The position numbers and the translations under genes are program-made. A stretch of DNA of 64,000 bases. Source: a candidate division FCPU426 bacterium. GTDB lineage: Bacteria > Oederibacteriota > Muellerivitia > Muellerivitales > Muellerivitaceae. Below, one piece after another: positions 1 to 64,000 of this stretch. The DNA lies in assembly GCA_963738405.1 (NCBI GenBank), contig CAVTWJ010000009.1:310580-374579 (forward strand), written 5' to 3'. Positions within the stretch are counted from its first letter, which is position 1, and every line of letters starts with the position of its first letter. Below the pieces are notes generated by a model. It ran no database searches. It was not told the origin of the DNA and saw nothing but the letters and a program-made list of their open reading frames with translations.

Positions 1-87
1 ATCTATTACGACGGCTATTCGGAATTCGGGCAGTTTTATCAAACCACCGACACCCATTGGGGCCTGGGGGTGTTCTTTGATCTCTGA
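1..87 (+). CDS. 3' end of a DUF1207-like outer-membrane protein (partial; paralog of the next gene)
   Basis: Frame 1 reads IYYDGYSEFGQFYQTTDTHWGLGVFFDL*, aligning with the C-terminus of the next ORF (MYFNGNSEYGQFYLMPDNHWSLGIFFDP*). Confidence 0.8.
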   Translation: MYYDGYSEFGQFYQTTDTHWGLGVFFDL

Positions 88-226
88 AAAAGAAAACAGG
101 CAACTTAGCCATGGATGCATGGGATACATGGGATTTTTGCGGCATAAAATTAAAAGGCTGTTTTTTTCTTTTAATCCGCGTGAATCCTATTCATCTGTGG
201 TCAATGAAAGGTTTGATTTTGGGGTT

Positions 227-1057
227 TTGAACAGCGCTAAAGGTATTCTTTTAGCTGTGGTGATATTGGCGCCTATGGCAGCGTGGTCGGAAGATGTGAA
301 AACTTCCCAACTCAACTTTCTCCCAGCCGAAACCCTCTTCCATAATCTCATCGGCGACCCAAGGGAACCGCAAAACAGCCTCATCGCGCAAATAGACCAG
401 ACCCGGTTCGAGGGCTCCATCGGCAAATTCATTGAGCTGCTTCAATGGATTCCTGGCGACGGCTCCCAATGGGGGTGGGGCATTGAGGGAGACAGTTTTA
501 TTGAGCTAGATTCATTGGGCGACGGGGTTTTCCCCGAAAGGGTGAGCGACTGGTATCTGGGTACCTACTTCAGTGAGAAGACGGGCGACCTTTCGCACCG
601 GCTGGAATATCTCCATGTGAGTTCCCATCTGGGCGATTCGCTATTTGATCAATACACCCGGTTCATCTACACCTGTGAAAGTTTCCGATACACGATGTCC
701 TATTATCCCCTCGCGGACCGCGTCCGCGTTTACGGCGGGTTGGGTTATTATCCGCACATGGCGCCCGACGATAACCGCCTCTTCGCCCATCTGGGCGCCG
801 AATTTTACACCGCTCCCGGACCCTTTCTTTTCGGCACATTCTCGCAGGGTTATTTCACTTACGATCTGAAGATCAAGGGCGAGGCGGGGGGTGTGGCCAA
901 CCAGCAATTTGAGCTGGGCCTGCAATGGAGGGGTAAGGTTGATTCCAACCCGGTGATTCGGATGGCGTTGATGTATTTCAATGGGAACAGCGAATACGGC
1001 CAGTTTTACTTGATGCCCGATAACCATTGGTCGCTGGGAATCTTCTTCGACCCTTAA
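227..1057 (+). CDS. DUF1207-like secreted/outer-membrane protein
   Basis: LIGDPREP, HVSSHLGD and YFNGNSEYGQF motifs. The signal-like segment KGILLAVVILAPMAAWS suggests a start near TTG 227 (the frame is open from 77). Confidence 0.65.
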   Translation: MNSAKGILLAVVILAPMAAWSEDVKTSQLNFLPAETLFHNLIGDPREPQNSLIAQIDQTRFEGSIGKFIELLQWIPGDGSQWGWGIEGDSFIELDSLGDGVFPERVSDWYLGTYFSEKTGDLSHRLEYLHVSSHLGDSLFDQYTRFIYTCESFRYTMSYYPLADRVRVYGGLGYYPHMAPDDNRLFAHLGAEFYTAPGPFLFGTFSQGYFTYDLKIKGEAGGVANQQFELGLQWRGKVDSNPVIRMALMYFNGNSEYGQFYLMPDNHWSLGIFFDP

Positions 1058-1178
1058 AAAGTTTTTCCAAATTGAAAGAAAAAAATAAATCTTTAACATT
1101 GAGAAAAATTATTTTTTTAGCCAATTGATTTTCGCCAAGCCCTTCTTTTTCTGATTTAAGAACCCTTTTCCAATATTC

Positions 1179-1206
1179 TTGACATCCTTCCTACAGGTTG
1201 TATATT
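1179..1206 (+). promoter_or_regulatory. putative sigma70 promoter for polC
   Basis: TTGACA-16 nt-TATATT, about 60 nt upstream of GGAGG RBS and ATG 1265. Confidence 0.5.
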
Positions 1207-1264
1207 TCGATTGAACAGGCCCCAACCCCACGATATCTCCCCTGAATTTAACGCTGGAGGCAGG

Positions 1265-4200
1265 ATGACCCCCGTCAGCAGTTCCTTGTCCAGCGAAACC
1301 CAAACTTCCACCTCGCCCTTTTATGACCTTCTGCAGCAAATCCCCCTTCAATGTTTCGAGAAGGACAGGCTATTAGAATCCGAGCTGATCGGAGTCCAGG
1401 TTTACCCGGAAAAGGCCCTACTGATCCTGCGCATCAAAATGCCCGCAGCCATACCCGGTGCCACCTACGCGATGCTGAGCCAATACCTCAAAGAAGGCAT
1501 GCCGGGGGTTCAAAGGGTGGTTTTGGACGTTCATTACGCCTCTACCGAAGTATCCCTAGTGGATTACCTGGGCGCCCATGAGAAAGACCTGATGTTCTGC
1601 CTGACCGAGGAAGCGGACGTGGCGGAGGGGTGGTTTACCCATTACCGAATGGAACCCCAAGATAACCGCCTCTCCTTTCAGGTTCCCCATGAGCTGGCGC
1701 GCCAACAGCTAGACCGCAAGCAATGCATGAAAGTTCTTTCCGATCTCTTGCAACAGCGCTGCGGTTTTAAAGGCGCGGTGGAGCTTTCCATCAACCCCGA
1801 TATCCTTCCCCAAGCCGTGGCCCCGGCCGAGGAAGCACCTTCCGAATACAAGGTTCCCGAACCTCAGAGTGTTTTGATCTTGGGCCGCAAAATTTCCGAG
1901 GCTGCCCAATCCATGACGGTGAGTGACGAACAAAAGGGCTATGTGGTGCAGGGAGAGATCATATCCTTCGACCAGCGGCAGACCCGCACGGGCCGCCACA
2001 TGATCAAGATGACGGTCACCGATTATTCCGACTCCATGGACGTGATCCTGTTCCACGAGAACGACGGCAAGTTCAAGGGCGGCATTAAAGAAAGGGACTG
2101 GGTAAAGGTGCGGGGCGACTTGCGTTTCGACAGCCGGGACCCGAACGAGATGTTGTTAAATGTCCGCGACATCGTGAAGATTCCGGCGCCTGAAACCCGC
2201 ATGGACCGAGCCGCTGAGAAGCGCGTGGAGCTTCACTGCCATACCCAAATGAGCCGTATGGACGGACTTTCCAAGATCGACCGCCTCATTGAGACCGCCG
2301 CCAAGTGGGGTCACAAGGCCATCGCCATCACTGACCACGGCGTGGTGCAGGCCTACCCGGAAGCCAGCGCGGTGGCGAAGAAGAACAAGATCAAATTGAT
2401 TTTGGGCATGGAAGGCTACCTGGTCGATGAGTTCAAACGCGAAAAGGGCATGCCCATCTACCACATCATTCTTCTGGTGAAGAACCGGGTGGGACTGAAA
2501 AACCTATATAAATTGGTGTCTGAAAGCCACTTAAGAAACTTCTATAAAAGGCCCCTGATTCCCCGGGAACTTTTGAAACAGCATCGGGAAGGGCTGGTGT
2601 TGGGATCGGCCTGTGAACAAGGCGAGGTTTGGCAGACCCTGCTTCACGGGGGAAGGCCCCTGGAAGAAGTGGCCGACTTTTACGACTATGTCGAGATTCA
2701 GCCCTGCGCTAATAACGAGTTCATGATCCAAGACGGCATCGTAAAAAGCCTAGAAGAGCTTCAGGCCCATACACGAACCCTTTTTGATGTGGGGAAAAAG
2801 CTGGGCAAACCGGTGGTGGCCACGGGCGATTCGCATTTCATTGAGCCTCGGGATGACGTGTACCGCAAGATCATTCATGCCGGCATGGGCTACGGTCTGG
2901 AACGCCAAGCGCCGCTTTATTTCAAGACCACCGACGAATTGAAAAAAGATTTTGAATATTTTGGCGAGGAAACCGCCCACGAGCTGGTAGTGACCAACCC
3001 AGGCAAGATCGCCGACATGATTGAAGAAGTAGAGCCCCTGCCCACCCAGACTCTATCCCCCATGTGGGAGGGCGCGGACGAGTTGTTGCGGGAAACTTCC
3101 ACAAAAGAAGCTCATCGCTTATATGGGGAAACCCTCCCGGCCTTTATTGAACAGCGCCTCAAAAAAGAACTCGACGCCATCATCAACAACAAATTCTCCA
3201 CCCTCTATGTGATCGCCATGAAGCTGGTGAAAAAATCCCTCTCTGACGGCTATATCGTGGGAAGCCGGGGAAGCGTGGGATCCTCCTTCGTGGCTTTCTT
3301 GAGCGGCATCACCGAGGTGAATCCGCTTCCGCCCCACTACCGCTGCGAGGCCTGCCAGGTGAACGAGTTTCCCGCCAACCCCGTCTCCATGGCGGGCGTG
3401 GACATGGTGGTCAAGGACTGCCCCCAATGCGCCAAGCCCATGGTTCGGGACGGTTTTTCCATCGCCTTCGAGGTCTTCATGGGTTTCAAGGGCGACAAGA
3501 TGCCCGATATTGACCTGAACTTTTCCGGCGAGTACCAGCATGTGGCGCACAAGTATGTGGAAGAACTGTTCGGCAAGGAACACTGCTTCCGTGCGGGCAC
3601 CATCTCGGCGGTGCAGGATAAGATCGCCTTCGGCTTCGTGAAAAAATTCGTGGAGCAGGCGGGCCGTACCACAAGAAACGCAGAACTGAACCGGCTGGTA
3701 AAGGGTTGTTCGGGCGTTTCAAAAACCACGGGTCAGCATCCCGGTGGGATCATCATCCTTCCCAAAGATATGGAAATCACCGACGTCTGCCCTGTGCAAT
3801 ACCCAGCGGATAATAAAGATGGCGATATCATCACCACGCATTTTGATTTCAGCTCCATGCACGACTGCTTGGTGAAGCTCGACATTCTCGGTCATGACAA
3901 TCCCACCAGCCTGAAGCGCCTAGAAAATATGACAGGTATTTCGGCCCTGGGGATTCCCTTAAACGATGAAAAGACCATGAGTCTTTTCTCCGGCGTAAAG
4001 GCCCTTGGATTGAAAGAGAAAATCGAGAAAGACTTAGGAACTCTTGGTGTTCCCGAATTCGGCACCAACTTTGCCATGGACATGTTGCGGGACACCCGCC
4101 CCACCCGCTTTGAGCATCTGGTGAGGCTTTCGGGACTTGCCCACGGAACGGATGTCTGGCTGGGCAACGCCCAAGACCTCATCAAAAAGGGAACGGCCAC

Positions 4201-4930
4201 GCTTTCGACGGTCATTTCCACCCGCGACGACATGTTGAACGACCTCATGGCCCGTGGCATGGACTCCGCCCTAGCCTTCAAGGTGATGGAAGACGTACGC
4301 AAGGGCAAGGGGTTGAAGCCTGAGTACGAGCAGACCATGATGTCGGTCAAGACGCCCGGCTGGTACATCGACAGCTGTAAGAAGATTAAATACATCTTCC
4401 CCAAGGCCCATGCGGTGGCCTACTGCATCATGAGTTTCCGCATCGCTTGGTTTAAGGCCCACCAACCCCTGGCCTTTTACGCCGATTATTTCACCAACAA
4501 GGCATTTGGCTTTGACGCTACCGTGGCCTGCGACGGCCTGGGACGGGTGCGTGACCGCATCAAGCTGATCCGTTCTATCGAGAAACCCTCCAACAAGGAA
4601 CTGGACGAGGCATCGGTTTTGGAAGTGGTGGAAGAAACCTATGCACGGGGCTTCCGGTTCCTGCCCGTGGACCTTTATAAGTCCGACGCGCGCCAGTTCT
4701 TAATTCATGAAAGCCAAGGTGAAAAGATGCTCCGCCCCCCCTTGATCGGGCTTCCGGGGTTGGGAGATACGGCGGCCGATTGGATCGTGTTAGAAAGGGA
4801 GAAGGGTCCCTTTACCTCCATTGAGGAAATTCAAGAACGCTGCGGGGTCAATAAAAACGTGTTGGAAATCCTGAAAGGCCATGGATGCCTGAAGGATATG
4901 CCTGATTCTAAACAGGTTTCTCTTTTTTAG
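1265..4930 (+). CDS. polC: PolC-type DNA polymerase III alpha, without the inserted 3'-5' exonuclease domain
   Basis: N-terminal domain, OB fold before the PHP domain, ELHCHTQMSRMDG, AITDHG, VGSRGSVGSS, Zn finger (CEAC..CPQC), PDIDLNF, TTGQHPGG, KLDILGHD. GGAGG RBS precedes ATG 1265. Confidence 0.95.
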   Translation: MTPVSSSLSSETQTSTSPFYDLLQQIPLQCFEKDRLLESELIGVQVYPEKALLILRIKMPAAIPGATYAMLSQYLKEGMPGVQRVVLDVHYASTEVSLVDYLGAHEKDLMFCLTEEADVAEGWFTHYRMEPQDNRLSFQVPHELARQQLDRKQCMKVLSDLLQQRCGFKGAVELSINPDILPQAVAPAEEAPSEYKVPEPQSVLILGRKISEAAQSMTVSDEQKGYVVQGEIISFDQRQTRTGRHMIKMTVTDYSDSMDVILFHENDGKFKGGIKERDWVKVRGDLRFDSRDPNEMLLNVRDIVKIPAPETRMDRAAEKRVELHCHTQMSRMDGLSKIDRLIETAAKWGHKAIAITDHGVVQAYPEASAVAKKNKIKLILGMEGYLVDEFKREKGMPIYHIILLVKNRVGLKNLYKLVSESHLRNFYKRPLIPRELLKQHREGLVLGSACEQGEVWQTLLHGGRPLEEVADFYDYVEIQPCANNEFMIQDGIVKSLEELQAHTRTLFDVGKKLGKPVVATGDSHFIEPRDDVYRKIIHAGMGYGLERQAPLYFKTTDELKKDFEYFGEETAHELVVTNPGKIADMIEEVEPLPTQTLSPMWEGADELLRETSTKEAHRLYGETLPAFIEQRLKKELDAIINNKFSTLYVIAMKLVKKSLSDGYIVGSRGSVGSSFVAFLSGITEVNPLPPHYRCEACQVNEFPANPVSMAGVDMVVKDCPQCAKPMVRDGFSIAFEVFMGFKGDKMPDIDLNFSGEYQHVAHKYVEELFGKEHCFRAGTISAVQDKIAFGFVKKFVEQAGRTTRNAELNRLVKGCSGVSKTTGQHPGGIIILPKDMEITDVCPVQYPADNKDGDIITTHFDFSSMHDCLVKLDILGHDNPTSLKRLENMTGISALGIPLNDEKTMSLFSGVKALGLKEKIEKDLGTLGVPEFGTNFAMDMLRDTRPTRFEHLVRLSGLAHGTDVWLGNAQDLIKKGTATLSTVISTRDDMLNDLMARGMDSALAFKVMEDVRKGKGLKPEYEQTMMSVKTPGWYIDSCKKIKYIFPKAHAVAYCIMSFRIAWFKAHQPLAFYADYFTNKAFGFDATVACDGLGRVRDRIKLIRSIEKPSNKELDEASVLEVVEETYARGFRFLPVDLYKSDARQFLIHESQGEKMLRPPLIGLPGLGDTAADWIVLEREKGPFTSIEEIQERCGVNKNVLEILKGHGCLKDMPDSKQVSLF

Positions 4931-5050
4931 CGGGTTCCTTACCTAGTTTCCCCATCCTTCCTCAAGAGGGGCGGCCTTCCAGGGCCCTTTCTCCTTGCGA
5001 AAACCCCTTGATTTTGATAAAACAACTACGCAATTTTAAGGCTGACCCCC

Positions 5051-5084
5051 AAGAAGTGGGCCCTTTAACGGCCTGCTTTTTTTT
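5051..5084 (+). promoter_or_regulatory. rimP leader attenuator/terminator hairpin
   Basis: AAGAAGTGGGCC-ctttaac-GGCCTGCTTTTTTTT hairpin with U-tract upstream of rimP-nusA, resembling the AGTGGG-type rimP leader. Confidence 0.65.
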
Positions 5085-5164
5085 CTTATTTTCTAGGGAA
5101 ATGACTCGAAATTGCGCACCCAAACGGCCGAAAGGCCGTTCGTCGTTTATGGGCGAGGTGATCC

Positions 5165-5638
5165 ATGGGGTTTCCAGACCCGGTTCAATTAAGGCAGCTT
5201 CGAGAGATCGCCGAAGCGGTGGTGAAAGACAATTTTCTGGAGCTTTTCGACCTGGGCGTTAGGTCCCAGGCGGGAAAAACCCTGCTTTCAGTGGTTTTAG
5301 ACAAGCCGGCGGGCCGGGTGAGTTTGCAGGAATGCGTGGCGGTGAGCGGGGAGCTGGAAAAGCGCCTCGACGAGCTGGATGTGATGTCGGGAGCCTATCT
5401 TCTGGAGGTGTCGTCGCCCGGCATGGATAGGCCGTTAAGGCATGGCGCCGATTACGCCCGTTTTGAGGGCCGATTGGCGAAGGTGACGCTGAACCAGCCC
5501 CTGGAGGGGTTGGTGAGTTTTGAAGGCCGAATCGGTGATTTGAGTCCGGAGGGTGTTTTGATCCGGATGGGCAAGGAAAGAACCCTTCGGGTTCCCCTTT
5601 CCCAGATTAAGGCCGCGCGGCTGGTGGTGGAGCTTTAA
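5165..5638 (+). CDS. rimP: ribosome maturation factor RimP
   Basis: YLLEVSSPGMDRPL motif; position upstream of nusA. Confidence 0.95.
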   Translation: MGFPDPVQLRQLREIAEAVVKDNFLELFDLGVRSQAGKTLLSVVLDKPAGRVSLQECVAVSGELEKRLDELDVMSGAYLLEVSSPGMDRPLRHGADYARFEGRLAKVTLNQPLEGLVSFEGRIGDLSPEGVLIRMGKERTLRVPLSQIKAARLVVEL

Positions 5639-5640
5639 AA

Positions 5641-5704
5641 GTTTGAGTTGTTAGTTTTAGGTTCTTAAGAGTTAGAACTTCAAACTAAGCACTCAAAACA
5701 CAAA
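5641..5704. repeat. imperfect inverted repeat built from degenerate heptamers
   Basis: tttgagt-tgttagt-tttaggt-tct ... agaac-ttcaaac-taagcac-tcaaaac between rimP and nusA. Confidence 0.55.
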
Positions 5705-5725
5705 TCTACATTGAGGGGTTTCGAA

Positions 5726-7054
5726 ATGGGTAACGAGCTGGCCTTGGTGATGAGCCAAATCGAACATACCAAGCGCATCGACAAGAAGCATCTCGTCGAG
5801 GCGATCCAAGCGGCTTTGTCCTCGGCCGCCAAGAAAATTTTCGGCGTGGGCCAGGAAGTGGAAGTGGAGTTCGACGAAACCAATTATGAGTTCCGCGCTT
5901 TTTACCTAAAGGAAGTGGTTCAAAAAGTCGAGGATCCGGGCACCCAGATCACCCTGGAAGAGGCGCGCAAGTTCGACAAAGAAATCGAGCTGGAAGGTGT
6001 GTTAAAAATCCGCATCCCGCCCGAACAGTTCGGCCGCATCGCAGCCCAAACCGCCAAACAAGTCATCGTCCAGCGTGTGCAAGATGCCGAGCGTCAAAGC
6101 GTGTACGACCAGTTCAAGGAAAAAGAAGGCGACCTCATCACTGGAAGCGTGCTCCGCTATGAGGGACGCAACGTCATCATCTCGCTCGGCGACACCGAGG
6201 CCCTGATGCCCGCCAAGGAACAAGTTCCCCGTGAGCGTTATTCCACCGGCGAGCGCATGAAGTTCCTGGTGCTGGAAGTAAGAAAAACCATCAAGGGGCC
6301 GGCCATCATTGTGTCCCGCGCCCATCCCAATCTGGTCCGCAAACTCTTTGAGTTGGAAGTGCCCGAAATTTACGACGGCTCGGTCAAAATTGAGAGCGTG
6401 GCCCGCGAGGCGGGCGCCCGCACCAAAATATCCGTGCGCGTCGTGGGCGACGACCGCATCGATCCCGTGGGCGCCTGCGTGGGCGTCAAGGGAATCCGCG
6501 TGCAAAATATCGTGGATGAGATCCGCGGCGAGAAGGTCGACATTGTTCCTTGGGACGAGGAGCCCAGCACCTATTTAGCCAAGGCCCTGTCGCCCGCCCG
6601 TATCGCCCGCATTGTCCTCCACGCCGACGCCGAGGTTCCCTCGGCCGAGGTGATTGTGCCCAACGACCAGCTGTCGCTCGCCATAGGCAAGAAGGGCCAG
6701 AACGCCCGCTTGGCCGCGCGCTTGACCGGCATCAAAATCGATATCAAAAACGAGGAACAGCACGCTCAGGAAGAAAGAGCCCGCATGGACGCCCACTTCC
6801 AGGAAGTATCCCAAGAAACGGCCGACGAAATTGCCGAGGCCAAGGTGGAAGCTCCTTCCGCAGAAGCGGCCGGAATGACCCAGGAAGAGAAATCATCCGC
6901 TCCCCCGGATGAGATCGACGAGGGTTCGGTGGAAGGTGCGGTTCCGCCCGACGCGCCCGCGCTGGCCAAGGATTTGGACGGACTTCCCGTGATTCCGCCT
7001 TCGCCTGAGGTTTCTCAAACGGTAGAACCCAGCGCCGAAATGGAGGGAATGTAA
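5726..7054 (+). CDS. nusA: transcription termination/antitermination factor NusA
   Basis: [36 protein letters not shown]; acidic low-complexity tail; GAGGGG RBS before ATG 5726. Confidence 0.97.
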
Positions 7055-7060
7055 CCCCTC

Positions 7061-9322
7061 ATGGCTAAACGCATATTTGAATTCGCCAAAGAATTAGGCC
7101 TTCCTAGCAAGGAAGTCCTGGACCGCTGCAAGAAACTGGGCTTTAACGTGCCCAGCCAGCTGACCCTGGTGGATGAGAAGATCCAGTCCGAAATCCGCAG
7201 GGATTTAGGTCTGGCGGATTTGATGGCGGCGGCCCCCGCGGCAGTCGCTCCTGCCCCGGCCTCCAAAACGCCCTCGGCGGCGCCAGGGGCGGTTCGCTCC
7301 ACCACGAAAACCACTTCTCCCAGTTCCATGTCGCTCGCGGCGACCGCCACTTATCCGACGCTGGCTCCCTCCAAGGCCCCCGGCGCCAAGCCGGGAGCCC
7401 CGATGTACCGGCCCTCCCAGCCTGCGGCCAAACGAATCGGCCCCCGGCCCCATACCAAAGGCGGCCATGGCCTGGCCGCTGGCAGGCCCAAAACCGCCGC
7501 GGCCCTGGCGGCCAAGGCCGAACCGGTGGAAGAGAAGTCGACCACCGATGAAAACGGCGAGCCTAAGATTCTGACCAAAATCAAAATCACCGAAGGGATC
7601 TCGGTCGCCGAACTGGCCCAGAAACTCAATGTGAAGGCCGGGGTGCTGATTAAGGAACTGCTCGACCTCAAGATTCTCGCCACCATCAACCAGCGCCTGG
7701 ACATGACCGTCGCCGAGACTCTGGCTTCCGCCCACGACGCGGAAGTGGAAGTGGTTCCTCTGTTTGGGGCCGAAATGTTTGAGGAAGCGCCGGATGACCC
7801 GAAAGACCTGATGCCCCGTTCCCCGGTGGTCACCATCATGGGCCATGTGGACCATGGAAAAACCCTGCTGTTGGACGCCATCCGCAAGACCAAGGTGGCC
7901 GAGGGCGAAGCGGGCGGTATTACCCAGCACATCGGCGCCTATCAAGTGAAACAAGACAAGGGAACCATCACCTTTTTGGATACCCCGGGCCACGAAGCCT
8001 TCACCCTCATGCGCGCCCGCGGCGCCAAGGCCACGGACATCGTGGTATTGGTGGTAGCGGCGGATGACGGCGTCATGCCCCAAACGCTGGAAGCCATTGA
8101 CCACGCCAAAGAAGCCAAAGTGCCCATCCTGGTGGCCCTGAACAAGATCGATAAACCCGAAGCCAACCCCGACCGGGTGAAGACCCAATTGGCCGAGCGC
8201 GGTCTGCAGCCCGAGGAATGGGGCGGCAGCACTATTTTTGTGGAAGTCTCCGCCAAGAAACGCCTGAACCTCGAGAAGCTGCTTGAAATGATCCTGCTTC
8301 AAGCCGAAGTTCTGGAACTCAAAGCCAACCCGAACCGCGCCGCCAAGGGCGTGGTGCTGGAAGCCCGTCTGGACAAGGGCCGGGGGCCTGTGGCCACCCT
8401 GCTGGTGGAAAAGGGAACCCTTAAAATCGGCGACAACCTTTTGGCCGGAAACACTTACGGCCGGGTGAAGGCCATGCACGACGATTTGGGAAAACCCTCC
8501 AAGGCCGCCGGGCCCACCATGCCGGTGGAAATTCTGGGCCTCACCGACGTGCCCCGCGCGGGCGACGTTTTTTACGTGGTCACCGACCCCAAGATGGCGC
8601 GCGAGATTTCCTCCCGCCGCACCGAGGCCCAGAAGGATAACCGCTTGGTGGGCGCCATGAAGCACATCACCCTCGACAACCTCTTTGAGCAGATCAAGGA
8701 AGGGCAGATCAAGGAACTCAAAGTTATCGTCAAGGGCGACGTGCAGGGATCGGTGGAGGCCCTGACCTCCTCCCTCGAGAAACTCTCGACCGAAAAGGTG
8801 GCCCTCCGGGTCATCCGATCCGGCACGGGCAATATCGTCAACTCGGACATTCTTCTGGCTTCCGCCTCCAACGCCATTATCGTGGGATTCAACGTGAAGG
8901 CCGATGGCAGCGCAAAGGAAACGGCCGAGAAGGAAGATGTGGACGTCCGCACCTACAAAATCATCTACGACGCGGTGGAAGACGTGCGCAAAGCCATGGA
9001 AGGCTTGCTGGAACCCACCTACCGCCAGGTGGCCTTGGGGCGCGCCGAAGTGCGTCAAGTGTTCAACACGCCCAAGGGCCCCATCGCGGGCTGCATGGTC
9101 ACCAACGGCAAGATCACCAACAAGGCCAAAATCAAGGTTCTGCGCGCTGAAACCCAAATTTTCGAGGGCGCGATCGGATCGCTCAAGCGGTTCAAGGACG
9201 ACGTCAAGGAAGTCAACAACAGCTTTGAATGCGGTATCGGCATTGACGGTTTCGAGGATGTGCAGGTAGGCGACCAGCTGGAAGCCTATATCCTGGAAGC
9301 GGTCGCGGCCAAACTGGAATAA
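7061..9322 (+). CDS. infB: translation initiation factor IF-2
   Basis: [32 protein letters not shown] GTPase motifs; [12 protein letters not shown]. Confidence 0.98.
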
Positions 9323-9450
9323 CCCTCGGGACGGCCGATGTCGAATCATCCTGTTTTCCACCTCTCTTTACACACTCCCATCTCCAACTGGCATCCTCAG
9401 CCTCATGGCTTTATGATTTGGCCGGTTAATTCCTCCAGAGAGATATTTCA

Positions 9451-9831
9451 ATGAGCTTCAAACGCGCGGACCGGGTATCGGAAGCCATCAAGCGGGAAAT
9501 CAGCGTTTTGTTGACCCAGGAGGCCAAGGATCCCGGCATTCATTTTGTGACCGTCACCGGGGTTGAAACGGCCGATGACCTCCGTCATGCTAAAATTTTC
9601 GTCTCCGTATTGGGGGACGAGGCCTCCCGAACGGAAACCTTGGAGGCGTTGAACCGGGCCAAGGGATTTTTAAGAGGCGAGCTGGGCCGGCGGGTTCAAC
9701 TGCGCTATACCCCGGAACTTCAGTTCCATCTTGATACCTCTTTGGACCATGCTTTCAAAATTAAAGGGCTTTTAAATAATATTAAATCCCAGGAAGTGAA
9801 AAACGATGAGGGCGAAAACAAAGAAGGTTGA
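9451..9831 (+). CDS. rbfA: ribosome-binding factor A
   Basis: RADRVSEAIKREIS, LRYTPELQF; synteny. Confidence 0.96.
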   Translation: MSFKRADRVSEAIKREISVLLTQEAKDPGIHFVTVTGVETADDLRHAKIFVSVLGDEASRTETLEALNRAKGFLRGELGRRVQLRYTPELQFHLDTSLDHAFKIKGLLNNIKSQEVKNDEGENKEG

Positions 9832-10810
9832 GAGAAAAGTCCGGCCCGGCTTGAAAAGCGTTTGGGGCCGGGTTTTGGAACTGGTCAAGAAGAACAAGAC
9901 CTTTGTGCTGACGACCCATGTGAACCCGGATGGGGACGGGCTTGGCGCCGAGTCGGCGCTCTATTGCGCGCTCAAGGCTCTTGGCAAAAAAGTATTTGTG
10001 GTCAATCATGACCCCCTTCCGCCTCGTTTTTCCTACCTGCCTTTTGCTTCCGCCTGCCGGGTTTCTGACACGATTCCCCCGCACGACGTTTGTTTTGTCA
10101 TGGACGCAGGGGCCTTTTCAAGAATCAGGGAGGGCGTCCGACGGGACGAATTTCAAACCCTGGTGAATATCGACCACCATTATTCCAATGACCGTTACGG
10201 CGACGTGAACCTGGTGGACCCGGGCGCCTGCGCGACGGGCGAGATTGTTTTTCACCTGATCAAGGCCCTGGGCGTGCCGTTGGATAAGGGAATCGCCGAG
10301 AGCGTCTATACCTCTCTGTCGACCGACACCGGGGGGTTCCGTTACCCCAATACCACTCCCCAAGTTCTTCGGCTCGCGGCCGAGTTGATGGAGGCGGGAG
10401 CGGACGGCGCCAAAATATCCGAAAGGATCTTCTCGGGCGTCAGCCAGAAAGCCTTGGAAATGGTGCGCGTCTCCCTGGCAAGCGTGGAAACCCATGAGAA
10501 TGGGCGGATTGGGACCATTCAGCTATCCCACCAGGAACTGGTCGCCTCGGGCGCCACGGACGAGGATTCAGAGAATCTCGTTAATTTTGTCCGCAAAATG
10601 GAGGGCGTTCAAATCGCCATCTTTTTGAAGGAGAGGGCCGACGGCCAAGTTAAGCTTTCCCTGCGCTCCAAGACGGACGCCAACGTGGCCCTGGTGGCCA
10701 AGAAGTTTGGCGGCGGGGGTCATAGCTACGCCGCGGGGGCCATATTGCCGGGGCCCCTTTCTTCCGTCCTCAAGGCGGTCGTGAAGGCCTGCCGCGTCGT
10801 CCTGAAATAA
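9806..10810 (+). CDS. nrnA: DHH/DHHA1 nanoRNase/pAp phosphatase
   Basis: HVNPDGD, IDHH, DTGGF, SLRS, GGGGH motifs. Confidence 0.9.
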   Translation: MRAKTKKVERKVRPGLKSVWGRVLELVKKNKTFVLTTHVNPDGDGLGAESALYCALKALGKKVFVVNHDPLPPRFSYLPFASACRVSDTIPPHDVCFVMDAGAFSRIREGVRRDEFQTLVNIDHHYSNDRYGDVNLVDPGACATGEIVFHLIKALGVPLDKGIAESVYTSLSTDTGGFRYPNTTPQVLRLAAELMEAGADGAKISERIFSGVSQKALEMVRVSLASVETHENGRIGTIQLSHQELVASGATDEDSENLVNFVRKMEGVQIAIFLKERADGQVKLSLRSKTDANVALVAKKFGGGGHSYAAGAILPGPLSSVLKAVVKACRVVLK

Positions 10811-10824
10811 GCGCCGGTCCCCCC

Positions 10825-11706
10825 TTGGACGGCGTGTTGGTGATCGACAAACCTCCCCAATGGACATCCCACGATGTGGTCGCCCTTGCCCGCCGTATTC
10901 TCGGAACCAAACAAATAGGGCATTTGGGCACCCTGGATCCCCTCGCGACCGGTGTTTTGCCCCTCGCCGTGGGCGCGGCAACCCGCCTGATTGAGTTCAC
11001 CCGATTTGACAAACAATATGAGGCCGTTTGCCTTTTGGGCCGAGAGACGGACAGCGCGGATGTGACCGGCGCCCTCCTTCGTGAAAACCCCTGGCAGGGC
11101 CTGGATCCTAACGCCGTCCAGGAAGCTCTTTTAAAACTGTCGGAAATCCGGGAGCAAATCCCTCCGATGGTTTCGGCCGTCAAAAGCGGGGGCCGAAGGC
11201 TTTACGAACTGGCTCGGGAAGGTCAAAAGGTGGAACGGCTCCCGCGCCCGATCCGGATCCTCGCCTTGGAAATGCTCTCCATGGAATTGCCGCGCGTTTC
11301 CTTTCGGGTGACTTGTACGGCGGGAACCTATATACGAACCCTCTGCGAGACGCTGGGAAACCGATTGGGTGTGGGCGGCTGCTTGGAGGCCCTCCGCAGG
11401 ACCCAAGCGGGGCCTTTTCATCCTGCTCAATCGATCTCAATGGAGGTTTTCAAAAGGCACGAGGGAGCCGATCAAAAAGAGTCCCTTCTTCTTCCCGCCT
11501 CCCAACTGGTGGCCCATTTACCGAGCCTGACCCTTGCGGAAGAAGCCTTGAAGCCCTTTTGTCAGGGTCAAGCCCAAAAGGCGCCGGAGGGCATCACGGG
11601 AAAGTTGCGGGTCCTCAACAGCGCGGGTAGACTTTGTGCCGTGGCGGAGTCCTCGGACGGGACGCTCAAGCCTCAAAAGGTATTTGGATCGGAAGGCATC
11701 GCTTGA
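10825..11706 (+). CDS. truB: tRNA pseudouridine(55) synthase
   Basis: IDKP..TSHDVV, GHLGTLDPLATGVL, GTYIRTL. Confidence 0.96.
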   Translation: MDGVLVIDKPPQWTSHDVVALARRILGTKQIGHLGTLDPLATGVLPLAVGAATRLIEFTRFDKQYEAVCLLGRETDSADVTGALLRENPWQGLDPNAVQEALLKLSEIREQIPPMVSAVKSGGRRLYELAREGQKVERLPRPIRILALEMLSMELPRVSFRVTCTAGTYIRTLCETLGNRLGVGGCLEALRRTQAGPFHPAQSISMEVFKRHEGADQKESLLLPASQLVAHLPSLTLAEEALKPFCQGQAQKAPEGITGKLRVLNSAGRLCAVAESSDGTLKPQKVFGSEGIA

Positions 11707-12626
11707 AACACAAGGTCTCCCAGGGCAAGGGTCTGGTTTTCACCATCGGGGTTTTCGACGGCGTGCACCTGGGCCATCAGGCTTTGGTGAAGGAAACCCT
11801 CCGCCTCGCCCGGCGGCTTCATGCCGTACCCGAGGCGGTCACTTTTCATGACCATCCCCAGCATGTGCTGCGGGGCGGCCCCCCTATTCCTTTTCTTCTT
11901 CCGCGCAAGGAAACTTTCGACCTTTTAAAAAAAGAAGGAATATCCAGGGTTCGTGTGATCCGGTTTGATAAAGCTTTTTCCCGAAAGACCCCCGAAGCAT
12001 TTGTCCAATGGCTCCGGGGGATGGGCCGCTTGAAGGGAGTCGTGGTCGGGGAGAATTTTTGCTTTGGGCGGGACGCCCGAGGCGACGGGGCTCTTTTGAA
12101 GCGCCTGGGGAAAAGGCTGAATTTTGTGGTTAAGACCGTAAAGCCCATTTTGAGGCAAGGGAGGGTGGTTTCCTCCAGTCGGATTCGGGAGTTGTTATCC
12201 CAAGGCAAGACCGAGGCGGCCAACCAGTTGTTAGGAAAATCCTATTCCATTGAAGGCAGGGTGGTTCATGGAAAGCACGTGGGACACCAAATCGGTTTCC
12301 CCACGGCGAACTTGGCTCAAATCGAAGCCTTTCTTCCGAAAGACGGGGTTTATGCCTGCGCGGTGGAATTGGGTGAAAACTATTACCGTGCGGGGATGAA
12401 TTTAGGGAAGCGCCCGACCTTTCGAGCGGATGACCACCACCGCCAGGCGGAGGTTCACCTGCTTCGGTATTTTGGGAAACTCTATGGGCGCAGGATGAAG
12501 ATTTATCTTTTGAGGTATCTCAGGGAAGAAAAGAAATTTTCCTCGACGGCCGCCTTGGTACGGCAGATCAAGAGGGATCTTCAATCGGTGGAACGGATTT
12601 CTTTGAAGGGTTTCAGCAAAGCCTGA
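11703..12626 (+). CDS. ribF: bifunctional riboflavin kinase/FAD synthetase
   Basis: IGVFDGVHLGHQ, VSSSRIR, GFPTAN, EVHLL; probable TTG start overlapping the truB stop. Confidence 0.95.
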   Translation: MKHKVSQGKGLVFTIGVFDGVHLGHQALVKETLRLARRLHAVPEAVTFHDHPQHVLRGGPPIPFLLPRKETFDLLKKEGISRVRVIRFDKAFSRKTPEAFVQWLRGMGRLKGVVVGENFCFGRDARGDGALLKRLGKRLNFVVKTVKPILRQGRVVSSSRIRELLSQGKTEAANQLLGKSYSIEGRVVHGKHVGHQIGFPTANLAQIEAFLPKDGVYACAVELGENYYRAGMNLGKRPTFRADDHHRQAEVHLLRYFGKLYGRRMKIYLLRYLREEKKFSSTAALVRQIKRDLQSVERISLKGFSKA

Positions 12627-12814
12627 TTTTTTTCTTTTTTTGAACCGTCCTTCCTTATCCTGAAATCCATCCGCGAAAGGCAAAGCATCTTTTTTCCTTT
12701 AAATGAGCCTGTTTCTCAATTGGGAAAGCCGGATAACTCCTTTACACCCCTCTTTAAAGTCCCTAGAATGACCCCCCTGTCCGCCCCGTTTTTAGGGCGA
12801 ACGGGCCAAGGCTT

Positions 12815-12870
12815 TGATCCTTCCCTCGGCTTCCGTCCTCTCTGACGGATGCTTGGAGATGGGGAGCCGA
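12815..12870 (+). promoter_or_regulatory. putative S15 (rpsO) leader structure
   Basis: Stem GCTTCCGTC/GACGGATGC and an alternative stem CTCGGCTTCC/GGGAGCCGAG directly 5' of the rpsO RBS; S15 autoregulatory leaders are common at this position. Confidence 0.45.
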
Positions 12871-12900
12871 GCAATAAAATTCACCTTGAGGAGCCGTACC

Positions 12901-13167
12901 ATGATGACGAAAGATAAGAAGACCCAGCTGGTTCAGGACTTTAAACAGAAGGAGGGTGACACCGGTTCCCCCGAAGTTCAAATCGCCCTCGTGACTGAGC
13001 GGATTAAGTATCTCACCGAACACTTCAAATCCCATCCCAAGGACCATGCGTCCCGACGTGGATTGCTCAAGTTGGTCGGGCACCGGCGCCGCCTTCTGGA
13101 CTACCTGAAAAAGCACGACGTGAAGCGATATGCCTCGCTCCTCGAGCGTTTGGGTCTTCGCAAATAA
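12901..13167 (+). CDS. rpsO: 30S ribosomal protein S15
   Basis: [41 protein letters not shown]. Confidence 0.98.
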
Positions 13168-13206
13168 CCACGCTTTTTTTACCTAAACTATCCAGGAGGA
13201 ACATTA

Positions 13207-15315
<2,109 letters not shown>

Positions 15316-15326
15316 GCTCTTCGAGT

Positions 15327-15362
15327 AAGCCCCGTTCCCCTTTGGGAGCGGGGCTTTTTTTT
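15327..15362 (+). terminator. intrinsic terminator after pnp
   Basis: AAGCCCCGTTCCC/GGGAGCGGGGCTT stem followed by a T-tract. Confidence 0.85.
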
Positions 15363-15407
15363 GCCCCAAACCCTTTGTAAAAACGTGGGGCACCCCGGCT
15401 GGAAAGG

Positions 15408-15424
15408 TGTAAAATTATTTTACG
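15408..15424. promoter_or_regulatory. TGTAA-N7-TTAC box upstream of the membrane-protein/activator operon
   Basis: TGTAAAATTATTTTACG, the same motif as the two boxes at 17731 and 17760. Confidence 0.55.
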
Positions 15425-15465
15425 CTTTGCGTTAAATAGGTTTGGGGGAATCTTTGAAGAAAACA

Positions 15466-15843
15466 ATGCTCAAGAATGTGGATTGGGGCGGATTAACCAT
15501 CGTCAATCTTCTAGGAGTCTTGGCTTTCCCGCCCTATTTTATCTACCTCATGTCGATGGCGGCCCTGACCGCTTACGGCTTTCTCTATACGACCCATCTT
15601 TCCGAGGCCCAACAACAGCGCCTGATCGAGTTCGAGAAGGAATTCCGAAAGGGTTACAAGCGGGAGAAAGACGGCGACATCCGGGGCGCCATCGCTTGGT
15701 ATCACCAATTGGAAAAAGACTTCGCGGACATGCCCCAAGCTTCCAAACTCGCCACCCTGCAGATTCAGAAACTGGAGAAAGAAGGAAAGGCCTCCTCCGC
15801 AGGTAAGTCCAAGAAGCGCAAGCCTATGGGAGGAAAGTCATGA
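15466..15843 (+). CDS. small membrane protein with a TPR-like C-terminal helix pair
   Basis: Hydrophobic N-terminus, then [27 protein letters not shown] overlap with the next gene. Confidence 0.7.
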
Positions 15844-17735
15844 ACTCCCCCTGCCGCGAATGCGGCCAACCCCAGGAAGCGCTCCACCGGTTTTGCCCGG
15901 TTTGCGGGATTCCCCAGGCCCCCCCGGGCAAAATAACCCTGGAAGGCATGGAAGCCTTTGAGCAGGGGGAATATGAAAAGGCCTTGAAGCTTTTTAAAAC
16001 CGTCGCCAAACGTAATCCTCAGGATCCCTTCGCCCTGCGCGACGTGGGCCACGCGGCTTTTCACCTTCAAGACCTGACCCAAGCCCTGGAGATGTATCGG
16101 AAAGCCATTCAAATCCAGCCCAATCTGCTGGATGCCCAGTTCAATCTGGGGCTCGTTCATCTTCAAAGGGGCCAAGTCCATGACGCCATGTACGCCTTTT
16201 TGGAAACCTTGAACCTCATCCATCCGCTCACCCCCGGCTCCTATTATCTCGGCCTTTTTCACAGCGCCCCGACCCTCACCCTCCAATGCCGTTTGAATCT
16301 CGGCGGGCTTTTTAAAGAAAGGGGCGAGTTGGAAAAGGCCCTGGAGCAGTACCGGCTGGCGGCCGAGGCCTGGCCCCGCAATATATTGGCACAGGGAAAC
16401 CTGGGGGACTGCCTGATGGCTTTGGAAAGATTCGATGAGGCTATGACGGTCTACAAACGCGCTCTCAAGCTTGCGCCCGAGGGGCCCGACCGGTTGAATC
16501 TAAAGAACGATTTAGGGGTGTCCTATTTCAGGCGCGGGGAGATGGAAAAGGCGGTGGAAGAATTCAAGGCGGTGCTTCAACAGGACCCCGGAAACGTCAA
16601 TGCGGCTTACAATTTGGGCCAGCTCTACCGGCAGGAAGGGCAGTCGGAACGGATGCGGAAGGATTTTGAGGAATTCGTCCGGGGCTCGAATGACGGAGCC
16701 TCGATCCTTTTCGCCCTAACCAAATCAATGGTGTCCACCGCCGCCACCTCCTCGAAAAACCTAATCCAGGAGGATCAGGGGCTGGTGGGGGCCAGTCCGG
16801 CCTTGAAGAAGGTCCAAGATTTGATCAAGCGGGCGGCCTCGGCGGACGCGACCGTTCTTATTTTGGGGGAGAACGGAACGGGCAAGGAGGTGGCCGCAAG
16901 AGCCATTCACCAGCAATCCTCCCGTCACGACAAGGCTTTTGTCCCTATCGCCTGCTCGGTGCTGAGCGAGTCATTGCTGGAGAGCGAGCTTTTCGGCCAC
17001 GAAAAGGGATCCTTTACCGGGGCCTTGGACCGGAAGATTGGGAAATTTGAGGCCGCCCAGGGCGGGACGGTGTTTTTGGACGAGATCGGGGAACTGAATC
17101 TTTCCACCCAGGTGAAGCTGTTAAGGGTCCTGCAGGAAAGGGAGTTCGAGCGGGTGGGGGGGACCGAACCGGTCCGGGTCGACATCCGGGTCATCGCGGC
17201 CACGAACCGCGACTTGAAGCAGGCCATCCAGAGCGGCCGGTTTCGGGAGGATCTTTTTTACCGCCTCAATGTGATCGCGGTGGAGATGCCTCCCTTGCGT
17301 GAGCGGGAAGGCGACCTTTCCCTTCTGGTGCGCCACTTTCTCGAGAAGCAGAGTCAAAAGAGGCACCACCGTTTTGAGGGGCTTTCCCAGCCCGCCATGG
17401 AAATTTTGAAGCGGTACCGATGGCCCGGAAACGTTCGGGAATTGGAAAACTTGATTGAGAGGGTCGTCACCCTTAATGACGATGTGATGATCCGCCCGGA
17501 GCATCTTCCCCCCGAAATCATGGGAGGGTTGGCCTCTTCCGCGAATTCAGGGGCGGGGTTTCCGGGAACAGGGGTATTGGCGAACATGGAAAGGGACATC
17601 ATCGAAAAGGTTCTCAAGGAAACCAGGTTTAATAAACGCAGGGCCGCGGACCGTTTAGGCATCAGCCGGCCTACCCTCTATCAAAAACTGAAGCGTTATG
17701 GCCTCAAGCAAACGGCCGATAAACGGAAAGTGTAA
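15840..17735 (+). CDS. sigma54 enhancer-binding protein with N-terminal Zn ribbon and TPR repeats, no receiver domain
   Basis: CRECG..FCPVCG, multiple TPRs, [48 protein letters not shown], Fis-type HTH ([16 protein letters not shown]). Confidence 0.92.
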
Positions 17736-17776
17736 AAAAAAGTTACTTTAAAAATATAGTGTAAAATATATTTACA
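17731..17776. promoter_or_regulatory. tandem upstream activator sequences (TGTAA-N7-TTAC)
   Basis: TGTAAAAAAAAGTTACT (17731-17747) and TGTAAAATATATTTACA (17760-17776), about 135 and 106 bp upstream of the predicted sigma54 start site. Confidence 0.7.
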
Positions 17777-17846
17777 TATTTTGAATTGGGTTATCGGTCG
17801 GGTCATCCGAAACCCTTATATTTTAATGGTTTTTATGACAGCCTTT

Positions 17847-17863
17847 TTGGCATCGCGATTGCA
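17847..17863 (+). promoter_or_regulatory. sigma54 -24/-12 promoter
   Basis: TTGGCATCGCGATTGCA with exact GG-N10-GC spacing, near the TGGCAC-N5-TTGCA consensus. Confidence 0.85.
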
Positions 17864-17873
17864 TTAAAGTGTA

Positions 17874-17962
17874 GATGACCAGCTGGAAACAGTTAGTCAA
17901 TCAACGAATCAAAAAAACTCACCTCCTAGAAGCCCCGGATTGACCCATCTGGGGCTTTTTTT
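17874..17962 (+). ncRNA. predicted sigma54-dependent small RNA with an anti-SD motif
   Basis: Starts about 12 nt after the -12 GC. 5' stem TGACCAGCTG-GAAA-CAGTTAGTCA, A-rich linker with CTCACCTCCT, terminator AGCCCCGGAT/ATCTGGGGCT plus T-tract; no credible ORF inside. Confidence 0.7.
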
Positions 17963-18020
17963 ATTTGGGGATAGGGGTTTTCCCCTTGTTATAGTGCTTT
18001 CCCACGATAACCCTTGGAGG

Positions 18021-19160
18021 ATGCTCCTGAACGCCCCAGTAGTGATTGCCCTTATTTCCTTCGCTCTATCCCTTGGATTGACCCCCCTTTTCCGCAAAAT
18101 CGCTCTTAAATCCCAATTTTTAGACAGCCCCTCGGGACAGCTTAAGAAACACACCGCCCCCGTCCCCTATATGGGGGGGCTCGCCATTTATTTTTCCTTC
18201 CTTTTGACTCTCTTGGGGGTTTTGGTCTTGTCCCCTCCCGTGGAAGCCGGTCGTGTCTTAGCCATCTTTATGGGAGCAACCATCATGGCGCTATTGGGGT
18301 TTGTGGATGACTTGTTTTCCCTTTCGCCCATGGTGAAGTTCTTTTTCCAATTTTTAGCCGCGGGGCTTCTGGTGGTTTTTGGCGTCCAACTTGAATTTTT
18401 ACCGGGCCATCCGCTCCTCGCCGTCATTCTCACCATTCTTTGGGTGGTGGGCGTCACCAATGCGGTCAACTTGATCGACATCATGGATGGGCTGGCGGGC
18501 GGGGTGACGGCCCTCGCTTGCTTAGGGTTCGTCCTCGTCCCCTTTTTGGGAAGCCAAAGTTATGTTCCCTTAACCGCGGCGGCTTTGGGGGGGAGCGTGC
18601 TGGGCTTTTTGCCCTACAACTTTCAGCCAGCGCGCATCTACATGGGCGATTCGGGCGCGCTTTTTTTGGGATACACCCTCGCGGGGCTTGCCATGGGGCA
18701 CGGCTACAGCCAAGTGAACGTTTTGGCCCTGTGCGCTCCTGTCCTCATCTTGGGGATTCCCCTCTACGACACGATTTTGGTGATGGTCCTTCGCGCCTTG
18801 AAGGGCCGGTCCATGTTTCAAGGGTCCAATGACCACCTGGCCTTGCGGCTTCGCAAAATGGGCCTGACGGTGAAACAAACGGTGCTCAGCCTCTGGGCGA
18901 TTTCAGCCCTACTGATACTCGCCGCAGGGGGGCTGGTCCGTTTTACGGAAAAAAGGGCTTTCGCGTTTTTATTGGTTTTGTTCGTGATCGGCATGATCTT
19001 TACCCTCGTCATCGCCAGCGTTTCCATGGGCGAATCCGGAACGGCTCCCCCCAAAAAGCGGACTCCCCGGCGGGGCGACCCTTCCGACCCTGCCGTGACA
19101 CTGTCCCTAGCCGCCCGTTCCCGCTCGTCCCAAAAAAATCCCCGGGTTCGTAAAAAATGA
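18021..19160 (+). CDS. MraY/WecA/TagO-family polyprenyl-phosphate GlcNAc-1-P transferase
   Basis: VPYMGGLAI, GFVDDL, NAVNLIDIMDGLA, YMGDSGA, DHL; GGAGG RBS before ATG 18021. Confidence 0.9.
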   Translation: MLLNAPVVIALISFALSLGLTPLFRKIALKSQFLDSPSGQLKKHTAPVPYMGGLAIYFSFLLTLLGVLVLSPPVEAGRVLAIFMGATIMALLGFVDDLFSLSPMVKFFFQFLAAGLLVVFGVQLEFLPGHPLLAVILTILWVVGVTNAVNLIDIMDGLAGGVTALACLGFVLVPFLGSQSYVPLTAAALGGSVLGFLPYNFQPARIYMGDSGALFLGYTLAGLAMGHGYSQVNVLALCAPVLILGIPLYDTILVMVLRALKGRSMFQGSNDHLALRLRKMGLTVKQTVLSLWAISALLILAAGGLVRFTEKRAFAFLLVLFVIGMIFTLVIASVSMGESGTAPPKKRTPRRGDPSDPAVTLSLAARSRSSQKNPRVRKK

Positions 19161-20452
19161 AAATTGAGACCTTAATCGCCGGTGGCGGGCTGGCGGGACT
19201 TTCCTGCGCGAAGGCGCTGGCCCAATCCAAACGCCCCTATCTGCTGGTGGAAAAGGAAAGGGAAACGGGCGGTTTGTGCCGGACGATCGAGCAAAAGGGA
19301 TTCACCTTCGATTACACCGGACATTTTTTGCATTTTCAGGATCCCAAGATCGAAAGATGGGTTCAGTCCCTGGCTGGTCCCGTCCTCAAGGCTCGGCGGC
19401 GCCACGCCGTTATCTACAGCCAGGGCGTCTTTACCGAGTACCCCTATCAAGAAAATAACTTTGGGCTGCCCTCTTCCATTGTCCGGGAAAACCTTTTGGG
19501 TTATCTGGAAGCGGCCCTGCGAACACGCTTTCATCCGTCGGCGCGCGCCGCCAAAAATTTTCAGGAATGGTGCCTTCGAAATTTCGGGCCCGGAATCTCC
19601 CGGCATTTCATGTTTCCTTACAATTCAAAATTGTGGAAAACGCCCCTCACCCGGCTCACCACCCATTGGATGGGGCGGTTTGTTCCCTCGCCTAAGGTGG
19701 GCCAGGCGGTGGATGGGGCCATGAAGCGCCGAAATTCGGATTCGGGTTATAACGCCACCTTCCTCTACCCCGACCGGGGGGGCATTTCGGTTTTGCCCAA
19801 GGCCCTTGCGGCGGGGCTGACCCATCTTTGGCGCGGGGTGGGATTGAATACACTGTCCATGGGCGCGAAAAAAGCGCGCCTTACTTCCGGCATTGAGATC
19901 CAATTCGACCGCCTGGTCTCCAGCCTGCCCTTGAAGGCCTTGGCCGCCCTGACGCGGGACCTTCCCTCATCCCTCAAGCGCGGCGCGTCCTCCCTGCAGG
20001 CCGTCTCCATTTACAACTTGAATCTCGGGCTCCGGGGCCCTCAGCCCATGCCTTACAGCTGGGTTTATTTCCCCGAGCCGGAGTTTCTTTTTCACCGGGC
20101 CGGTTCGGTCAGCGCCTGCGTTCCCACGGTGGCGCCCAAGGGCGGCTATTCCCTCTATGTTGAATTTTCCTACCGCGGCCCCAAGCCCGCCCCGGACAAA
20201 CTTTACCGCCATGCCCTTCAAAAGCTAAAGGGCCTAGGGTGGATCCGGTCGGAAAAAGACATCCTCACCCGGGTCGATTTGAACCTTCCTGGGGCCTATG
20301 TGGTTTATGACGAAAAGCGGGAGGGGATCGTCGAGGACCTTCTGGCCTTTTACCGAAAAAGGGGAATCCACTCGGTGGGCCGTTATGGATTATGGGAATA
20401 CGGAAGCATGGAAAGCGCCCTAAGACAGGGCCTGGAAGCCGCCCGATCTTGA
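19157..20452 (+). CDS. FAD-dependent enzyme, UDP-galactopyranose-mutase-like
   Basis: GGGLAG Rossmann motif, FDYTGH, PYNSKLW, NATFLYP..GG, WVYFPE, GRYGLWEY. Confidence 0.7.
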   Translation: MKIETLIAGGGLAGLSCAKALAQSKRPYLLVEKERETGGLCRTIEQKGFTFDYTGHFLHFQDPKIERWVQSLAGPVLKARRRHAVIYSQGVFTEYPYQENNFGLPSSIVRENLLGYLEAALRTRFHPSARAAKNFQEWCLRNFGPGISRHFMFPYNSKLWKTPLTRLTTHWMGRFVPSPKVGQAVDGAMKRRNSDSGYNATFLYPDRGGISVLPKALAAGLTHLWRGVGLNTLSMGAKKARLTSGIEIQFDRLVSSLPLKALAALTRDLPSSLKRGASSLQAVSIYNLNLGLRGPQPMPYSWVYFPEPEFLFHRAGSVSACVPTVAPKGGYSLYVEFSYRGPKPAPDKLYRHALQKLKGLGWIRSEKDILTRVDLNLPGAYVVYDEKREGIVEDLLAFYRKRGIHSVGRYGLWEYGSMESALRQGLEAARS

Positions 20453-20552
20453 ATCTTCCGGAAGCGGCGCCAAAGCCTTCAATGCTATAATGCGTTCGTT
20501 TTATAGGGCGTCAGACGGAATGCTTTTATCATTGCCGCACCCATGAGGATCC

Positions 20553-21005
20553 ATGCCTACACCGATCGACATCGAGTCCCTGAAATCCATCCCCCTGTTT
20601 CAGGTCTTCACCACTCAAGAGTTGAACACCGTCATCACCCTCTTTTTTGAGAAGGCCTACGGCAAAAACTCCACCCTTTTCGTCGAGGGAATGACCGGCG
20701 AAATTCTTTACGTGATCAAAAAGGGGACGGTTCAGATCCTGAAAAAGGTTGAGGCCAACAAGGAAGTGGTCCTCGCCACCTTGAAGGACGGGGAATTTTT
20801 GGGGGAGATGTCCTTGATCGACAACCGGCCCCGGACCGCCACCGCCCGGGTGGGGGAAGAAGCCGTCCTCCTGGTCATGACCAAGAAAGCTTTCAATACC
20901 ATGATGGAAAAACACCCTGAAATCGCCTTGAAAGTCCTTTTAACCTTCCTGAAAATAGCCAACGAGCGTTTGCGCAAAGCCAACGAGTCCATCAAACAAG
21001 TCTAG
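20553..21005 (+). CDS. stand-alone cyclic-nucleotide-binding domain protein
   Basis: LYVIKKGTV, GEFLGEMSLI..PRTATA; no HTH. Confidence 0.88.
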   Translation: MPTPIDIESLKSIPLFQVFTTQELNTVITLFFEKAYGKNSTLFVEGMTGEILYVIKKGTVQILKKVEANKEVVLATLKDGEFLGEMSLIDNRPRTATARVGEEAVLLVMTKKAFNTMMEKHPEIALKVLLTFLKIANERLRKANESIKQV

Positions 21006-21020
21006 CACACTGGAAAAACC

Positions 21021-22718
21021 ATGAATTCGAAGAAACTCGGTCTCGTATTAAGCCTGTTGTTGGTTTTGACGCCCGCCCTCAGCTTCGGGGATTTGATGTC
21101 GGAGGACTCCCTCACCACCCAGGCCCGGGCCTACTGGCACTATGCCATCGCGCTTTACTCGCTGCGCATGAGCCACCCGGAGCAATCCCTGGTGGAATTC
21201 GAGCAGGCGGCCCGATACGATCCCCAATCCCCCTCCATCCACAAGCACCTGGCCTACAACTATTACATGGAAGGGCTGGATAACAAAAGCGTGGAGGAGC
21301 TTCAAAAATCCCTCGACCTGAACCCGGAAGACACCGAAACCCGCCAGCAGATGGCGGAACTTTTGGCGGCGCAGGGGGAATATTCCAAGGCCCAGCACGA
21401 GTTGGAAAACCTGATTCAAAAAAATCCAGGGAACATCAAGGCCCGATACGAATTGGCCGGCATCTTCGCCAGCCAAAGCAAGACCGACAACGCCATGGCG
21501 ACCTACCAGGCCATCCTGACGGCGGACCCCAAGCAGGCCGACGCCTACTACAACATGGGGCTTCTTTATACCCGGGCCAACCAGGCCGTCAAAGCCGAGG
21601 AGTATTTCCGCAAGGCCATCACCACGGACCCCACTCAAGAGGCTCCCTACGCCTCCCTGGGGCTTATTTACGAATGGGAAAAAAAAGAAGACGATGCCAT
21701 CGCCACTTACCAGGCCCTGGTGAAGGTAAACCCCCAAAGCGCTCAGGCCTATCAGGCCCTGGGGGAACTTTACGCCGGTCAGAAAAAAGACGATTTGGCC
21801 CTCCAAGCCTTTCAAAGCTATTCCAAATTAAAGCCCGCAGACGCCTCCGCCCTCGACAGCATCGGCATCTGCCAGTACCGCCTCAAGCAATATGACGACG
21901 CCATCGCCTCCTTTCAGGGCTTCCTCGACAAGGAACCGCGCAACGACCTGGTGCGGTTTCATTTGGCCGCCGCCTTCGAGGAAAAGATGGAATACCCTCA
22001 GGCGGAAGAACAGCTTCAAGCCATCCTGAAAAATGACGATAAATCCACCGACGCCTGGGTGCGGTTGATCCTTCTTTTAGGCAAGGAAAACAAAGAACCC
22101 GAGGCCGCCCAAACCCTCAAGGACGCCTTGAAAGCGGTTGCCAATAGCCCGGACCTGATCCTCATTGAGGCCATGCTGGAGCATCAAAAGGGCGACTTGA
22201 CCCCGGCGGAGGAGCATTACCGAAAGGTCATTCAACTGGACCCTCAAAACGTGCAGGCCCACTTTAACCTGGGAGTTCTCCTGGATAAAAAGGGCCGCTT
22301 TGACGACGCCATGGATGAAATGAGGAAGGTGTTAAAGATCGACCCGGATAACGCCGAGGGGCTTAATTATTTGGGCTATTCCTACGCGGACAAAAACACC
22401 CGCCTTGACGAAGCCAAGGATCTGCTGGAAAGGGCGGTCAAGATTGAGCCCGACAACCCCTATTATTTGGACAGTTTGGGTTGGGCTTACTACCGGCGGT
22501 CCGATTTCCCGGGGGCCAAGGCCGAGCTGGAAAAGGCCGAGGGCTATTTAAAAGACGGTCAAAAGGACAACGCGGTCGTGTATGACCATTTGGGAGAGGT
22601 TTTCATGAAACTGGGGGATAAGGATTCGGCCATCCTGCAGTGGCAAAAGGCCGCCCAGCTGGACCCGGATGACAAGGATTATCCCGCCAAAATCGCGAAG
22701 GCCAAAACGGCCCCGTGA
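21021..22718 (+). CDS. exported TPR-repeat protein of the type found upstream of ispE
   Basis: Signal peptide, many TPRs, LNYLGYSYAD, YLDSLGWAYY, DHLGEV. Confidence 0.88.
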   Translation: MNSKKLGLVLSLLLVLTPALSFGDLMSEDSLTTQARAYWHYAIALYSLRMSHPEQSLVEFEQAARYDPQSPSIHKHLAYNYYMEGLDNKSVEELQKSLDLNPEDTETRQQMAELLAAQGEYSKAQHELENLIQKNPGNIKARYELAGIFASQSKTDNAMATYQAILTADPKQADAYYNMGLLYTRANQAVKAEEYFRKAITTDPTQEAPYASLGLIYEWEKKEDDAIATYQALVKVNPQSAQAYQALGELYAGQKKDDLALQAFQSYSKLKPADASALDSIGICQYRLKQYDDAIASFQGFLDKEPRNDLVRFHLAAAFEEKMEYPQAEEQLQAILKNDDKSTDAWVRLILLLGKENKEPEAAQTLKDALKAVANSPDLILIEAMLEHQKGDLTPAEEHYRKVIQLDPQNVQAHFNLGVLLDKKGRFDDAMDEMRKVLKIDPDNAEGLNYLGYSYADKNTRLDEAKDLLERAVKIEPDNPYYLDSLGWAYYRRSDFPGAKAELEKAEGYLKDGQKDNAVVYDHLGEVFMKLGDKDSAILQWQKAAQLDPDDKDYPAKIAKAKTAP

Positions 22719-23599
22719 GCCCCCAAGAAGTTCGGTTACGAACCCCCGCCAAAATCAATCCGGTTTTGGAGGTGCTTGGAAAGAGAACCGACGGCTACCA
22801 TGACCTGGCCCTAGTCTTCCAGGCGGTTTCCCTTTATGACGAACTCATCCTCGAAAAAATCACCTCGGGGGTGGAATTGGTGATCGATCCGCCCCTTCCG
22901 GAACTTTCGGGGGACGACTCGAATCTGGTGGCCAAAGCGGCGCGCCTTTTCCTGAACGAGGTTCTGGGGGGCCGCGAAGGGGTCCGCGTCCTGCTGAATA
23001 AAAAAATCCCCCTGGCCGCGGGGCTGGGAGGAGGCTCCAGCGACGCTGCGGCGACGCTATTGGGGTTGGAGGCGCTTTTTCAAACCGGCTGCGGCAGGGA
23101 ACGGCTCAAAGGTTTCGCGGCGAAGCTTGGTTCGGATGTGGCCTTTTTTCTGGAGGGGGGAACGGCCCTGGGGACGGGAAGGGGCGAAATCATCGAACCC
23201 TGGCCCGCCGGGCCTTCCTGGAACTTGGTGTTGGTCAAGCCGCCCGAGGGGCTTTCGACGCCCCAGGTCTACCGGTCGGGCAAGGCCGTCCTGACGGATG
23301 GAAAAAGGGCCAAGGCCTACAAGCAAGTGGCGGAAAAAGGGAATCTTAAAGAAATATCCGGCGCCCTTTTTAACGGTCTTGAACCGGCGGCGGTTTTTCT
23401 TTTGCCGAAGGTTTTGGAAATAAAAGAAAGCCTTATCCAGTATGGCGCGCTGGGGGCCCAGGTTTCGGGAAGCGGCCCGACCCTTTTCGCGGTAACAGAA
23501 AACAAGAACGCGGCCCAGGCGCTCGCCCAAAGATTCAACCAGGAGGGCTGGGTGTCACAGGCCTTAGAGACGATTTCCAAGGGAGTTGAATTTTTATGA
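22715..23599 (+). CDS. ispE: 4-(cytidine 5'-diphospho)-2-C-methyl-D-erythritol kinase
   Basis: PAKIN, RTDGYH, KKIPLAAGLGGGSSDAA, LGSDV, SGSGPT. Confidence 0.96.
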   Translation: MSPQEVRLRTPAKINPVLEVLGKRTDGYHDLALVFQAVSLYDELILEKITSGVELVIDPPLPELSGDDSNLVAKAARLFLNEVLGGREGVRVLLNKKIPLAAGLGGGSSDAAATLLGLEALFQTGCGRERLKGFAAKLGSDVAFFLEGGTALGTGRGEIIEPWPAGPSWNLVLVKPPEGLSTPQVYRSGKAVLTDGKRAKAYKQVAEKGNLKEISGALFNGLEPAAVFLLPKVLEIKESLIQYGALGAQVSGSGPTLFAVTENKNAAQALAQRFNQEGWVSQALETISKGVEFL

Positions 23600-24639
23600 C
23601 CCTGTCTAAGAAAAATGAGAAAGCGCTCAAGGGAAAATCTTCCGGGCTCTCCGGCTGGGTTTGGGGCCTCGTCCTCTTTTTGGCTTTGGTTCTCTCGGCG
23701 GCCTTTTTCTTTATTTACCAGGTCATGCCGGGCAAGGTGGCTGAATCCCTGGTCAAGGCCACCCAAAACCAGCGTCTTCCACAGGTTCTTCCCAGCCAGT
23801 ACGGGCTGAAATATGAGAATGTGGAATTCAAAACCTCCGACGGAATCTCCCTCAAGGGATGGTGGATACCTTCCTCCCTCCACAATCCCAAAGGCACGGT
23901 GATCCTGACCCACGGGGCCTTCCACAACCGCGACCAGGTTCTGACCCGGGCCGTCTTTTTGCAGGAAGCGGGATACCAAGTGCTGACATTTGACCTGCGG
24001 GGCCACGGCGAAAGCGCCCCCGCCCCCCTCACAGGAGGGTTTCTGGAAGCGGGGGATTTCACCGCCGCCGAACATTTTCTCTCGGAAAAACACCGGCTCA
24101 AAAAACCCCTGATCTTTTATGGTTTTTCCTTGGGCGCCATCTGCGCCCTGAGGGCCGGGGCCGTCGAACCGGTGGACGCCGTCATCGCCGACAGCCCCCT
24201 CCCCAATGTTAAATCTTATATTTCCCGAAAGACCATCGGGGCTCCCTTCGCGGCCCTTCCGGGTTTCCTCGCCCAATGCATTCAAGCCTACGACATGGCC
24301 ACCGGCCTCCATTTGACGGAGCAAGACTTGGATTTAATTCCGGTGATGCGGCAAATCACGACGGTTCCAGTTTTAATTTTTTCCGGCGAGAAGGACGACT
24401 TGGCCCGAAGCTCCGAGGTTCAAGGCCTGTTTGACCAGTGCCCGGCGCCCCACCGGCGGTTGGTTTATATTCCCGACGCGGGCCATGAGCAAACCTACAG
24501 CCAATACCCGGTCATCTACGAGAAGGCGGTTTTGGATTTTTTACGGGATGTGAAAGAGGGTTTCCCTAAGGATCAAAACGTCCCCGGGGTGTTTGCGAGC
24601 CCGAAGCCGTTGGCAGATAAGACGCCGGTCAAAAAATAA
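23596..24639 (+). CDS. membrane-anchored alpha/beta hydrolase
   Basis: N-terminal TM, DGISLKGWW, FDLRGHGES, GFSLG nucleophile elbow, D and GH. Confidence 0.85.
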   Translation: MTLSKKNEKALKGKSSGLSGWVWGLVLFLALVLSAAFFFIYQVMPGKVAESLVKATQNQRLPQVLPSQYGLKYENVEFKTSDGISLKGWWIPSSLHNPKGTVILTHGAFHNRDQVLTRAVFLQEAGYQVLTFDLRGHGESAPAPLTGGFLEAGDFTAAEHFLSEKHRLKKPLIFYGFSLGAICALRAGAVEPVDAVIADSPLPNVKSYISRKTIGAPFAALPGFLAQCIQAYDMATGLHLTEQDLDLIPVMRQITTVPVLIFSGEKDDLARSSEVQGLFDQCPAPHRRLVYIPDAGHEQTYSQYPVIYEKAVLDFLRDVKEGFPKDQNVPGVFASPKPLADKTPVKK

Positions 24640-24659
24640 CCCTTCGAGAGCCTCAGGGT

Positions 24660-24863
24660 CTACTCGACACACCCAATGAAATAATGGCAGGTGTAACAGA
24701 CGATTTTGCATTTCTTGGTCACCATGGGATGCCCGCACTGGGGACAGGTGTAAAAGAGGGATTCTTCCGGGTCGACGGAGGTTTTCATCCGGAGGCCGAT
24801 ATCAAACAGGGAAGGCAGGGGCGTGATCACCGTTTTGTTGTCTAATTCTTCGTTCACGCTCAA
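24660..24863 (-). CDS. small CPxCG-type zinc-finger protein
   Basis: CPQCGHPMVTKKCKIVCYTCHYFIGC at the C-terminus; start uncertain. Confidence 0.55.
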   Translation of the reverse strand: MSVNEELDNKTVITPLPSLFDIGLRMKTSVDPEESLFYTCPQCGHPMVTKKCKIVCYTCHYFIGCVE

Positions 24864-24975
24864 AGATTAGCACGAATTTAAATAGGGTCTCAATGGGTCA
24901 GGGCGATTTGAGGCTTGAATAAGGGTCAAGGGTGAATAAAATAGCCCTCCGCCTGAATCAGGCGGTTGAGAATAT

Positions 24976-25050
24976 TGGGGCGTCGACAAGCGGTAAGTCA
25001 CCAGATTTTGGATCTGGCATTCGTAGGTTCGAATCCTACCGCCCCAGCCA
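24976..25050 (+). tRNA. tRNA-Gln (TTG)
   Basis: Acceptor TGGGGCG/CGCCCCA, anticodon arm CCAGA-TTTTGGA-TCTGG, GGTTCGAATCC, encoded CCA. Confidence 0.97.
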
Positions 25051-25258
25051 ATAAAGCCCGTCCCCTTTTTGGGGGATGGGCTTTATTGTTTTTGGTAATA
25101 AGGATTCGAACTGAGATGGGTATGGGGAACAGTAGGTCCCATGTCTTCAGGAGGGGTAACGTAGGGGGCAATTCCCCTACGAACGGAGTTGGTTTGACAT
25201 TCACCGTCCCAGCCAATAAAGCCCGTCCCCTTTTGAGGGAGATGGGCTTTATTGGCTG
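25038..25258 (+). repeat. 165-bp-period duplication of the tRNA 3' end plus terminator
   Basis: ACCG(C/T)CCCAGCCAATAAAGCCCGTCCCCTTTT..GATGGGCTTTATTG at 25038-25088 and 25203-25254. Confidence 0.85.
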
Positions 25259-25391
25259 AAGCAATAAGTTAATTCATTGTGTGGGATAGTCTCCCTATTT
25301 GGGTTGCTATTCCTTAATGGGTTAATTTCCACCTGAATTTTCAAAAATCTCTTGTTTCCCGATAGATAAAAATGGTTTCTTTTTTTAGGAC

Positions 25392-25418
25392 TGTCGATTT
25401 CATCCGTCCTTACTCGTC
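25392..25418 (+). promoter_or_regulatory. ECF42-type promoter P1
   Basis: TGTCGA-N17-CGTC upstream of yciI-yciI-sigma. Confidence 0.75.
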
Positions 25419-25476
25419 GTTATGATTGAACGGGCTTGAACCCGCTCTATCAACGAGATTTAAAAGGAGTCGGAAC

Positions 25477-25824
25477 ATGAGATTCATGGCTTTATGGCAT
25501 CCAGTGGCAAATGCCGCCCCGCCTAAACCCGAGCATTATGCTCAGATGGGGAAGCTGATCGACGAAATGGTGAAAGCGGGTGTTTTGCAGGATACCGGTG
25601 GATGGGATACAAAAGCCCCGCTGATTGTGGTTACCAACACCAAGGGAAAGGTGACCGTCACCGATGGACCTTATACGGAAGCCAAGGAAATGGTGGCCGG
25701 TTTCGTCATTTTCGAGGTGAGGTCCAGGGAAGAGGCGGTCCAATGGGGCAAGCGATTCATTGAGATCGCGGGCGAAGGTTTCTCCGAGATGCGGGAAATT
25801 CCCCAACCGGCGCTCAAGCACTGA
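25477..25824 (+). CDS. YciI/DGPF-family protein
   Basis: VTDGPYTEAKEMVAGF; AAGGAG RBS. Confidence 0.9.
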   Translation: MRFMALWHPVANAAPPKPEHYAQMGKLIDEMVKAGVLQDTGGWDTKAPLIVVTNTKGKVTVTDGPYTEAKEMVAGFVIFEVRSREEAVQWGKRFIEIAGEGFSEMREIPQPALKH

Positions 25825-25881
25825 TCGAAGCCGGCTGGGTGGATACCCGGCCTTGTCCATCATCCAACCAAGGAGGCGGTT

Positions 25882-26283
25882 ATGCGATTCATGATGCTCG
25901 TAATACCTAAGAACTACCAGAAGGCCACCCCAGATGCCATGCCGGATATGAAGCAAGTCGAATTGATGATGAAGTACAACGAAAGCCTTCAAAAGGCCGG
26001 GGTGCTTCTGGAACTTAACGGGCTTTTCCCGCCTTCCGCAGGCACCCGTGTTTCCTATAAGAACGGGAAAGCCACGGTGGTCGACGGGCCCTTCACCGAG
26101 GCTAAGGAGTCCATCGGCGGTTATTGGATTATCCAAGTCAAATCGAAGGAAGAAGCCATCCAGTGGGCGTCCCGTGTTCCTTTCCTGGGTGAGGAAACCG
26201 TCGAGGTCAGGCAGATCCACGAGATGGGCGAATTCCCGCCCGAGATCCAGGAACAAGCCAAGAAGATCACGGAAACCAAGTAA
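25882..26283 (+). CDS. YciI/DGPF-family protein
   Basis: VDGPFTEAKESIGGYW, VEVRQI. Confidence 0.92.
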   Translation: MRFMMLVIPKNYQKATPDAMPDMKQVELMMKYNESLQKAGVLLELNGLFPPSAGTRVSYKNGKATVVDGPFTEAKESIGGYWIIQVKSKEEAIQWASRVPFLGEETVEVRQIHEMGEFPPEIQEQAKKITETK

Positions 26284-26301
26284 TTTGAGGATGGCCAAAA
26301 G

Positions 26302-27570
26302 TTGAGCGAGTCCAACGCATACGGCGCCATTGAGGCGGTTTGGCGCATCGAGTCCTCCAGGATTATCGCGGCCCTCGCCCGCATGACGCGGGACGTGGGA
26401 CTGGCGGAGGACCTCGCCCAAGAGGCTCTGGTGGCCGCGCTGGAGAAATGGCCCCAAACCGGAATCCCAGACAAGCCGGGCGCCTGGCTCATGACCACCG
26501 CCAAGAACCGGGCCCTGGACCTGTTCCGCCGCAAGGCGATGCTAGATCGCAAGCACAACGAACTGGGAAAGGAATTGGATGAACGTATGGAAAGGACCTG
26601 GAAGGAATTCGGCGAAGAAATGGATGACGACATCGGCGACGACCTTTTGCGCCTGGTCTTCATTTCCTGCCACCCGGTCCTTCCTCCCGAAGGCCGGGTC
26701 GCTTTGACCCTGCGCCTGCTGGGGGGCCTGACGACCCAAGAAATCGCCCGGGCTTTTTTAGTTTCCGAACCCACCGTCGCCCAGCGCATCGTGCGGGCCA
26801 AGCGGACCCTGGCCGAGGCCCAGGTGCCTTTCGAAGTGCCCCGGGGAACAGAACTGGCCGAACGTCTTTCCTCGGTGCTCGCGGTACTTTATCTCATCTT
26901 TAACGAAGGCTATTCGGCTACCGCCGGGGAGGATTGGCTCAGGCCCGCCCTTTGCGAGGACGCACTGCGGCTGGGCCGCGTTTTGGCGGGCCTGGCCCCC
27001 CAAGAACCCGAGGTCCACGGCTTGGTGGCGCTGATGGAAATACAGGCCTCCCGTTTCGGAGCCCGGGTCGGTTCCGGTGGAGAACCGGTGCTCCTCATGG
27101 ACCAGAACCGGGCCCGTTGGGACCACCTTCTGATCCAGCGAGGACTGGCCGCCCTGGAAAAGGCCGAGTCGTTTTCGAAGGTACGGGGTCCCTACACTCT
27201 GCAGGCCGCCATCGCCGCCTGCCATGCCCGGGCCAAGACGGCCGAAGAGACCGATTGGAAACGCATCGTGGCCCTTTATGACGAATTGGGAAGGATAGCT
27301 CCTTCCCCCATCGTGGAACTGAACCGGGCGGTGGCGCTCTCCATGGCCTTCGGCCCCGCCGTGGGGCTGGAACTAATCGACCAACTGGCCGCCGAACCAA
27401 CGCTTAAGAATTACCACCTCCTGCCCAGTGTCCGGGGCGACTTTTTGGCCAAAATGGGCCGCTTCCAAGAGGCGCGGGTTGAAATGGAAAGGGCCGCGGC
27501 CCTCACCCAGAACGAGCTGGAGCGCAAAATGCTCCTGAAGCGCGCGGCCTCCATCGCCGCCGGAAATTAA
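26302..27570 (+). CDS. ECF42-group sigma factor with C-terminal TPR extension (paralog A)
   Basis: AEDLAQEAL..WP..G.PDKPGAWL..AKNRALD, LRLVFISCHP, LYLIFNEGY, DW..IV.LYD, LNRAVA; next to DGPF genes. Confidence 0.92.
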   Translation: MSESNAYGAIEAVWRIESSRIIAALARMTRDVGLAEDLAQEALVAALEKWPQTGIPDKPGAWLMTTAKNRALDLFRRKAMLDRKHNELGKELDERMERTWKEFGEEMDDDIGDDLLRLVFISCHPVLPPEGRVALTLRLLGGLTTQEIARAFLVSEPTVAQRIVRAKRTLAEAQVPFEVPRGTELAERLSSVLAVLYLIFNEGYSATAGEDWLRPALCEDALRLGRVLAGLAPQEPEVHGLVALMEIQASRFGARVGSGGEPVLLMDQNRARWDHLLIQRGLAALEKAESFSKVRGPYTLQAAIAACHARAKTAEETDWKRIVALYDELGRIAPSPIVELNRAVALSMAFGPAVGLELIDQLAAEPTLKNYHLLPSVRGDFLAKMGRFQEARVEMERAAALTQNELERKMLLKRAASIAAGN

Positions 27571-27583
27571 AAGCTTCTTGCCT

Positions 27584-27610
27584 TGTCGATCCTGGCCCTC
27601 CTCCTTCGTC
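27584..27610 (+). promoter_or_regulatory. ECF42-type promoter P2
   Basis: TGTCGA-N17-CGTC followed by GTTA as in P1, upstream of the DoxX gene. Confidence 0.75.
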
Positions 27611-27648
27611 GTTAGGGTAGAAGCCGAAAACACAAAAAGGAGGAAGTC

Positions 27649-28050
27649 ATGCAATCGAATAAATCAGGCGGTTCAAAAGGGGCGCTCTGGACGGGACGGG
27701 TTATCAGTACCCTTTGTATCTTGTTTCTGACCTTCGATGGGGCCTCGAAAGTTTTTCAGGAAAACCATGTCATGCAGGCCATGGCGCAGGGGGGCTATTC
27801 ACCCAGCGTCACCGTTCCCTTGGGTATCACTCTTCTTGTCTGCACCCTTCTCTATGCCATTCCCGCCACTTCGGTTCTCGGCGCCGTTCTTCTCACCGGC
27901 TGGTTGGGCGGAGCGGTCGACTCCATGGTGCGCATGGCGGCCCCGGGCCATCCCTTTCTTTTTCCGATTTTTTTCGGGGTGCTGGTCTGGCTGGGTTTGT
28001 ATTTAAGGGATGACCGGCTTAAGGCATTTCTGCCGATCCGAAAGAATTAG
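27649..28050 (+). CDS. DoxX-family membrane protein
   Basis: Four TM segments, LYAIPATSVLGAVLLTGWLGGAV, GLYLRD. Confidence 0.85.
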   Translation: MQSNKSGGSKGALWTGRVISTLCILFLTFDGASKVFQENHVMQAMAQGGYSPSVTVPLGITLLVCTLLYAIPATSVLGAVLLTGWLGGAVDSMVRMAAPGHPFLFPIFFGVLVWLGLYLRDDRLKAFLPIRKN

Positions 28051-28060
28051 GGAGTCCGCC

Positions 28061-28609
28061 ATGTCCTATCAAGCCTATCTGGATAACATCAAAGAAAAGA
28101 CCGGGAAGTCCCCGGAAGATTTCCGGCTTCTGGCCGGTCAAAAAGGTTTGGCCGACCGGGCGGGCATCATGGCTTGGCTTAAGAAGGAATTTAACGTGGG
28201 TTACGGCCATGCCCACCTGATCGCGCACTTGATCCTGCACCATGGGGAAGCGGAGGTCGCCCCGAAGGACCGACTGGGGAAGCTTTTCTCAGGCAAGAAG
28301 GCCCATTGGCGGAAGGCCTTTGACGGGCTGGCCGGCAAGGTCATCAAGTTCGGAAAGGACGTCGAGGTCAAGCCTAACGAAACCTATATCAATTTGAACC
28401 GAAACGGAAAAAAGTTTGGGATTCTTCAACCTTCCTCGGCAGACCGCTTCGATATCGGCATCAAATTGAAGGGTTTAAAACCGCAAGGGCGGCTGGAAGC
28501 GGCTGGTTCTTGGAACTCCATGGTGACCCACCGTGTGAGCATCACGGAGGTAAAACAAATCAACGCGGAAATACTTGGCTGGCTGAAAGAAGCCTATGAA
28601 CGGATATGA
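28061..28609 (+). CDS. DUF4287 + DUF5655-like protein
   Basis: MSYQAYLDNIKEKTGK..WLK..GYGHA; C-terminal MVTHRV..WLKEAYE. Confidence 0.7.
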   Translation: MSYQAYLDNIKEKTGKSPEDFRLLAGQKGLADRAGIMAWLKKEFNVGYGHAHLIAHLILHHGEAEVAPKDRLGKLFSGKKAHWRKAFDGLAGKVIKFGKDVEVKPNETYINLNRNGKKFGILQPSSADRFDIGIKLKGLKPQGRLEAAGSWNSMVTHRVSITEVKQINAEILGWLKEAYERI

Positions 28610-28644
28610 GAAAGAAAATCTTTGATGAAATGGCGTTGAATCAA

Positions 28645-28680
28645 CAAAGCCCAATCCCGCAAGTGGGAATTGGGCTTTGT
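28645..28680. terminator. bidirectional terminator
   Basis: CAAAGCCCAATCCC-gcaagt-GGGAATTGGGCTTTG between convergent genes. Confidence 0.7.
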
Positions 28681-28699
28681 GGTAAAACCGTTCGAAGGA

Positions 28700-29701
28700 T
28701 TATTTCGCCCTATCCGATCTTTTCGTTTCCGCTTTATCCGTCAATTTGGAAATCTCGTCCTTCACTTCCTGATCGATCTTATCGTCTTGGGCGATGGCCG
28801 TTAAATCATCCGGGCTTAATTTAAAGCCCGATTCCAGGAATAACTTCACGATATAGGTATCCGAGTTCTCCGCGGCCGCCATGAAGGTGGGTTTATCGTA
28901 AGTCACATGGCCGTCGAGCAGTTTTTGCCTCGCCGCGTCTTTTTTGGCCTCGCTGTTATCGGTCGTGTTTTTGGAAGGCTCAAAGGAAAGGGAGACTTGA
29001 ACCGTCCAACCGCTGTAATCGATTCCCGTGGGCAATCCGGTGGGTAGGGCAGGCAAAGAGGAAGAGGCGGGGCTGTAGGAAACATTGGGGAAGTTGGCGA
29101 AACGGTAATTGCCCTCCACGCTGATTTGCAGGTTTTCAAAGGTTAAGGGCGTGAATCCCAAACCCAGCTCCAACCCCAGCGCGGTCCCGGCCACGTTGTA
29201 GGTGCTGCCGTTGGAAATCAAGGCGTCGTTTCCCAGAAGATCGGAGATGGAATAGAGCCCGCCGATGCAGAAGAAATAGGGTTCCAACAAAGACTTTTCG
29301 TTCACGTCGATCCGGGTCCCGGTATAGAGGGCGCAAACGGGAATGTTCCATTGAAGGTTGTATTGCTTGCCGCCTTGGTTGACGCCGCCCGATCCCGTCC
29401 GGCCCAGCCTTTCGGTGCCCACGAACCAATTGAAAAAATCCTGGGTGTAAAGGGTGATGTCCGACCCAAAGGTGGTTTGGTTCATGTCCAGGCTGTTGAA
29501 CCCGCCCGGCTGGGTGTTGTAAAAGGTTTGGCCGTAGTAAAAGTCGATCTCCTTGGTGTCGAAGGACGCGATATAGGCGGTTCCAAAGAGGGCCCCCACC
29601 ATGGTGGAGGCGACTTGGGCTGAGGCGCGCTGGGCGGGAAAAAGCGCCAGGCAAAAGATCATTCCTAAAAATATATTTTGAAACGGAAATCTTTTAAACA
29701 T
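28700..29701 (-). CDS. exported outer-membrane beta-barrel-like protein with an ankyrin-like C-terminal tail
   Basis: Signal peptide (ASA), alternating beta strands (EPYF, GLELGLGF, VEGNYRF, IDYSGWTVQVSLSF), then FMAAAENSDTYIVKLFLESG. Confidence 0.55.
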   Translation of the reverse strand: MFKRFPFQNIFLGMIFCLALFPAQRASAQVASTMVGALFGTAYIASFDTKEIDFYYGQTFYNTQPGGFNSLDMNQTTFGSDITLYTQDFFNWFVGTERLGRTGSGGVNQGGKQYNLQWNIPVCALYTGTRIDVNEKSLLEPYFFCIGGLYSISDLLGNDALISNGSTYNVAGTALGLELGLGFTPLTFENLQISVEGNYRFANFPNVSYSPASSSLPALPTGLPTGIDYSGWTVQVSLSFEPSKNTTDNSEAKKDAARQKLLDGHVTYDKPTFMAAAENSDTYIVKLFLESGFKLSPDDLTAIAQDDKIDQEVKDEISKLTDKAETKRSDRAK

Positions 29702-29753
29702 AAAGCCTCCCTTTTTAAAATCGGCCTACATCCCAATCTTCCGCCTATGTTGC

Positions 29754-30560
29754 TTATTTCTTTTTGTTTTCTTTCGCGATCTCGGTGACAAAACCCTCGC
29801 CTAAGATTCCCGCCGGCAAGGCAAAAAGGCCGATTCCCACAAAGGCATTGATGGCGTGGATCAGTTTTCCGAAATTGGTGATGGGGGTGATGTCGTGATA
29901 ACCGACGGTTGAGAGGGTCATGAGGCACCACCAAATCGTCGATGGGATATCGGGGAAATAGGTAGGCTGGGCGTCATGTTCGGCGAAGTACATCAAGCAA
30001 GAGGTAATGACCAGGGTGATCCCGGCGAGCAGGAGGGTTACGGTTAATTCGTGCCTTTTGGCGTAGATCACCCGGTTGATCATGCCCAGTTTTTTCGAGT
30101 AATGGGCGACCTTCAAAACACGGAAAATTCTCAAGAGGCGGATGATACGGATAAACCTCAAATCAATTGGGAAGAAAAAGGGCAGGTAAAAGGGAAGGAT
30201 CGAAAAGAGATCCACCAGCGCCAGGGGCGAAAAAACGTACTGGATCAGGCCCCAAAAGGGTTTCTTGTACCGCTTATCAAACTGGCTCAAATAAATCCGG
30301 CCGATGTACTCAATGGAAAAGACCACGATCGAAAATAACTCGAAACCGTCAAAATAGGGCTTATAGACCATGTAAATATTGCCGACGGTCTCGTAAATCA
30401 CCGCCAAGACGTTCATGAAAATAAGGCCGAGAATGAAGATATCGACGGTCGCGATGATTTCTTTATGTTTTTGGGAGAGGGTGGTTTTTTTCACCGGCGG
30501 GGCTCCCCAAGGGTGTTTGAGACCATCGCGCAAGATTATAACCGGACTCTTGTTTTTCAT
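29754..30560 (-). CDS. six-TM voltage-gated K+-channel-like ion transporter with a TVGYHD filter
   Basis: S4 LRFIRIIRLLRIFRVLK, pore helix WWCLMTLSTVGYHD, ALPAGIL. Confidence 0.85.
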   Translation of the reverse strand: MKNKSPVIILRDGLKHPWGAPPVKKTTLSQKHKEIIATVDIFILGLIFMNVLAVIYETVGNIYMVYKPYFDGFELFSIVVFSIEYIGRIYLSQFDKRYKKPFWGLIQYVFSPLALVDLFSILPFYLPFFFPIDLRFIRIIRLLRIFRVLKVAHYSKKLGMINRVIYAKRHELTVTLLLAGITLVITSCLMYFAEHDAQPTYFPDIPSTIWWCLMTLSTVGYHDITPITNFGKLIHAINAFVGIGLFALPAGILGEGFVTEIAKENKKK

Positions 30561-30586
30561 GTCCGGTTTTAGATTTCCCGTTCGTC
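30560..30586 (+). promoter_or_regulatory. ECF42-type promoter P3
   Basis: TGTCCG-N17-CGTC upstream of the second DoxX gene. Confidence 0.7.
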
Positions 30587-30630
30587 GTATGGTATAGAGG
30601 AGCATTGAATCCACTAAAGGAAGGCGTGAA

Positions 30631-31038
30631 ATGGCTCAAAGCGTCGCTGAAATGAAGGCCAAATGGATGAAGACGGCCAAGGTGCTCTATTGGATCGAGA
30701 CGATCCTGGTGGTTTTCTGCATGGGTTCGGGAGGGGTGATGATGCTCATCGGCTCCCCGGCCAATGTGCAGGGAATCACCGACTTGGGTTATCCCGCCTA
30801 CCTTTGCACCATTCTGGGAACGGCCAAGATATTGGGTTGCATCGCGGTTTTGTTCGGCAGTAAAAAATTCCGCACGCTCAAAGAATGGGCCTACGCGGGT
30901 TTTACTTTTGATCTATTGGGAGCCTCGGCTTCCTACGTTCTGCATGGGGGCGCGCCCCTGTTACATGTGATCGCGCCGCTCATCATCCTCGTTTTTGTTT
31001 GGCTGTCGCGTCAACAATGGAGGACCGGTTGGATGTAA
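30631..31038 (+). CDS. DoxX-like membrane protein
   Basis: LGYPAY..ILGTAKILG, LKEWAYAGF.FDL.GA. Confidence 0.88.
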   Translation: MAQSVAEMKAKWMKTAKVLYWIETILVVFCMGSGGVMMLIGSPANVQGITDLGYPAYLCTILGTAKILGCIAVLFGSKKFRTLKEWAYAGFTFDLLGASASYVLHGGAPLLHVIAPLIILVFVWLSRQQWRTGWM

Positions 31039-31048
31039 GGAGAACCCA

Positions 31049-31075
31049 TGTCCGGTTTTACTCCTCCCCTTCGTC
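31049..31075 (+). promoter_or_regulatory. ECF42-type promoter P4
   Basis: TGTCCG-N17-CGTC upstream of the VOC-like gene. Confidence 0.7.
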
Positions 31076-31126
31076 ATTCAGATAAGGAAACAAAAGGGGC
31101 CTCGGGGTCCGGAAAGGCAGGGTTAT

Positions 31127-31507
31127 ATGACGCAAATATCTTTGGGAAACCATTCCAAAATTGTCGCACTTCCCTCGGAACAGGGAAGGCTCAGACGGTT
31201 TTTTGTTGAAATCTTGGGATGCGAGCAAACGAAAAAAACGGACCAGGTGGATTATTTCCGGTTGGGGAGCGATTTTTTCCTGGCGGTCCTTTATGGCGAC
31301 CAGGTGCTGGAATCCGAATCCCTCTTGAAATCCATATGGCTGGAGCTCAAAGCAGGTCACCCGGAGGAAATGAAAAAGAAGATCCGCGATTTTGGGGTGA
31401 AGGAACTCGAAAGCTGGGACAAGGAACACCTCTATTTCCAGGGGCCGGGGGGGCAGGTTTTCCGGTTGGTCGGAAAATCCGAAGACCTCTCCCGGTTTGA
31501 AAGCTAG
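31127..31507 (+). CDS. VOC/glyoxalase-like protein
   Basis: RRFFVEILGC ... LYFQGPGGQVFRL pattern. Confidence 0.6.
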   Translation: MTQISLGNHSKIVALPSEQGRLRRFFVEILGCEQTKKTDQVDYFRLGSDFFLAVLYGDQVLESESLLKSIWLELKAGHPEEMKKKIRDFGVKELESWDKEHLYFQGPGGQVFRLVGKSEDLSRFES

Positions 31508-31533
31508 GCTGTTTTATTAGGTAAAGTTTCCCG

Positions 31534-31560
31534 TGTCCGGTAACCCTATCCCTGTTCGTC
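31534..31560 (+). promoter_or_regulatory. ECF42-type promoter P5
   Basis: TGTCCG-N17-CGTC upstream of yciI-yciI-sigma B. Confidence 0.72.
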
Positions 31561-31612
31561 ATAGGGATAGAGGCGCCGAAAGGCCTCAATAACGATCTTA
31601 AGGAGAAGCGCC

Positions 31613-31972
31613 ATGGCTGATTTCGTGTATTTATTCTGGAACCAAAGGGAAGACCAAAAACGGATGGCGCAAGCCACGCCGGAAGAAAAGAAGGCCATCA
31701 CCCAGCGCTGGATGAAGTGGCTGGGGGATTTGAAGGACAAGGGGCATGTGAAGGATTTGGGCGCGCCGCTGGAATTTACGGGCAAGACCCTTCAAGGCCC
31801 CCAGAAACAGGTCACCGACGGCCCCCACCCCGAAGCCAAGGATGTCATCGGCGGCTTTTCACTTATCACCGCCAAAGACCTGGATGAGGCGGCAGAGCTG
31901 GCCAAGGGCTGTCCTATCCTTGAATTGGGCGGCCGGGTGGAAGTAAGGCCCATCCGCCCCATGCAATCCTAA
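31613..31972 (+). CDS. YciI/DGPF-family protein
   Basis: VTDGPHPEAKDVIGGF, VEVRPI. Confidence 0.9.
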   Translation: MADFVYLFWNQREDQKRMAQATPEEKKAITQRWMKWLGDLKDKGHVKDLGAPLEFTGKTLQGPQKQVTDGPHPEAKDVIGGFSLITAKDLDEAAELAKGCPILELGGRVEVRPIRPMQS

Positions 31973-32006
31973 TCGTTCAAACCCTTACGAGATAAAGGAG
32001 ACTCAA

Positions 32007-32351
32007 ATGAAGAAATTCCTGTACCTGTTCTGGAACAAACCGGCCGATTGGAAAGCCCAATCGCCTGAGCAGATGGAACAACGCATGCAGAAGTGGATGA
32101 AATGGATGGATTCCCTCAAGGCCGCCGGTCATTTCAAGGGCGCGGGCGAAAGGCTGGAGGATGGTGGAAGCGTGGTGCGGGGCAAGGCCAAAACCGTCAC
32201 CGACGGGCCCTACGCCGAGGCCAAGGACACCATCGGAGGCTATATCGTGGTGGAAGCCAAGGATCTGGCTGAAGCAGTGGAGCTTTCAAAAGAGTGTCCC
32301 GTGCTCGAAGGCGAAGGCCTGGTTGAGGTGCGCCCCATCGCTTCGATGTAA
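32007..32351 (+). CDS. YciI/DGPF-family protein
   Basis: VTDGPYAEAKDTIGGY, VEVRPI. Confidence 0.92.
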   Translation: MKKFLYLFWNKPADWKAQSPEQMEQRMQKWMKWMDSLKAAGHFKGAGERLEDGGSVVRGKAKTVTDGPYAEAKDTIGGYIVVEAKDLAEAVELSKECPVLEGEGLVEVRPIASM

Positions 32352-32372
32352 GGTTTTGCCTAAAATAACGCC

Positions 32373-33647
32373 ATGAGCGACATACCTGGTTTAGTGGACC
32401 ATCTTTTCCGCCGAGAGTCGGGGAAGATGGTTTCTTATTTAACCCGCGTTTTCGGCTTCAGCCGGCTCAATATGGCTGAGGACGTGGTGCAGGATACCCT
32501 CATCAAGGCCCTGGAGGTCTGGCCCTTCCACGGCGTGCCCGACAACCCCTCGGCCTGGCTCATGCGGGCCGCCCGCAACCGGGCCATCGATATCATCCGC
32601 CGAGACAGCCGTTTCAAGCTTGCCGCGCCCGAACTCGCCCACCTCCTCAGGCTCCGGGAAGAGGAAAGCGGGGAGGTGCCGATTCCCGACCAAGAAATCC
32701 AAGACGCCCAGCTTCGAATGATGTTCTCCTGCTGCCACCCGGACTTAACCGCCGACTCCCAGATCACCTTGATTCTCAAGACCCTCTGCGGGTTCAGCGT
32801 TTCGGAAATCGCGCAAGCCCTCTTGAGCCGGGAAGATTCGGTTGAGAAACGCCTGGGCCGCGCCCGCAAGACCCTTCGCGATTCCGGCACCTTTGTCGAA
32901 CTCACCGAAAATTCCGATATTCCCAGCCGCCTGGAGGCGGTATATCAGGCCCTCTACCTGCTTTTCAACGAGGGCTACCACGCCAGCCGGTCCGACCGCA
33001 AGGAACCCGAAGACTTATGTTATGAAGCCATCCGGCTGACACTACTTCTCGGCGAGCATCCCCAAGGCCAGAAGCCCAAAACCTTTTCCCTTTTGGCCCT
33101 CATGTGCCTGCACGCCGCGCGCCTGCCGGGCCGCACGGCTGACGATGGAAGCCTGATCCAGCTTGAATTTCAGGATCGCGCTAAATGGGACAGGTTCCTT
33201 ATGGGCCAGGGGTTTCATTATCTTGAAAAGGCAAGGGAAGGGCATTCCGTCAGCGAATACCTGGTGGAAGCCAGCATCGCCGGGCTCCACTGCGAGGCCA
33301 AGACCTATCAGGAAACCGAATGGGGAAGAATTTTGGAACTTTACGACCTGCTATACCACCTGAAACCCTCACCCGTGGTGGGCTTGAACCGGGCCATCGC
33401 GGTGGGTAAAGCCAAGGGGCCCGAGGAAGGGTTGGCCGAACTGGGCAGAATTACCGACGCCGGGAAGCTGAAGGACTATCCCTTTTACCCGGCGGCTTTT
33501 GGGGAATTCCATTTACTGGCGGGAAGGCATGAAGAAGCGGGGAAGCATTTTGAAAAGGCCATGGGCCTGGCAAGAAATGAGCACGAGCGGGACTTTTTTG
33601 AAAAGAAGAGAGGAGTTCCCTCAAACCGAATTTCTGAAAAGGACTAG
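32373..33647 (+). CDS. ECF42-group sigma factor (paralog B)
   Basis: DHLFRRESGKMVS, AEDVVQD, PDNPSAWL, LRMMFSCCHP, LYLLFNEGY, LNRAIA. Confidence 0.92.
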   Translation: MSDIPGLVDHLFRRESGKMVSYLTRVFGFSRLNMAEDVVQDTLIKALEVWPFHGVPDNPSAWLMRAARNRAIDIIRRDSRFKLAAPELAHLLRLREEESGEVPIPDQEIQDAQLRMMFSCCHPDLTADSQITLILKTLCGFSVSEIAQALLSREDSVEKRLGRARKTLRDSGTFVELTENSDIPSRLEAVYQALYLLFNEGYHASRSDRKEPEDLCYEAIRLTLLLGEHPQGQKPKTFSLLALMCLHAARLPGRTADDGSLIQLEFQDRAKWDRFLMGQGFHYLEKAREGHSVSEYLVEASIAGLHCEAKTYQETEWGRILELYDLLYHLKPSPVVGLNRAIAVGKAKGPEEGLAELGRITDAGKLKDYPFYPAAFGEFHLLAGRHEEAGKHFEKAMGLARNEHERDFFEKKRGVPSNRISEKD

Positions 33648-34003
33648 GTGGATATCCGGTTAAAAGATTTTTCCTCGGGCAGGTTCGAAAGATAGTTTTT
33701 CAAGGTGTTTTCGTCCTCCGCCTGCATGGCCTCAAAATGAAGCCCCCCGCCGGCGCCGTTGGTCCAGACCACCTCGGCATAGGCTGAAATCATCCGGGAT
33801 ATTTTGGGAAGGGTCAGGTCCATTCGAATGAGGGCGCCCTTTACCAGGGCCTGATCGGACGCCAAAAATAAGCCTCCCAAACTCACGTCCAGGGTATGGC
33901 TGAACCGTTCCTTTTGCATTTCCCCAGCTTTGTATTTAACAGGTAACTGGAGCGAAGTACGGGGATGGTGTCTTCGTTCGACGGGTTTATCGGCTTGAGG
34001 CAT
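33644..34003 (-). CDS. stand-alone PilZ domain protein (c-di-GMP receptor)
   Basis: RxxxR (RRHHPR) and DxSxxG (DVSLGG) motifs. Confidence 0.85.
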   Translation of the reverse strand: MPQADKPVERRHHPRTSLQLPVKYKAGEMQKERFSHTLDVSLGGLFLASDQALVKGALIRMDLTLPKISRMISAYAEVVWTNGAGGGLHFEAMQAEDENTLKNYLSNLPEEKSFNRIST

Positions 34004-34220
34004 TTTGAATTCCTTGCTAGTTAAGTGGTTGAAACATTTCTTCGTTGTATAGCGATGGATCGGAAAGGAAACCATGAAAAAATGCTTCATGTTCTCCCGA
34101 TTCTGTTTTTTTCTTCCAAACTGTCATTTTGCGCGGCGATGGGCGACTGGGGAAACAGCTTAAACCCTAAAAGTTTCGATTTCGGAAAAACGATTTGGAA
34201 AACACCAAGGCCGGCAGTTT

Positions 34221-34248
34221 AAAAAACCCATCCCTGGAAAAGATGGGC
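34221..34248 (-). terminator. intrinsic terminator after the micropeptide ORF
   Basis: Minus strand: GCCCATC-ttttccag-GGATGGGTTTTTT. Confidence 0.7.
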
Positions 34249-34277
34249 TGGACAAAAAAATATCAGATGGGTGCGGA

Positions 34278-34319
34278 CTATTTCTTCGCGGTCTTTTTCT
34301 TAACGACTTTCTTCGCCAT
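34278..34319 (-). CDS. 13-aa lysine-rich micropeptide MAKKVVKKKTAKK
   Basis: AAGGAGGT RBS 5 nt before ATG, TAG stop, own downstream terminator; below the ORF-track length cutoff. Confidence 0.6.
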   Translation of the reverse strand: MAKKVVKKKTAKK

Positions 34320-34592
34320 GAGGAACCTCCTTCTTAGCTAAGTTACATTCACCTTAACAGATTAAGGGACCGAGCAGGGGAATCATTAGGGACGGGCCCC
34401 AGGGATTGCCCTTAGCCTTAAAGCAGTGTCTATCCCAAGTCCATTCCGATTTTAATTTTTTGCTAGTCGCTTTCAGAAAGGTGGAAATCAGGACTGAATT
34501 TTTTCGTTAGGCCCCCAAGCCGAACGTTCAAATAAACTAGGTGCCATAGAATCCTTTAGATTGTTCGCTTATCAATTATGCACATTTTTACT

Positions 34593-36170
34593 TCAATCCA
34601 GCACTGCGATGCTTTCGGGTTTTCCGGGTTTTAGCACATTGTGGGTAGGCAAAAAGAAGGCGGGGATCAGCGCCAGCATGACAATGCCGGCTCCCACTAG
34701 AAAAGCATCCTCAAAACCGGCTACGGCGGTCATCTTGAAAATTTGCCCCGCCACCACCGCGCCCGCGCCCCGCATGGAATCCACATGCGAAAGCCCCAGG
34801 CTGTGAAGTCGATCCGCCACCCCCGCCAAGGTCCTTTGAGAAGTCGGGGTCATTGGGCTCCAAGTGGCGGCCGCCAAACTTTGATGAAAAATCGTGCGAT
34901 GGTTTAAAAGGGCGCCCAAAAGCCCGATCCCCACCGAACCGGCCACCTGCTGGGTCAGGTTCATCATGGCGGAAGCCATGCCGGCCTTTTCCTTGGGGAT
35001 ACAGTTGAGGGCGGTGACCATGACGGGGGTAATGAGAAGGGCGATGGCCACGCCCCGGATAAGGGTGGGTTCAATCACATCCCAGATGCTGGTGTTGATG
35101 TCGAGCGTCCGGTAGGTGTACATGAAATAGGCGATGCCCAACAACCCGACCAGGGAAGGCCAGAGGGGGCCGATCTTGTCGCTCAACTTTCCGGCGAGGG
35201 GCATGAAGATGGCGATCATCAATGAGCCCGGAAGCAAAATCAGCCCGCTGTCGATTTCGTTGAATCCCATGATTTGCTGAAGAAACAGCGGAAGCAAAAA
35301 GACCCCGCCGAAAAGGGCCAGGGACCTGGCGGAAATGACCAACATGCAGGCGGCGTATACGGGCGATTTTAGAAGCCTTATATCCAAAATGCCGTGGGGG
35401 GTCAGGCTTTCCACCACCGTGAATCCGACAAAGCCCGTAAAGGCCAGGGCCCAGCAGGTATAGATGTAACCAGAAGACCATCCTTTTTCTTCCCCCTGGC
35501 TCAAGGCCAGCAAAAAGGTCACCAGGAAGGTGGAAAGAAAAAGAAAACCCCACAGGTCAAAGGGATGCTTAAAGCTGTGCTCGGAGGGTTTATCCTCGCG
35601 CAAAAGGGCCAGGGCCATCAATACGGCCAGAATGCCGACCGGAAGGTTGACGGTAAAGATCGAACGCCAGCCGAACTGGTTGGTCAGGTAGCCCCCCAGG
35701 GTGGGGCCGAAGGAGGGGCCCACAATGACCCCCACGCCCCAATAGCCGATGGCCTTGCCCCTTTCGGCGGGCTCGAAAACCTCGGCGATCATGGCCATGC
35801 CGGTGGGGGTAATGGCGCCCCCGCCCAGGGCCTGGATGACGCGGGCCGCCACCAATGACGGAAGGTTCCAGGCCATGGCGCAAAGAAGCGAACCCAAGGT
35901 GAAAACAAAAAGGCTGATCACGAAAAGCCGCTTGTAGCCTATGTGTTCCCGAAGCCAGGCGGTCAAGGGCATGAGGGTAGCGAAGGCCAGCATATAGCCC
36001 GTGACGACCCATTCAATGTCGGTAACGGGCGAGCCGAAGTCGGCCATGATATCGGGAAGGGAAACGTTGACGATGCTCTGGTCCAATGCGGCCATGAGAG
36101 TGCCGATCATGACCACCCCCAGCACTTCCCACTTATAGGGAATACCTGTGACGCCGGGGGTGTTGTACAT
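34593..36170 (-). CDS. DHA2 (EmrB/QacA-type) MFS efflux permease
   Basis: MAALDQSIVNV.LP, WVVTGY, RVIQALGGG, GPTLGG, WRSIF.VNLPVG. Confidence 0.92.
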   Translation of the reverse strand: MYNTPGVTGIPYKWEVLGVVMIGTLMAALDQSIVNVSLPDIMADFGSPVTDIEWVVTGYMLAFATLMPLTAWLREHIGYKRLFVISLFVFTLGSLLCAMAWNLPSLVAARVIQALGGGAITPTGMAMIAEVFEPAERGKAIGYWGVGVIVGPSFGPTLGGYLTNQFGWRSIFTVNLPVGILAVLMALALLREDKPSEHSFKHPFDLWGFLFLSTFLVTFLLALSQGEEKGWSSGYIYTCWALAFTGFVGFTVVESLTPHGILDIRLLKSPVYAACMLVISARSLALFGGVFLLPLFLQQIMGFNEIDSGLILLPGSLMIAIFMPLAGKLSDKIGPLWPSLVGLLGIAYFMYTYRTLDINTSIWDVIEPTLIRGVAIALLITPVMVTALNCIPKEKAGMASAMMNLTQQVAGSVGIGLLGALLNHRTIFHQSLAAATWSPMTPTSQRTLAGVADRLHSLGLSHVDSMRGAGAVVAGQIFKMTAVAGFEDAFLVGAGIVMLALIPAFFLPTHNVLKPGKPESIAVLD

Positions 36171-36187
36171 CAGGAAACCTCAACCCA

Positions 36188-36344
36188 TTCACCACCAAGG
36201 CACCAAGACACCAAGGAAGGCATATGATTAATCGGCACCACAAAAAAATGTCTTTTTGGTTTTGTTGTCATACATAAAAAAGTTTTTCTTGGTGACTTGG
36301 TGCGATGCAAGCCCGTCCCCAAGGGGGACGCATCGTGGTGGTAA
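36188..36344. repeat. palindromic element of 8-bp CACCAAGR units with a nested hairpin
   Basis: Left arm CAC-CACCAAGG-CACCAAGA-CACCAAGG; right arm CTTGGTGACTTGGTG[cgatgc..gcatcg]TGGTGGT. Confidence 0.65.
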
Positions 36345-36378
36345 AAATCTTTTTTGTTTGAAGTTTTAAGAAAATGCA

Positions 36379-37248
36379 TTAGTGAACCTTGATTTTAATT
36401 TCAACCGACTGCCCGGCCTTCAAGACCCGGTCGGGATGGGGGTCCAGGGTCACCTTGACCGGGACGCGCTGGACGAGCTTAATGAAATTGCCTGAGGCGT
36501 TTTCCGCCGGAAGAAGAGCAAACTGAGAGGCGGTGGCGGCGGTGACTTCGGCCACCTGGCCGGTCAAGCTGCCCCCTTCGTCCACGCGAATCGTTACCCT
36601 TTGGCCGGGCTTCACGTCGCCCACGTTGGTTTCCTGGATATTGGCGGAGACCCAGGCGTGGTCCACGTCGGCGATCACCAAGGCTACCTGCCCCGATTCC
36701 AGCAAATTGCCCTCGACGCCGATTTTTTCAATCACGATGCCGTTGACCGGACTTTTCAAATAGGTGTGGTCCAGGGCGTTCTGGGCCAACTGCAAATCCG
36801 CCTGGGCCGATTGGGCGCCCGCCTGGGAGGCCTGGTAATCCCGGGCGGCGAGACCGCCCTGTTTGAAAAGTCGGTCAGCCCTGGAGGTATCGGACGAGGC
36901 CAGGTTTGCCCGGGCCTGGGCCTTCAAAAGCTGGGCCTGATAAATGGTGTGGTCCAATTCGGCCAAGACCTGCCCCTGGGTGACCGGGTCTCCCTCGGCC
37001 ACGTTGATTTTTAAAACCGTCCCGGTCACGCCGTCGGGCGCGACCCGCACCAGATTCTCGGCCACCCGGGCGTCGTCGGTGGAAACATAGGGCCGATAGA
37101 AGAAAAACCAAACGACCATGCCGATTAGAAAGGTGGCCAAAAAGGCCCAACCCACCCTTTGCGCCATTTGGGATTTCCACCAGGGGGCCGCTGGCGCGGG
37201 ATGGGCCTCGGGATGGGACGATTTGTTTTTATGCGGTTGGAGGCTCAT
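36379..37248 (-). CDS. EmrA/HlyD-family membrane fusion protein
   Basis: VSTDDA, SQFALLPAENASGNFIKLVQRVPVK. Confidence 0.92.
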   Translation of the reverse strand: MSLQPHKNKSSHPEAHPAPAAPWWKSQMAQRVGWAFLATFLIGMVVWFFFYRPYVSTDDARVAENLVRVAPDGVTGTVLKINVAEGDPVTQGQVLAELDHTIYQAQLLKAQARANLASSDTSRADRLFKQGGLAARDYQASQAGAQSAQADLQLAQNALDHTYLKSPVNGIVIEKIGVEGNLLESGQVALVIADVDHAWVSANIQETNVGDVKPGQRVTIRVDEGGSLTGQVAEVTAATASQFALLPAENASGNFIKLVQRVPVKVTLDPHPDRVLKAGQSVEIKIKVH

Positions 37249-37691
37249 GCTTTCTCCTTGGATAGATGTTGAGTTATTTTTTGAAGGGTTTGGGTGAAAT
37301 TCTTTTTTTCACCTGACGACAAAGTTTCCAGCGCGACTTCGGATAAAAGCCGGTAAATTTTTTCGATCTCCGCGGCGAGTTTTTCACCCTTGGGGGTAAG
37401 CGAAAGTTCCCAGCGTCTTTTATCCGTGGGGTGTTCCCCCTGGCGCAAAAGGCCTTGCTTCAAAAGCTGGTTCACCATTTTGGTCATGGCAGCGGGGTCC
37501 GTCAGGGTATCCCGGGATAGTTCGGCCGGGGAGGCCTTTCCCCGTTTTGAGAGAAAGCGCAGGATCGGGGCCTGTTTGACCCCCAGCCCCAAGGGACGGA
37601 GGGCGTTATTGAAATGAAGGCTTAGGGACCTTCGACAGCGGCCAAAGGCCTCCAAGAGTTGCAGGTCTGAATGGGTGGAAGTTGATTTCAT
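37245..37691 (-). CDS. MarR-family regulator
   Basis: Winged HTH, L.KQGLL.....TDKR...L.LT.KG; start uncertain. Confidence 0.9.
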   Translation of the reverse strand: MKSTSTHSDLQLLEAFGRCRRSLSLHFNNALRPLGLGVKQAPILRFLSKRGKASPAELSRDTLTDPAAMTKMVNQLLKQGLLRQGEHPTDKRRWELSLTPKGEKLAAEIEKIYRLLSEVALETLSSGEKKNFTQTLQKITQHLSKEKA

Positions 37692-37717
37692 GGACATATC
37701 CATAATGGATGTATCCA
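37691..37717. promoter_or_regulatory. tandem palindromic operator, probably MarR
   Basis: TGGACATATCCA-taa-TGGATGTATCCA abutting the marR start. Confidence 0.6.
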
Positions 37718-37757
37718 CTAAAATCAAGGGGGGCGAAAAATAGGTTGGCTGGTGACC

Positions 37758-38366
37758 TCAGGCCGTGGGCCTGTTGGAACAATCCTGGCAATAGCTATGG
37801 TCTACATGGAAATCAAAATCCCCATCGTCGACGGCCATAGAAACGTTATGGCTTGGACAAACCTTAGCCTGGGTATAGGCCTGTGCCCCGGCGGAAGATG
37901 CCCCCGGAAGAATGGGCTCGTCATCCTTGCATCGCAACATCTTCGCGGCGCTTTGGCGAACCGCCTTGTAATAGTAGCCCTTGTTCTCGGAGATGGCTTT
38001 GAGGAGCGACTGGGCAAGGGTTTTGTTCGTGATTTGCTTGGCGGCGGCAAGCCGTAGCCAGCAAACCCGGCCTTGGACGGCAATGCTGGTATAGGTCAAT
38101 TGCGCTAAATGGGAGTCGTGAAGTTTTTTTGCCGCCATATAGCGGACCGTATCCAAATGGTCGTGGCCCACCAGGGTTTCCAGAAGCGACTGGGAAAGCC
38201 TGGTATCGTATATTTTCTCCGCGGCGGCGATGCGCACGAACCCATCCGGATCGGTTTGGGCTATTTCGACTAGTTTTTTTTGTTCCGTGATGGCTTTGAT
38301 GGCGGCCAGGCGCTCCCGGTGGCCGGTGGGGATGGTTTTTTTCTTAAAGAGATCGAGAATCGACAT
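37758..38366 (-). CDS. HEAT-like repeat protein with a C-terminal Cys/His cluster
   Basis: ~30-aa repeats VRxAAAxKI/L..LxQ; CPSH..HSYCQDC. Confidence 0.55.
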   Translation of the reverse strand: MSILDLFKKKTIPTGHRERLAAIKAITEQKKLVEIAQTDPDGFVRIAAAEKIYDTRLSQSLLETLVGHDHLDTVRYMAAKKLHDSHLAQLTYTSIAVQGRVCWLRLAAAKQITNKTLAQSLLKAISENKGYYYKAVRQSAAKMLRCKDDEPILPGASSAGAQAYTQAKVCPSHNVSMAVDDGDFDFHVDHSYCQDCSNRPTA

Positions 38367-38510
38367 GGAGCCCCCTCAGGCCGATCCAAAAAGGATGGCC
38401 CGAATCGTCTACAAACGTAAACATGATGGGTGATGGATCTTCAATCCCTCTATGACCTTCTTCACATAAGCTTCTTTTTTGGAACCGGAAATGGGGATCG
38501 CCTGGGAAAG

Positions 38511-38975
38511 TTATTTGCTGTCGCGTGAAAAGAAAGGAACTTCCAGCCATTCCAACGCTTCCCGGCGGGTGGAAAAGTCGGAAAAATAGGCCGTATGGTT
38601 GGCCATGATGTGCTTCGCGTTGACGCCGATACTTTTGAATTGCAACAGGGTGCGGGTTTGTTTCGAGAATCGGGCCGACATGATCAATCCACGTTTGATC
38701 GCGTAGCAGGTGTATTCGTCTTGAAGAATCTCCCGCACTGCCGGGAGGAGTTTTGGAAAATCGGTAAGGTCGTTCAAGACTTTAAAGGGAACCAACCCCT
38801 TTTCGCTGATTTCATCCACGGAGGTTTGAAATATCTTGGAATATTCCTCCGCCTCTTTTTCGGTCCACTGACCCGTCAATTTGATTTCAAGCAACCGGTG
38901 CTTTAAATTCACCCGGGTGTAAAATTTTTCTTTGGTCGACGTCATAAGAACAAACCCTTCAATAGAGGTTTCCAT
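38511..38975 (-). CDS. hypothetical protein, possibly SpoIIAA/STAS-like
   Basis: L.GQW....A, VLNDLTDF and F.TRREALEWL pattern; AT-rich surroundings; start uncertain. Confidence 0.45.
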   Translation of the reverse strand: METSIEGFVLMTSTKEKFYTRVNLKHRLLEIKLTGQWTEKEAEEYSKIFQTSVDEISEKGLVPFKVLNDLTDFPKLLPAVREILQDEYTCYAIKRGLIMSARFSKQTRTLLQFKSIGVNAKHIMANHTAYFSDFSTRREALEWLEVPFFSRDSK

Positions 38976-39342
38976 ATATAAATATTTTATGGGTTCCGAT
39001 GACCGATATATAAAACAAATACATTTTAAATAGGTTAAAGGGTGCCATGAGAATGAATGGTTTGTTGGGCGATTGTTTTCATGCCGAAATGGGCACAAAC
39101 GTTAAACCCGTTGATCGAACTGCGAAGGTTTTTCCGGAGGTTCTTTTTGGGCGGGGTTTGATTTTTTGGGGGAGGGATCGTTGCCGGTCTGTTTTTTCAA
39201 TTCTTTCTCGCTTTGATTCAGTTCATTGTAAAGCTCGCGGGACTTTTGTCCGAAGCGTTTGCGGCGGGTACGGACGATCCAGGGCCTCTCCGATGGAGAA
39301 ACAGGATCTACAGGCGGGAAAGGGTCTTCGGATGAAATGGGC

Positions 39343-39804
39343 CTACTCCTCTTCTTGGGTCAAAAGCCTGGGGCCGGGCCCCTTGGCGCGGAGCACGTCG
39401 AAGGGATTCCTTAGGGGGCAATCCCTTAAAGAAAGACACCCGCAGCCGATACAGCTATTGAGCTGGTTCTTCAGCTTCGTCAACTGGGTGATGCGGTCCT
39501 CCAGGTGTTTTTTCCACTGTTTTGAGGCGATTTTCCAATCGCCGGTGGTGGCCTTCTTATCTTTGGGCAGGTGGTCCAGGCAGTTTTTAATTTCGGTCAA
39601 GGAAACGCCCAGGCCCTGGGCGACTTTGATTAAAGAAACCCGCCGTAAGACCTCCCGGCCGTAACGCCGCTGGTTACCGCTGTTGCGGACGCTCTTGATG
39701 AGACCCTTGGTTTCGTAGAAATGCAGGGCGGAGACGGCCACGCCGCTGCGTTTGGAAAGCTGACCGACGGTGAGTTCCTGCCATTGGGCGAATGGATTTT
39801 TCAT
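39343..39804 (-). CDS. soxR: redox-sensing activator SoxR
   Basis: RSGVAVSALHFYE.KGLI.S.RNSGNQRRY; [2Fe-2S] motif CIGCGCLSLRDC. Confidence 0.96.
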   Translation of the reverse strand: MKNPFAQWQELTVGQLSKRSGVAVSALHFYETKGLIKSVRNSGNQRRYGREVLRRVSLIKVAQGLGVSLTEIKNCLDHLPKDKKATTGDWKIASKQWKKHLEDRITQLTKLKNQLNSCIGCGCLSLRDCPLRNPFDVLRAKGPGPRLLTQEEE

Positions 39805-39813
39805 CTTTACCCC

Positions 39814-39844
39814 TTGACCTCAAGTCTACTTGAGGTTTTAGAAT
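39814..39844 (+). promoter_or_regulatory. SoxR-activated promoter with sox box
   Basis: TTGACC-19 nt-TAGAAT containing CCTCAAGT-CT-ACTTGAGG (39818-39835); the E. coli sox box is CCTCAAGTTAACTTGAGG. Confidence 0.9.
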
Positions 39845-39908
39845 CCCGCCAAGTTAAAAGACGCCTTTGAAAAGGTGGAAAGACCCTATTTAAAAAAGTT
39901 TTTGAGCC

Positions 39909-39935
39909 TGTCGGGTTTTGCCCTTTCCGTTCGTC
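39909..39935 (+). promoter_or_regulatory. ECF42-type promoter P6
   Basis: TGTCGG-N17-CGTC; downstream GAAGCCGA as after P2. Confidence 0.6.
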
Positions 39936-40150
39936 GAATAGATGGAAGCCGATATTGGATGCGTGAAACCGGTAAATTAAAGGATTCTTAACGGAATGGA
40001 CCTTGGTTTTTGACCGAGTCTCCATTACATTCCCAACCGAATTCTTTTTAGACAAAAGAGGATTCGGGGGGATCTGTCTTTCGTGACGGCCTTCCCCGAA
40101 ACGAAAAAGGGGGCATGCCAGTGAAAGCAAAACGCGAAACGAGGAAAAAG

Positions 40151-40867
40151 ATGCCAGAAATCGTCTCCATCCAACATGTTCACAAGGACTACCCCCTGGA
40201 TAAGGTGGTGGTGCCGGCCTTAAGAGGCGTCAGCCTGAGCGTGGCCCAGGGCGACTTTCTTTCCATTGTGGGGCCCTCGGGATCGGGCAAAACGACCCTC
40301 CTCAACCTGATCGGTTGTGTGGATGTGGCAACGAAGGGAACGGTTCTAATCGACGGCCACGACACCAAGAGCCTGAACGACCGCCAACTGACCGACCTGC
40401 GCCTGCACACCCTGGGATTCATCTTCCAAAGCTTCAACCTGGTGCCGGTGCTTTCGGTGTTTCAAAACGTTGAATTTCCCCTGCTTTTACAGCGCAAGTT
40501 GACGGTGGAAGAAAGGGCGAAAAGGGTGGATGAACTGCTGGTGAAGGTGGGATTGAACAAGCATTCCAAGCACCGCCCCAGCGAACTCTCCGGCGGACAG
40601 CGCCAAAGGGTGGCGATCGCCCGGGCTTTGGTGACCCGGCCCAAGATTGTCTTGGCCGATGAGCCGACCGCCAACCTGGATTCGGTGACCGGCGAAAACA
40701 TCATCGACTTGATGAAAGAAATGAACCGGGAAGAAAAAACCACCTTTATTTTCTCCACCCATGACGCCAAGGTGATGAGCCACGCCAACTCGGTGATCCG
40801 GCTGGCGGACGGCAAAATCGCAGAAGGCAAAGGGGCAAGCGGTCGAATGACCGCGGGGGCCCACTGA
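40151..40867 (+). CDS. ABC ATP-binding protein (LolD/MacB-like)
   Basis: GPSGSGKT, LSGGQRQRVAIARAL, ADEPTANLD, THD. Confidence 0.95.
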   Translation: MPEIVSIQHVHKDYPLDKVVVPALRGVSLSVAQGDFLSIVGPSGSGKTTLLNLIGCVDVATKGTVLIDGHDTKSLNDRQLTDLRLHTLGFIFQSFNLVPVLSVFQNVEFPLLLQRKLTVEERAKRVDELLVKVGLNKHSKHRPSELSGGQRQRVAIARALVTRPKIVLADEPTANLDSVTGENIIDLMKEMNREEKTTFIFSTHDAKVMSHANSVIRLADGKIAEGKGASGRMTAGAH

Positions 40868-42948
40868 TGGACGGGTTCCTGCTTCTTCTCAAGATATCGC
40901 TGCGCAACATCTTTTCCCATTTCCTGAACATCGTCATCGGGCTCATCATTTTGGTGGGGACGCTCCTCTTCGTGGTGGGCGGGTCAATGGTGGACAGCAT
41001 GGACAAGGCCATGAGCCGAAGCATCATCGGCTCGGTGGCGGGAAACGCCCAGGTGTACCAGGGAACTTCCAAGGATACGCCCTCGCTTTTTGAAAGCTGG
41101 CAGATCCCGGATCTGGACCCCATCCCCGATTTCTCCAAGATCAAGGGCCCCTTGATGAGCCACCCCAATGTGGCCGCGGTGGTGCCGGAGGGCATCAATA
41201 CGGCCATTGTGGTTTACGGCAATACCATCGACCAGATTTTGGAGAAATTAAGAAATTCGGAAAATCCGAAGAATAAAGCGTCTAAAGAAAAAATCGAGAG
41301 CCTGAAAGCTCATGTTCGCCAGATGGTTTCGGTGATCCAGACCGATATGGGCAAGCTGGGTAAAATTGCCGCCAAGGGATCGGTAGACCCCCAATCCATC
41401 AAGGATTTGGCGGTGGCCTCTTCCGATTCTTTCTGGAACAGCTTCGATCGCGATCCCCTCAACCACCTGGAATTCTTGGAAAACAAGATCGCCTACCTGG
41501 TGCCCGATTCGGACCAGATTTTCCTTTCTTACGTGGGCACTGATCTGGACGCCTACCAGAAGGCCTTCGACCGTATGGAAGTGGTGGACGGGCAAATGGT
41601 GCCGCCGGGCCACCGGGGCATGCTGATTTCCAAATATGTATACGAAGAACAGTTCAAGTTGAAGGCCGCGCACCGTCTTGACCAGATTCACGAGGCCATC
41701 ACGCAAAAGTACAAAAAAATCGCCAAAGACCCGGATTTACAGGATCTGGTGCGGCAAAACAAAATGCAGACCCGGGAAATTGTGCTTCAGCTGGACCCCT
41801 TGTCCACCCAGAAAGCGGTTTCGATTCTCCAGGGCACTCTCGGCTCGAAAGAAACGGACATCGCGAAATTATTAGCCTCCTTCTTTGATATGAATGACAG
41901 CAATTTTGAGGCCCGCTACAAGCTTTTTTACGATCAGCTGGCCCCCATGGTCGAGCTTTACCGCCTGAACCCCGGCGACATCCTGACGATTAAGACCTAC
42001 ACCAAGTCGGGTTTCGTGGAGGCCGTGAACGTGAAAATTTACGGCACCTTCCAGTTCAAGGGGCTGGAAAAATCCGGTACCGCAGGGGCCCTCAACCTGA
42101 TGGACCTGATGAGCTTCCGCGACCTCTACGGCTACGTGACGCCCGAAAAGATCGCCGAGACCAAGGAAATTCAAAAAGAAGCGGGCGCTAAATTCGTGAG
42201 CCGGGATAACGCCGAGGCCGACCTTTTTGGATCCTCCGCCGCGCCGGAAATAGAATCGGCCACGAACCACCACATCGACGCCAAGGCGGTCTTAGGCGGA
42301 GTGAAGGCCCAGCGCACCGACCTAAACGCCCAGGTTTATACCCAGGCCGAAGTGGAAAAGGGCATGGTGATGGGGGCGGCGATTTTGCTGAAAGACTCGT
42401 CGAAACTAAAAGAAACCATGAAGGATTTACAGGAAATCTGCGACAAAAACCAGTTGGGGCTCAAGGTGATCGACTGGCAGAAGGCGGCGGGCAACCTGGG
42501 CCAGTTTGTCTTCGTGGCCAAGATCATCCTCTTCCTGGCCACGGCCATCATCTTTGTGGTAGCCCTGGTGATCATCAACAACGCGGTGGTGATGGCCACC
42601 CTGCAAAGGATCCGGGAAATCGGCACCATGCGGGCCATCGGGGCGCGCAAGGGTTTCGTGCTGGCCATGGTGCTCACCGAAACGGTGGTGCTGGGATTTG
42701 TCTTTGGCTCCATCGGGGCCTTTTTGGGAAGCTCGTTCGTTCTCTGGCTTCAGCACGTGGGGGTGCCCGCGGGCAACGACTTCATGTTCTTTTTCTTTTC
42801 GGGCCCGAAGCTTTTCCCCTTCCTCAGCGCGGGGAGCCTGATCGGGGCCTTTTTCGTGGTGATCATCGTGACCTGCCTGTCGGCCCTGTATCCGGCCGTC
42901 ATGGCGACCCAGGTGACGCCTATCCAAGCCATGGCCTCGGAGGATTAA
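40867..42948 (+). CDS. FtsX/MacB-type ABC permease with a very large extracytoplasmic domain
   Basis: N-terminal TM, long loop, RIREIGTMRAIG plus three TMs. Confidence 0.85.
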   Translation: MDGFLLLLKISLRNIFSHFLNIVIGLIILVGTLLFVVGGSMVDSMDKAMSRSIIGSVAGNAQVYQGTSKDTPSLFESWQIPDLDPIPDFSKIKGPLMSHPNVAAVVPEGINTAIVVYGNTIDQILEKLRNSENPKNKASKEKIESLKAHVRQMVSVIQTDMGKLGKIAAKGSVDPQSIKDLAVASSDSFWNSFDRDPLNHLEFLENKIAYLVPDSDQIFLSYVGTDLDAYQKAFDRMEVVDGQMVPPGHRGMLISKYVYEEQFKLKAAHRLDQIHEAITQKYKKIAKDPDLQDLVRQNKMQTREIVLQLDPLSTQKAVSILQGTLGSKETDIAKLLASFFDMNDSNFEARYKLFYDQLAPMVELYRLNPGDILTIKTYTKSGFVEAVNVKIYGTFQFKGLEKSGTAGALNLMDLMSFRDLYGYVTPEKIAETKEIQKEAGAKFVSRDNAEADLFGSSAAPEIESATNHHIDAKAVLGGVKAQRTDLNAQVYTQAEVEKGMVMGAAILLKDSSKLKETMKDLQEICDKNQLGLKVIDWQKAAGNLGQFVFVAKIILFLATAIIFVVALVIINNAVVMATLQRIREIGTMRAIGARKGFVLAMVLTETVVLGFVFGSIGAFLGSSFVLWLQHVGVPAGNDFMFFFFSGPKLFPFLSAGSLIGAFFVVIIVTCLSALYPAVMATQVTPIQAMASED

Positions 42949-44253
42949 ATGAAACAATTATTCCTAATCGCTTTCCGCAACATTTTGAGCCACGGAAGAC
43001 GCAGTCTCTTTTTGGGCGGGGCCATCGCCGGGGCCACGGCCCTCTTGGTATTCCTGGGATGCCTCTCCTCCGGCGTGAAGGCCACGATGCTCGAATCGGC
43101 CACGACCGTGGCTACGGGCCACCTGAACGTGGGAGGTTTTTTTAAGATCACCGCGGGCCAATGCGCCCCCCTAGTGACGGATTACAAAAAAATTGAGGAT
43201 ATCGTCCGCAAGACTTTGCCCGATCTGGACTACGTGACGGCCCGGGGCCGGGGCTGGGCCAGACTTGTTTCCGACGAAGCCAGCGCCCAGGTGGGGATCG
43301 CCGGGGTGGACATGGCCAACGAACCCATGCTGCCCAAGGTGCTGAAGATGAGGGAAGGCAATCTGGCCGACCTTGCCAAGCCCGGATCCATCCTTATTTT
43401 CGAAAGCCAGGCCAAAAAGTTTAAGGTCAAGACGGGGGACAGCATGGTCTTTTCCGTACTGACCGACCGGGGCGTGAACAACACGGTGGATGTTCGGGTG
43501 TGCGGGGTGGCGGAAGACATGGGGCTGATGACCTCCTGGAACGTCTTTGTGCCGCAGGTGACCCTCAATCAGCTTTACCAAATCAACGACTCGGCCACCG
43601 GCGCCTTGTTGGTTTATCTGAAGAACATGAACCGCATCCCCCAAGACATGGATCTTTTGCGAAAGGCCCTCTCCCAAGCGGGCTATTCGATCATGGATCG
43701 GGAGGCCAACAAGGCTTTCTGGATGAAGTTTGAGGAAGTGAACCGCGAGGAATGGACGGGGCAGAAGCTGGATATCACCACCTGGCAGGATGAGATCAGC
43801 TATGTCATTTGGGCCCTGACCGCCATTGACGGTTTGAGCCTGGTGCTGACCAGCGTGCTGTTGGTCATCATCGCGGTGGGGATCATGAACAGCCTTTGGA
43901 TCGCCATCCGCGAGCGCACCCGGGAAATCGGAACCCTCAGGGCCATCGGCATGAGGCGGCGTCTCGTGATGGTCATGTTCGTGCTGGAGGCCTTTTGCCT
44001 GGGCGTGATGGGAACTGCCGTGGGCGCTTTGCTTGGCTGTCTGGCGGCGCTGGCCTTGAACGCCCTGCACCTGCCGGTGCCTGAGGGGGCGCAGTTTTTC
44101 ACCATGTCCACCACCCTCAAGTTCGCCCTGGACCCGGTTCGCATTTTCGGCGGGGCGGCGGTGATTACGCTTTGCTGCACGGTCGTGTCGGTGATACCTT
44201 CGCTTAAGGCCGCCCGGATGAAGCCCGTCACGGCCATGAGCCACTTAGGATAA
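42949..44253 (+). CDS. FtsX/LolE-type ABC permease
   Basis: AFRNI..H.RRS, ERTREIGTLRAIG, KPVTAM. Confidence 0.88.
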   Translation: MKQLFLIAFRNILSHGRRSLFLGGAIAGATALLVFLGCLSSGVKATMLESATTVATGHLNVGGFFKITAGQCAPLVTDYKKIEDIVRKTLPDLDYVTARGRGWARLVSDEASAQVGIAGVDMANEPMLPKVLKMREGNLADLAKPGSILIFESQAKKFKVKTGDSMVFSVLTDRGVNNTVDVRVCGVAEDMGLMTSWNVFVPQVTLNQLYQINDSATGALLVYLKNMNRIPQDMDLLRKALSQAGYSIMDREANKAFWMKFEEVNREEWTGQKLDITTWQDEISYVIWALTAIDGLSLVLTSVLLVIIAVGIMNSLWIAIRERTREIGTLRAIGMRRRLVMVMFVLEAFCLGVMGTAVGALLGCLAALALNALHLPVPEGAQFFTMSTTLKFALDPVRIFGGAAVITLCCTVVSVIPSLKAARMKPVTAMSHLG

Positions 44254-44256
44254 AAA

Positions 44257-45036
44257 ATGAAAAAGATCCAAAGCCTGCTGTTAAGCCTGATGCTGTTTTT
44301 GCCTTCGGCCCTTTTTGCCCAGACCCTGACGAAGGAGAAAATGGTCGATATCCTTAAAGGCATCGACTACCGCATCCGAAGCGGGGGCGATTACACCGCC
44401 GAGGTTTATATCGAACAGCACGAGAAGGACAAGCCCGACGTGGCCCGTGAAGCCCTGGTGTACCGAAGGGACGCGGATCAAAAGCTCATGATACTCTTCA
44501 CCAAGCCAAAGACGGAGGCGGGCAAGGGCTATTTACGGGTCGATAAGAACCTTTGGTACTACGACCCCACGGTTGGCAAATGGGAAAGGCGCACCGACCG
44601 GGAGCGCATCGCGGGGACCGATTCCCGGCGTCAAGATTTCGACCAGTCGGACCTGGCCAACCAATATGATCCCGAGTTCGTGGCCAACGAGAAGCTGGGG
44701 GTCTTTGACGTGTGGCATCTGAAATTGACGGGAAAACCCGGACAGGACCTGGCCTACCCGATTGTGGAATTCTGGGTGGATTCGGCGACCGGCAATTATC
44801 TCAAACGGCAGGATTTTGCCCTATCTGGAAGGCTTCTTCGCACCAGCTATGACCCCAAGTGGGACAAGATCATGAGTGACTCCAAGAAAGATTACCAATG
44901 GTTCCCCAAGGAGATCCGCATCTATGACGAGATCGACAAGGCCAATTCCACGCTGGTTTTGATCCATTCGGTGGACCTGTCGCCATTGCCTGAAAACATG
45001 TTCACCAAGGCCTGGTTGGAAACAAAGAGTCGATAA
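44257..45036 (+). CDS. LolA-like outer-membrane lipoprotein-sorting protein
   Basis: Signal peptide, LFTKP....GKGYL, NLWYYDP, IAGTD, FTKAWL. Confidence 0.78.
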   Translation: MKKIQSLLLSLMLFLPSALFAQTLTKEKMVDILKGIDYRIRSGGDYTAEVYIEQHEKDKPDVAREALVYRRDADQKLMILFTKPKTEAGKGYLRVDKNLWYYDPTVGKWERRTDRERIAGTDSRRQDFDQSDLANQYDPEFVANEKLGVFDVWHLKLTGKPGQDLAYPIVEFWVDSATGNYLKRQDFALSGRLLRTSYDPKWDKIMSDSKKDYQWFPKEIRIYDEIDKANSTLVLIHSVDLSPLPENMFTKAWLETKSR

Positions 45037-45066
45037 GCCAAACCCCTATTGGACCGAGGTGAATGA

Positions 45067-46308
45067 ATGAAAAAGTTTTATTTATTGGTTTTATTTTGCC
45101 TGATCGCCGCTGGTCGGGCGGTTTATGCGGAGGACCGGGTCTCCGAAGGCGACATGTTCGGCTCTACTTCCGCGACACCCACGCCCGCCGCCGCCGAGGT
45201 GAAGGGGCCGGACCTTTCTTCCGCCAAAGTCTCCTCAGGTTCGGTTAAAGAAGAAAACCTCCAAATCGGCGGGACCCTTTCGGACGAGGCGGACCTTTAT
45301 CTTCAAAACGGCGTTCCACTCGATCAAAACACCGCCACCAACCCCAACATCCTTTTTCTCTACCTCGACTCCAAATTGGAAAACGACGCGCGGGTTTTCG
45401 CCCGCGTCCGCTCCTACTACGACCCGACGGGCTTGACCGGGGGCAACACCAACGCCTCCAGCTTCACCAACCCCTACGGGTTCGGGAACGGTTCGAGCGA
45501 TAACTTGAGTGTGAGCCTGCAGGAACTGCGCGTCTCGGCCAACATCGGCCATGAGGTGTTTTTCACCATCGGGCGCCAGAAGGTGAAATACGGGACGGCC
45601 CATTTTTTCAACCCCACGGACTTCTTGAACGCCCAGGCCTTCAACTTCTTTCTCCCCACCGACGAGCGCACGGGGGTGGACATGATCAAGGCCCACTTGC
45701 CGGTCGGGACCGCCAATTTTTATGCGGCGGGCTTGGCGGGAAACCCCACCACGGGCAAACAAAGCGGGGGCTACCTGCGAAGCGAGGTGGCTTACGACGG
45801 AGTGGCGGGCGATCTGCTGGGTGCCGGGGAATTTTCCCTTTCCGGCTGGTTTCCGAAGGACCAGCCGGGTCGGTTGGGGTTTGACCTGTCCCAGGCCGTG
45901 GAAGATTTCGACGTCTATGTTGAGGGCGCGGCGGGACAAAACACAGCGGGTTCTTGGGAGGACGCCCTAAGCAGCGGCTTTACCTGGGAAGTGAAATACG
46001 CCGACCGGGACACTAACACCGTGACCTTTGAGGGGGAATATTTCCAGGCCGGAGCCTTGGCCGAATACGGGGTCTTCGCTGTCGACTTGGGCGGGCCTTG
46101 GGGATTAAACGACATCACCTTTATCGAGACGAACCTGTTTAACTTCATCGACCAGAGCGGGCTTTCCCGCCTGGATACGGTCTGCCAATTCAGCGACCGC
46201 ATCAGCGGACGGGTTTATGCCTCGGCCCCTTGGGGTACGGTGGGCGGGAGTTTTTACCTGCCGGGCGAGATCGCCCAAACGGGCGTGAGGATGGATGTGA
46301 ATTTTTAA
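45067..46308 (+). CDS. putative outer-membrane beta-barrel protein
   Basis: Signal peptide, TIGRQ.V.YGT..FFNPTD, C-terminal VRMDVNF. Confidence 0.7.
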   Translation: MKKFYLLVLFCLIAAGRAVYAEDRVSEGDMFGSTSATPTPAAAEVKGPDLSSAKVSSGSVKEENLQIGGTLSDEADLYLQNGVPLDQNTATNPNILFLYLDSKLENDARVFARVRSYYDPTGLTGGNTNASSFTNPYGFGNGSSDNLSVSLQELRVSANIGHEVFFTIGRQKVKYGTAHFFNPTDFLNAQAFNFFLPTDERTGVDMIKAHLPVGTANFYAAGLAGNPTTGKQSGGYLRSEVAYDGVAGDLLGAGEFSLSGWFPKDQPGRLGFDLSQAVEDFDVYVEGAAGQNTAGSWEDALSSGFTWEVKYADRDTNTVTFEGEYFQAGALAEYGVFAVDLGGPWGLNDITFIETNLFNFIDQSGLSRLDTVCQFSDRISGRVYASAPWGTVGGSFYLPGEIAQTGVRMDVNF

Positions 46309-46331
46309 GCCGACTTTTCCTTTCTCCGCCT

Positions 46332-46649
46332 CTAATCCTTCGGCGGCTCTTCCTTTTTAGGAGCTAAGGGGCCTGGAACTTCCGGCAGTTTTTTAATGGG
46401 GGTAGGGTCCCCGATCCAATCCAGGAACCGGTCTTTCAAGTACCCAAGAAACGAAATCACCAATATCAGGACGATGAGGCCGAGGAAAAATAGGAAAAGG
46501 CCGAATGCTGTCGCCCCAATAGCATTCCAAATGCCGCTGTGTATTTTAGGGATAAAAAAAGCGAGGCCGACCGACACCAGCAAAATGAGTAGCATCAACT
46601 CGGTTTTTCCGGCGTGGCCGGATTGGTTGAGCGGAAGGTTTTTCCTCAT
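46332..46649 (-). CDS. hypothetical two-TM membrane protein
   Basis: Two hydrophobic segments and a Pro-rich tail. Confidence 0.5.
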   Translation of the reverse strand: MRKNLPLNQSGHAGKTELMLLILLVSVGLAFFIPKIHSGIWNAIGATAFGLFLFFLGLIVLILVISFLGYLKDRFLDWIGDPTPIKKLPEVPGPLAPKKEEPPKD

Positions 46650-46698
46650 GAGGCAATTGTCTCGACAGGAAGAGACCCTGTCAAATGAGGGAGGGCAA

Positions 46699-46733
46699 TA
46701 AAAAAGGGACGCTGGAAACCCAGCGCCCCTTTT
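46699..46733 (-). terminator. terminator after the SOD gene
   Basis: Minus-strand GGGGCGCTGG/CCAGCGTCCC stem followed by a T-tract. Confidence 0.75.
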
Positions 46734-46745
46734 CTTCAATAAGGC

Positions 46746-47336
46746 TTATTTTCCTTCGAAGTTCTTTCCGGCGAACTCCCAGTTAACGACCTTCCAAAAG
46801 GCTTCCACGTACTTGGCCCTCGCGTTGCGGTAGTCGATGTAATAGGCGTGTTCCCAGACGTCGCAGGTGAAGAGGGGAATGTGCCCGGTGGTCAAGGGGG
46901 TGGCGGCGTTGGCCGTGGTCTCGATTTTCAGGCTCTTATCCTTGGGGTCCAAGGACAGCCAAGCCCATCCGGAGCCGAATTGCCCCAGGGCGGCGGCGGT
47001 GAACTGCTTCTCGAACTCGGCGCGGGACCCGAAGGTCTTGTCGAGTGCCTGCCCCAAGGCGCCCGAGGGGGACTGGTTCTTGTCGGCGCTCAGGCTGTTC
47101 CAGTAGAAGGAATGGTTAAAGTGCTGGGCGGCGTTATTAAAGAGAGGCCCGGAAGCCTTCTTGATCAATGCTTCCAGATCCAAGGACTCGTCGGGGGTTC
47201 CGGCGATGAGCTTGTTCAAGTTGTCCACGTAGGTCTGGTGGTGCTTCCCATAGTGGAATTCAAAGGTTTCAACGCTCAAATAGGGGGCCAAGGCATCCTT
47301 GGAATAGGGCAACATGGGCAATTCATACTTCGGCAT
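46746..47336 (-). CDS. sodB: Fe-type superoxide dismutase
   Basis: HYGKHH, FNNAAQHFNH (AAQ is the Fe-type signature), DVWEHAYY; AAGGAG RBS. Confidence 0.9.
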   Translation of the reverse strand: MPKYELPMLPYSKDALAPYLSVETFEFHYGKHHQTYVDNLNKLIAGTPDESLDLEALIKKASGPLFNNAAQHFNHSFYWNSLSADKNQSPSGALGQALDKTFGSRAEFEKQFTAAALGQFGSGWAWLSLDPKDKSLKIETTANAATPLTTGHIPLFTCDVWEHAYYIDYRNARAKYVEAFWKVVNWEFAGKNFEGK

Positions 47337-47433
47337 AGCGGCTCCTTTTTTATGATCAAGATTGCGACAACCACGGCAATCTGACACCGGGGGGATGAAA
47401 AATCAATAGGCCCTCCGGGTTAAGATAGGGGCT

Positions 47434-48024
47434 ATGAAACCCATTTCCGGCCGTCTCCTTTATCAACCCCAACAAATTCAAGACGGGGTGGAAGTCGCCG
47501 CCCGAAGGGTTTTTGCATGGGCGAATGGAAATTCGGCATTGGGTTGGGTGACGGTTCTGGATGGCGGAAAGCCTTTTTCGGCGGACCTTTCCAGCCATCT
47601 ATTGAAGCTCTTACCGGGGCTTACCCTGATTCGGGGAGAGGCGCGGGTGAAGGCAACCGAAGGAACTGAAATTATGAAGGAGCGGGAAGTGGATTTGTCG
47701 GCGCTGAACCTGAAGGCTTTTCTTGAACTTCCGATTTTGCTGGTGGATGATTTGGTCGATTCGGGGCGAACTTTGGGCGCTGTCAAGACGGCGCTGGAAA
47801 AGACGGGAGTCCATTCCATCAAAACGGCGGTGGCCTTGAACAAGCACGCGGCCTTAAGGGGCCGGGCCGATTTTTGCGCCTTGGACCTGGGACTCACACC
47901 TGAGGATTTGCAAGCAAAGGGCCTTCGGGACCTTTGGGTTTACGGTTATGGGATGGATTTAAACGGGCATTACCGGGAAGAACCCGCTATTTGGGGGATG
48001 GAAATACCGGTACAAAAAACCTAG
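47434..48024 (+). CDS. divergent hypoxanthine-PRTase-like phosphoribosyltransferase
   Basis: ILLVDDLVDSGRTL PRPP loop, VYGYGMD..G.YR. Confidence 0.75.
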   Translation: MKPISGRLLYQPQQIQDGVEVAARRVFAWANGNSALGWVTVLDGGKPFSADLSSHLLKLLPGLTLIRGEARVKATEGTEIMKEREVDLSALNLKAFLELPILLVDDLVDSGRTLGAVKTALEKTGVHSIKTAVALNKHAALRGRADFCALDLGLTPEDLQAKGLRDLWVYGYGMDLNGHYREEPAIWGMEIPVQKT

Positions 48025-48836
48025 CGCATCGTCATCCAGAAGCTGATTCCCAAGAAGGGCCAAAGGGCCGCCGCCAGGCATCCCAAGCACAGGAAGGGGC
48101 CGTAGGGCAACGGGGTTTTTGCCTTGATGCGTCCCGAGAGGATCAGGAAACCTCCCAAGAGGCCGCTGATGATGGATCCGAAAAAAAGTCCGTCCAATAT
48201 TCCCTGCCAGCCTAAAACCATCCCCAAGGCTCCCAGAAGTTTGATGTCCCCTCCGCCGAGGGCGTCCTTGCCGAGCAGCAAGGTTCCCACCCAGCCAAAG
48301 GCGAATAAAATTCCAGCCCCCACCAGAAACCCCAAGACCATATCCACCAGCCTCGCGTCCCACCGGGCGCCCAGCCAGGCGTTCCAAGGGGCGTATAGGG
48401 TCGCGACCGCCATGAGGGGAAAGACCACGGCGTTGGGAAGGGTCATGGTGCGGATATCAATAAAAGAAAGGACGATGCAAAAGGCGCCCAAGACCAGAAA
48501 GCCCGCCAACTTGAGGGGGTCTTCCCCGAAGCGCCAGGCGGAAAGGACAAACAACAAACCCGTCACGGCTTCCACCAGGGGGTATTGCCAGGAGATGGGC
48601 TTGGAACAGGACCGGCAGCGGCCCCGAAGGAAAAGAAAACTCAACAGTGGGATGTTTTCATACCAGGAAAGCGAATGCCCGCAGCCCGGACAGCGGGAAG
48701 CGGGGCGGACAATAGAGAGGCCTTCGGGAATGCGCAGGACGCAGACGTTGAGAAAACTTCCCAGACAGGCTCCCACTGCGAAAAAGGAGATCAATTTTAC
48801 GGCTTGAAGAAATAAAAGCCCTTGGCTGGAATCCAA
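48021..48836 (-). CDS. pilD: type IV prepilin peptidase
   Basis: GSFLNVC, S.CP.C, ENIP, G.CR.C..PIS..YP.VE, LGGGDIKL, PYGPF. Confidence 0.92.
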   Translation of the reverse strand: MDSSQGLLFLQAVKLISFFAVGACLGSFLNVCVLRIPEGLSIVRPASRCPGCGHSLSWYENIPLLSFLFLRGRCRSCSKPISWQYPLVEAVTGLLFVLSAWRFGEDPLKLAGFLVLGAFCIVLSFIDIRTMTLPNAVVFPLMAVATLYAPWNAWLGARWDARLVDMVLGFLVGAGILFAFGWVGTLLLGKDALGGGDIKLLGALGMVLGWQGILDGLFFGSIISGLLGGFLILSGRIKAKTPLPYGPFLCLGCLAAALWPFLGISFWMTMR

Positions 48837-48896
48837 TGGATCTCCAAGAAAAAAAGATTATTAACTCTCTTGCGATGTTACCACATTCCAAAGCCA

Positions 48897-51074
48897 TTAC
48901 CGCAAGAGCCCAAAAGCCCCATTGGGGATGATTCCCTCCATGGAAGCCCCCGGTTGGGTCCAAGTCAGGTTCAGGGACCATGGATAGGAACGGTTGGGGT
49001 TCACATATTGAACCATGAGGGTGTGAGGCCCCGCCCGCAGATAACAATCCGCCTCATCCTCGTCCCAATTGATTTGTTTTTTTCCGTCCAAAAAGAGCGC
49101 GGCCTTGGCCCATGTGCGCAGACCAAAGCCGTAGGTGCCGGTTTGGGGGATTTGCAGGGTGCCTTTCCAAATAATCAGGCAGGAAAGCCGAGGAAAACCC
49201 CCGATGTTGGAAAAGTTGATCAGAGGATCTTGGTGCACCCAAGGCGGGGAGGAACCGTCGAGGGAATCGCCGTAGTAAAAGCCGGTGAGGCCCCGGGGTA
49301 CCAGTTGGCCGGGAGTGAGCCCCTTACGCTGGGCCAACCGATCCAGGGGAACGAGGTAAAGCCGCATCGCCGTTTCACCGGACGGGGAAAGGAGTTTTTC
49401 CACCTTGCCCCCCGGATAGAGCCTTTGGAGAAGGTTCCAGAGACCTTCCCGTCCGTCCTCGATGAAAAAACCCTTTCCCAGGCCCGGCTGGTCCGCATCG
49501 GCGGACAGATCCTCGGGAACCTTCAAGACATGGATGTGATCCCTATGGAAATAAGAAAGAAACCGCAGGGTGTCCACCTGGAAATAGTAGGGTGAAAAAT
49601 AAAGGCTGTAATTTCCGCCGTATTGGGCGGTTTTTTCCCCAACGAAGGTTTCTTGGGTGTCGTAACCCGAGAAGGTCGCCGCGTCGCCGGCTTGGCGGTT
49701 GAAGTAGAGGTCGAAATTTTGAAAGGTAATGAAGGTCAGGGCTAAAGCGGCGAAGGGGAAAAGGAAAATTTTGTATTTAAACCCCGCCGCCCATTCCCAA
49801 AGGGAGCTAAGGGGCAGGGCGGCCAGGAGGGCCACCAGGGGGGTCAAGGCCAGCAATCGGTTGGCGTGGGGCGCTTCCAGGGAAAGGACACCCGACAGGC
49901 TCAAGACGCACAGCCCCGAGAGGGCGAAAAAGGAAACTTTTTTCCAGGGCGAGAAGAGGCACATCACGAAGCCGAATAAGAACAAGATTCCCGTGCCGTC
50001 ATCCAGCATGCGATGGTCGGGAAGGTTGTGGCGGGAGATGGCGTCCCCCTTCCAATGAAACATGAGCGCGGTTTTCTGGAGGTTGGCCCAAAGCGGGTTC
50101 CCGGTTTGCCCCGGTTGTGTTTTTGAAAAGATCGAAACGTTCGCTTCCCGGGAGCCCGGCCCCATTTGCAGGAGGCTATGCCAGACGAAAGGAAGAGAAA
50201 GAAGGCCCGCGATCATCACGAAACTCAAAAGGGATTTTCGGTGGAGTCGAAGCATCTTGGGGTGTTGAAGGGCCCCATAGAGGCCCAATAAGAAGAGCCA
50301 AAGGGGAAAGGCCTTATAGGCCTGGTAGGTGTAAAACCCCAGACTGAAAAAGATAGCGGATAGATGAAAGGCCCAACGCTTTCCGGTTCTGAGTCCCAAA
50401 AGCAGAAAAGCCAGGGTGCCGAATATATAGAATGGAACCTCAATCGTGGGAAAGCCGTTCCGGCTGAAGTTGACGTTCCAACGCATGACCGCCAGAAAAA
50501 ATAGAGCACAAAGGGCGGTACGGGGTCCCGAGAGCTCACGGAGGGTCCAATAGACCAGGGGCAGGGTCGCCAGGGAAAGAACCGCGAAAAACAAATAAAA
50601 GGTGAAACGGCCTGCCGGAAAGACCGCGAACCACCCCGCCAATTGGTAAAGCAATAGAGCGGGATTCTGGAAGACGTTGAATTCCCAAATGGGGCGAAAA
50701 CCCTCATGCAGGATGCGCAGGGCGGACCAGCCCATGAAACCCTGGTCGATAAAGAGGCCCGAGGGCAGGTTGTTGAGCCGGTAAAGCCTGAAAAAAGCCG
50801 CCAGGGTCATGATGAGAGTAAAAAGGATCCATTCCGTTTTGGAAGGAAGGGTTTTCGGGGTGAGGCGGGAAGAAAGCAGGGCCCAAGCGAACAGGAAGGC
50901 GGCGGTGCCATAACGAATCCATAACAAAAGGTCGGGGTTTTTAGGCGATTGAATGATCGAAAGCTGGGCCAGCACCCCCAGGCCGAGCGCAACGATGATC
51001 AGGATAGGGGACCAAGGAGGAACAAGGGCCGGGAGAAATGATTTTTGTTTAGGTGTCGATTTCTTTCTTGGCAT
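48897..51074 (-). CDS. GT-C (PMT/ArnT-like) glycosyltransferase with a C-terminal PA14 domain
   Basis: FRLYRL...P.GL..D.G, FSRNG, many TMs; GLTGFYY..DP.INF..WKG.L..P.TG.Y.F. Confidence 0.78.
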   Translation of the reverse strand: MPRKKSTPKQKSFLPALVPPWSPILIIVALGLGVLAQLSIIQSPKNPDLLLWIRYGTAAFLFAWALLSSRLTPKTLPSKTEWILFTLIMTLAAFFRLYRLNNLPSGLFIDQGFMGWSALRILHEGFRPIWEFNVFQNPALLLYQLAGWFAVFPAGRFTFYLFFAVLSLATLPLVYWTLRELSGPRTALCALFFLAVMRWNVNFSRNGFPTIEVPFYIFGTLAFLLLGLRTGKRWAFHLSAIFFSLGFYTYQAYKAFPLWLFLLGLYGALQHPKMLRLHRKSLLSFVMIAGLLSLPFVWHSLLQMGPGSREANVSIFSKTQPGQTGNPLWANLQKTALMFHWKGDAISRHNLPDHRMLDDGTGILFLFGFVMCLFSPWKKVSFFALSGLCVLSLSGVLSLEAPHANRLLALTPLVALLAALPLSSLWEWAAGFKYKIFLFPFAALALTFITFQNFDLYFNRQAGDAATFSGYDTQETFVGEKTAQYGGNYSLYFSPYYFQVDTLRFLSYFHRDHIHVLKVPEDLSADADQPGLGKGFFIEDGREGLWNLLQRLYPGGKVEKLLSPSGETAMRLYLVPLDRLAQRKGLTPGQLVPRGLTGFYYGDSLDGSSPPWVHQDPLINFSNIGGFPRLSCLIIWKGTLQIPQTGTYGFGLRTWAKAALFLDGKKQINWDEDEADCYLRAGPHTLMVQYVNPNRSYPWSLNLTWTQPGASMEGIIPNGAFGLLR

Positions 51075-51312
51075 ACCTTTGGAAAATAACAGTCTTCGAA
51101 GGGCTTGTCCAAGGCAAACTGGATTCTTCGGGCTAGGCTGACCCCGCAAACCATGAAAAGATCCGCCCCAATCACCCAAAACCACCGCCTGTTGGAAGTG
51201 GCTGGGCTCTTGCGGGATGGATCCTCTCTTTGCTTTTCAAATGGCCGGCTAACCTAATGGATATTTTCACGGCGCTCATCACCCCAGCCCCTTCCTCCCT
51301 TACAATAAGTTC

Positions 51313-53445
51313 ATGAAGCTTTCCAAACTTATCCTCGGCGGACCCTTTTTTTTTCTATTGTTATGGATTTTATGGGTGGTTTGGCTGACCGCCCATTATT
51401 TCTGGCATGCGGCCTTTCTAGGCCAAGGTTTTGGAGAAATATTCTTCGGGGATTTGCGGGAGGCCAGGCTTTCCCCGGCCCTATCGACTTTTTTCTCACT
51501 GCTGAAGACCCTTCTTTTAGACCTGGCTTTCCTTTTGATTTTTTGGGTCTGGGGCCGCCGAACGGGAAAGTTTTTGGGTTTCAAAGCCTCAAGCTCCATG
51601 GGCCTCCTATTGGAAACCGCTTTAGGGATGGCTTGGGCCCAGCTTTTCTGGGTCGGCTTGGGGCTCAACCGGCTTTGGGACGAAAAACTAATCTTTCCAT
51701 TAGGGCTTTTGATTCTGGGGGTGGCCCTTTGGGACTTGGCACAAGCCTTTCTAAAAAAATCGACGGATGATTTACCACCAAGACTCCAAGACTCCAAGGA
51801 AGACATAACTCTTTGGGAAACCATTAAAAACCTTACCGTTTTTAATTGGATTCTCGGTAGCTTTTGTTTGTTGGTAGCGCTCTTTTCCCTCGGGCAGGCG
51901 GCCCTGCCGGATGTTTATTTCGACAGCCTGACATACCACCTCTATGCCCTGAACAACTGGGACCAAGCTCACGGCATCGCGAATTTATCCACCAACCTCT
52001 ACACGGCCTTTCCCTTCGGCGGGGAAATGGATTTTTTTGGGGTCTTCCATTGGGGGTCCAGCGAAGCGGTGAAGGGTTTGAATGTTTTGATTCTCATCCT
52101 AACGGCCTTGGCGGCCGGTGCCTGGGCCCGGGAAGAAGACGGAAATAACGCGGGCTTTTTGGCGGCGGGGCTGGTTTTGGGTTTTCCCCTGGTGGTCACG
52201 GGGGCCTGGAGCGCCCAGGTGGATGTGTTGCAGGCTTTTTTCATCGTTCTCTTTTATTACACGCTCTCGAAGGGCAAGGGAACCCCGTCTTCTTTTTGGA
52301 TGGCGGGTGTATTGGCGGGCGCGATTTTAGCCGTCAAATACACAGCGCTTTTAAGTTTAGGAGTGGGCCTTCTGGTTTGGGGCACGGGCCTTGTTCCCTC
52401 CATCAAGAAAAGACCTTCCCTCCTTTGGGGTTGGATCATCCCACCGCTTGTTTTATTTCTCCCCTGGCTTTTGAAGAACTGGGCTTATACCGCCAACCCT
52501 CTCTACCCCTATTTCGGTTCTTGGTTTTCCGGTCTCGGCTTGCCCCCGGAAAGGATGTCCCAGTTGATGAGGGACCATGTTCAAGCTTTCTCCTCCGGCG
52601 AGACCCTGCCCCTTTGGGTTCAAAGGGTGTTCACCCGGGATTTGGATAAAACGATCGCCCCCATCTTGTTTTCTTTTTTACCCCTGCTTTTTCTCGGGCG
52701 GGGGATCAAAAACCAGAACCTGAAAATTTTAACCGTCGGGGGGCTTTCCCTCCTTTTAAGCCTGGCGGTGACGCACCAATTGCGCTTAGGGCTTGGGGCC
52801 TTGATCGTTTGTTTCGTGGGTATGGGTCTTTTTGTTGAAGGGCTTCGGGATCAATGGTTTCGGAAAGGTTTTAAAGCGGCCTTGATTGTTTTCTTCATCC
52901 TTAATTTCATGTCCGTGATTCGATTGGGGGTTCTCTATTACGGCGATACCCTGGTTTGGGGCGGGGAAGAAACCCGGCAGGAATATTTGACCCTCAGGCC
53001 TCAGACGCTCACTTATTTTCCCCTGGCCCAAGATTGTTCCAAATGGTTTACCCCGAACGATAAGCTGTTGGTGGCGGGGGACGCACGGGGCCTCTATTAC
53101 CCGGTGCCGGTGGTAACCAACAGTGTGTTTGACGATCAAGTGATGGAGCGCCTGGCTCGTGAGAGTTCAAATGGGGATGAAATCGCCCTTGGGCTCAAGG
53201 AGATAGGGGTGACAGGCCTGGTGGTCTTGAGGATTGAGGGGATGCGCCTTTCCTCCGACTATGACCCCTATCCGATGGACGAGGCGGCCTGGACGCGCTT
53301 GGATGATTTTATCCAACACCACACTCGCTTGATGGAAATGACCCGCTTGGGGGGGATCTATCGGTTTTCGCCTGACTCCCTGCCGAAACAAGCGCCCGTT
53401 AGCGACCTTTTTCAATGTTTCAAGACCCCTTCGGGCCCTTTATAA
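51313..53445 (+). CDS. GT-C-fold polytopic membrane protein
   Basis: DSLTYHL, KY, PWLLKNW.YT.NPLYP; more than 10 TMs. Confidence 0.65.
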   Translation: MKLSKLILGGPFFFLLLWILWVVWLTAHYFWHAAFLGQGFGEIFFGDLREARLSPALSTFFSLLKTLLLDLAFLLIFWVWGRRTGKFLGFKASSSMGLLLETALGMAWAQLFWVGLGLNRLWDEKLIFPLGLLILGVALWDLAQAFLKKSTDDLPPRLQDSKEDITLWETIKNLTVFNWILGSFCLLVALFSLGQAALPDVYFDSLTYHLYALNNWDQAHGIANLSTNLYTAFPFGGEMDFFGVFHWGSSEAVKGLNVLILILTALAAGAWAREEDGNNAGFLAAGLVLGFPLVVTGAWSAQVDVLQAFFIVLFYYTLSKGKGTPSSFWMAGVLAGAILAVKYTALLSLGVGLLVWGTGLVPSIKKRPSLLWGWIIPPLVLFLPWLLKNWAYTANPLYPYFGSWFSGLGLPPERMSQLMRDHVQAFSSGETLPLWVQRVFTRDLDKTIAPILFSFLPLLFLGRGIKNQNLKILTVGGLSLLLSLAVTHQLRLGLGALIVCFVGMGLFVEGLRDQWFRKGFKAALIVFFILNFMSVIRLGVLYYGDTLVWGGEETRQEYLTLRPQTLTYFPLAQDCSKWFTPNDKLLVAGDARGLYYPVPVVTNSVFDDQVMERLARESSNGDEIALGLKEIGVTGLVVLRIEGMRLSSDYDPYPMDEAAWTRLDDFIQHHTRLMEMTRLGGIYRFSPDSLPKQAPVSDLFQCFKTPSGPL

Positions 53446-53508
53446 AACATCCCCGCCCCCACTCTCTTGTTAAAATATCCCCGCTTTATTCCATAGCTGG
53501 AGGCATCC

Positions 53509-54870
53509 ATGGCCGCATCCCTGGTGGTGATCATCCTCGCGGCGGGCGAGGGGACCCGCATGAATTCCCAAATCCCCAAAGTGCTTCACGAAGTGGCGGG
53601 CTGGCCCATGATCGATTACGTCCTGGCCAATGCCCGCGTGGTAACGCCTCAAACCATCTACGCGGTCGTGGGCGCCCATGCGGATGCGGTCGTCCAGCAT
53701 CTGGGCAAGGGAGTGGTGCCGGTGCTTCAAAAGGAACGCTTAGGCACCGGGCACGCGGTGATGGGCGTGGCCTCCAAACTGAAAAATTTCACTGGGAATG
53801 TTTTGGTATTAAGCGGGGACAACTGTATGGTGCGGTCCCAGACATTGCTTGCTTTGCGGCAGTTTCACCGTTTAAAGGCGGGGGCCGCCACCCTTTTGAC
53901 GGCCCGGGTGGAAAACCCTTACGGTTACGGCCGGATCGTGAGGGGTCGCGAGGGTGATGTGGAACGCATCGTCGAGGAAAAAGACGCCAGTGAGAATCAA
54001 AGGCGCATCAACGAGATTAATGCCGGAGTTTATCTTTTCAAAGCCCCTGACCTCCTCAAAGCCCTGCAGGGTTTGAAACCTAATAACGCCAAGGGCGAAT
54101 ATTATTTGACCGACACCATCCCAGGGATTCTTCAAGGCGGAGGAAAGGTCGAGGCCCTCATGGTTCCGGACCGTTCGGAGGTTTTGGGCATCAACGACCG
54201 GGCTCAATTGTCCCAAGCCCACCGTACGCTCAACCTGCGCCGGGTGGAAGAACACCAGCGGGAAGGTGTGACTTTTACGGGCCCCCAGGGGGTCGAGATC
54301 GGCCCGGAAGTTAAAATTGGGCGGGATACGATCATCGAAATGGGTGTCACCCTATCGGGCGCCACCGTCATTGGGGAGAACTGCCGAATCGAGAGGGGAA
54401 GCGTGGTTCATGCCTCTATCCTGGGTAAGGGTGTGGTGGTGAAATCCTCCCGTGTCATGGAAAGCCGCCTGGGGGATGGATGCGATGCCGGCCCCTTCGC
54501 CCATGTGCGGGGTGGAAGTATCCTCGGCAAAAAGGTGCATGTGGGCACGAATACCGAACTGAAGGCCGCCAAGATGGGCGATGGCTCCAAAGCGGGGCAT
54601 TTTTCCTACGTCGGCGACGCGGTGCTGGGCAAGAACGTGAACGTGGGGGCCGGCTGCGTCTTCGCCAATTACGACGGAAAGAAAAAACACCCATGCAAAA
54701 TCGGGGACGGGGCCTTTTTGGGGAGCAACTCCACCCTTGTGGCGCCAGTGACCATCGGAGCCGGTGCGGTGATTGGAGCCGGCGCGGTGGTTACCAAAAA
54801 TGTAGGACCCAAGGTGGTGGTGGCGGGAGTACCCGCCAAGCCCCTGGTCAAAAAGCCAAAGAAGGCTTGA
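53509..54870 (+). CDS. glmU: bifunctional UDP-GlcNAc pyrophosphorylase/acetyltransferase
   Basis: LAAGEGTRM.S..PKVLH, GYGRI, EYYLTD, hexapeptide repeats, NYDG. Confidence 0.97.
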   Translation: MAASLVVIILAAGEGTRMNSQIPKVLHEVAGWPMIDYVLANARVVTPQTIYAVVGAHADAVVQHLGKGVVPVLQKERLGTGHAVMGVASKLKNFTGNVLVLSGDNCMVRSQTLLALRQFHRLKAGAATLLTARVENPYGYGRIVRGREGDVERIVEEKDASENQRRINEINAGVYLFKAPDLLKALQGLKPNNAKGEYYLTDTIPGILQGGGKVEALMVPDRSEVLGINDRAQLSQAHRTLNLRRVEEHQREGVTFTGPQGVEIGPEVKIGRDTIIEMGVTLSGATVIGENCRIERGSVVHASILGKGVVVKSSRVMESRLGDGCDAGPFAHVRGGSILGKKVHVGTNTELKAAKMGDGSKAGHFSYVGDAVLGKNVNVGAGCVFANYDGKKKHPCKIGDGAFLGSNSTLVAPVTIGAGAVIGAGAVVTKNVGPKVVVAGVPAKPLVKKPKKA

Positions 54871-55104
54871 GGGTTTTCCGTTCATCGACATCTTTTTCTC
54901 TTGGTTCTTACGGGGGTTTTTCTTAACATAAACCCCCTTTGTGAATTCGATGTAAATTGAACTTGCTGAAAAAGTCCCTAGAACAGACTTTTTCAGCCGA
55001 CTACATTTTTGGTTACCCCACGATTCCTGCGGAATCTTTGGGGTAAGAGGCTGCTAGGTCGCTCTGTTAAGTTTTTTGCAGCCTCTAAAAATTAAGGAGA
55101 ACGC

Positions 55105-56073
55105 ATGGCCAGAACGGCGGGGACGAACGGCATCAAAATTTTCACGGGGACTGCCAACCCCGAACTGGCGAAAAGCATCTCCGAGAACCTCAAGACTCCC
55201 TTGGGCGACATCATGGTGAGCCGTTTTTCCGAGGGCGAAATCCGTGTCAAGATTAACGAGGACGTCCGGGGCCGGGACGTATTTATCATCCAGCCCACCT
55301 GCCCGCCGGTGAACGATAATGTGGTGGAACTTCTCATCATGCTCGATGCCTTCAGGCGTGCCAGCGCCCGGCGCATCACGGCCGTCCTCCCCTACTACGG
55401 CTACGCCCGGCAGGACCGCAAGGATCAGCCTCGGGTGCCCATCACCGCCAAGCTCATGGCCAATATCATCACCGAGGCGGGGGCCGATCGGGTTCTCACC
55501 ATGGACCTCCACGCCCAGCAGATTCAGGGCTTCTTCGACATTCCGGTGGATCACCTTTACGCCTTCCCGGTCATCGTTTCTTATATACGTCAGAAGAAGT
55601 TGAAGGATCTCACCATCGTCTCCCCCGACGTGGGCGGCATCAAAATGGCCCGGGCCTACGCCAAGGGCCTGGACGCGGAACTAGCCATTGTGGACAAGCG
55701 CCGCATGGGCCCAGATGAGGTAGAGGCGATGAACCTGATCGGCGATGTTCGGGGAAAAACGGTTTTGATTCCCGACGACATGATCGCCACCGCCGGTTCC
55801 TTGGCGGAGGCCGTGAACGCCCTGATGAAATTCGGTGCGAAAGAAATATACGCCTGCTGTACCCACGCGATTTTGTCGGGGAATGCGGTGGAAAAGATCG
55901 AAAATTCCGTCTTGAAAGAAGTAGTCGTTACGGATACCATTCCCCTTCCCCCGGAGAAGCGAATCGGTAAAATCAAGGTTCTTCCGGTGGCTCCCCTTTT
56001 GGGGGAGGCGATCCTCCGAATCCACAACGAAGAATCCATCAGTTCCTTGTTCGACGATTTAGGATCCAACTAA
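55105..56073 (+). CDS. prs: ribose-phosphate pyrophosphokinase
   Basis: FSEGE, YARQDRK, DLHAQQIQGFF, SPDVGG, DDMIATAG. Confidence 0.98.
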   Translation: MARTAGTNGIKIFTGTANPELAKSISENLKTPLGDIMVSRFSEGEIRVKINEDVRGRDVFIIQPTCPPVNDNVVELLIMLDAFRRASARRITAVLPYYGYARQDRKDQPRVPITAKLMANIITEAGADRVLTMDLHAQQIQGFFDIPVDHLYAFPVIVSYIRQKKLKDLTIVSPDVGGIKMARAYAKGLDAELAIVDKRRMGPDEVEAMNLIGDVRGKTVLIPDDMIATAGSLAEAVNALMKFGAKEIYACCTHAILSGNAVEKIENSVLKEVVVTDTIPLPPEKRIGKIKVLPVAPLLGEAILRIHNEESISSLFDDLGSN

Positions 56074-56150
56074 ACCACACACACAAAGAAACTTGCGATA
56101 CGTAACCGCTGTGCACGCGCGGATACGCCCCAAGAAGGAGCCGTAAAGAA

Positions 56151-56867
56151 ATGAAACAGGTACCGTTGTCAGCGAAGGTCAGGACCATTCGAGGCAGCAG
56201 CCGGTCGCGCCGTTTGCGCCATACCGGGTTCGTTCCCGCCGAGATCTATGGCCACAAGGAAACCAACCAATCCGTCGAGGTGAGTGAGAAAGAACTGACC
56301 AAGATCCTTCAGACCACCCGCGGAGAGAACATCTTCTTTTCCGTGAATGTCGAGGGAAAGGCCGGTGAGCCGGTTTTGGCCGTCATCAAGGAAATTCAGT
56401 ACGACAAGACCTCCAACGCGATCTTGCACGCGGACTTTCACAAGGTCAACATGAGCGAAAAGATCCGCATCAAGGTGCCCCTTCGCATCGTGAATGCGGA
56501 AACCTGTATCGGCGTCAAGAACGCCGGGACCCTCCAGGTCACCATGCGCACGCTGGAAGTGCAGTGTCTGCCCGCGCAGATCCCCGAGCATATCGACGTG
56601 GATGTGATCACCCTGGATATCAATCAGTCGCTGCACGTTTCGGACCTGAAACTGCCCGAAGGCTTGAAGCCGACTCAAAGCCTGGGCAACGTGGTGGCTT
56701 CCGTGGCCGAGCAGATGGCCGAGGAAGTTAAAGCCGTGGTCGCTCCCGTCGAGGGTGCGCCGACAGCTCCTGTCGCCGGCGAACCGGAAGTTCTCACCGC
56801 CAAGAAACCCGCCGAGGGCGAAGCCGAAGCCAAGCCTGGCGATAAGAAAGCGGCCGATAAGAAATAA
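56151..56867 (+). CDS. rplY: 50S ribosomal protein L25 (long, Ctc-type)
   Basis: RRLR..G.VPA.IYG, HADF, IPEHI.VD. Confidence 0.95.
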   Translation: MKQVPLSAKVRTIRGSSRSRRLRHTGFVPAEIYGHKETNQSVEVSEKELTKILQTTRGENIFFSVNVEGKAGEPVLAVIKEIQYDKTSNAILHADFHKVNMSEKIRIKVPLRIVNAETCIGVKNAGTLQVTMRTLEVQCLPAQIPEHIDVDVITLDINQSLHVSDLKLPEGLKPTQSLGNVVASVAEQMAEEVKAVVAPVEGAPTAPVAGEPEVLTAKKPAEGEAEAKPGDKKAADKK

Positions 56868-56896
56868 ATCGTTTTTTAAACGTTGGGTCGTTCTTG

Positions 56897-56933
56897 ACGC
56901 GGAAGGCGGGCGAAAGCCTCCTTCCGCGTTTTT
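56897..56933 (+). terminator. terminator after rplY
   Basis: ACGCGGAAGG..CCTTCCGCGT plus T-tract. Confidence 0.75.
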
Positions 56934-57005
56934 GTTACAGCAAATGTCGTTTGCTGAAAAATTTTGATGATGGATTTTCAGCTGGATGCAGAGCGGGAGT
57001 TTTTC

Positions 57006-57578
57006 ATGGCTAAAGAAACTTGGATCGTGGCCGGTTTGGGAAACCCCGGCGAAAACTACCGCAACACCCGCCATAACGTGGGGTTCCGGGTGGTCGAGGC
57101 CTTGGCCGTGAAGCATAACGCCCGGCTGAAAGAAAAGGGCAAGGCCATCTTCGGCTCCATCCACCTTTTCGATAAGGAAGTCGTCCTCTTTTTTCCACAG
57201 ACCTTTATGAATGATTCGGGCGAGGCCCTTGGGCCCTATGTGAATTACTACCAAGTTCCTTTAAACCAAGTGCTGGTGATTTCAGACGATTTAGACCTTC
57301 CCGTAGGAAAGACCCGGCTCAAAACATCGGGCGGCTCGGGCGGGCACCATGGATTGGATTCGGTTATCGCCCATTTGGGCTCCAGGGATTTCCCCCGTTT
57401 GCGCTTAGGAGTCGGCAAGCCCCCTTCGGCCGAGGCAGGGCCCGATCATGTTTTGTCCGGGTTTAAACCCGAGGAAAAACCCCTGATTGACGCGGCGGTT
57501 GAGCGTGCCCGGGACGGTGTGGAGATATTTTTGGATAAGGGTGCCGACGCGGCTATGAGAGAAATGAATAAAGATTAA
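57006..57578 (+). CDS. pth: peptidyl-tRNA hydrolase
   Basis: GLGNPG..Y..TRHNVGF, TFMN.SG, DDLDL, GGHHG, RLRLGVG. Confidence 0.97.
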   Translation: MAKETWIVAGLGNPGENYRNTRHNVGFRVVEALAVKHNARLKEKGKAIFGSIHLFDKEVVLFFPQTFMNDSGEALGPYVNYYQVPLNQVLVISDDLDLPVGKTRLKTSGGSGGHHGLDSVIAHLGSRDFPRLRLGVGKPPSAEAGPDHVLSGFKPEEKPLIDAAVERARDGVEIFLDKGADAAMREMNKD

Positions 57579-57595
57579 TCCAATAGCTTTGAAGA

Positions 57596-59155
57596 TTATT
57601 TCATCTTAAACACATAACAAAGGGGCGCACCTTCCCGTTCGATGACGAGAACGACCTTGAAAGGATTCCCTCGTTTGTCCTTGCCGTCCCGCGTAGTTGA
57701 AATGTAATAGTCCGCATCCTTTAAGTTGTCCGTCCATTTCATCTGGTCGTTGAAATAGGGAAGGACCTGGTAAGAGTTTCCGCTGGAGTTAATCTGGTAA
57801 ATCTTCTTCGGGTCCGATAGACCGTTCTTTTTCACCCATTCCACAGCCTCTTTGTTACTTGCTCCCCAATAGTCGTTGTCGAATTTTCCGACTGATCCTT
57901 TTAAACCCCCTGTGAGTCCATTGAAATAAATGTATTCGTAAGGATGCAGGTGAATCATACATACTCCTATCCAGCCCAGATTCAATAGGACCAAGCCAAA
58001 CAACACAATTCGGAGGGCTCGAGGCGCGGGCTCGTGGAACCAGGCAGCTGCCGAAAGGGCGGCAAGGGCCGCCAAGATGGGCAAGATAAAGAGAAAATGT
58101 CGTAAGCCGTCGTATACAACGGGGTGGAATAAAACCACCAGGCCCGCGTTGACTCCCAGCGCGCAAACCAGGAGTACAACTAATTCGTTTTGAATGAAAC
58201 GTCCCGCGAAACGCGCCGAGGCGACCAATAAAAGCATGATTCCCAAGGGGGTGGTGATAGTCAGCCAGACAGGCAGATAGGTAAGTGGCAACTGGGTCGC
58301 CATTATTTGCTTGCCCTCGAATAGAACGGGATTATTCCAGAAAAAGTTCTTTGAAACTTGAAAGGCTTCTAAAAGATGGGTGAAGTAGTTGCCCCCCAGG
58401 TAGGGCCAGGTCGCGATCATCATGAAGTTGGAGACGATAAAAATCGAAGCCAGCAATAGCCCGGTTTCCTTGAGGTGCCGAACCCAATGTTTCCACCGCT
58501 GTTTTCCGTGGTGGTAGAAAAGGTGGAAGTCATAAAGGATAAACACCAGATAAAGCGAAAATCCGAGGGTGCGGGTGCATTGGGCCAAGCCGAAGAGGAA
58601 TCCTAAAACCAAAGCCTGGGTTAAAAGAGGGGTCGTGGGCCTGCGGGAAAGAAAAGTGTGGATGCCCGCCAATGCCAAAAAGTAAGCGGTGGCAAAGGGC
58701 ACATCCTTGGGGTTTCCTGGGATCTCCCCCGTAAAGCGGGGCGTTAGGTAGAGAAATACCGGTCCCAACGCGGCCGCCCAGGGGTTTCCGGTGGCGGCTA
58801 GAAGCATTTCAAAGAGCACAACAAAAAGCGGAAGGGCGGCTAACAGGTTCAGTAGGTGGTAAAAATCCAGGCTACCCGATGGGTTCAACCACCCCAAGGC
58901 CATGCCGTAAAGATGGTCGTAAATCACCAACCCGTCATCGGGGGCGCTTTTGACGAGCATTCCGGGGACGTCGTCGTGAATCAGATGGTGCCCTAGGGCC
59001 ATGCCCCGGACATAAACACTCGGCTCATCGAAGGTGGTTCCGAAATCAAGGAAGGTTCCAAAACTCCAGCAAAGGTAGAGAAGTATGAATAAAAGCAGGG
59101 GAAACCTGCGGTGGAAAAATGAGGTCATGTCGAATCCGCTCCCGGGTCTTTTCAT
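57596..59155 (-). CDS. GT-C (ArnT/PMT-like) glycosyltransferase
   Basis: DFG.TFDE, NPKDVPF, YDGLRHFLF, HPYEY.YFN, DYWG. Confidence 0.75.
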   Translation of the reverse strand: MKRPGSGFDMTSFFHRRFPLLLFILLYLCWSFGTFLDFGTTFDEPSVYVRGMALGHHLIHDDVPGMLVKSAPDDGLVIYDHLYGMALGWLNPSGSLDFYHLLNLLAALPLFVVLFEMLLAATGNPWAAALGPVFLYLTPRFTGEIPGNPKDVPFATAYFLALAGIHTFLSRRPTTPLLTQALVLGFLFGLAQCTRTLGFSLYLVFILYDFHLFYHHGKQRWKHWVRHLKETGLLLASIFIVSNFMMIATWPYLGGNYFTHLLEAFQVSKNFFWNNPVLFEGKQIMATQLPLTYLPVWLTITTPLGIMLLLVASARFAGRFIQNELVVLLVCALGVNAGLVVLFHPVVYDGLRHFLFILPILAALAALSAAAWFHEPAPRALRIVLFGLVLLNLGWIGVCMIHLHPYEYIYFNGLTGGLKGSVGKFDNDYWGASNKEAVEWVKKNGLSDPKKIYQINSSGNSYQVLPYFNDQMKWTDNLKDADYYISTTRDGKDKRGNPFKVVLVIEREGAPLCYVFKMK

Positions 59156-60687
59156 TTCAGGCGGTACACATAGTTGAGGGTGGCCCCTTCGCGGTTGACT
59201 TCAGTTAGCGATTTGAAGGGAATGACGATCTTTTGCTTGTCGTCCCTGCTAGTGGAAATGTAATAATCCGCCTTGGATAGGTTATCGGTCCATTTCAGGT
59301 TGGGTGGAAAATAGCAAAAGACCTGGTAAGGATTGCCGCTGGAGTTGATGAGGTATTCCTTGCTTGGGTTCTTGGATGTTTCCGCGGTTACCAGCGCTAC
59401 CCCTTCTTTAAAGCTGGCTCCCCAGTAGTCGTTGTCGAATTTCCCCACCGAACCCGAAAGCCCGCCCGTTAATTCATTGAAATAAACATATTCGTAAGGG
59501 TGGAGGCGGATCAGATGCACTCCCACGGCCGCCATGTTGACCCAAACCAAAGCGGCTAAAACATACCCGAACTTAGGTTTGAAGGGATTTGCGATCCAGT
59601 CGATGGCCGCTAGAGAAGCCAAGAGCACGATGATGGGAAGCAAAAATAAGAAATGGCGGAGGCCGTCGTAAAGTACCGGCTTGAGAATTAAATAAAGGCC
59701 GAGGTTGAGGCCGAGGGCGGTGATCCCAAGGATCCAAGCCTCGTTTTTGAGGAACCTGGGAGTTTTCCAAAGCGAAAGTCCGAGAAGGAAAATGAGAAAA
59801 AGGGGCGTGGTAACCGCCAGCCAAACGGGCAGGTAAGTCCAAGGCAGGGCGGTGCTGTTGATTTCCTGTCCCATGAATAAAACGTTATTTTTCCATGTGA
59901 ATTCCGAGGCCATGTGAAGCAACCCGATCAGGTGGTTAAAAAGGTTAGCACCCAAATAGGGCCAAGTGGCCGCCATGAGGAGGCAGGAAGTCATAAAGGC
60001 CAGTGCCAAAGTTCCTAAAGATTCCTTCAATTTTGCGAACCATCCCCAAAGGGAAGCTTTTCCGGAAAGGAAGTAAAAATAGGAATCAAAAATCAGGTAA
60101 ATTCCGAACAGGGTAAAGCCCAGCATACGGCTGGTTTGGGCCAAGCCGAAGAGGATTCCCAACCCCAAGGCCTTAGCAAGGGGGTGGGTTTGGGGCCTGC
60201 GGTGGAAATAGCTGATGCCGCAAAGGCCTAGAAAATAAAAAACGGCGAAAGGCATATCTTTAGGGTTGGCGGGGATATCTCCCATGAAACGGGGGCAAAG
60301 GAACAAAAAGACCGGGCCCAGGAGGATTGACCATGGTTTTCCAGTCAGGGAGAGCAGCCATTCGTAAAGCGTGATGAAAAGAAACAGGGCGAAAAGCATG
60401 TTCAATCGGTGGTTGTTTTCAAGCGATTGGGAAGGGTTCAAGAGGTTTAGAACCATTCCGTACAAGTGGCCGTAAAACTCCTGGTCGTCCTTAGGGGAAG
60501 GGATCATGAAGCCGGTAAAGTCGTCATGAACCAAGTAATGGTCTAGGCCCACTCCCCTGGCGTAAACCCCTGATTCGTCAAAGGTCATCCCATAGTCGGA
60601 GAAGGTGAGGAAAACCCAGGAGAGATAAAGGGCGAGGAAGAGCAAAAGCGGCAGGCGGCGGCGCAGGGCGGGGGAAAAGGAATTCAG
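59152..60687 (-). CDS. GT-C glycosyltransferase, tandem paralog, probable CTG start
   Basis: Same motifs as its neighbour. Homology extends 5' of TTG 60645; GGAG-6 nt-CTG at 60687. Confidence 0.72.
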   Translation of the reverse strand: MNSFSPALRRRLPLLLFLALYLSWVFLTFSDYGMTFDESGVYARGVGLDHYLVHDDFTGFMIPSPKDDQEFYGHLYGMVLNLLNPSQSLENNHRLNMLFALFLFITLYEWLLSLTGKPWSILLGPVFLFLCPRFMGDIPANPKDMPFAVFYFLGLCGISYFHRRPQTHPLAKALGLGILFGLAQTSRMLGFTLFGIYLIFDSYFYFLSGKASLWGWFAKLKESLGTLALAFMTSCLLMAATWPYLGANLFNHLIGLLHMASEFTWKNNVLFMGQEINSTALPWTYLPVWLAVTTPLFLIFLLGLSLWKTPRFLKNEAWILGITALGLNLGLYLILKPVLYDGLRHFLFLLPIIVLLASLAAIDWIANPFKPKFGYVLAALVWVNMAAVGVHLIRLHPYEYVYFNELTGGLSGSVGKFDNDYWGASFKEGVALVTAETSKNPSKEYLINSSGNPYQVFCYFPPNLKWTDNLSKADYYISTSRDDKQKIVIPFKSLTEVNREGATLNYVYRLK

Positions 60688-60741
60688 GGTCTGCTCCAGA
60701 TGCTTGGAATGCCTCGATTATAACCAAGAATGGCCCTAAAC

Positions 60742-60772
60742 AAAAAAGGCCCCGGGGTTTCCGGGGCCTTTT
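60742..60772 (-). terminator. terminator after the RND gene
   Basis: AAAGGCCCCGG/CCGGGGCCTTT stem with a T-tract on the minus strand. Confidence 0.8.
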
Positions 60773-60784
60773 CCATTGCGTAGC

Positions 60785-63700
60785 TTATTTTTTCTTAGGC
60801 TTTTTCGAGGGAGCGGGTTTTGCGACTTTAGGAACGTGAACATGGTCCCCTTGTCCGATGCCCTTGGCATGGTGCGCCTTGCGGCGTTCCAAGTTTGAAA
60901 AGAGGCTATAGGCGCAGGGCACTACCACCAGGGTCAGGAGGGTTGAGAAGATGATGCCCCCGATGATGGCAATGGCCATGGGCTGGCGCAACTCAGCTCC
61001 GGGACCGAAGGCTAGGGCGGCAGGAAGGGCGCCGGCCACCGTGGCGGAGGAAGTCATCAAGATAGGCCTTAAGCGCACAGGGCAGGCGTCCAAGAGGGCA
61101 TCATGAACCCCCATGCCCGCGTGACGGCGCTGGTTGGTGAAGTCCACCAGCATGATGGAATTTTTCTTCACCAACCCCATCAAGAGAATGATACCGATAA
61201 AGCTATACATGCCCAACGATTGGCCCATCAGCCAGAGGGAGAAAAAGGCCCCCGTCACCGAGAAGGGCAGAGCCAGAAGGATGACGATGGGGTGAACAAA
61301 ACTGTTGAACTGGCTGGCCAAAACCATGTAGGCCACCAGAATCCCCAGGGACATGACAAAGAGCAGTTGCTTGGAGGAATCGGCATTGGCCTGGGCGGAG
61401 CCCGTCAGATGGACGTTGTAACCGTCCGGCAGAATGCTCTTGCAGATATCGACAGCTTCCTTCACGGCCTCCTGCTGGGAAGCCCCGTTCCCCGCACCGG
61501 CGGTGAAATAAACGGCCCTTTGCCGGTTGTCGCGGAAGATCTGTTGATAGGCGGACACCTGCTGGAGGGTGGCCACGGAAGAAATAGGCAAAACCTCCCC
61601 GCGGTTATTGCGGACGTAGATGGACTTGATCGCATCAGGCCCCTGGCGTTCGTCCACGGGAACCCGGATAGCGATGGGGTTGTCATGGCCCCCCTCGTGG
61701 AAATAGGTCCCCTGGAATTGGTAGCCGCCGATGGTGGCGCCGATCACGTTGCCTAGGTCATCCATGTTGACACCCATCAGGGCCGCCTTTACTCGGTCGG
61801 GAATGACCCGGATCTCGGACTGGCCGTCCAAAAAGTTATCGTTCACGTTGGCCAGCTTGGGGCTGGCCTTGAATGCCACTCGGATTTTTTTCACGCAATC
61901 GGCAAGGGTGTCCCAATCGGGCCCGGTCACCATCAGCTCCACCGCGTAACCTTGGCCGGTCGACATGCCCCGTTGGGAAAGGTCCAATGAGAAAACCTGC
62001 AGGTCGGGCGAAACCTTGGCCAGAGTTTTGTTGGTCCAGGACATGAATTCAAATTCGCTCAAGGGCGGAGGGCTTATCTTTCGCCACATGGTTTCAAGGA
62101 AGCCCAAGGGGCCAACGGGAGGGAACTTGAAGGAAGGGTCGCCCTGGGGCCGGTCTTTCAGGTCTTTCATGGTGAGAAATATGATGCCTTGGTTGGGGGT
62201 GGTGCCGCTGAACCCGCCCACGGCGGCGTAGACGTGCTTGACCTCGCCCCTCTTTCGCATAATCTCTTCGCATTGACGCACGATCTGGTCGGTATGGCTC
62301 AAGGAATAGGTTACCGGCAGTTTCATGTTGATGATGAAGGCGCTTTGGTCTGTTGAGGGGCTGAAATTGACCTTGATGAATTTCAACATGGCAAAGGAAC
62401 CAAGGAAGATGAAGAAGGAGGCTATCACCACCTTCCAGCGGTTTCCCAAAGACCATTCAAGTACTTTTGAATAAAAAGCCCTCAATAGGTCGAACTGGTG
62501 GTTGATAAAACGGTTGAACCAACCGGTTTCGTCCGCCGCGTGCACGAATTCACTGCATCGCATGGGGGTCAGGGTGATGGCTTCCAGAAGGGAAATTAAA
62601 ACCGCTCCGGACAAGGTGACCCCGAATTGGTAAAAGAACTTGCCGATGATTCCCTGCATGAAGGCGATGGGCAAAAAGATGGCCACGATGGCAATCGATG
62701 TGGCCATGGCGGCGAAGGTGATTTCCCGGGCGCCCACGAGAGCCGCTTCCACCTGGTCTTCGCCCTTTTCCTGATGCCGGACGATGTTTTCGAGCACCAT
62801 GATGGCGTCATCCACTACGACCCCGATGGAAAGGGAAAGGGCCAACAATGTGAAGGTATTCAGGTTGAACCCGAAGAAGCTCATGACGATGAAGGTGCCG
62901 AAGAGTGAGGTGGGGATGGCCAAAAAGACGTTGATGGTGGAGGACAAGCTTCCCAAAAAGAGGAAACAAACTCCCGCCGTCAGGAATGTCGCGATGAGGA
63001 TGGTGAGTTCCAGCTCATTCACGTTGTCCTTGATGAACTTGGTGGTGTCGAAGTTCAAGTCGATGTGATAGCCCTTGGGCAGGCTCTTACGAACCTCCTC
63101 CATCCTTGCTTTGGCGGCGGTTCCCACTTCCACTGCATTGAAGCCGTCCTGCATGACAATCCCTAATCCCAAAGCCGGAAGGCCGTCAAACCGGGAAAGA
63201 CGGACCACAGGGGTCACTACGCCGTCCTCGATGGTGGCGACATCCTTCAAGCGTGTGAGGGTGTAGTTAGGAGAGCCGCCGCGAGTCAGGATGGGCAGGT
63301 TGGCGAAATCGGGCACCGTGTAGGCCTCGCCCATGACCCGGATGGAATATTGGGTGTCGGGGGTTTCCATGGAACCGGCCGGGGTTTCCTGGTGCTGGTG
63401 CTGGATGGTGCTGATGATATCGCTGGCCGTCAATTGCCGGGCGTTGAGCTTGTTGTTGTCGATCCAGAGGTTGATTTCCCGATTCAAAAAACCACCAAGG
63501 AAGACATTGGATACGCCGTTCAGGCTGGTGAACTTGTCCTGAATGTGGTCACGGCTGTAAAGCATCATGTCGCGGAGGGTCAAGGGCGGGTCGGCTGTCA
63601 CGGCAAACCATAAAATGGGGGAGGCGTTGGGGTTTTGTTTGCGGATGACCGGTGGAAAGATATTGGTGGGGAGCTGCTTTTGTGCCTGGAAGACCAGGGT

Positions 63701-64000
63701 TTGCACATCCTGCACGGCCGAATCCACATTGCGGCTTAAATCGAGATATACCGTGGTATTGGCGTTGCCCTGGGTACAGGTGGTCTGCACGTCCACCACG
63801 CCCTGGGCGCCCAAGACCGCTTGCTCGATGGGATCTGCCACGTCCGACTCGACGACCTCGGGAGAGGCGTTGGGGAGGGTGATGGAGACGTTCACCACGG
63901 GGAAGTCCACGTCCGGAAGGTTGGAAACGCCCATACGCATGAAGCAGATGAAGCCGAAGACGATGAAGGCCGCCATCATCATCCAAGCGAACACCGGGTT
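60785..64000 (-). CDS. RND efflux permease (AcrB/MdtB-C-like), start outside the window
   Basis: P.VD.PVV, IGVVVDDAI.VLENI, GLVKKNSIM.VDF, RLRPILMT. Confidence 0.93.
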   Translation of the reverse strand, partial: NPVFAWMMMAAFIVFGFICFMRMGVSNLPDVDFPVVNVSITLPNASPEVVESDVADPIEQAVLGAQGVVDVQTTCTQGNANTTVYLDLSRNVDSAVQDVQTLVFQAQKQLPTNIFPPVIRKQNPNASPILWFAVTADPPLTLRDMMLYSRDHIQDKFTSLNGVSNVFLGGFLNREINLWIDNNKLNARQLTASDIISTIQHQHQETPAGSMETPDTQYSIRVMGEAYTVPDFANLPILTRGGSPNYTLTRLKDVATIEDGVVTPVVRLSRFDGLPALGLGIVMQDGFNAVEVGTAAKARMEEVRKSLPKGYHIDLNFDTTKFIKDNVNELELTILIATFLTAGVCFLFLGSLSSTINVFLAIPTSLFGTFIVMSFFGFNLNTFTLLALSLSIGVVVDDAIMVLENIVRHQEKGEDQVEAALVGAREITFAAMATSIAIVAIFLPIAFMQGIIGKFFYQFGVTLSGAVLISLLEAITLTPMRCSEFVHAADETGWFNRFINHQFDLLRAFYSKVLEWSLGNRWKVVIASFFIFLGSFAMLKFIKVNFSPSTDQSAFIINMKLPVTYSLSHTDQIVRQCEEIMRKRGEVKHVYAAVGGFSGTTPNQGIIFLTMKDLKDRPQGDPSFKFPPVGPLGFLETMWRKISPPPLSEFEFMSWTNKTLAKVSPDLQVFSLDLSQRGMSTGQGYAVELMVTGPDWDTLADCVKKIRVAFKASPKLANVNDNFLDGQSEIRVIPDRVKAALMGVNMDDLGNVIGATIGGYQFQGTYFHEGGHDNPIAIRVPVDERQGPDAIKSIYVRNNRGEVLPISSVATLQQVSAYQQIFRDNRQRAVYFTAGAGNGASQQEAVKEAVDICKSILPDGYNVHLTGSAQANADSSKQLLFVMSLGILVAYMVLASQFNSFVHPIVILLALPFSVTGAFFSLWLMGQSLGMYSFIGIILLMGLVKKNSIMLVDFTNQRRHAGMGVHDALLDACPVRLRPILMTSSATVAGALPAALAFGPGAELRQPMAIAIIGGIIFSTLLTLVVVPCAYSLFSNLERRKAHHAKGIGQGDHVHVPKVAKPAPSKKPKKK

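Follow-up and report, generated by a model that had tools for sequence, protein, structure and literature searches.

We identified a gene for a small RNA (sRNA) of ~89 nt, at positions 17874-17962 of the + strand, that on sequence grounds represents a new sRNA family, with a zinc-ribbon/TPR enhancer-binding protein as its predicted dedicated activator. Positions refer to the window, by which we mean the whole 64-kb stretch of DNA that was analysed, and the start at 17874 is a predicted one. The same module was found in 15 of 15 sources: two GTGTAA-N7-TTACAC dyads, a TGGCAY-N5-TTGC element, a 5' hairpin, a linker of the form CGAAYCAAA...CUCACCUCC and a terminator with a GACCC loop (Table 1). 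The sources are the window and the 14 loci that had usable downstream DNA among 15 orthologous activator loci fetched; these 14 represent different uncultured species, with ~9 kb per relative, and the N-terminal regions of the activators are 51-81% identical across sources. This comparison establishes that the gene exists and is conserved, how it is structured, and that it is linked with the activator module. As to its role, we consider a stand-alone sRNA gene that is activated via sigma-54 by the neighbouring protein, and that most likely blocks translation of mRNAs by pairing, to be the best reading, with a probability of roughly 0.55.

An earlier note on this DNA had proposed an independent, activator-linked sRNA gene of the sigma-54 type. 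Direct inspection of the sequence located all of its elements at the coordinates it gave, and the presence of the module in every source bears the proposal out. The CGAAYCAAA motif, the invariant GACCC terminator loop and the third activator box, which lies upstream of the activator operon, were absent from that note.

Table 1. Positions of the sRNA gene elements and neighbouring genes in the window
Feature	Position	Strand	Basis
Small ORF, ~129 aa from TTG 15454 (start 15442 in the ORF list)	15454..15843	+	Conserved; stop overlaps activator ATG (ATGA)
Enhancer-binding protein, 631 aa: CxxC...CxxC zinc ribbon, TPR sensor region, sigma-54 AAA+, Fis-type HTH	15840..17735	+	Pfam, relatives
Single activator-type dyad TGTAAAATTATTTTAC, just past pnp terminator, ~30 nt before small ORF	15408..15423		Third pattern site
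Distal activator box TGTAA-N7-TTAC, ~-143 from predicted start, overlapping activator stop codon	17731..17746		Pattern search
Proximal activator box TGTAAAATATATTTACA, perfect dyad, -114 from predicted start	17760..17776		Pattern search, relatives
Sigma-54-type promoter TGGCAT-N5-TTGCA, TGGCATCGCGATTGCA	17848..17863	+	Sole exact TGGCAY-N5-TTGCW match in 64 kb
5' hairpin of sRNA, GAAA loop	17874..17902	+	Fold; helix 1 with both-side changes in 11/12 pairs, 15 sequences
Unpaired motif CAACGAAUCAAAA (family consensus AAACGAAUCAAAA, core CGAAYCAAA)	17902..17914	+	Conservation
Unpaired anti-Shine-Dalgarno-like CUCACCUCCU	17918..17927	+	Conservation, predicted accessibility
Intrinsic terminator: 13-pair stem, UGACCC loop, U-tract	17928..17962	+	Fold, terminator scan, GACCC in 15/15
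TGTTATAGTGCT, extended -10-like motif	17987..17998	+	Pattern after terminator in relatives
Glycosyltransferase family 4 (GT4; WecA/MraY-like), neighbour outside the sRNA	18027..19160	+	Pfam Glycos_transf_4, 4.8e-35

Promoter, activator boxes and neighbouring genes

The promoter element carries GG at -24/-25 and GC at -12/-13 with a spacing of 10 nt, in agreement with TGGCAC-N5-TTGCW, and the predicted start lies 12 nt past the C of the -12 GC. Against the one exact TGGCAY-N5-TTGCW match, 0.15 were expected in 64 kb, and at least one occurred in 13 of 100 shuffles, so the match is weak by itself; allowing one mismatch gave 2 matches in the window against 3.7 expected. TGGCA-N6-TTGC can nevertheless be found at the equivalent place in 15/15 sources. 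For the activator boxes, TGTAA-N7-TTAC has 4 matches in the window, which occupy 3 sites, where 0.08 would be expected; 0 of 100 shuffles reached 4. Proximal boxes occur at -114 to -128 in all 15 sources. Both dyads pass a strict 17-nt pattern in ten of them, the second being 29-30 nt further upstream; in the remaining five, one dyad passes the strict pattern and the half-sites of the second are visible in all. Lying ~115 and ~144 nt upstream, the sites are placed within the ~100-150 nt usual for sigma-54 enhancers.

Strict dyads are confined, in the 15 sources searched, to the sRNA promoter and the junction upstream of the activator operon. At this pnp/small-ORF junction they were found in 7 of the 14 related loci, as the counterpart of the site at 15408 in the window. 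From its position ahead of the small-ORF/activator operon, the third dyad is likely an autoregulatory site, through which the activator would also control its own synthesis. Inspected by eye, the conserved T-tract near -55 does not fit the IHF consensus, and an IHF site there was rejected. A family search of the 58 ORFs of the 64-kb window returned no RpoN family and no hfq.

The activator, whose stop codon is the TAA at 17733-17735, matches TPR repeats, Sigma54_activat (8.7e-71), AAA_lid_14 and HTH_8 (6.3e-15) in Pfam, and its loop is GSFTGA, a variant of the GAFTGA type. Response_reg gave no Pfam match in the protein, the N-terminus of which consists of the zinc ribbon and TPR repeats. Full-length relatives of the same architecture make up 71 of the 120 best database clusters listed (39-85% identity), and the receiver-domain proteins among those clusters align to the AAA+ half only (48-57% query coverage). 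The small ORF product is predicted to begin with a hydrophobic N-terminus and to continue as a helical, TPR-like part, and is 50-67% identical in alignments with 9 relatives; it had no Pfam match at 1e-3 and weak TPR leads only. In relatives, the neighbourhood is syntenic in the order ribF-rpsO-pnp-small ORF-activator-sRNA-GT4-oxidase, and therefore the adjacency of sRNA and activator is not independent evidence in each genome. One locus (L002) has a 268-aa ORF between the activator and the sRNA, and there the boxes and promoter remain with the sRNA. The GT4 gene likely starts at a conserved CTG 6 nt past GGAGG (GGAGG-N6-CTG); the window also has an in-frame ATG for this gene at 18021.

These arrangements point to transcription of the sRNA by sigma-54 and to its activation by the neighbouring protein. 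In the mechanism that we propose, the zinc-ribbon/TPR activator encoded directly upstream would bind the two GTGTAA-N7-TTACAC dyads near the sRNA promoter, at ~-115 and ~-144, and, using ATP, would open the sigma-54 holoenzyme at TGGCAT-N5-TTGCA, with the transcript presumably stopping at the strong intrinsic terminator. The product would be an RNA with a protective 5' hairpin, a ~25-nt accessible stretch (CGAAYCAAA, CUCACCUCC) and a GACCC-loop terminator hairpin.

Fold, covariation and family membership

Folding of the RNA of positions 17874-17964 gives a GAAA-looped 5' hairpin and a terminator of 13 pairs, with an unpaired linker between them, at -31 kcal/mol (z = -5.05), an energy that was equalled by 0 of 200 shuffles. 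Individual motifs are less telling. With at most one mismatch, CTCACCTCCT, found at 17918-17927, has 5 matches in the window against 3.7 expected and is not significant alone, while the terminator scan, which reported 17928-17959 followed by a T-run, gave 4 sites against 4.3 expected in 2 kb and by itself is no evidence. The combination of motifs goes beyond chance because it is kept in relatives, rather than through within-window statistics.

A covariance model built from 8 sequences gave exactly one strong match in each of the 7 sources outside the model, scoring 95.6 bits in L002, 58.8 in L005, 51.5 in the window, 49.4 in L008, 43.6 in L014, 41.8 in L012 and 37.4 in L013. Strong matches number one per locus, and a search of the 64-kb window with model filters off detected no paralogous copies, the next best match having 17.3 bits (E = 0.05). 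Ten weak + strand matches upstream of activator operons correspond to the pnp 3' end and terminator; the remaining two are on the minus strand, over the sRNA terminators of L007 and L010.

In the alignment of all 15 sequences, which was fitted to the model structure and hence favours pairing, 93% of cells pair and 16 of 22 pairs show changes on both sides, a result matched by 0 of 500 shuffles; slid controls pair at 28-57%. Helix 2, the terminator, is paired in 98% of cells. Covariation is modest when the 8 closest sequences are aligned with MAFFT by sequence only, with both-side changes in 6 pairs (reached by 63 of 500 shuffles) and a covariation score reached by 7 of 500. When 14 sequences were folded one by one, 11 gave a clean hairpin, open linker and terminator, L013 did so in part, and L008 and L014 folded otherwise.

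Conservation is concentrated in the unpaired motifs, where the consensus base share is 0.86-0.87 vs 0.55-0.58 in the arms of helix 1. Both motifs are predicted to be accessible. CCUCC occurs in 13/15 sequences and CUCACCUCC in 9/15, and the anti-Shine-Dalgarno stretch has a predicted unpaired probability of 0.63-1.00 (at least 0.98 in 12/15); the unpaired CCUCC-containing stretch of the earlier note is upheld and is conserved. The spacer between CGAAYCAAA and the anti-Shine-Dalgarno motif varies by up to ~8 nt, which speaks against a single continuous duplex. That the hairpin sequence drifts while its pairing is kept marks the element, by its sequence pattern, as a structured non-coding RNA. 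Only 3 of the 15 sources have an ATG-initiated ORF of 8 or more codons across the RNA, and its frame differs among them.

Rfam 15, searched with Qrr and Yfr1 included (and Pxr if it has a model there), returned no family at gathering score over the element, and the window's only match was a tRNA at 24976. The best sub-threshold matches over the element were a rimP leader (20.5 bits vs 47) and NsiR1 (19.1 vs 39). There were 0 matches in the 14 related loci, in keeping with the earlier view that this is no known family. A search of the literature outside subscription journals found no published description of it. Taken together, the conservation, the pairing that is kept, the constrained motifs, the lack of an ORF and the lack of an Rfam match argue for a real, undescribed sRNA family.

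Predicted mode of action and its alternatives

Trans-acting, base-pairing sRNAs of the Hfq type end in an intrinsic terminator with a U-tail and expose a conserved seed, and the sRNA described here shows both features. We infer that the sRNA may act in trans, with translational repression exerted through the anti-Shine-Dalgarno stretch: the accessible stretch would most likely pair with ribosome-binding regions of one or more mRNAs encoded elsewhere in the genome and block initiation. Inspection of the linker by eye gave no convincing (ARN)n motif of the Hfq type.

The target search space comprised 64 kb of the source genome and ~9 kb of each of the 14 loci. Across both strands of the whole 64-kb window, a duplex scan found no target at gene starts. 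Apart from the sRNA locus itself, the strongest duplexes in the window (~-24 kcal/mol) fall within genes or antisense to them, and 8 chosen start regions paired with the sRNA at only -10.6 to -18.9 kcal/mol. The GT4 gene was rejected as a target, its start region having GGAGG only, with 5 pairs and -12.8 kcal/mol. When 13 loci were scanned with their own linkers (L013 gave none), the top matches fell at non-homologous places, and the complement of the conserved motifs was found, in the window and related loci, only antisense to the sRNA itself. The earlier proposal of pairing with AGGAGGUGAG-type sites to repress translation consequently met with no matching target in the window or the 14 related loci. 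A Shine-Dalgarno match of at least 5 nt precedes a candidate start in 23 of the 58 window ORFs, a count biased upward since the best-matching start was chosen per ORF.

The sRNA could instead bind protein rather than mRNAs, titrating or guiding an RNA-binding protein via its single-stranded motifs and GACCC loop, which we regard as unlikely but the most serious of the alternatives. CrcZ of Pseudomonas, which is sigma-54-dependent and acts on Hfq, is the model for this reading. The recurrence of GACCC in the terminator loop of 15/15 sequences is unusual for a plain terminator, and UGACCC also appears in the 5' hairpin loop of L012 and L013; on the other hand, each linear motif is single-copy per RNA, whereas known sponge RNAs carry repeated motifs, and the RNA has no CsrA-type GGA motifs. 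The variable spacing of the two linker motifs would suit separate sites and the local search gave no base-pairing target, but CCUCC is what classically complements a ribosome-binding site, and no candidate partner protein was found.

Another alternative, which we hold to be distinctly improbable, is a cis-acting leader: the sigma-54 promoter would serve the wecA-like/oxidase operon, the terminator would be a regulated attenuator and the short RNA a by-product. The terminator argues against this, with a GC-rich stem of 10-13 pairs and 7-9 U conserved in all sequences, as does the extended -10-like motif that stands between the terminator and the GT4 gene in 10/15 sources (22-78 nt past the terminator, with near-variants in 3 more). 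In the window, TGTTATAGTGCT probably belongs to a separate promoter of the wecA-like gene, which fits the separation of the sRNA from that gene by the terminator, as described earlier. The element does lie near the GT4 gene on the same strand, and in at least 12 of 15 sources the sRNA is followed by coding sequence of the GT4 type. In 10/10 modelled read-through RNAs, moreover, most of the GT4 Shine-Dalgarno sequence is predicted to lie in base pairs (unpaired probability no higher than 0.22), which together with the weak CTG start makes the gene look tightly controlled. Pairing between the anti-Shine-Dalgarno stretch and this site, however, reaches at least 0.25 per nt in 3 of these 10 RNAs and at most 0.04 in the other 7, and the distance from terminator to Shine-Dalgarno sequence runs from 52 to 153 nt in the 10 modelled transcripts, with no conserved sequence there besides the -10-like motif.

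We give little credence to the idea that the RNA is a mimic of the 16S rRNA 3' tail and not an ordinary regulator of specific targets. It is raised by UCACCUCCU, nine consecutive bases that equal the canonical 16S tail; the window itself contains no 16S of the host. If correct, a burst of the RNA upon firing of the membrane-linked TPR activator would vie with ribosomes for the strongest Shine-Dalgarno sites, or the RNA would serve as a decoy for a factor that recognises the 16S tail; genome-wide re-weighting of translation would then be the sole output of a signalling pathway. A small-protein gene or a chance assembly of motifs without function is very improbable, for although ATG 17875 opens a 22-codon ORF and several motifs are individually no better than chance, the ORF is missing in 12/15 homologs and differs in frame in the others, and chance is ruled out by conservation together with compensatory changes in 15 species.

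Related systems and wider context

By analogy of layout, Qrr1/LuxO and Pxr/Nla19 are joined here by a third independent case in which a sigma-54 activator gene has its own sRNA behind it, which suggests a recurrent design that converts a signal to post-transcriptional control. In Vibrio, qrr1 adjoins luxO, whose product acts as a repressor of luxO itself, and the Qrr RNAs, which need Hfq, have four stem-loops and several copies. The likeness lies in an sRNA under an enhancer-binding protein and sigma-54. However, LuxO is a phosphorylated response regulator whereas the window activator has no receiver domain match, the multi-copy Qrr RNAs contrast with one sRNA copy per locus here (one in the 64-kb window), and Qrr has no sequence or model match to the window sRNA. 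Qrr transcription needs an enhancer-binding protein and sigma-54, and Qrr RNAs repress target translation (bioRxiv 10.1101/2021.07.01.450815).

The Pxr sRNA of Myxococcus and relatives lies directly downstream of nla19, a gene for a sigma-54-dependent activator, has a predicted sigma-54 promoter and enhancer site of its own, forms stable stem-loops and is restricted to a single lineage (PMC5568312). The analogy to Pxr/nla19 drawn in the earlier note is accurate in layout: here too the sRNA is directly 3' of the activator gene, with its own predicted sigma-54 promoter and enhancer, in one lineage. In contrast, Nla19 is a response regulator where the window activator has a zinc ribbon and TPR repeats, and Pxr has three predicted stem-loops vs two in the window sRNA.

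What the finding contributes is a well-supported sRNA family that had not been described before, together with a predicted circuit that is complete from small membrane protein through zinc-ribbon/TPR activator, enhancer boxes and sigma-54 promoter to sRNA, in a host lineage known from metagenome-assembled genomes only, where RNA regulation is almost uncharted. It overturns no existing concept. The covariance model and the dyad motif can be used to find the regulon and further members.

Structurally, the sRNA resembles Yfr1 of cyanobacteria, which has two stem-loops and an unpaired stretch of 16-20 nt with the ultraconserved C/U-rich ACUCCUCACAC (PMC2190773). Both RNAs have two stem-loops flanking an unpaired, conserved C/U-rich motif, but Yfr1 differs in phylum, promoter type, motif and its shorter length (54-69 nt), and there was no Rfam match here. 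Non-coding RNAs in activator regulons are already known from Desulfovibrio vulgaris: its sigma-54 regulome lists 4, and such regulators tend to be found in free-living species (PMC4641369). The activator families differ, and no homology is known. The one literature match combining sigma-54, a small RNA and an anti-Shine-Dalgarno sequence concerns Caulobacter.

Conservation of the activator-sRNA locus

Every element that an earlier note had listed for this region was found in place in the window sequence. The activator, a TPR/zinc-ribbon sigma-54 enhancer-binding protein, has its Sigma54_activat domain at residues 315-481 (Pfam, 8.7e-71) and GSFTGA as its sigma-54 contact loop sequence. Among the best 120 clusters listed in a protein search, 71 are full-length relatives (39-85% identity, query coverage at least 93%) that share its TPR plus AAA+ architecture, nearly all of them of unnamed metagenomic origin; the lower-ranked clusters are receiver-domain NtrC-type proteins, in which the match is restricted to the AAA+ half. 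Since every sigma-54 activator would otherwise be drawn in, a profile limited to the N-terminal 310 residues of 13 relatives (alignment A1) was used to scan a collection of species-representative genomes. The 17 loci obtained (L001-L017) comprise 15 orthologs (51-81% identity) and two weak TPR-only matches (L016 and L017). The contig of L011 stops within the activator gene, which leaves 14 ortholog loci for downstream comparison and, with the window, 15 sources.

The order of elements in the 330 nt 3' of the activator stop matches that of the window in 13 of these 14 loci; in L002, a complete sRNA module including boxes and promoter stands behind an inserted ORF. The whole neighbourhood is syntenic (ribF-rpsO-pnp-small ORF-activator-sRNA-GT4-FAD amine-oxidase-like, GT4 being a WecA/MraY-like glycosyltransferase gene), so the adjacency of sRNA and activator alone proves little. 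The small ORF product has a predicted hydrophobic N-terminus followed by a helical part. It matched no Pfam family at 1e-3, with weak TPR-like leads (two of ten members, E ~0.03; Atlas scores <0.9), and may act at the membrane as input partner to the TPR activator.

Coordinates of features in the window and in the ortholog loci
Feature	Location	Description
Junction dyad, single copy	window 15408-15423; L001:229, L002:3494, L006:3540, L007:3500, L009:3507, L012:3506, L013:1099	directly 3' of the pnp terminator, before the small-ORF/activator operon
Small ORF	window 15454-15843	conserved; ~120-150 aa in relatives; stop overlaps activator start codon
Activator	window 15840-17735 (+)	631 aa; N-terminal CxxC...CxxC, many TPR matches, Sigma54_activat, AAA_lid_14, C-terminal HTH_8
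Predicted sigma-54 promoter, TGGCATCGCGATTGCA	window 17848-17863	
Predicted sRNA	window 17874-17962 (+)	~89 nt
Extended -10-like motif, TGTTATAGTGCC	window 17987-17998 and equivalent places in relatives	between sRNA terminator and GT4 gene
Likely GT4 start, GGAGGAnnCCCCTG	window 18015-18030 and relatives	conserved CTG, 6 nt past GGAGG
Inserted ORF	L002:5877-6683	268 aa, no Pfam match; between activator and sRNA module
PolC-type DNA polymerase III	window 1211-4930	NCBIfam PRK00448, 1385 bits
tRNA-Gln	window 24976-25050	lone; anticodon TTG
ECF-domain paralogs	window 26302-27570 and 32373-33647	~420 aa; N-terminal ECF sigma-factor domain, long C-terminal extension

Predicted sigma-54 promoter and activator dyads

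The promoter is the sole exact TGGCAY-N5-TTGCW in the 64 kb, a pattern also found in 13 of 100 shuffles of the window, and TGGCA-N6-TTGC occurs in all 15 sources when these are aligned on the predicted sRNA start. The shorter dyad pattern, TGTAA-N7-TTAC, gave four matches at three sites in the window (17731, 17760 and 15408) vs 0.08 expected. By in-window statistics, the dyads and the RNA fold stand out, and the promoter and anti-Shine-Dalgarno (anti-SD) strings alone do not.

Across the 15 aligned sources, a proximal dyad lies at -114 to -128, with a second 29-30 nt upstream of it. Both pass the strict 17-nt pattern (GTGTAA-N7-TTACAC) in 10 of the 15; one passes in the remaining five, which show a degenerate second half-site. 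Within the 15 sources, strict dyads occur only at the sRNA promoter and, in seven loci, between the pnp terminator and the small ORF (sequence context inspected for six of the seven); the window junction dyad was detected with the shorter pattern. The kind of promoter, the exact placement of the dyads and the Fis-type HTH of the activator encoded next to them make it the obvious reading that sigma-54 would transcribe the sRNA in dependence on this activator. No rpoN was found within the 64-kb window. The junction dyad before the small-ORF/activator operon suggests that the activator may also regulate itself, as LuxO does.

Structure, conserved motifs and mode of action

Support for the sRNA gene and for its structure is good. 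In the predicted fold of the RNA at 17874-17964 (-31 kcal/mol, z = -5.05), an open linker joins a 5' hairpin, closed by a GAAA loop, to a terminator of 13 pairs; none of 200 shuffles folds equally well. Terminator-like hairpins are not above chance frequency in the window. A covariance model (R1), built from the eight most similar sRNA sequences (alignment A3), gave one strong match in each of the 15 sources, including 37.4-95.6 bits in seven sources outside the model. The 12 weaker matches in these sources (E = 0.0024-0.62) lie at the pnp 3' end or terminator on the plus strand (10) or, on the minus strand, over the sRNA terminators of L007 and L010 (2).

The covariation check that the earlier note had called for came out in favour of the structure. 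In the model-guided alignment of 15 sequences (A5; pairwise identity 0.39-0.92), which is fitted to the structure, 93% of cells are in standard pairs; of the 22 pairs, 16 changed on both sides, including 11 of the 12 in helix 1, the 5' hairpin. None of 500 shuffles reached any of the five measures, and slid controls paired at 28-57%. The signal is modest in a sequence-only alignment of the eight closest sequences (89% of cells paired, six pairs changed on both sides, covariation score reached by 7 of 500 shuffles). Single-sequence folds (n=14) provide independent support: the three-part layout is clean in 11, partial in L013 and different in L008 and L014, and it holds even though the sub-groups have unrelated 5' hairpin sequences.

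Four parts of the RNA are the most conserved in sequence: the unpaired AAACGAAUCAAAA (0.86), the unpaired CUCACCUCC (0.87), the stem of the terminator and the GACCC in its loop. The helix-1 arms (0.55-0.58) and spacers (0.22-0.33) are the least conserved. Of the 15 sRNA sequences, 13 contain CCUCC, nine CUCACCUCC and all GACCC; in 12 of them the CCUCC core is predicted to be unpaired with a probability of at least 0.98 (0.80, 0.81 and 0.63 in the other three). Such a pattern, in which the helix drifts with compensating changes and the single-stranded motifs stay fixed, is that of a base-pairing or protein-binding sRNA. We favour the former, in which the open stretch would pair with ribosome-binding regions. 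GGAGG-type sites are in use in this organism: 23 of 58 window ORFs have one that matches over 5 nt or more, by a best-pick method that is biased; CTCACCTCCT-like strings are no commoner than chance in the window. No mRNA target was found in the DNA searched, which is unsurprising as this is under 2% of a typical genome. Action through protein binding stays a live alternative: the spacer between the linker motifs is variable, and in the two most divergent homologs (L012:6042-6132 and L013:3810-3904) the 5' hairpin loop carries UGACCC, the invariant terminator-loop motif of the 15 RNAs.

The downstream gene and known systems

The element could instead be a leader of the GT4 gene, a reading that we disfavour. 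The TGTTATAGTGCC motif lies 22-78 nt past the sRNA terminator in 10 of the 15 sources, with near-variants in three more, and is the only conserved sequence between terminator and GT4. The distance from terminator to Shine-Dalgarno varies from 52 to 153 nt in 10 modelled transcripts, and in only three of these 10 read-through RNAs does pairing of the anti-SD with the GT4 Shine-Dalgarno reach at least 0.25 per nt. These three observations favour a separate sRNA. The CTG start of GT4 and its Shine-Dalgarno, predicted to be mainly paired (unpaired probability at most 0.22 in all 10), point to weak and possibly regulated translation. Folding found no significant structure in the GT4 leaders of L003, L007 and the window; that of L004 (6172-6300) forms a long hairpin (-55.1 kcal/mol, z = -5.1) made up of recurring GACAGTTGGCAG-like units, and the L002 sequence is similar. 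Neither a protein-coding sequence nor a simple terminator would show the conservation pattern of this RNA; an ATG ORF of at least eight codons occurs in only three of the 15 sequences, in differing frames.

The earlier note did not recognise the RNA as a known family, and it matches no Rfam family: none in Rfam 15 reaches threshold in the window sRNA or the 14 loci, and a permissive scan of 17700-18050 gave terminator-driven noise (at best, rimP leader 20.5 bits vs 47 and NsiR1 19.1 vs 39). The likeness to Qrr/LuxO is one of logic. The closest known layout is that of Pxr, encoded just behind nla19, a sigma-54 activator gene, and served by a predicted sigma-54 promoter of its own (PMC5568312); the RNA architecture resembles that of Yfr1, in which two stem-loops flank an unpaired, ultraconserved C/U-rich motif (PMC2190773); and sigma-54 activators controlling non-coding RNAs are reported in Desulfovibrio (PMC4641369). 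The present system is outside these families; its activator has no receiver domain and no RNA model matches. A literature search found no description of it. We conclude that this sRNA family is real, conserved and hitherto undescribed, and that it has a probable activator of its own in the zinc-ribbon/TPR sigma-54 protein.

The tRNA-Gln is the sole Rfam/ARAGORN match in the window. Several small ORFs without family match precede each ECF-domain paralog. Behind the PolC gene come rimP-nusA-infB-rbfA and an NrnA-like gene. A polymerase of this type is notable here, as some records of relatives of this lineage bear the label 'Proteobacteria bacterium'.

Follow-up and report, generated by a model that had tools for sequence, protein, structure and literature searches.

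Gene arrangement of two ECF42 modules beside a tRNA gene

We analyzed a stretch of 64,000 nt, in the following called the window, that contains two gene sets, each with its own sigma factor of the ECF42 type. They lie downstream of a tRNA-Gln (UUG) gene detected by ARAGORN (24976..25050, + strand), which is also present in the same-genus genomes G001 and G003 and forms the left border of an accessory segment. A partial copy of the tRNA 3′ end together with a terminator hairpin follows at 25188..25268 (+ strand; direct repeats D10 and D13), and the 27-nt core of this repeat occurs twice in the window versus 0.00 expected. The segment from 25051 to about 34590 (~9.5 kb), which includes both modules, is absent from G001; in G003, the DNA after the tRNA-Gln has no similarity to the window. 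The final gene of the segment encodes a PilZ-domain protein (33644..34090, − strand; Pfam PF07238).

The first module begins with the YCII-domain genes A1 (25477..25824; Pfam PF03795, E 6.7e-13) and A2 (25882..26283; PF03795, E 1.8e-19), followed by the gene for sigma A (26302..27570). Next come the genes for DoxX_2 membrane protein A (27649..28050; PF13564), whose orthologues adjoin sigma A in genomes G020 and G023, and for a DUF4287/DUF5655 protein assigned by Pfam (28010..28609), whose G023 orthologue is preceded by its own TGTCGAATT site. All of these genes are on the + strand. The modules are separated by a 333-aa protein without a Pfam or NCBIfam match (28700..29701, − strand), next to which lies an ion-transport channel gene (29754..30560, − strand; Pfam Ion_trans and Ion_trans_2), whose likely start, judged from the translation, is Met19 of the longest ORF. 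The second module, again on the + strand, consists of DoxX_2 membrane protein B (30631..31038; PF13564, E 2.4e-19), a 126-aa protein (31127..31507), the YCII-domain genes B1 (31613..31972) and B2 (32007..32351; both PF03795) and sigma B (32373..33647). The 126-aa protein has no Pfam match; its nearest ESM Atlas clusters score 0.97–0.98 and some of them carry PF00903 or PF18029, which we take as a lead toward a possible VOC/glyoxalase fold. None of the small proteins of the locus gained a name from the NCBIfam search.

Both sigma factors contain the ECF core of sigma2 and sigma4 (Pfam Sigma70_r2 and Sigma70_r4_2; TIGR02937, sigma70-ECF, above cut-off), in keeping with an ECF architecture that lacks regions 1 and 3, and a C-terminal extension of ~250 aa, corresponding to the tetratricopeptide-repeat extension of about 200 aa that characterizes ECF42, in which DUF6596 was matched with E-values of 4.7e-36 (sigma A) and 1.1e-31 (sigma B). 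A TPR_12 match was found in sigma B only and was weak, below the Pfam cut-off. Each sigma gene is immediately preceded by two YCII genes, so that a YCII gene takes the −1 position, and a Pfam family search of the neighboring genes gave no match to an anti-sigma family. The ECF42 assignment of both sigmas and the presence of two YciI genes and one DoxX gene in each set, as given in a preliminary description of this DNA, were thereby confirmed.

Two types of promoter-like sites

A pattern search anchored on TGTC recovered the five sites listed in that description, all on the + strand with a 17-nt spacer. Two of them, P1 (25392..25418) and P2 (27584..27610), read TGTCGAT-N16-CGTC (A-type). The other three have TGTCCGG in the −35 position but retain the CGTC and the spacer (B-type): P3 (TGTCCGGTTTT-...-TTCGTC; 30560..30586), P4 (31049..31075) and P5 (31534..31560), which precedes the sigma B operon. 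The pattern TGTCGA-N17-CGTC has two matches in the window (25392 and 27584) and TGTCCG-N17-CGTC has three (30560, 31049 and 31534), versus 0.07 expected for either; two and three matches, respectively, were reached in 0 of 100 shuffles. Across the 3.18-Mb assembly, the A-type pattern occurs twice, both times in the window, and the B-type pattern four times, three of these being P3–P5. A start codon follows 38–58 nt downstream of each of P1–P5. Their intergenic location, also noted previously, holds in general; P3 abuts the likely ATG of the divergent ion-channel gene and is intergenic only if this gene starts at Met19.

P1 and P2, and thus only the sites of sigma A, match exactly the TGTCGAT...CGTC motif that the accessible part of the supplement to Casas-Pastor 2021 gives as the single motif of the ECF42 group. 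Because the sites were collected with a TGTC-anchored pattern, they could be chance matches or belong to another factor, but we consider this the least probable of all readings. Besides the low chance expectation and the short distances to start codons, it is countered by the strand bias of such sites in the family survey described below (92 on the same strand versus 6 on the opposite strand), by the promoter elements standing out as conserved islands within otherwise diverged spacers, and by the match to the ECF42 motif that the sources at hand report for Streptomyces targets. A scan for sigma-70-type promoters and terminators yielded background levels only.

A sixth, sigma-B-like site, P6 (TGTCGGGTTTT-...-TTCGTC, with TGTCGGG in the −35 position; 39909..39935, + strand), was absent from the earlier list. 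It lies upstream of genes for an ABC ATPase (40115–40867; Pfam ABC_tran) and an FtsX-type permease (40867–42948; Pfam FtsX), together 40115..42948 on the + strand, whose orthologues are 87–89% and 74–76% identical. The promoter of this transporter is conserved in three genomes: the P6 island is conserved relative to G023, and the orthologous transporters of G023 and G012 are preceded by TGTCCGG sites. The transporter is a likely target of sigma B. A third ECF42 sigma reading TGTCGGG was rejected, as the assembly, which is 90.7% complete, contains only two DUF6596 genes. We infer that P1–P6 act as promoters.

Sigma4 residues and −35 elements across the ECF42 family

The previously proposed recognition helices, TVAQRIVRAK in sigma A and SVEKRLGRAR in sigma B, are both found in the translations. 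In a MAFFT alignment with E. coli K-12 RpoE, the two sigmas differ at the equivalents of RpoE 171, 172 and 175, with Ala-Gln-x-x-Val in sigma A (A160, Q161, V164) versus Glu-Lys-x-x-Gly in sigma B (E158, K159, G162). Querying a structure database with only the sigma4 segment returned no more than weak matches.

To place this difference in the family, we surveyed 187 ECF42 sigmas from 80 genome loci, 80 metagenome loci and 18 paralogue loci plus relatives. A strict site was defined as TGTC-N18-TCG[AT]C on the same strand, at most 200 nt upstream of an ORF. At least one such site lies beside 62 of the 187 sigmas and none beside the other 125, so the following counts cover a third of the sample. 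Sorted by the residue at the RpoE 172 position and counted per promoter, base 5 of the −35 element was C in 49, G in 1 and T in 3 cases for Lys; G in 20, C in 1 and T in 1 for Gln; C in 2 for Arg; and G in 1 for Ala. The sole combination of Gln with C is P3 of this window, which lies within 4.5 kb of sigma A. Expressed per sigma, TGTCC accompanies Lys or Arg at the RpoE Ser172 position, and TGTCGA accompanies Gln there, in 58 of 60 cases from many phyla. Glu at the 171 position pairs with TGTCCG, and residue pairs at 171/172 relate to bases 5–6 as follows: Ala-Gln with GA (18/20), Glu-Lys with CG (15/18) and Ala-Lys with CT (18/27). Mutual information was maximal between bases 6 and 5 and helix columns 5, 6 and 9, which correspond to RpoE 171, 172 and 175 in the alignment to E. 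coli RpoE.

The number of independent events behind this association is small. We counted three independent switches on the tree, all in the same direction (not significant, sign test p = 0.25), and only two of the three are on supported branches; for Glu171 with G6, independent pairs are few and mixed. Adding the 18 paralogue loci, which come from two actinobacterial genomes, and four relaxed-pattern sites did not increase the number of switches. Most of the association reflects a single deep split between clades.

We also scored the sites of the window with position weight matrices built solely from sigmas outside this bacterial family. P1 and P2 scored +8.2 and +3.9 on the Q matrix and −3.8 and −9.0 on the EK matrix, whereas P3–P5 scored −6.8 to −14.5 on the Q matrix and +2.2 to +6.3 on the EK matrix. 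The hybrid site P6 is near zero on both (−1.8 on Q, +2.0 on EK).

Two specificities or one overlapping regulon

Sites of the two types follow their sigmas into related genomes. The A-type sigmas of G004 and G023 are accompanied by TGTCGA[TA] sites and the B-type sigmas of G012, G016 and G023 by TGTCCG[GC] sites. Among the related genomes, intergenic sites of either type are confined to those that encode the corresponding sigma; the four wrong-type matches all lie inside long ORFs. For the A-type sigma of G020, no site was detectable within 1.7 kb upstream or genome-wide. In G012, which has a B-type sigma only, the sigma operon is preceded by TGTCGGGG, a site in autoregulatory position that reads TGTCGGG. 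Since G stands at base 5 both there and in P6, position 5 alone is no absolute discriminator.

Such sites would fit a regulon in which both sigmas read all sites and the −35 differences merely tune promoter strength, so that the modules are cross-wired. The shared TGTC, 17-nt spacer and CGTC, the intermediate scores of P6, the use of TGTCGGGG in a genome with a B-type sigma alone and the published description of a single ECF42 motif would all agree with such overlap. The same is true of two actinobacterial genomes with 9 and 10 ECF42 copies, many of which share an AQ/GQ helix; sharing a genome therefore does not, as a rule, require paralogues to have distinct −35 elements. We nevertheless regard overlapping recognition as unlikely, though it is the strongest competitor, because the −35 elements differ at three successive bases, orthologues from five genomes retain the spelling of their type, related genomes without the matching sigma also lack intergenic sites of that type, and the residues that differ occupy experimentally defined specificity positions. 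A cascade, in which one sigma turns on the operon of the other and the modules act in series, could be imagined because the accessory segment carries the two modules at a distance of 3 kb. It is very improbable, as the sigma B operon has no A-type site, the sigma A operon has no B-type site, and each is preceded by a site of its own type.

We favor as the probable explanation two separate ECF42-type modules that represent two old specificity classes, each sigma having its own type of −35 element. Sigma A would guide RNA polymerase to TGTCGAT-N16-CGTC sites, one upstream of its own YCII-YCII-sigma operon and one upstream of the DoxX/DUF4287 operon. Sigma B would read TGTCCGG-N16-CGTC in front of DoxX B, the small VOC-like gene and its own YCII-YCII-sigma operon, and also the promoter of the MacB-like ABC transporter 6 kb away. 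As both site types have the same −10 element (CGTC) and spacer length, the sigma4 recognition helix would discriminate between them by −35 bases 5–7, GAT versus CGG. It is chemically plausible that Lys or Arg at 172 contacts the guanine opposite C5, and Glu171 the cytosine opposite G6. The proposed pairing of sigma4 residues with −35 elements is supported by the comparison, and each sigma may use its own sites alone.

Origin of the sigma pair

Sigma A and sigma B are 38% identical to each other and fall into two deep ECF42 clades, the Q clade and the K clade, with closer relatives of each in other phyla; in other genomes each has relatives at 74–80% identity. The YCII proteins are 40% and 53% identical within the sets and 29–36% between them, the pairs having been duplicated inside each set, and DoxX A and DoxX B share about 22% identity. 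From these values, the divergence is older than this genome. A recent tandem duplication of the regulatory circuit was therefore rejected, and with it the earlier suggestion that a duplicated circuit had co-evolved in place. What stands of the proposed co-evolution is that the sigma4 residues track the −35 spelling, in about 60 sigmas and in the related genomes. In their similar composition, the two sets reflect a common ECF42 module plan, and both modules probably came in on the ~9.5-kb accessory segment beside the tRNA-Gln, not via local duplication.

Comparison with known ECF systems

ECF42 is among the largest ECF groups, the 2021 classification assigning 10,294 sequences to it (Casas-Pastor 2021, as far as accessible), and the available text on S. 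meliloti lists glyoxalase-like genes in its ECF42 regulon (PMC6180224). Both sigmas studied here resemble the group in their sigma2, sigma4 and DUF6596/TPR architecture, the upstream YCII genes and the predicted small local regulons and, as far as Pfam families show, possibly also in lacking an adjacent anti-sigma gene. The difference from the group description lies in the −35 element, as sigma B and its entire clade go with TGTCC(G/T/A), not TGTCGA. Sigma B is most suitably classified as a member of ECF42 with a variant specificity. In the limited library searched for a variant motif or paralogue insulation, we found no description of TGTCC-type ECF42 promoters.

Covariation of sigma4 with the −35 element is already established, and the present work is an extension of it, not a new mechanism. 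According to the available parts of Todor et al. 2020 (PNAS, PMC7776599), −35 specificity determinants align with RpoE Arg171, Ser172 and Phe175, and Lys and Arg at 171 select C at −31 with shares of 0.98 and 0.88 (Dataset S3). The changes described here likewise affect 171/172/175, with basic residues going with a non-template C, but the basic residue is at 172 and pairs with the base adjacent to that of residue 171, and the mapping onto their −35 numbering is uncertain. In the same material, ECF14_1324 mutants with Lys or Gln at 172 had weak base preferences only, so this published experiment does not itself predict the code; in Dataset S4, as available, ECF42 is present as column names only.

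Paralogous ECF sigmas with a possible division of labor within one genome are also known from EcfG of Alphaproteobacteria, which in the portion of the source at hand mostly share targets under NepR/PhyR control, although Rhizobium etli has two EcfG paralogues with distinct promoter sequences (PMC8103513). The ECF42 pair differs from these in its predicted separate local regulons and in having no partner-switch genes.

Rhodius et al. in 2013 reportedly described orthogonal ECF sigma/promoter pairs for synthetic biology, taken from different ECF groups and insulated by distinct −35 and −10 elements. The pair described here is likewise a candidate for promoter-level insulation between ECF sigmas, but would achieve it within one group and with −10 element and spacer in common.

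Implications for ECF42 regulation

Whether the family as a whole follows such a code is, in our view, evenly balanced: ECF42 would then not be a one-motif group, and residues at RpoE 171/172/175 would define at least three classes, Ala-Gln with TGTCGA, Glu-Lys with TGTCCG and Ala/Asn-Lys with TGTCC(T/A), with co-residents of mixed class forming orthogonal pairs. If so, a swap of two or three residues would retarget an ECF42 sigma, offering a candidate minimal exchange for orthogonal ECF switches that differ in three −35 bases only. A clade-specific second motif, if true, would also make regulons easier to predict in Acidobacteriota, Bacteroidota, Verrucomicrobiota and candidate phyla, whose targets would be overlooked with the published motif. 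The locus is also a compact case of possible promoter-level insulation between paralogous sigmas. Two distantly related copies on one small accessory segment may illustrate how similar switches can be kept from cross-wiring in nature.

Gene content and predicted promoter sites of the two modules

The locus encodes two sigma factors, sigma A (26302–27570) and sigma B (32373–33647). Pfam, used for all gene assignments, detected Sigma70_r2, Sigma70_r4_2 and DUF6596 in both, DUF6596 representing the ECF42 C-terminal extension, and these are the only DUF6596 genes in the assembly (90.7% complete). The predicted promoter P1 (25392) leads to two YCII genes (25477–25824 and 25882–26283) and sigma A, and P2 (27584) to a DoxX_2 gene (27649–28050) and a DUF4287/DUF5655 gene (28010–28609). 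In the second module, P3 (30560) leads to a DoxX_2 gene (30631–31038), P4 (31049) to a gene for a 126-aa protein (31127–31507), and P5 (31534) to two YCII genes (31613–31972 and 32007–32351) and sigma B. A 333-aa gene without a family match and an ion-channel gene lie between the modules on the opposite strand. The 126-aa protein had no match in the Pfam search; glyoxalase/VOC families in part of its nearest ESM Atlas clusters provide a lead only.

Pattern searches recovered all five sites of the preliminary description, and both recognition helices quoted there were found in the translations. The A-type pattern TGTCGA-N17-CGTC matches at P1 and P2 (2 matches against 0.07 expected in the window; at least two in 0 of 100 shuffles) and the B-type pattern TGTCCG-N17-CGTC at P3, P4 and P5 (3 against 0.07; at least three in 0 of 100 shuffles). 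Across the whole assembly (3.18 Mb, 23 contigs) the A-type pattern occurs twice, both times inside this locus, and the B-type pattern four times, three of them here. A looser scan of the window yielded a sixth site of the same architecture, P6 at 39909 (TGTCGGGTTTTGCCCTTTCCGTTCGTC).

An accessory segment at a tRNA-Gln gene

The modules follow a tRNA-Gln gene (24976–25050). A partial copy of the tRNA 3′ end and terminator hairpin (25188–25268), 81% identical, lies 165 nt further on and resembles the trace left by an insertion or excision event at the tRNA site. The longest-ORF call at 24966–25259 is therefore spurious. A genome of the same genus (G001) has the same hydrolase gene and tRNA-Gln, with homologs of window positions 34597–37700 ~380 nt beyond them. 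Judged from this gene order, ~9.5 kb (25051 to about 34590) in the interval from tRNA-Gln to the MFS transporter gene are absent from G001. The two modules thus form one accessory segment at the tRNA gene, together with the genes for the channel, the 333-aa protein and a PilZ protein. In another congeneric genome (G003), the DNA beyond the tRNA lacks similarity to the window. No integrase gene was found within 25051–34590.

Association of the −35 spelling with the sigma4 recognition helix

Near A-type sigmas of related genomes we found TGTCGATTT, TGTCGAATT or TGTCGAAAC, and near B-type sigmas TGTCCGGG, TGTCCGGA, TGTCCGCT and, in one case, TGTCGGGG. Besides these relatives, the wider sample comprised 80 loci from named genomes spread over many phyla, 80 metagenome loci, and 18 loci from two actinobacterial genomes with 9 and 10 ECF42 copies. 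Strict sites were defined as TGTC-N18-TCG[AT]C on the strand of the sigma gene, at most 4.5 kb away and with an ORF starting within 200 nt downstream; 92 were found on the same strand versus 6 on the opposite strand. At least one accompanied 62 of the 187 sigmas with a readable helix, and the remaining 125, often on short contigs, had none.

At the position aligned with K159 of sigma B, Lys was associated with C at motif base 5 in 49 sites (G in 1, T in 3), Gln with G in 20 (C in 1, T in 1), Arg with C in 2 and Ala with G in 1. The sole Gln-with-C case is P3, counted because it lies <4.5 kb from sigma A. Taken together with the preceding residue, Ala-Gln went with GA at bases 5–6 (18 of 20 cases), Glu-Lys with CG (15 of 18) and Ala-Lys with CT (18 of 27). 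Raw mutual information was maximal with the Lys/Gln column for base 5 (0.67) and with the Glu/Ala and Gly/Val columns for base 6 (0.79 each). In a MAFFT alignment these three columns correspond to Arg171, Ser172 and Phe175 of E. coli RpoE, positions known as −35 specificity determinants (Todor et al. 2020, PMC7776599).

Per sigma, residue class and base 5 were concordant in 58 of 60 cases, an association that is largely one deep split: the tree contains only three independent residue-class switches, all accompanied by the corresponding base change, yet short of significance (sign test, p = 0.25). Adding four relaxed-pattern sites gave 61 of 63 concordant and still three switches, two of them on supported branches. 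Glu171 and G6 were concordant in 35 of 40 sigmas, with few and mixed independent pairs. Position-172 mutants of a different ECF showed only weak base preferences with Lys or Gln, in a numbering not mappable onto the present motif positions (Todor et al. 2020, PMC7776599).

The position weight matrices drew exclusively on sigmas from other bacterial families, with 16 sites of the Gln type, 11 of the Glu-Lys type and 35 of the remaining Lys types. Scores from the Gln and Glu-Lys matrices, respectively, were +8.2 and −3.8 for P1, +3.9 and −9.0 for P2, −6.8 and +6.3 for both P3 and P4, −14.5 and +2.2 for P5, and −1.8 and +2.0 for P6. Genome-wide pattern searches of five relatives, with matches inspected, found intergenic sites exclusively where the matching sigma is encoded: A-type sites in G004 (1) and G023 (4), which have an A-type sigma, and B-type sites in G012 (4), G016 (3) and G023 (2), which have a B-type sigma. 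The four wrong-type matches (two in G004, one each in G020 and G016) all lay within long ORFs. G020, which has an A-type sigma, contained zero intergenic A-type sites genome-wide and none within 1.7 kb upstream of its sigma operon.

Side-by-side ECF42 genes were seen on two metagenome contigs, with Glu-Lys and Gly-Gln helices in L170 (1086–2369 and 2944–4173) and Glu-Lys and Lys-Arg helices in L159 (3082–4482 and 6732–7637); such pairs of mixed helix class may be recurrent. The actinobacterial genomes G041 and G042 (sources of L080 and L046), with 9 and 10 DUF6596 sigma genes, have Gln, Lys, Arg, Ala or Thr at the RpoE-172 position, with TGTCC sites near Arg and Lys copies and TGTCGA sites near Ala and Thr copies. 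A Gln-type sigma of a Hyphomicrobiales MAG (L058), its helix ending in RAQ instead of RAK, lies behind a TGTCTAAT site and is possibly a further specificity variant.

An ABC transporter as a likely sigma B target

P6 lies 179 nt upstream of an ABC ATPase gene and an FtsX-type permease gene. The transporter orthologs in G023 (87% and 76% identity) and G012 (89% and 74%) have the TGTCCGG sites TGTCCGGTTTT and TGTCCGGTCC, and between the window's genome and G023 the promoter elements stand out as a conserved island amid spacer sequence that has otherwise diverged. Based on these sites and this island, the transporter is a likely sigma B target. Base 5 is not an absolute discriminator, since P6 has G at this position and TGTCGGGG stands before the sigma operon in G012, whose sigma is of the B type only. 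The leader of ~180 nt that P6 leaves before the ATPase gene is matched in G023 by one of similar length, poorly conserved in sequence. A MerR-family regulator gene (39343–39804, minus strand) is divergent from the transporter.

Age and origin of the two modules

DUF6596 genes occur in 6 of 41 genomes (40 relatives and the window's genome) and in 0 of 3 same-genus genomes. Within the bacterial family, A-type orthologs were found in G004, G020 and G023 and B-type orthologs in G012, G016 and G023, the latter genome having both types on separate contigs.

The preliminary description had proposed duplicated ECF42 circuits, insulated via co-evolved −35 elements and sigma4 helices. Distinct predicted cognate −35 classes for sigma A and sigma B are well supported by our comparison, and insulation between the two is fairly probable. 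Local duplication is not supported: sigma A and sigma B are 38% identical (159 of 417 positions) and are separated by the deepest split of a tree built with FastTree from 83 ECF42 proteins, and each has relatives at 74–80% identity in other genomes. YCII proteins share 45/113 and 62/117 aligned positions within the sets, above the 28/95 to 41/113 between sets, and the two DoxX proteins share 25/116. By the sigma, YCII and DoxX comparisons, the two sets are therefore two old modules built to one plan. The closest relative of sigma B in a named genome (70% identity) is found in a Bryobacteraceae MAG (L015, 5013–6256), split into two overlapping ORFs by a frameshift or assembly error.

A specificity variant within ECF42

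Casas-Pastor et al. 2021 (supplement) give TGTCGAT (−35) and CGTC (−10) as the common ECF42 promoter motifs and a composition of 70.66% Actinobacteria and 22.49% Proteobacteria. Sigma A agrees with this published description, whereas sigma B and its clade depart from it at −35 (TGTCC) while keeping the spacer and CGTC. In the present sample, the members of the TGTCC clade are from Acidobacteriota, Bacteroidota, Verrucomicrobiota and soil metagenomes. We found no description of TGTCC-type ECF42 promoters in the literature searched, though Liu et al. 2018 or the large Todor data sets could list them. ECF41 and ECF42 have been termed local regulators (Todor et al. 2020, PMC7776599), in keeping with the small, local sets of sites seen here. 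Sigma B is a new specificity variant inside a known family. Covariation of sigma4 residues with −35 bases is an established principle (Todor et al. 2020, PMC7776599).
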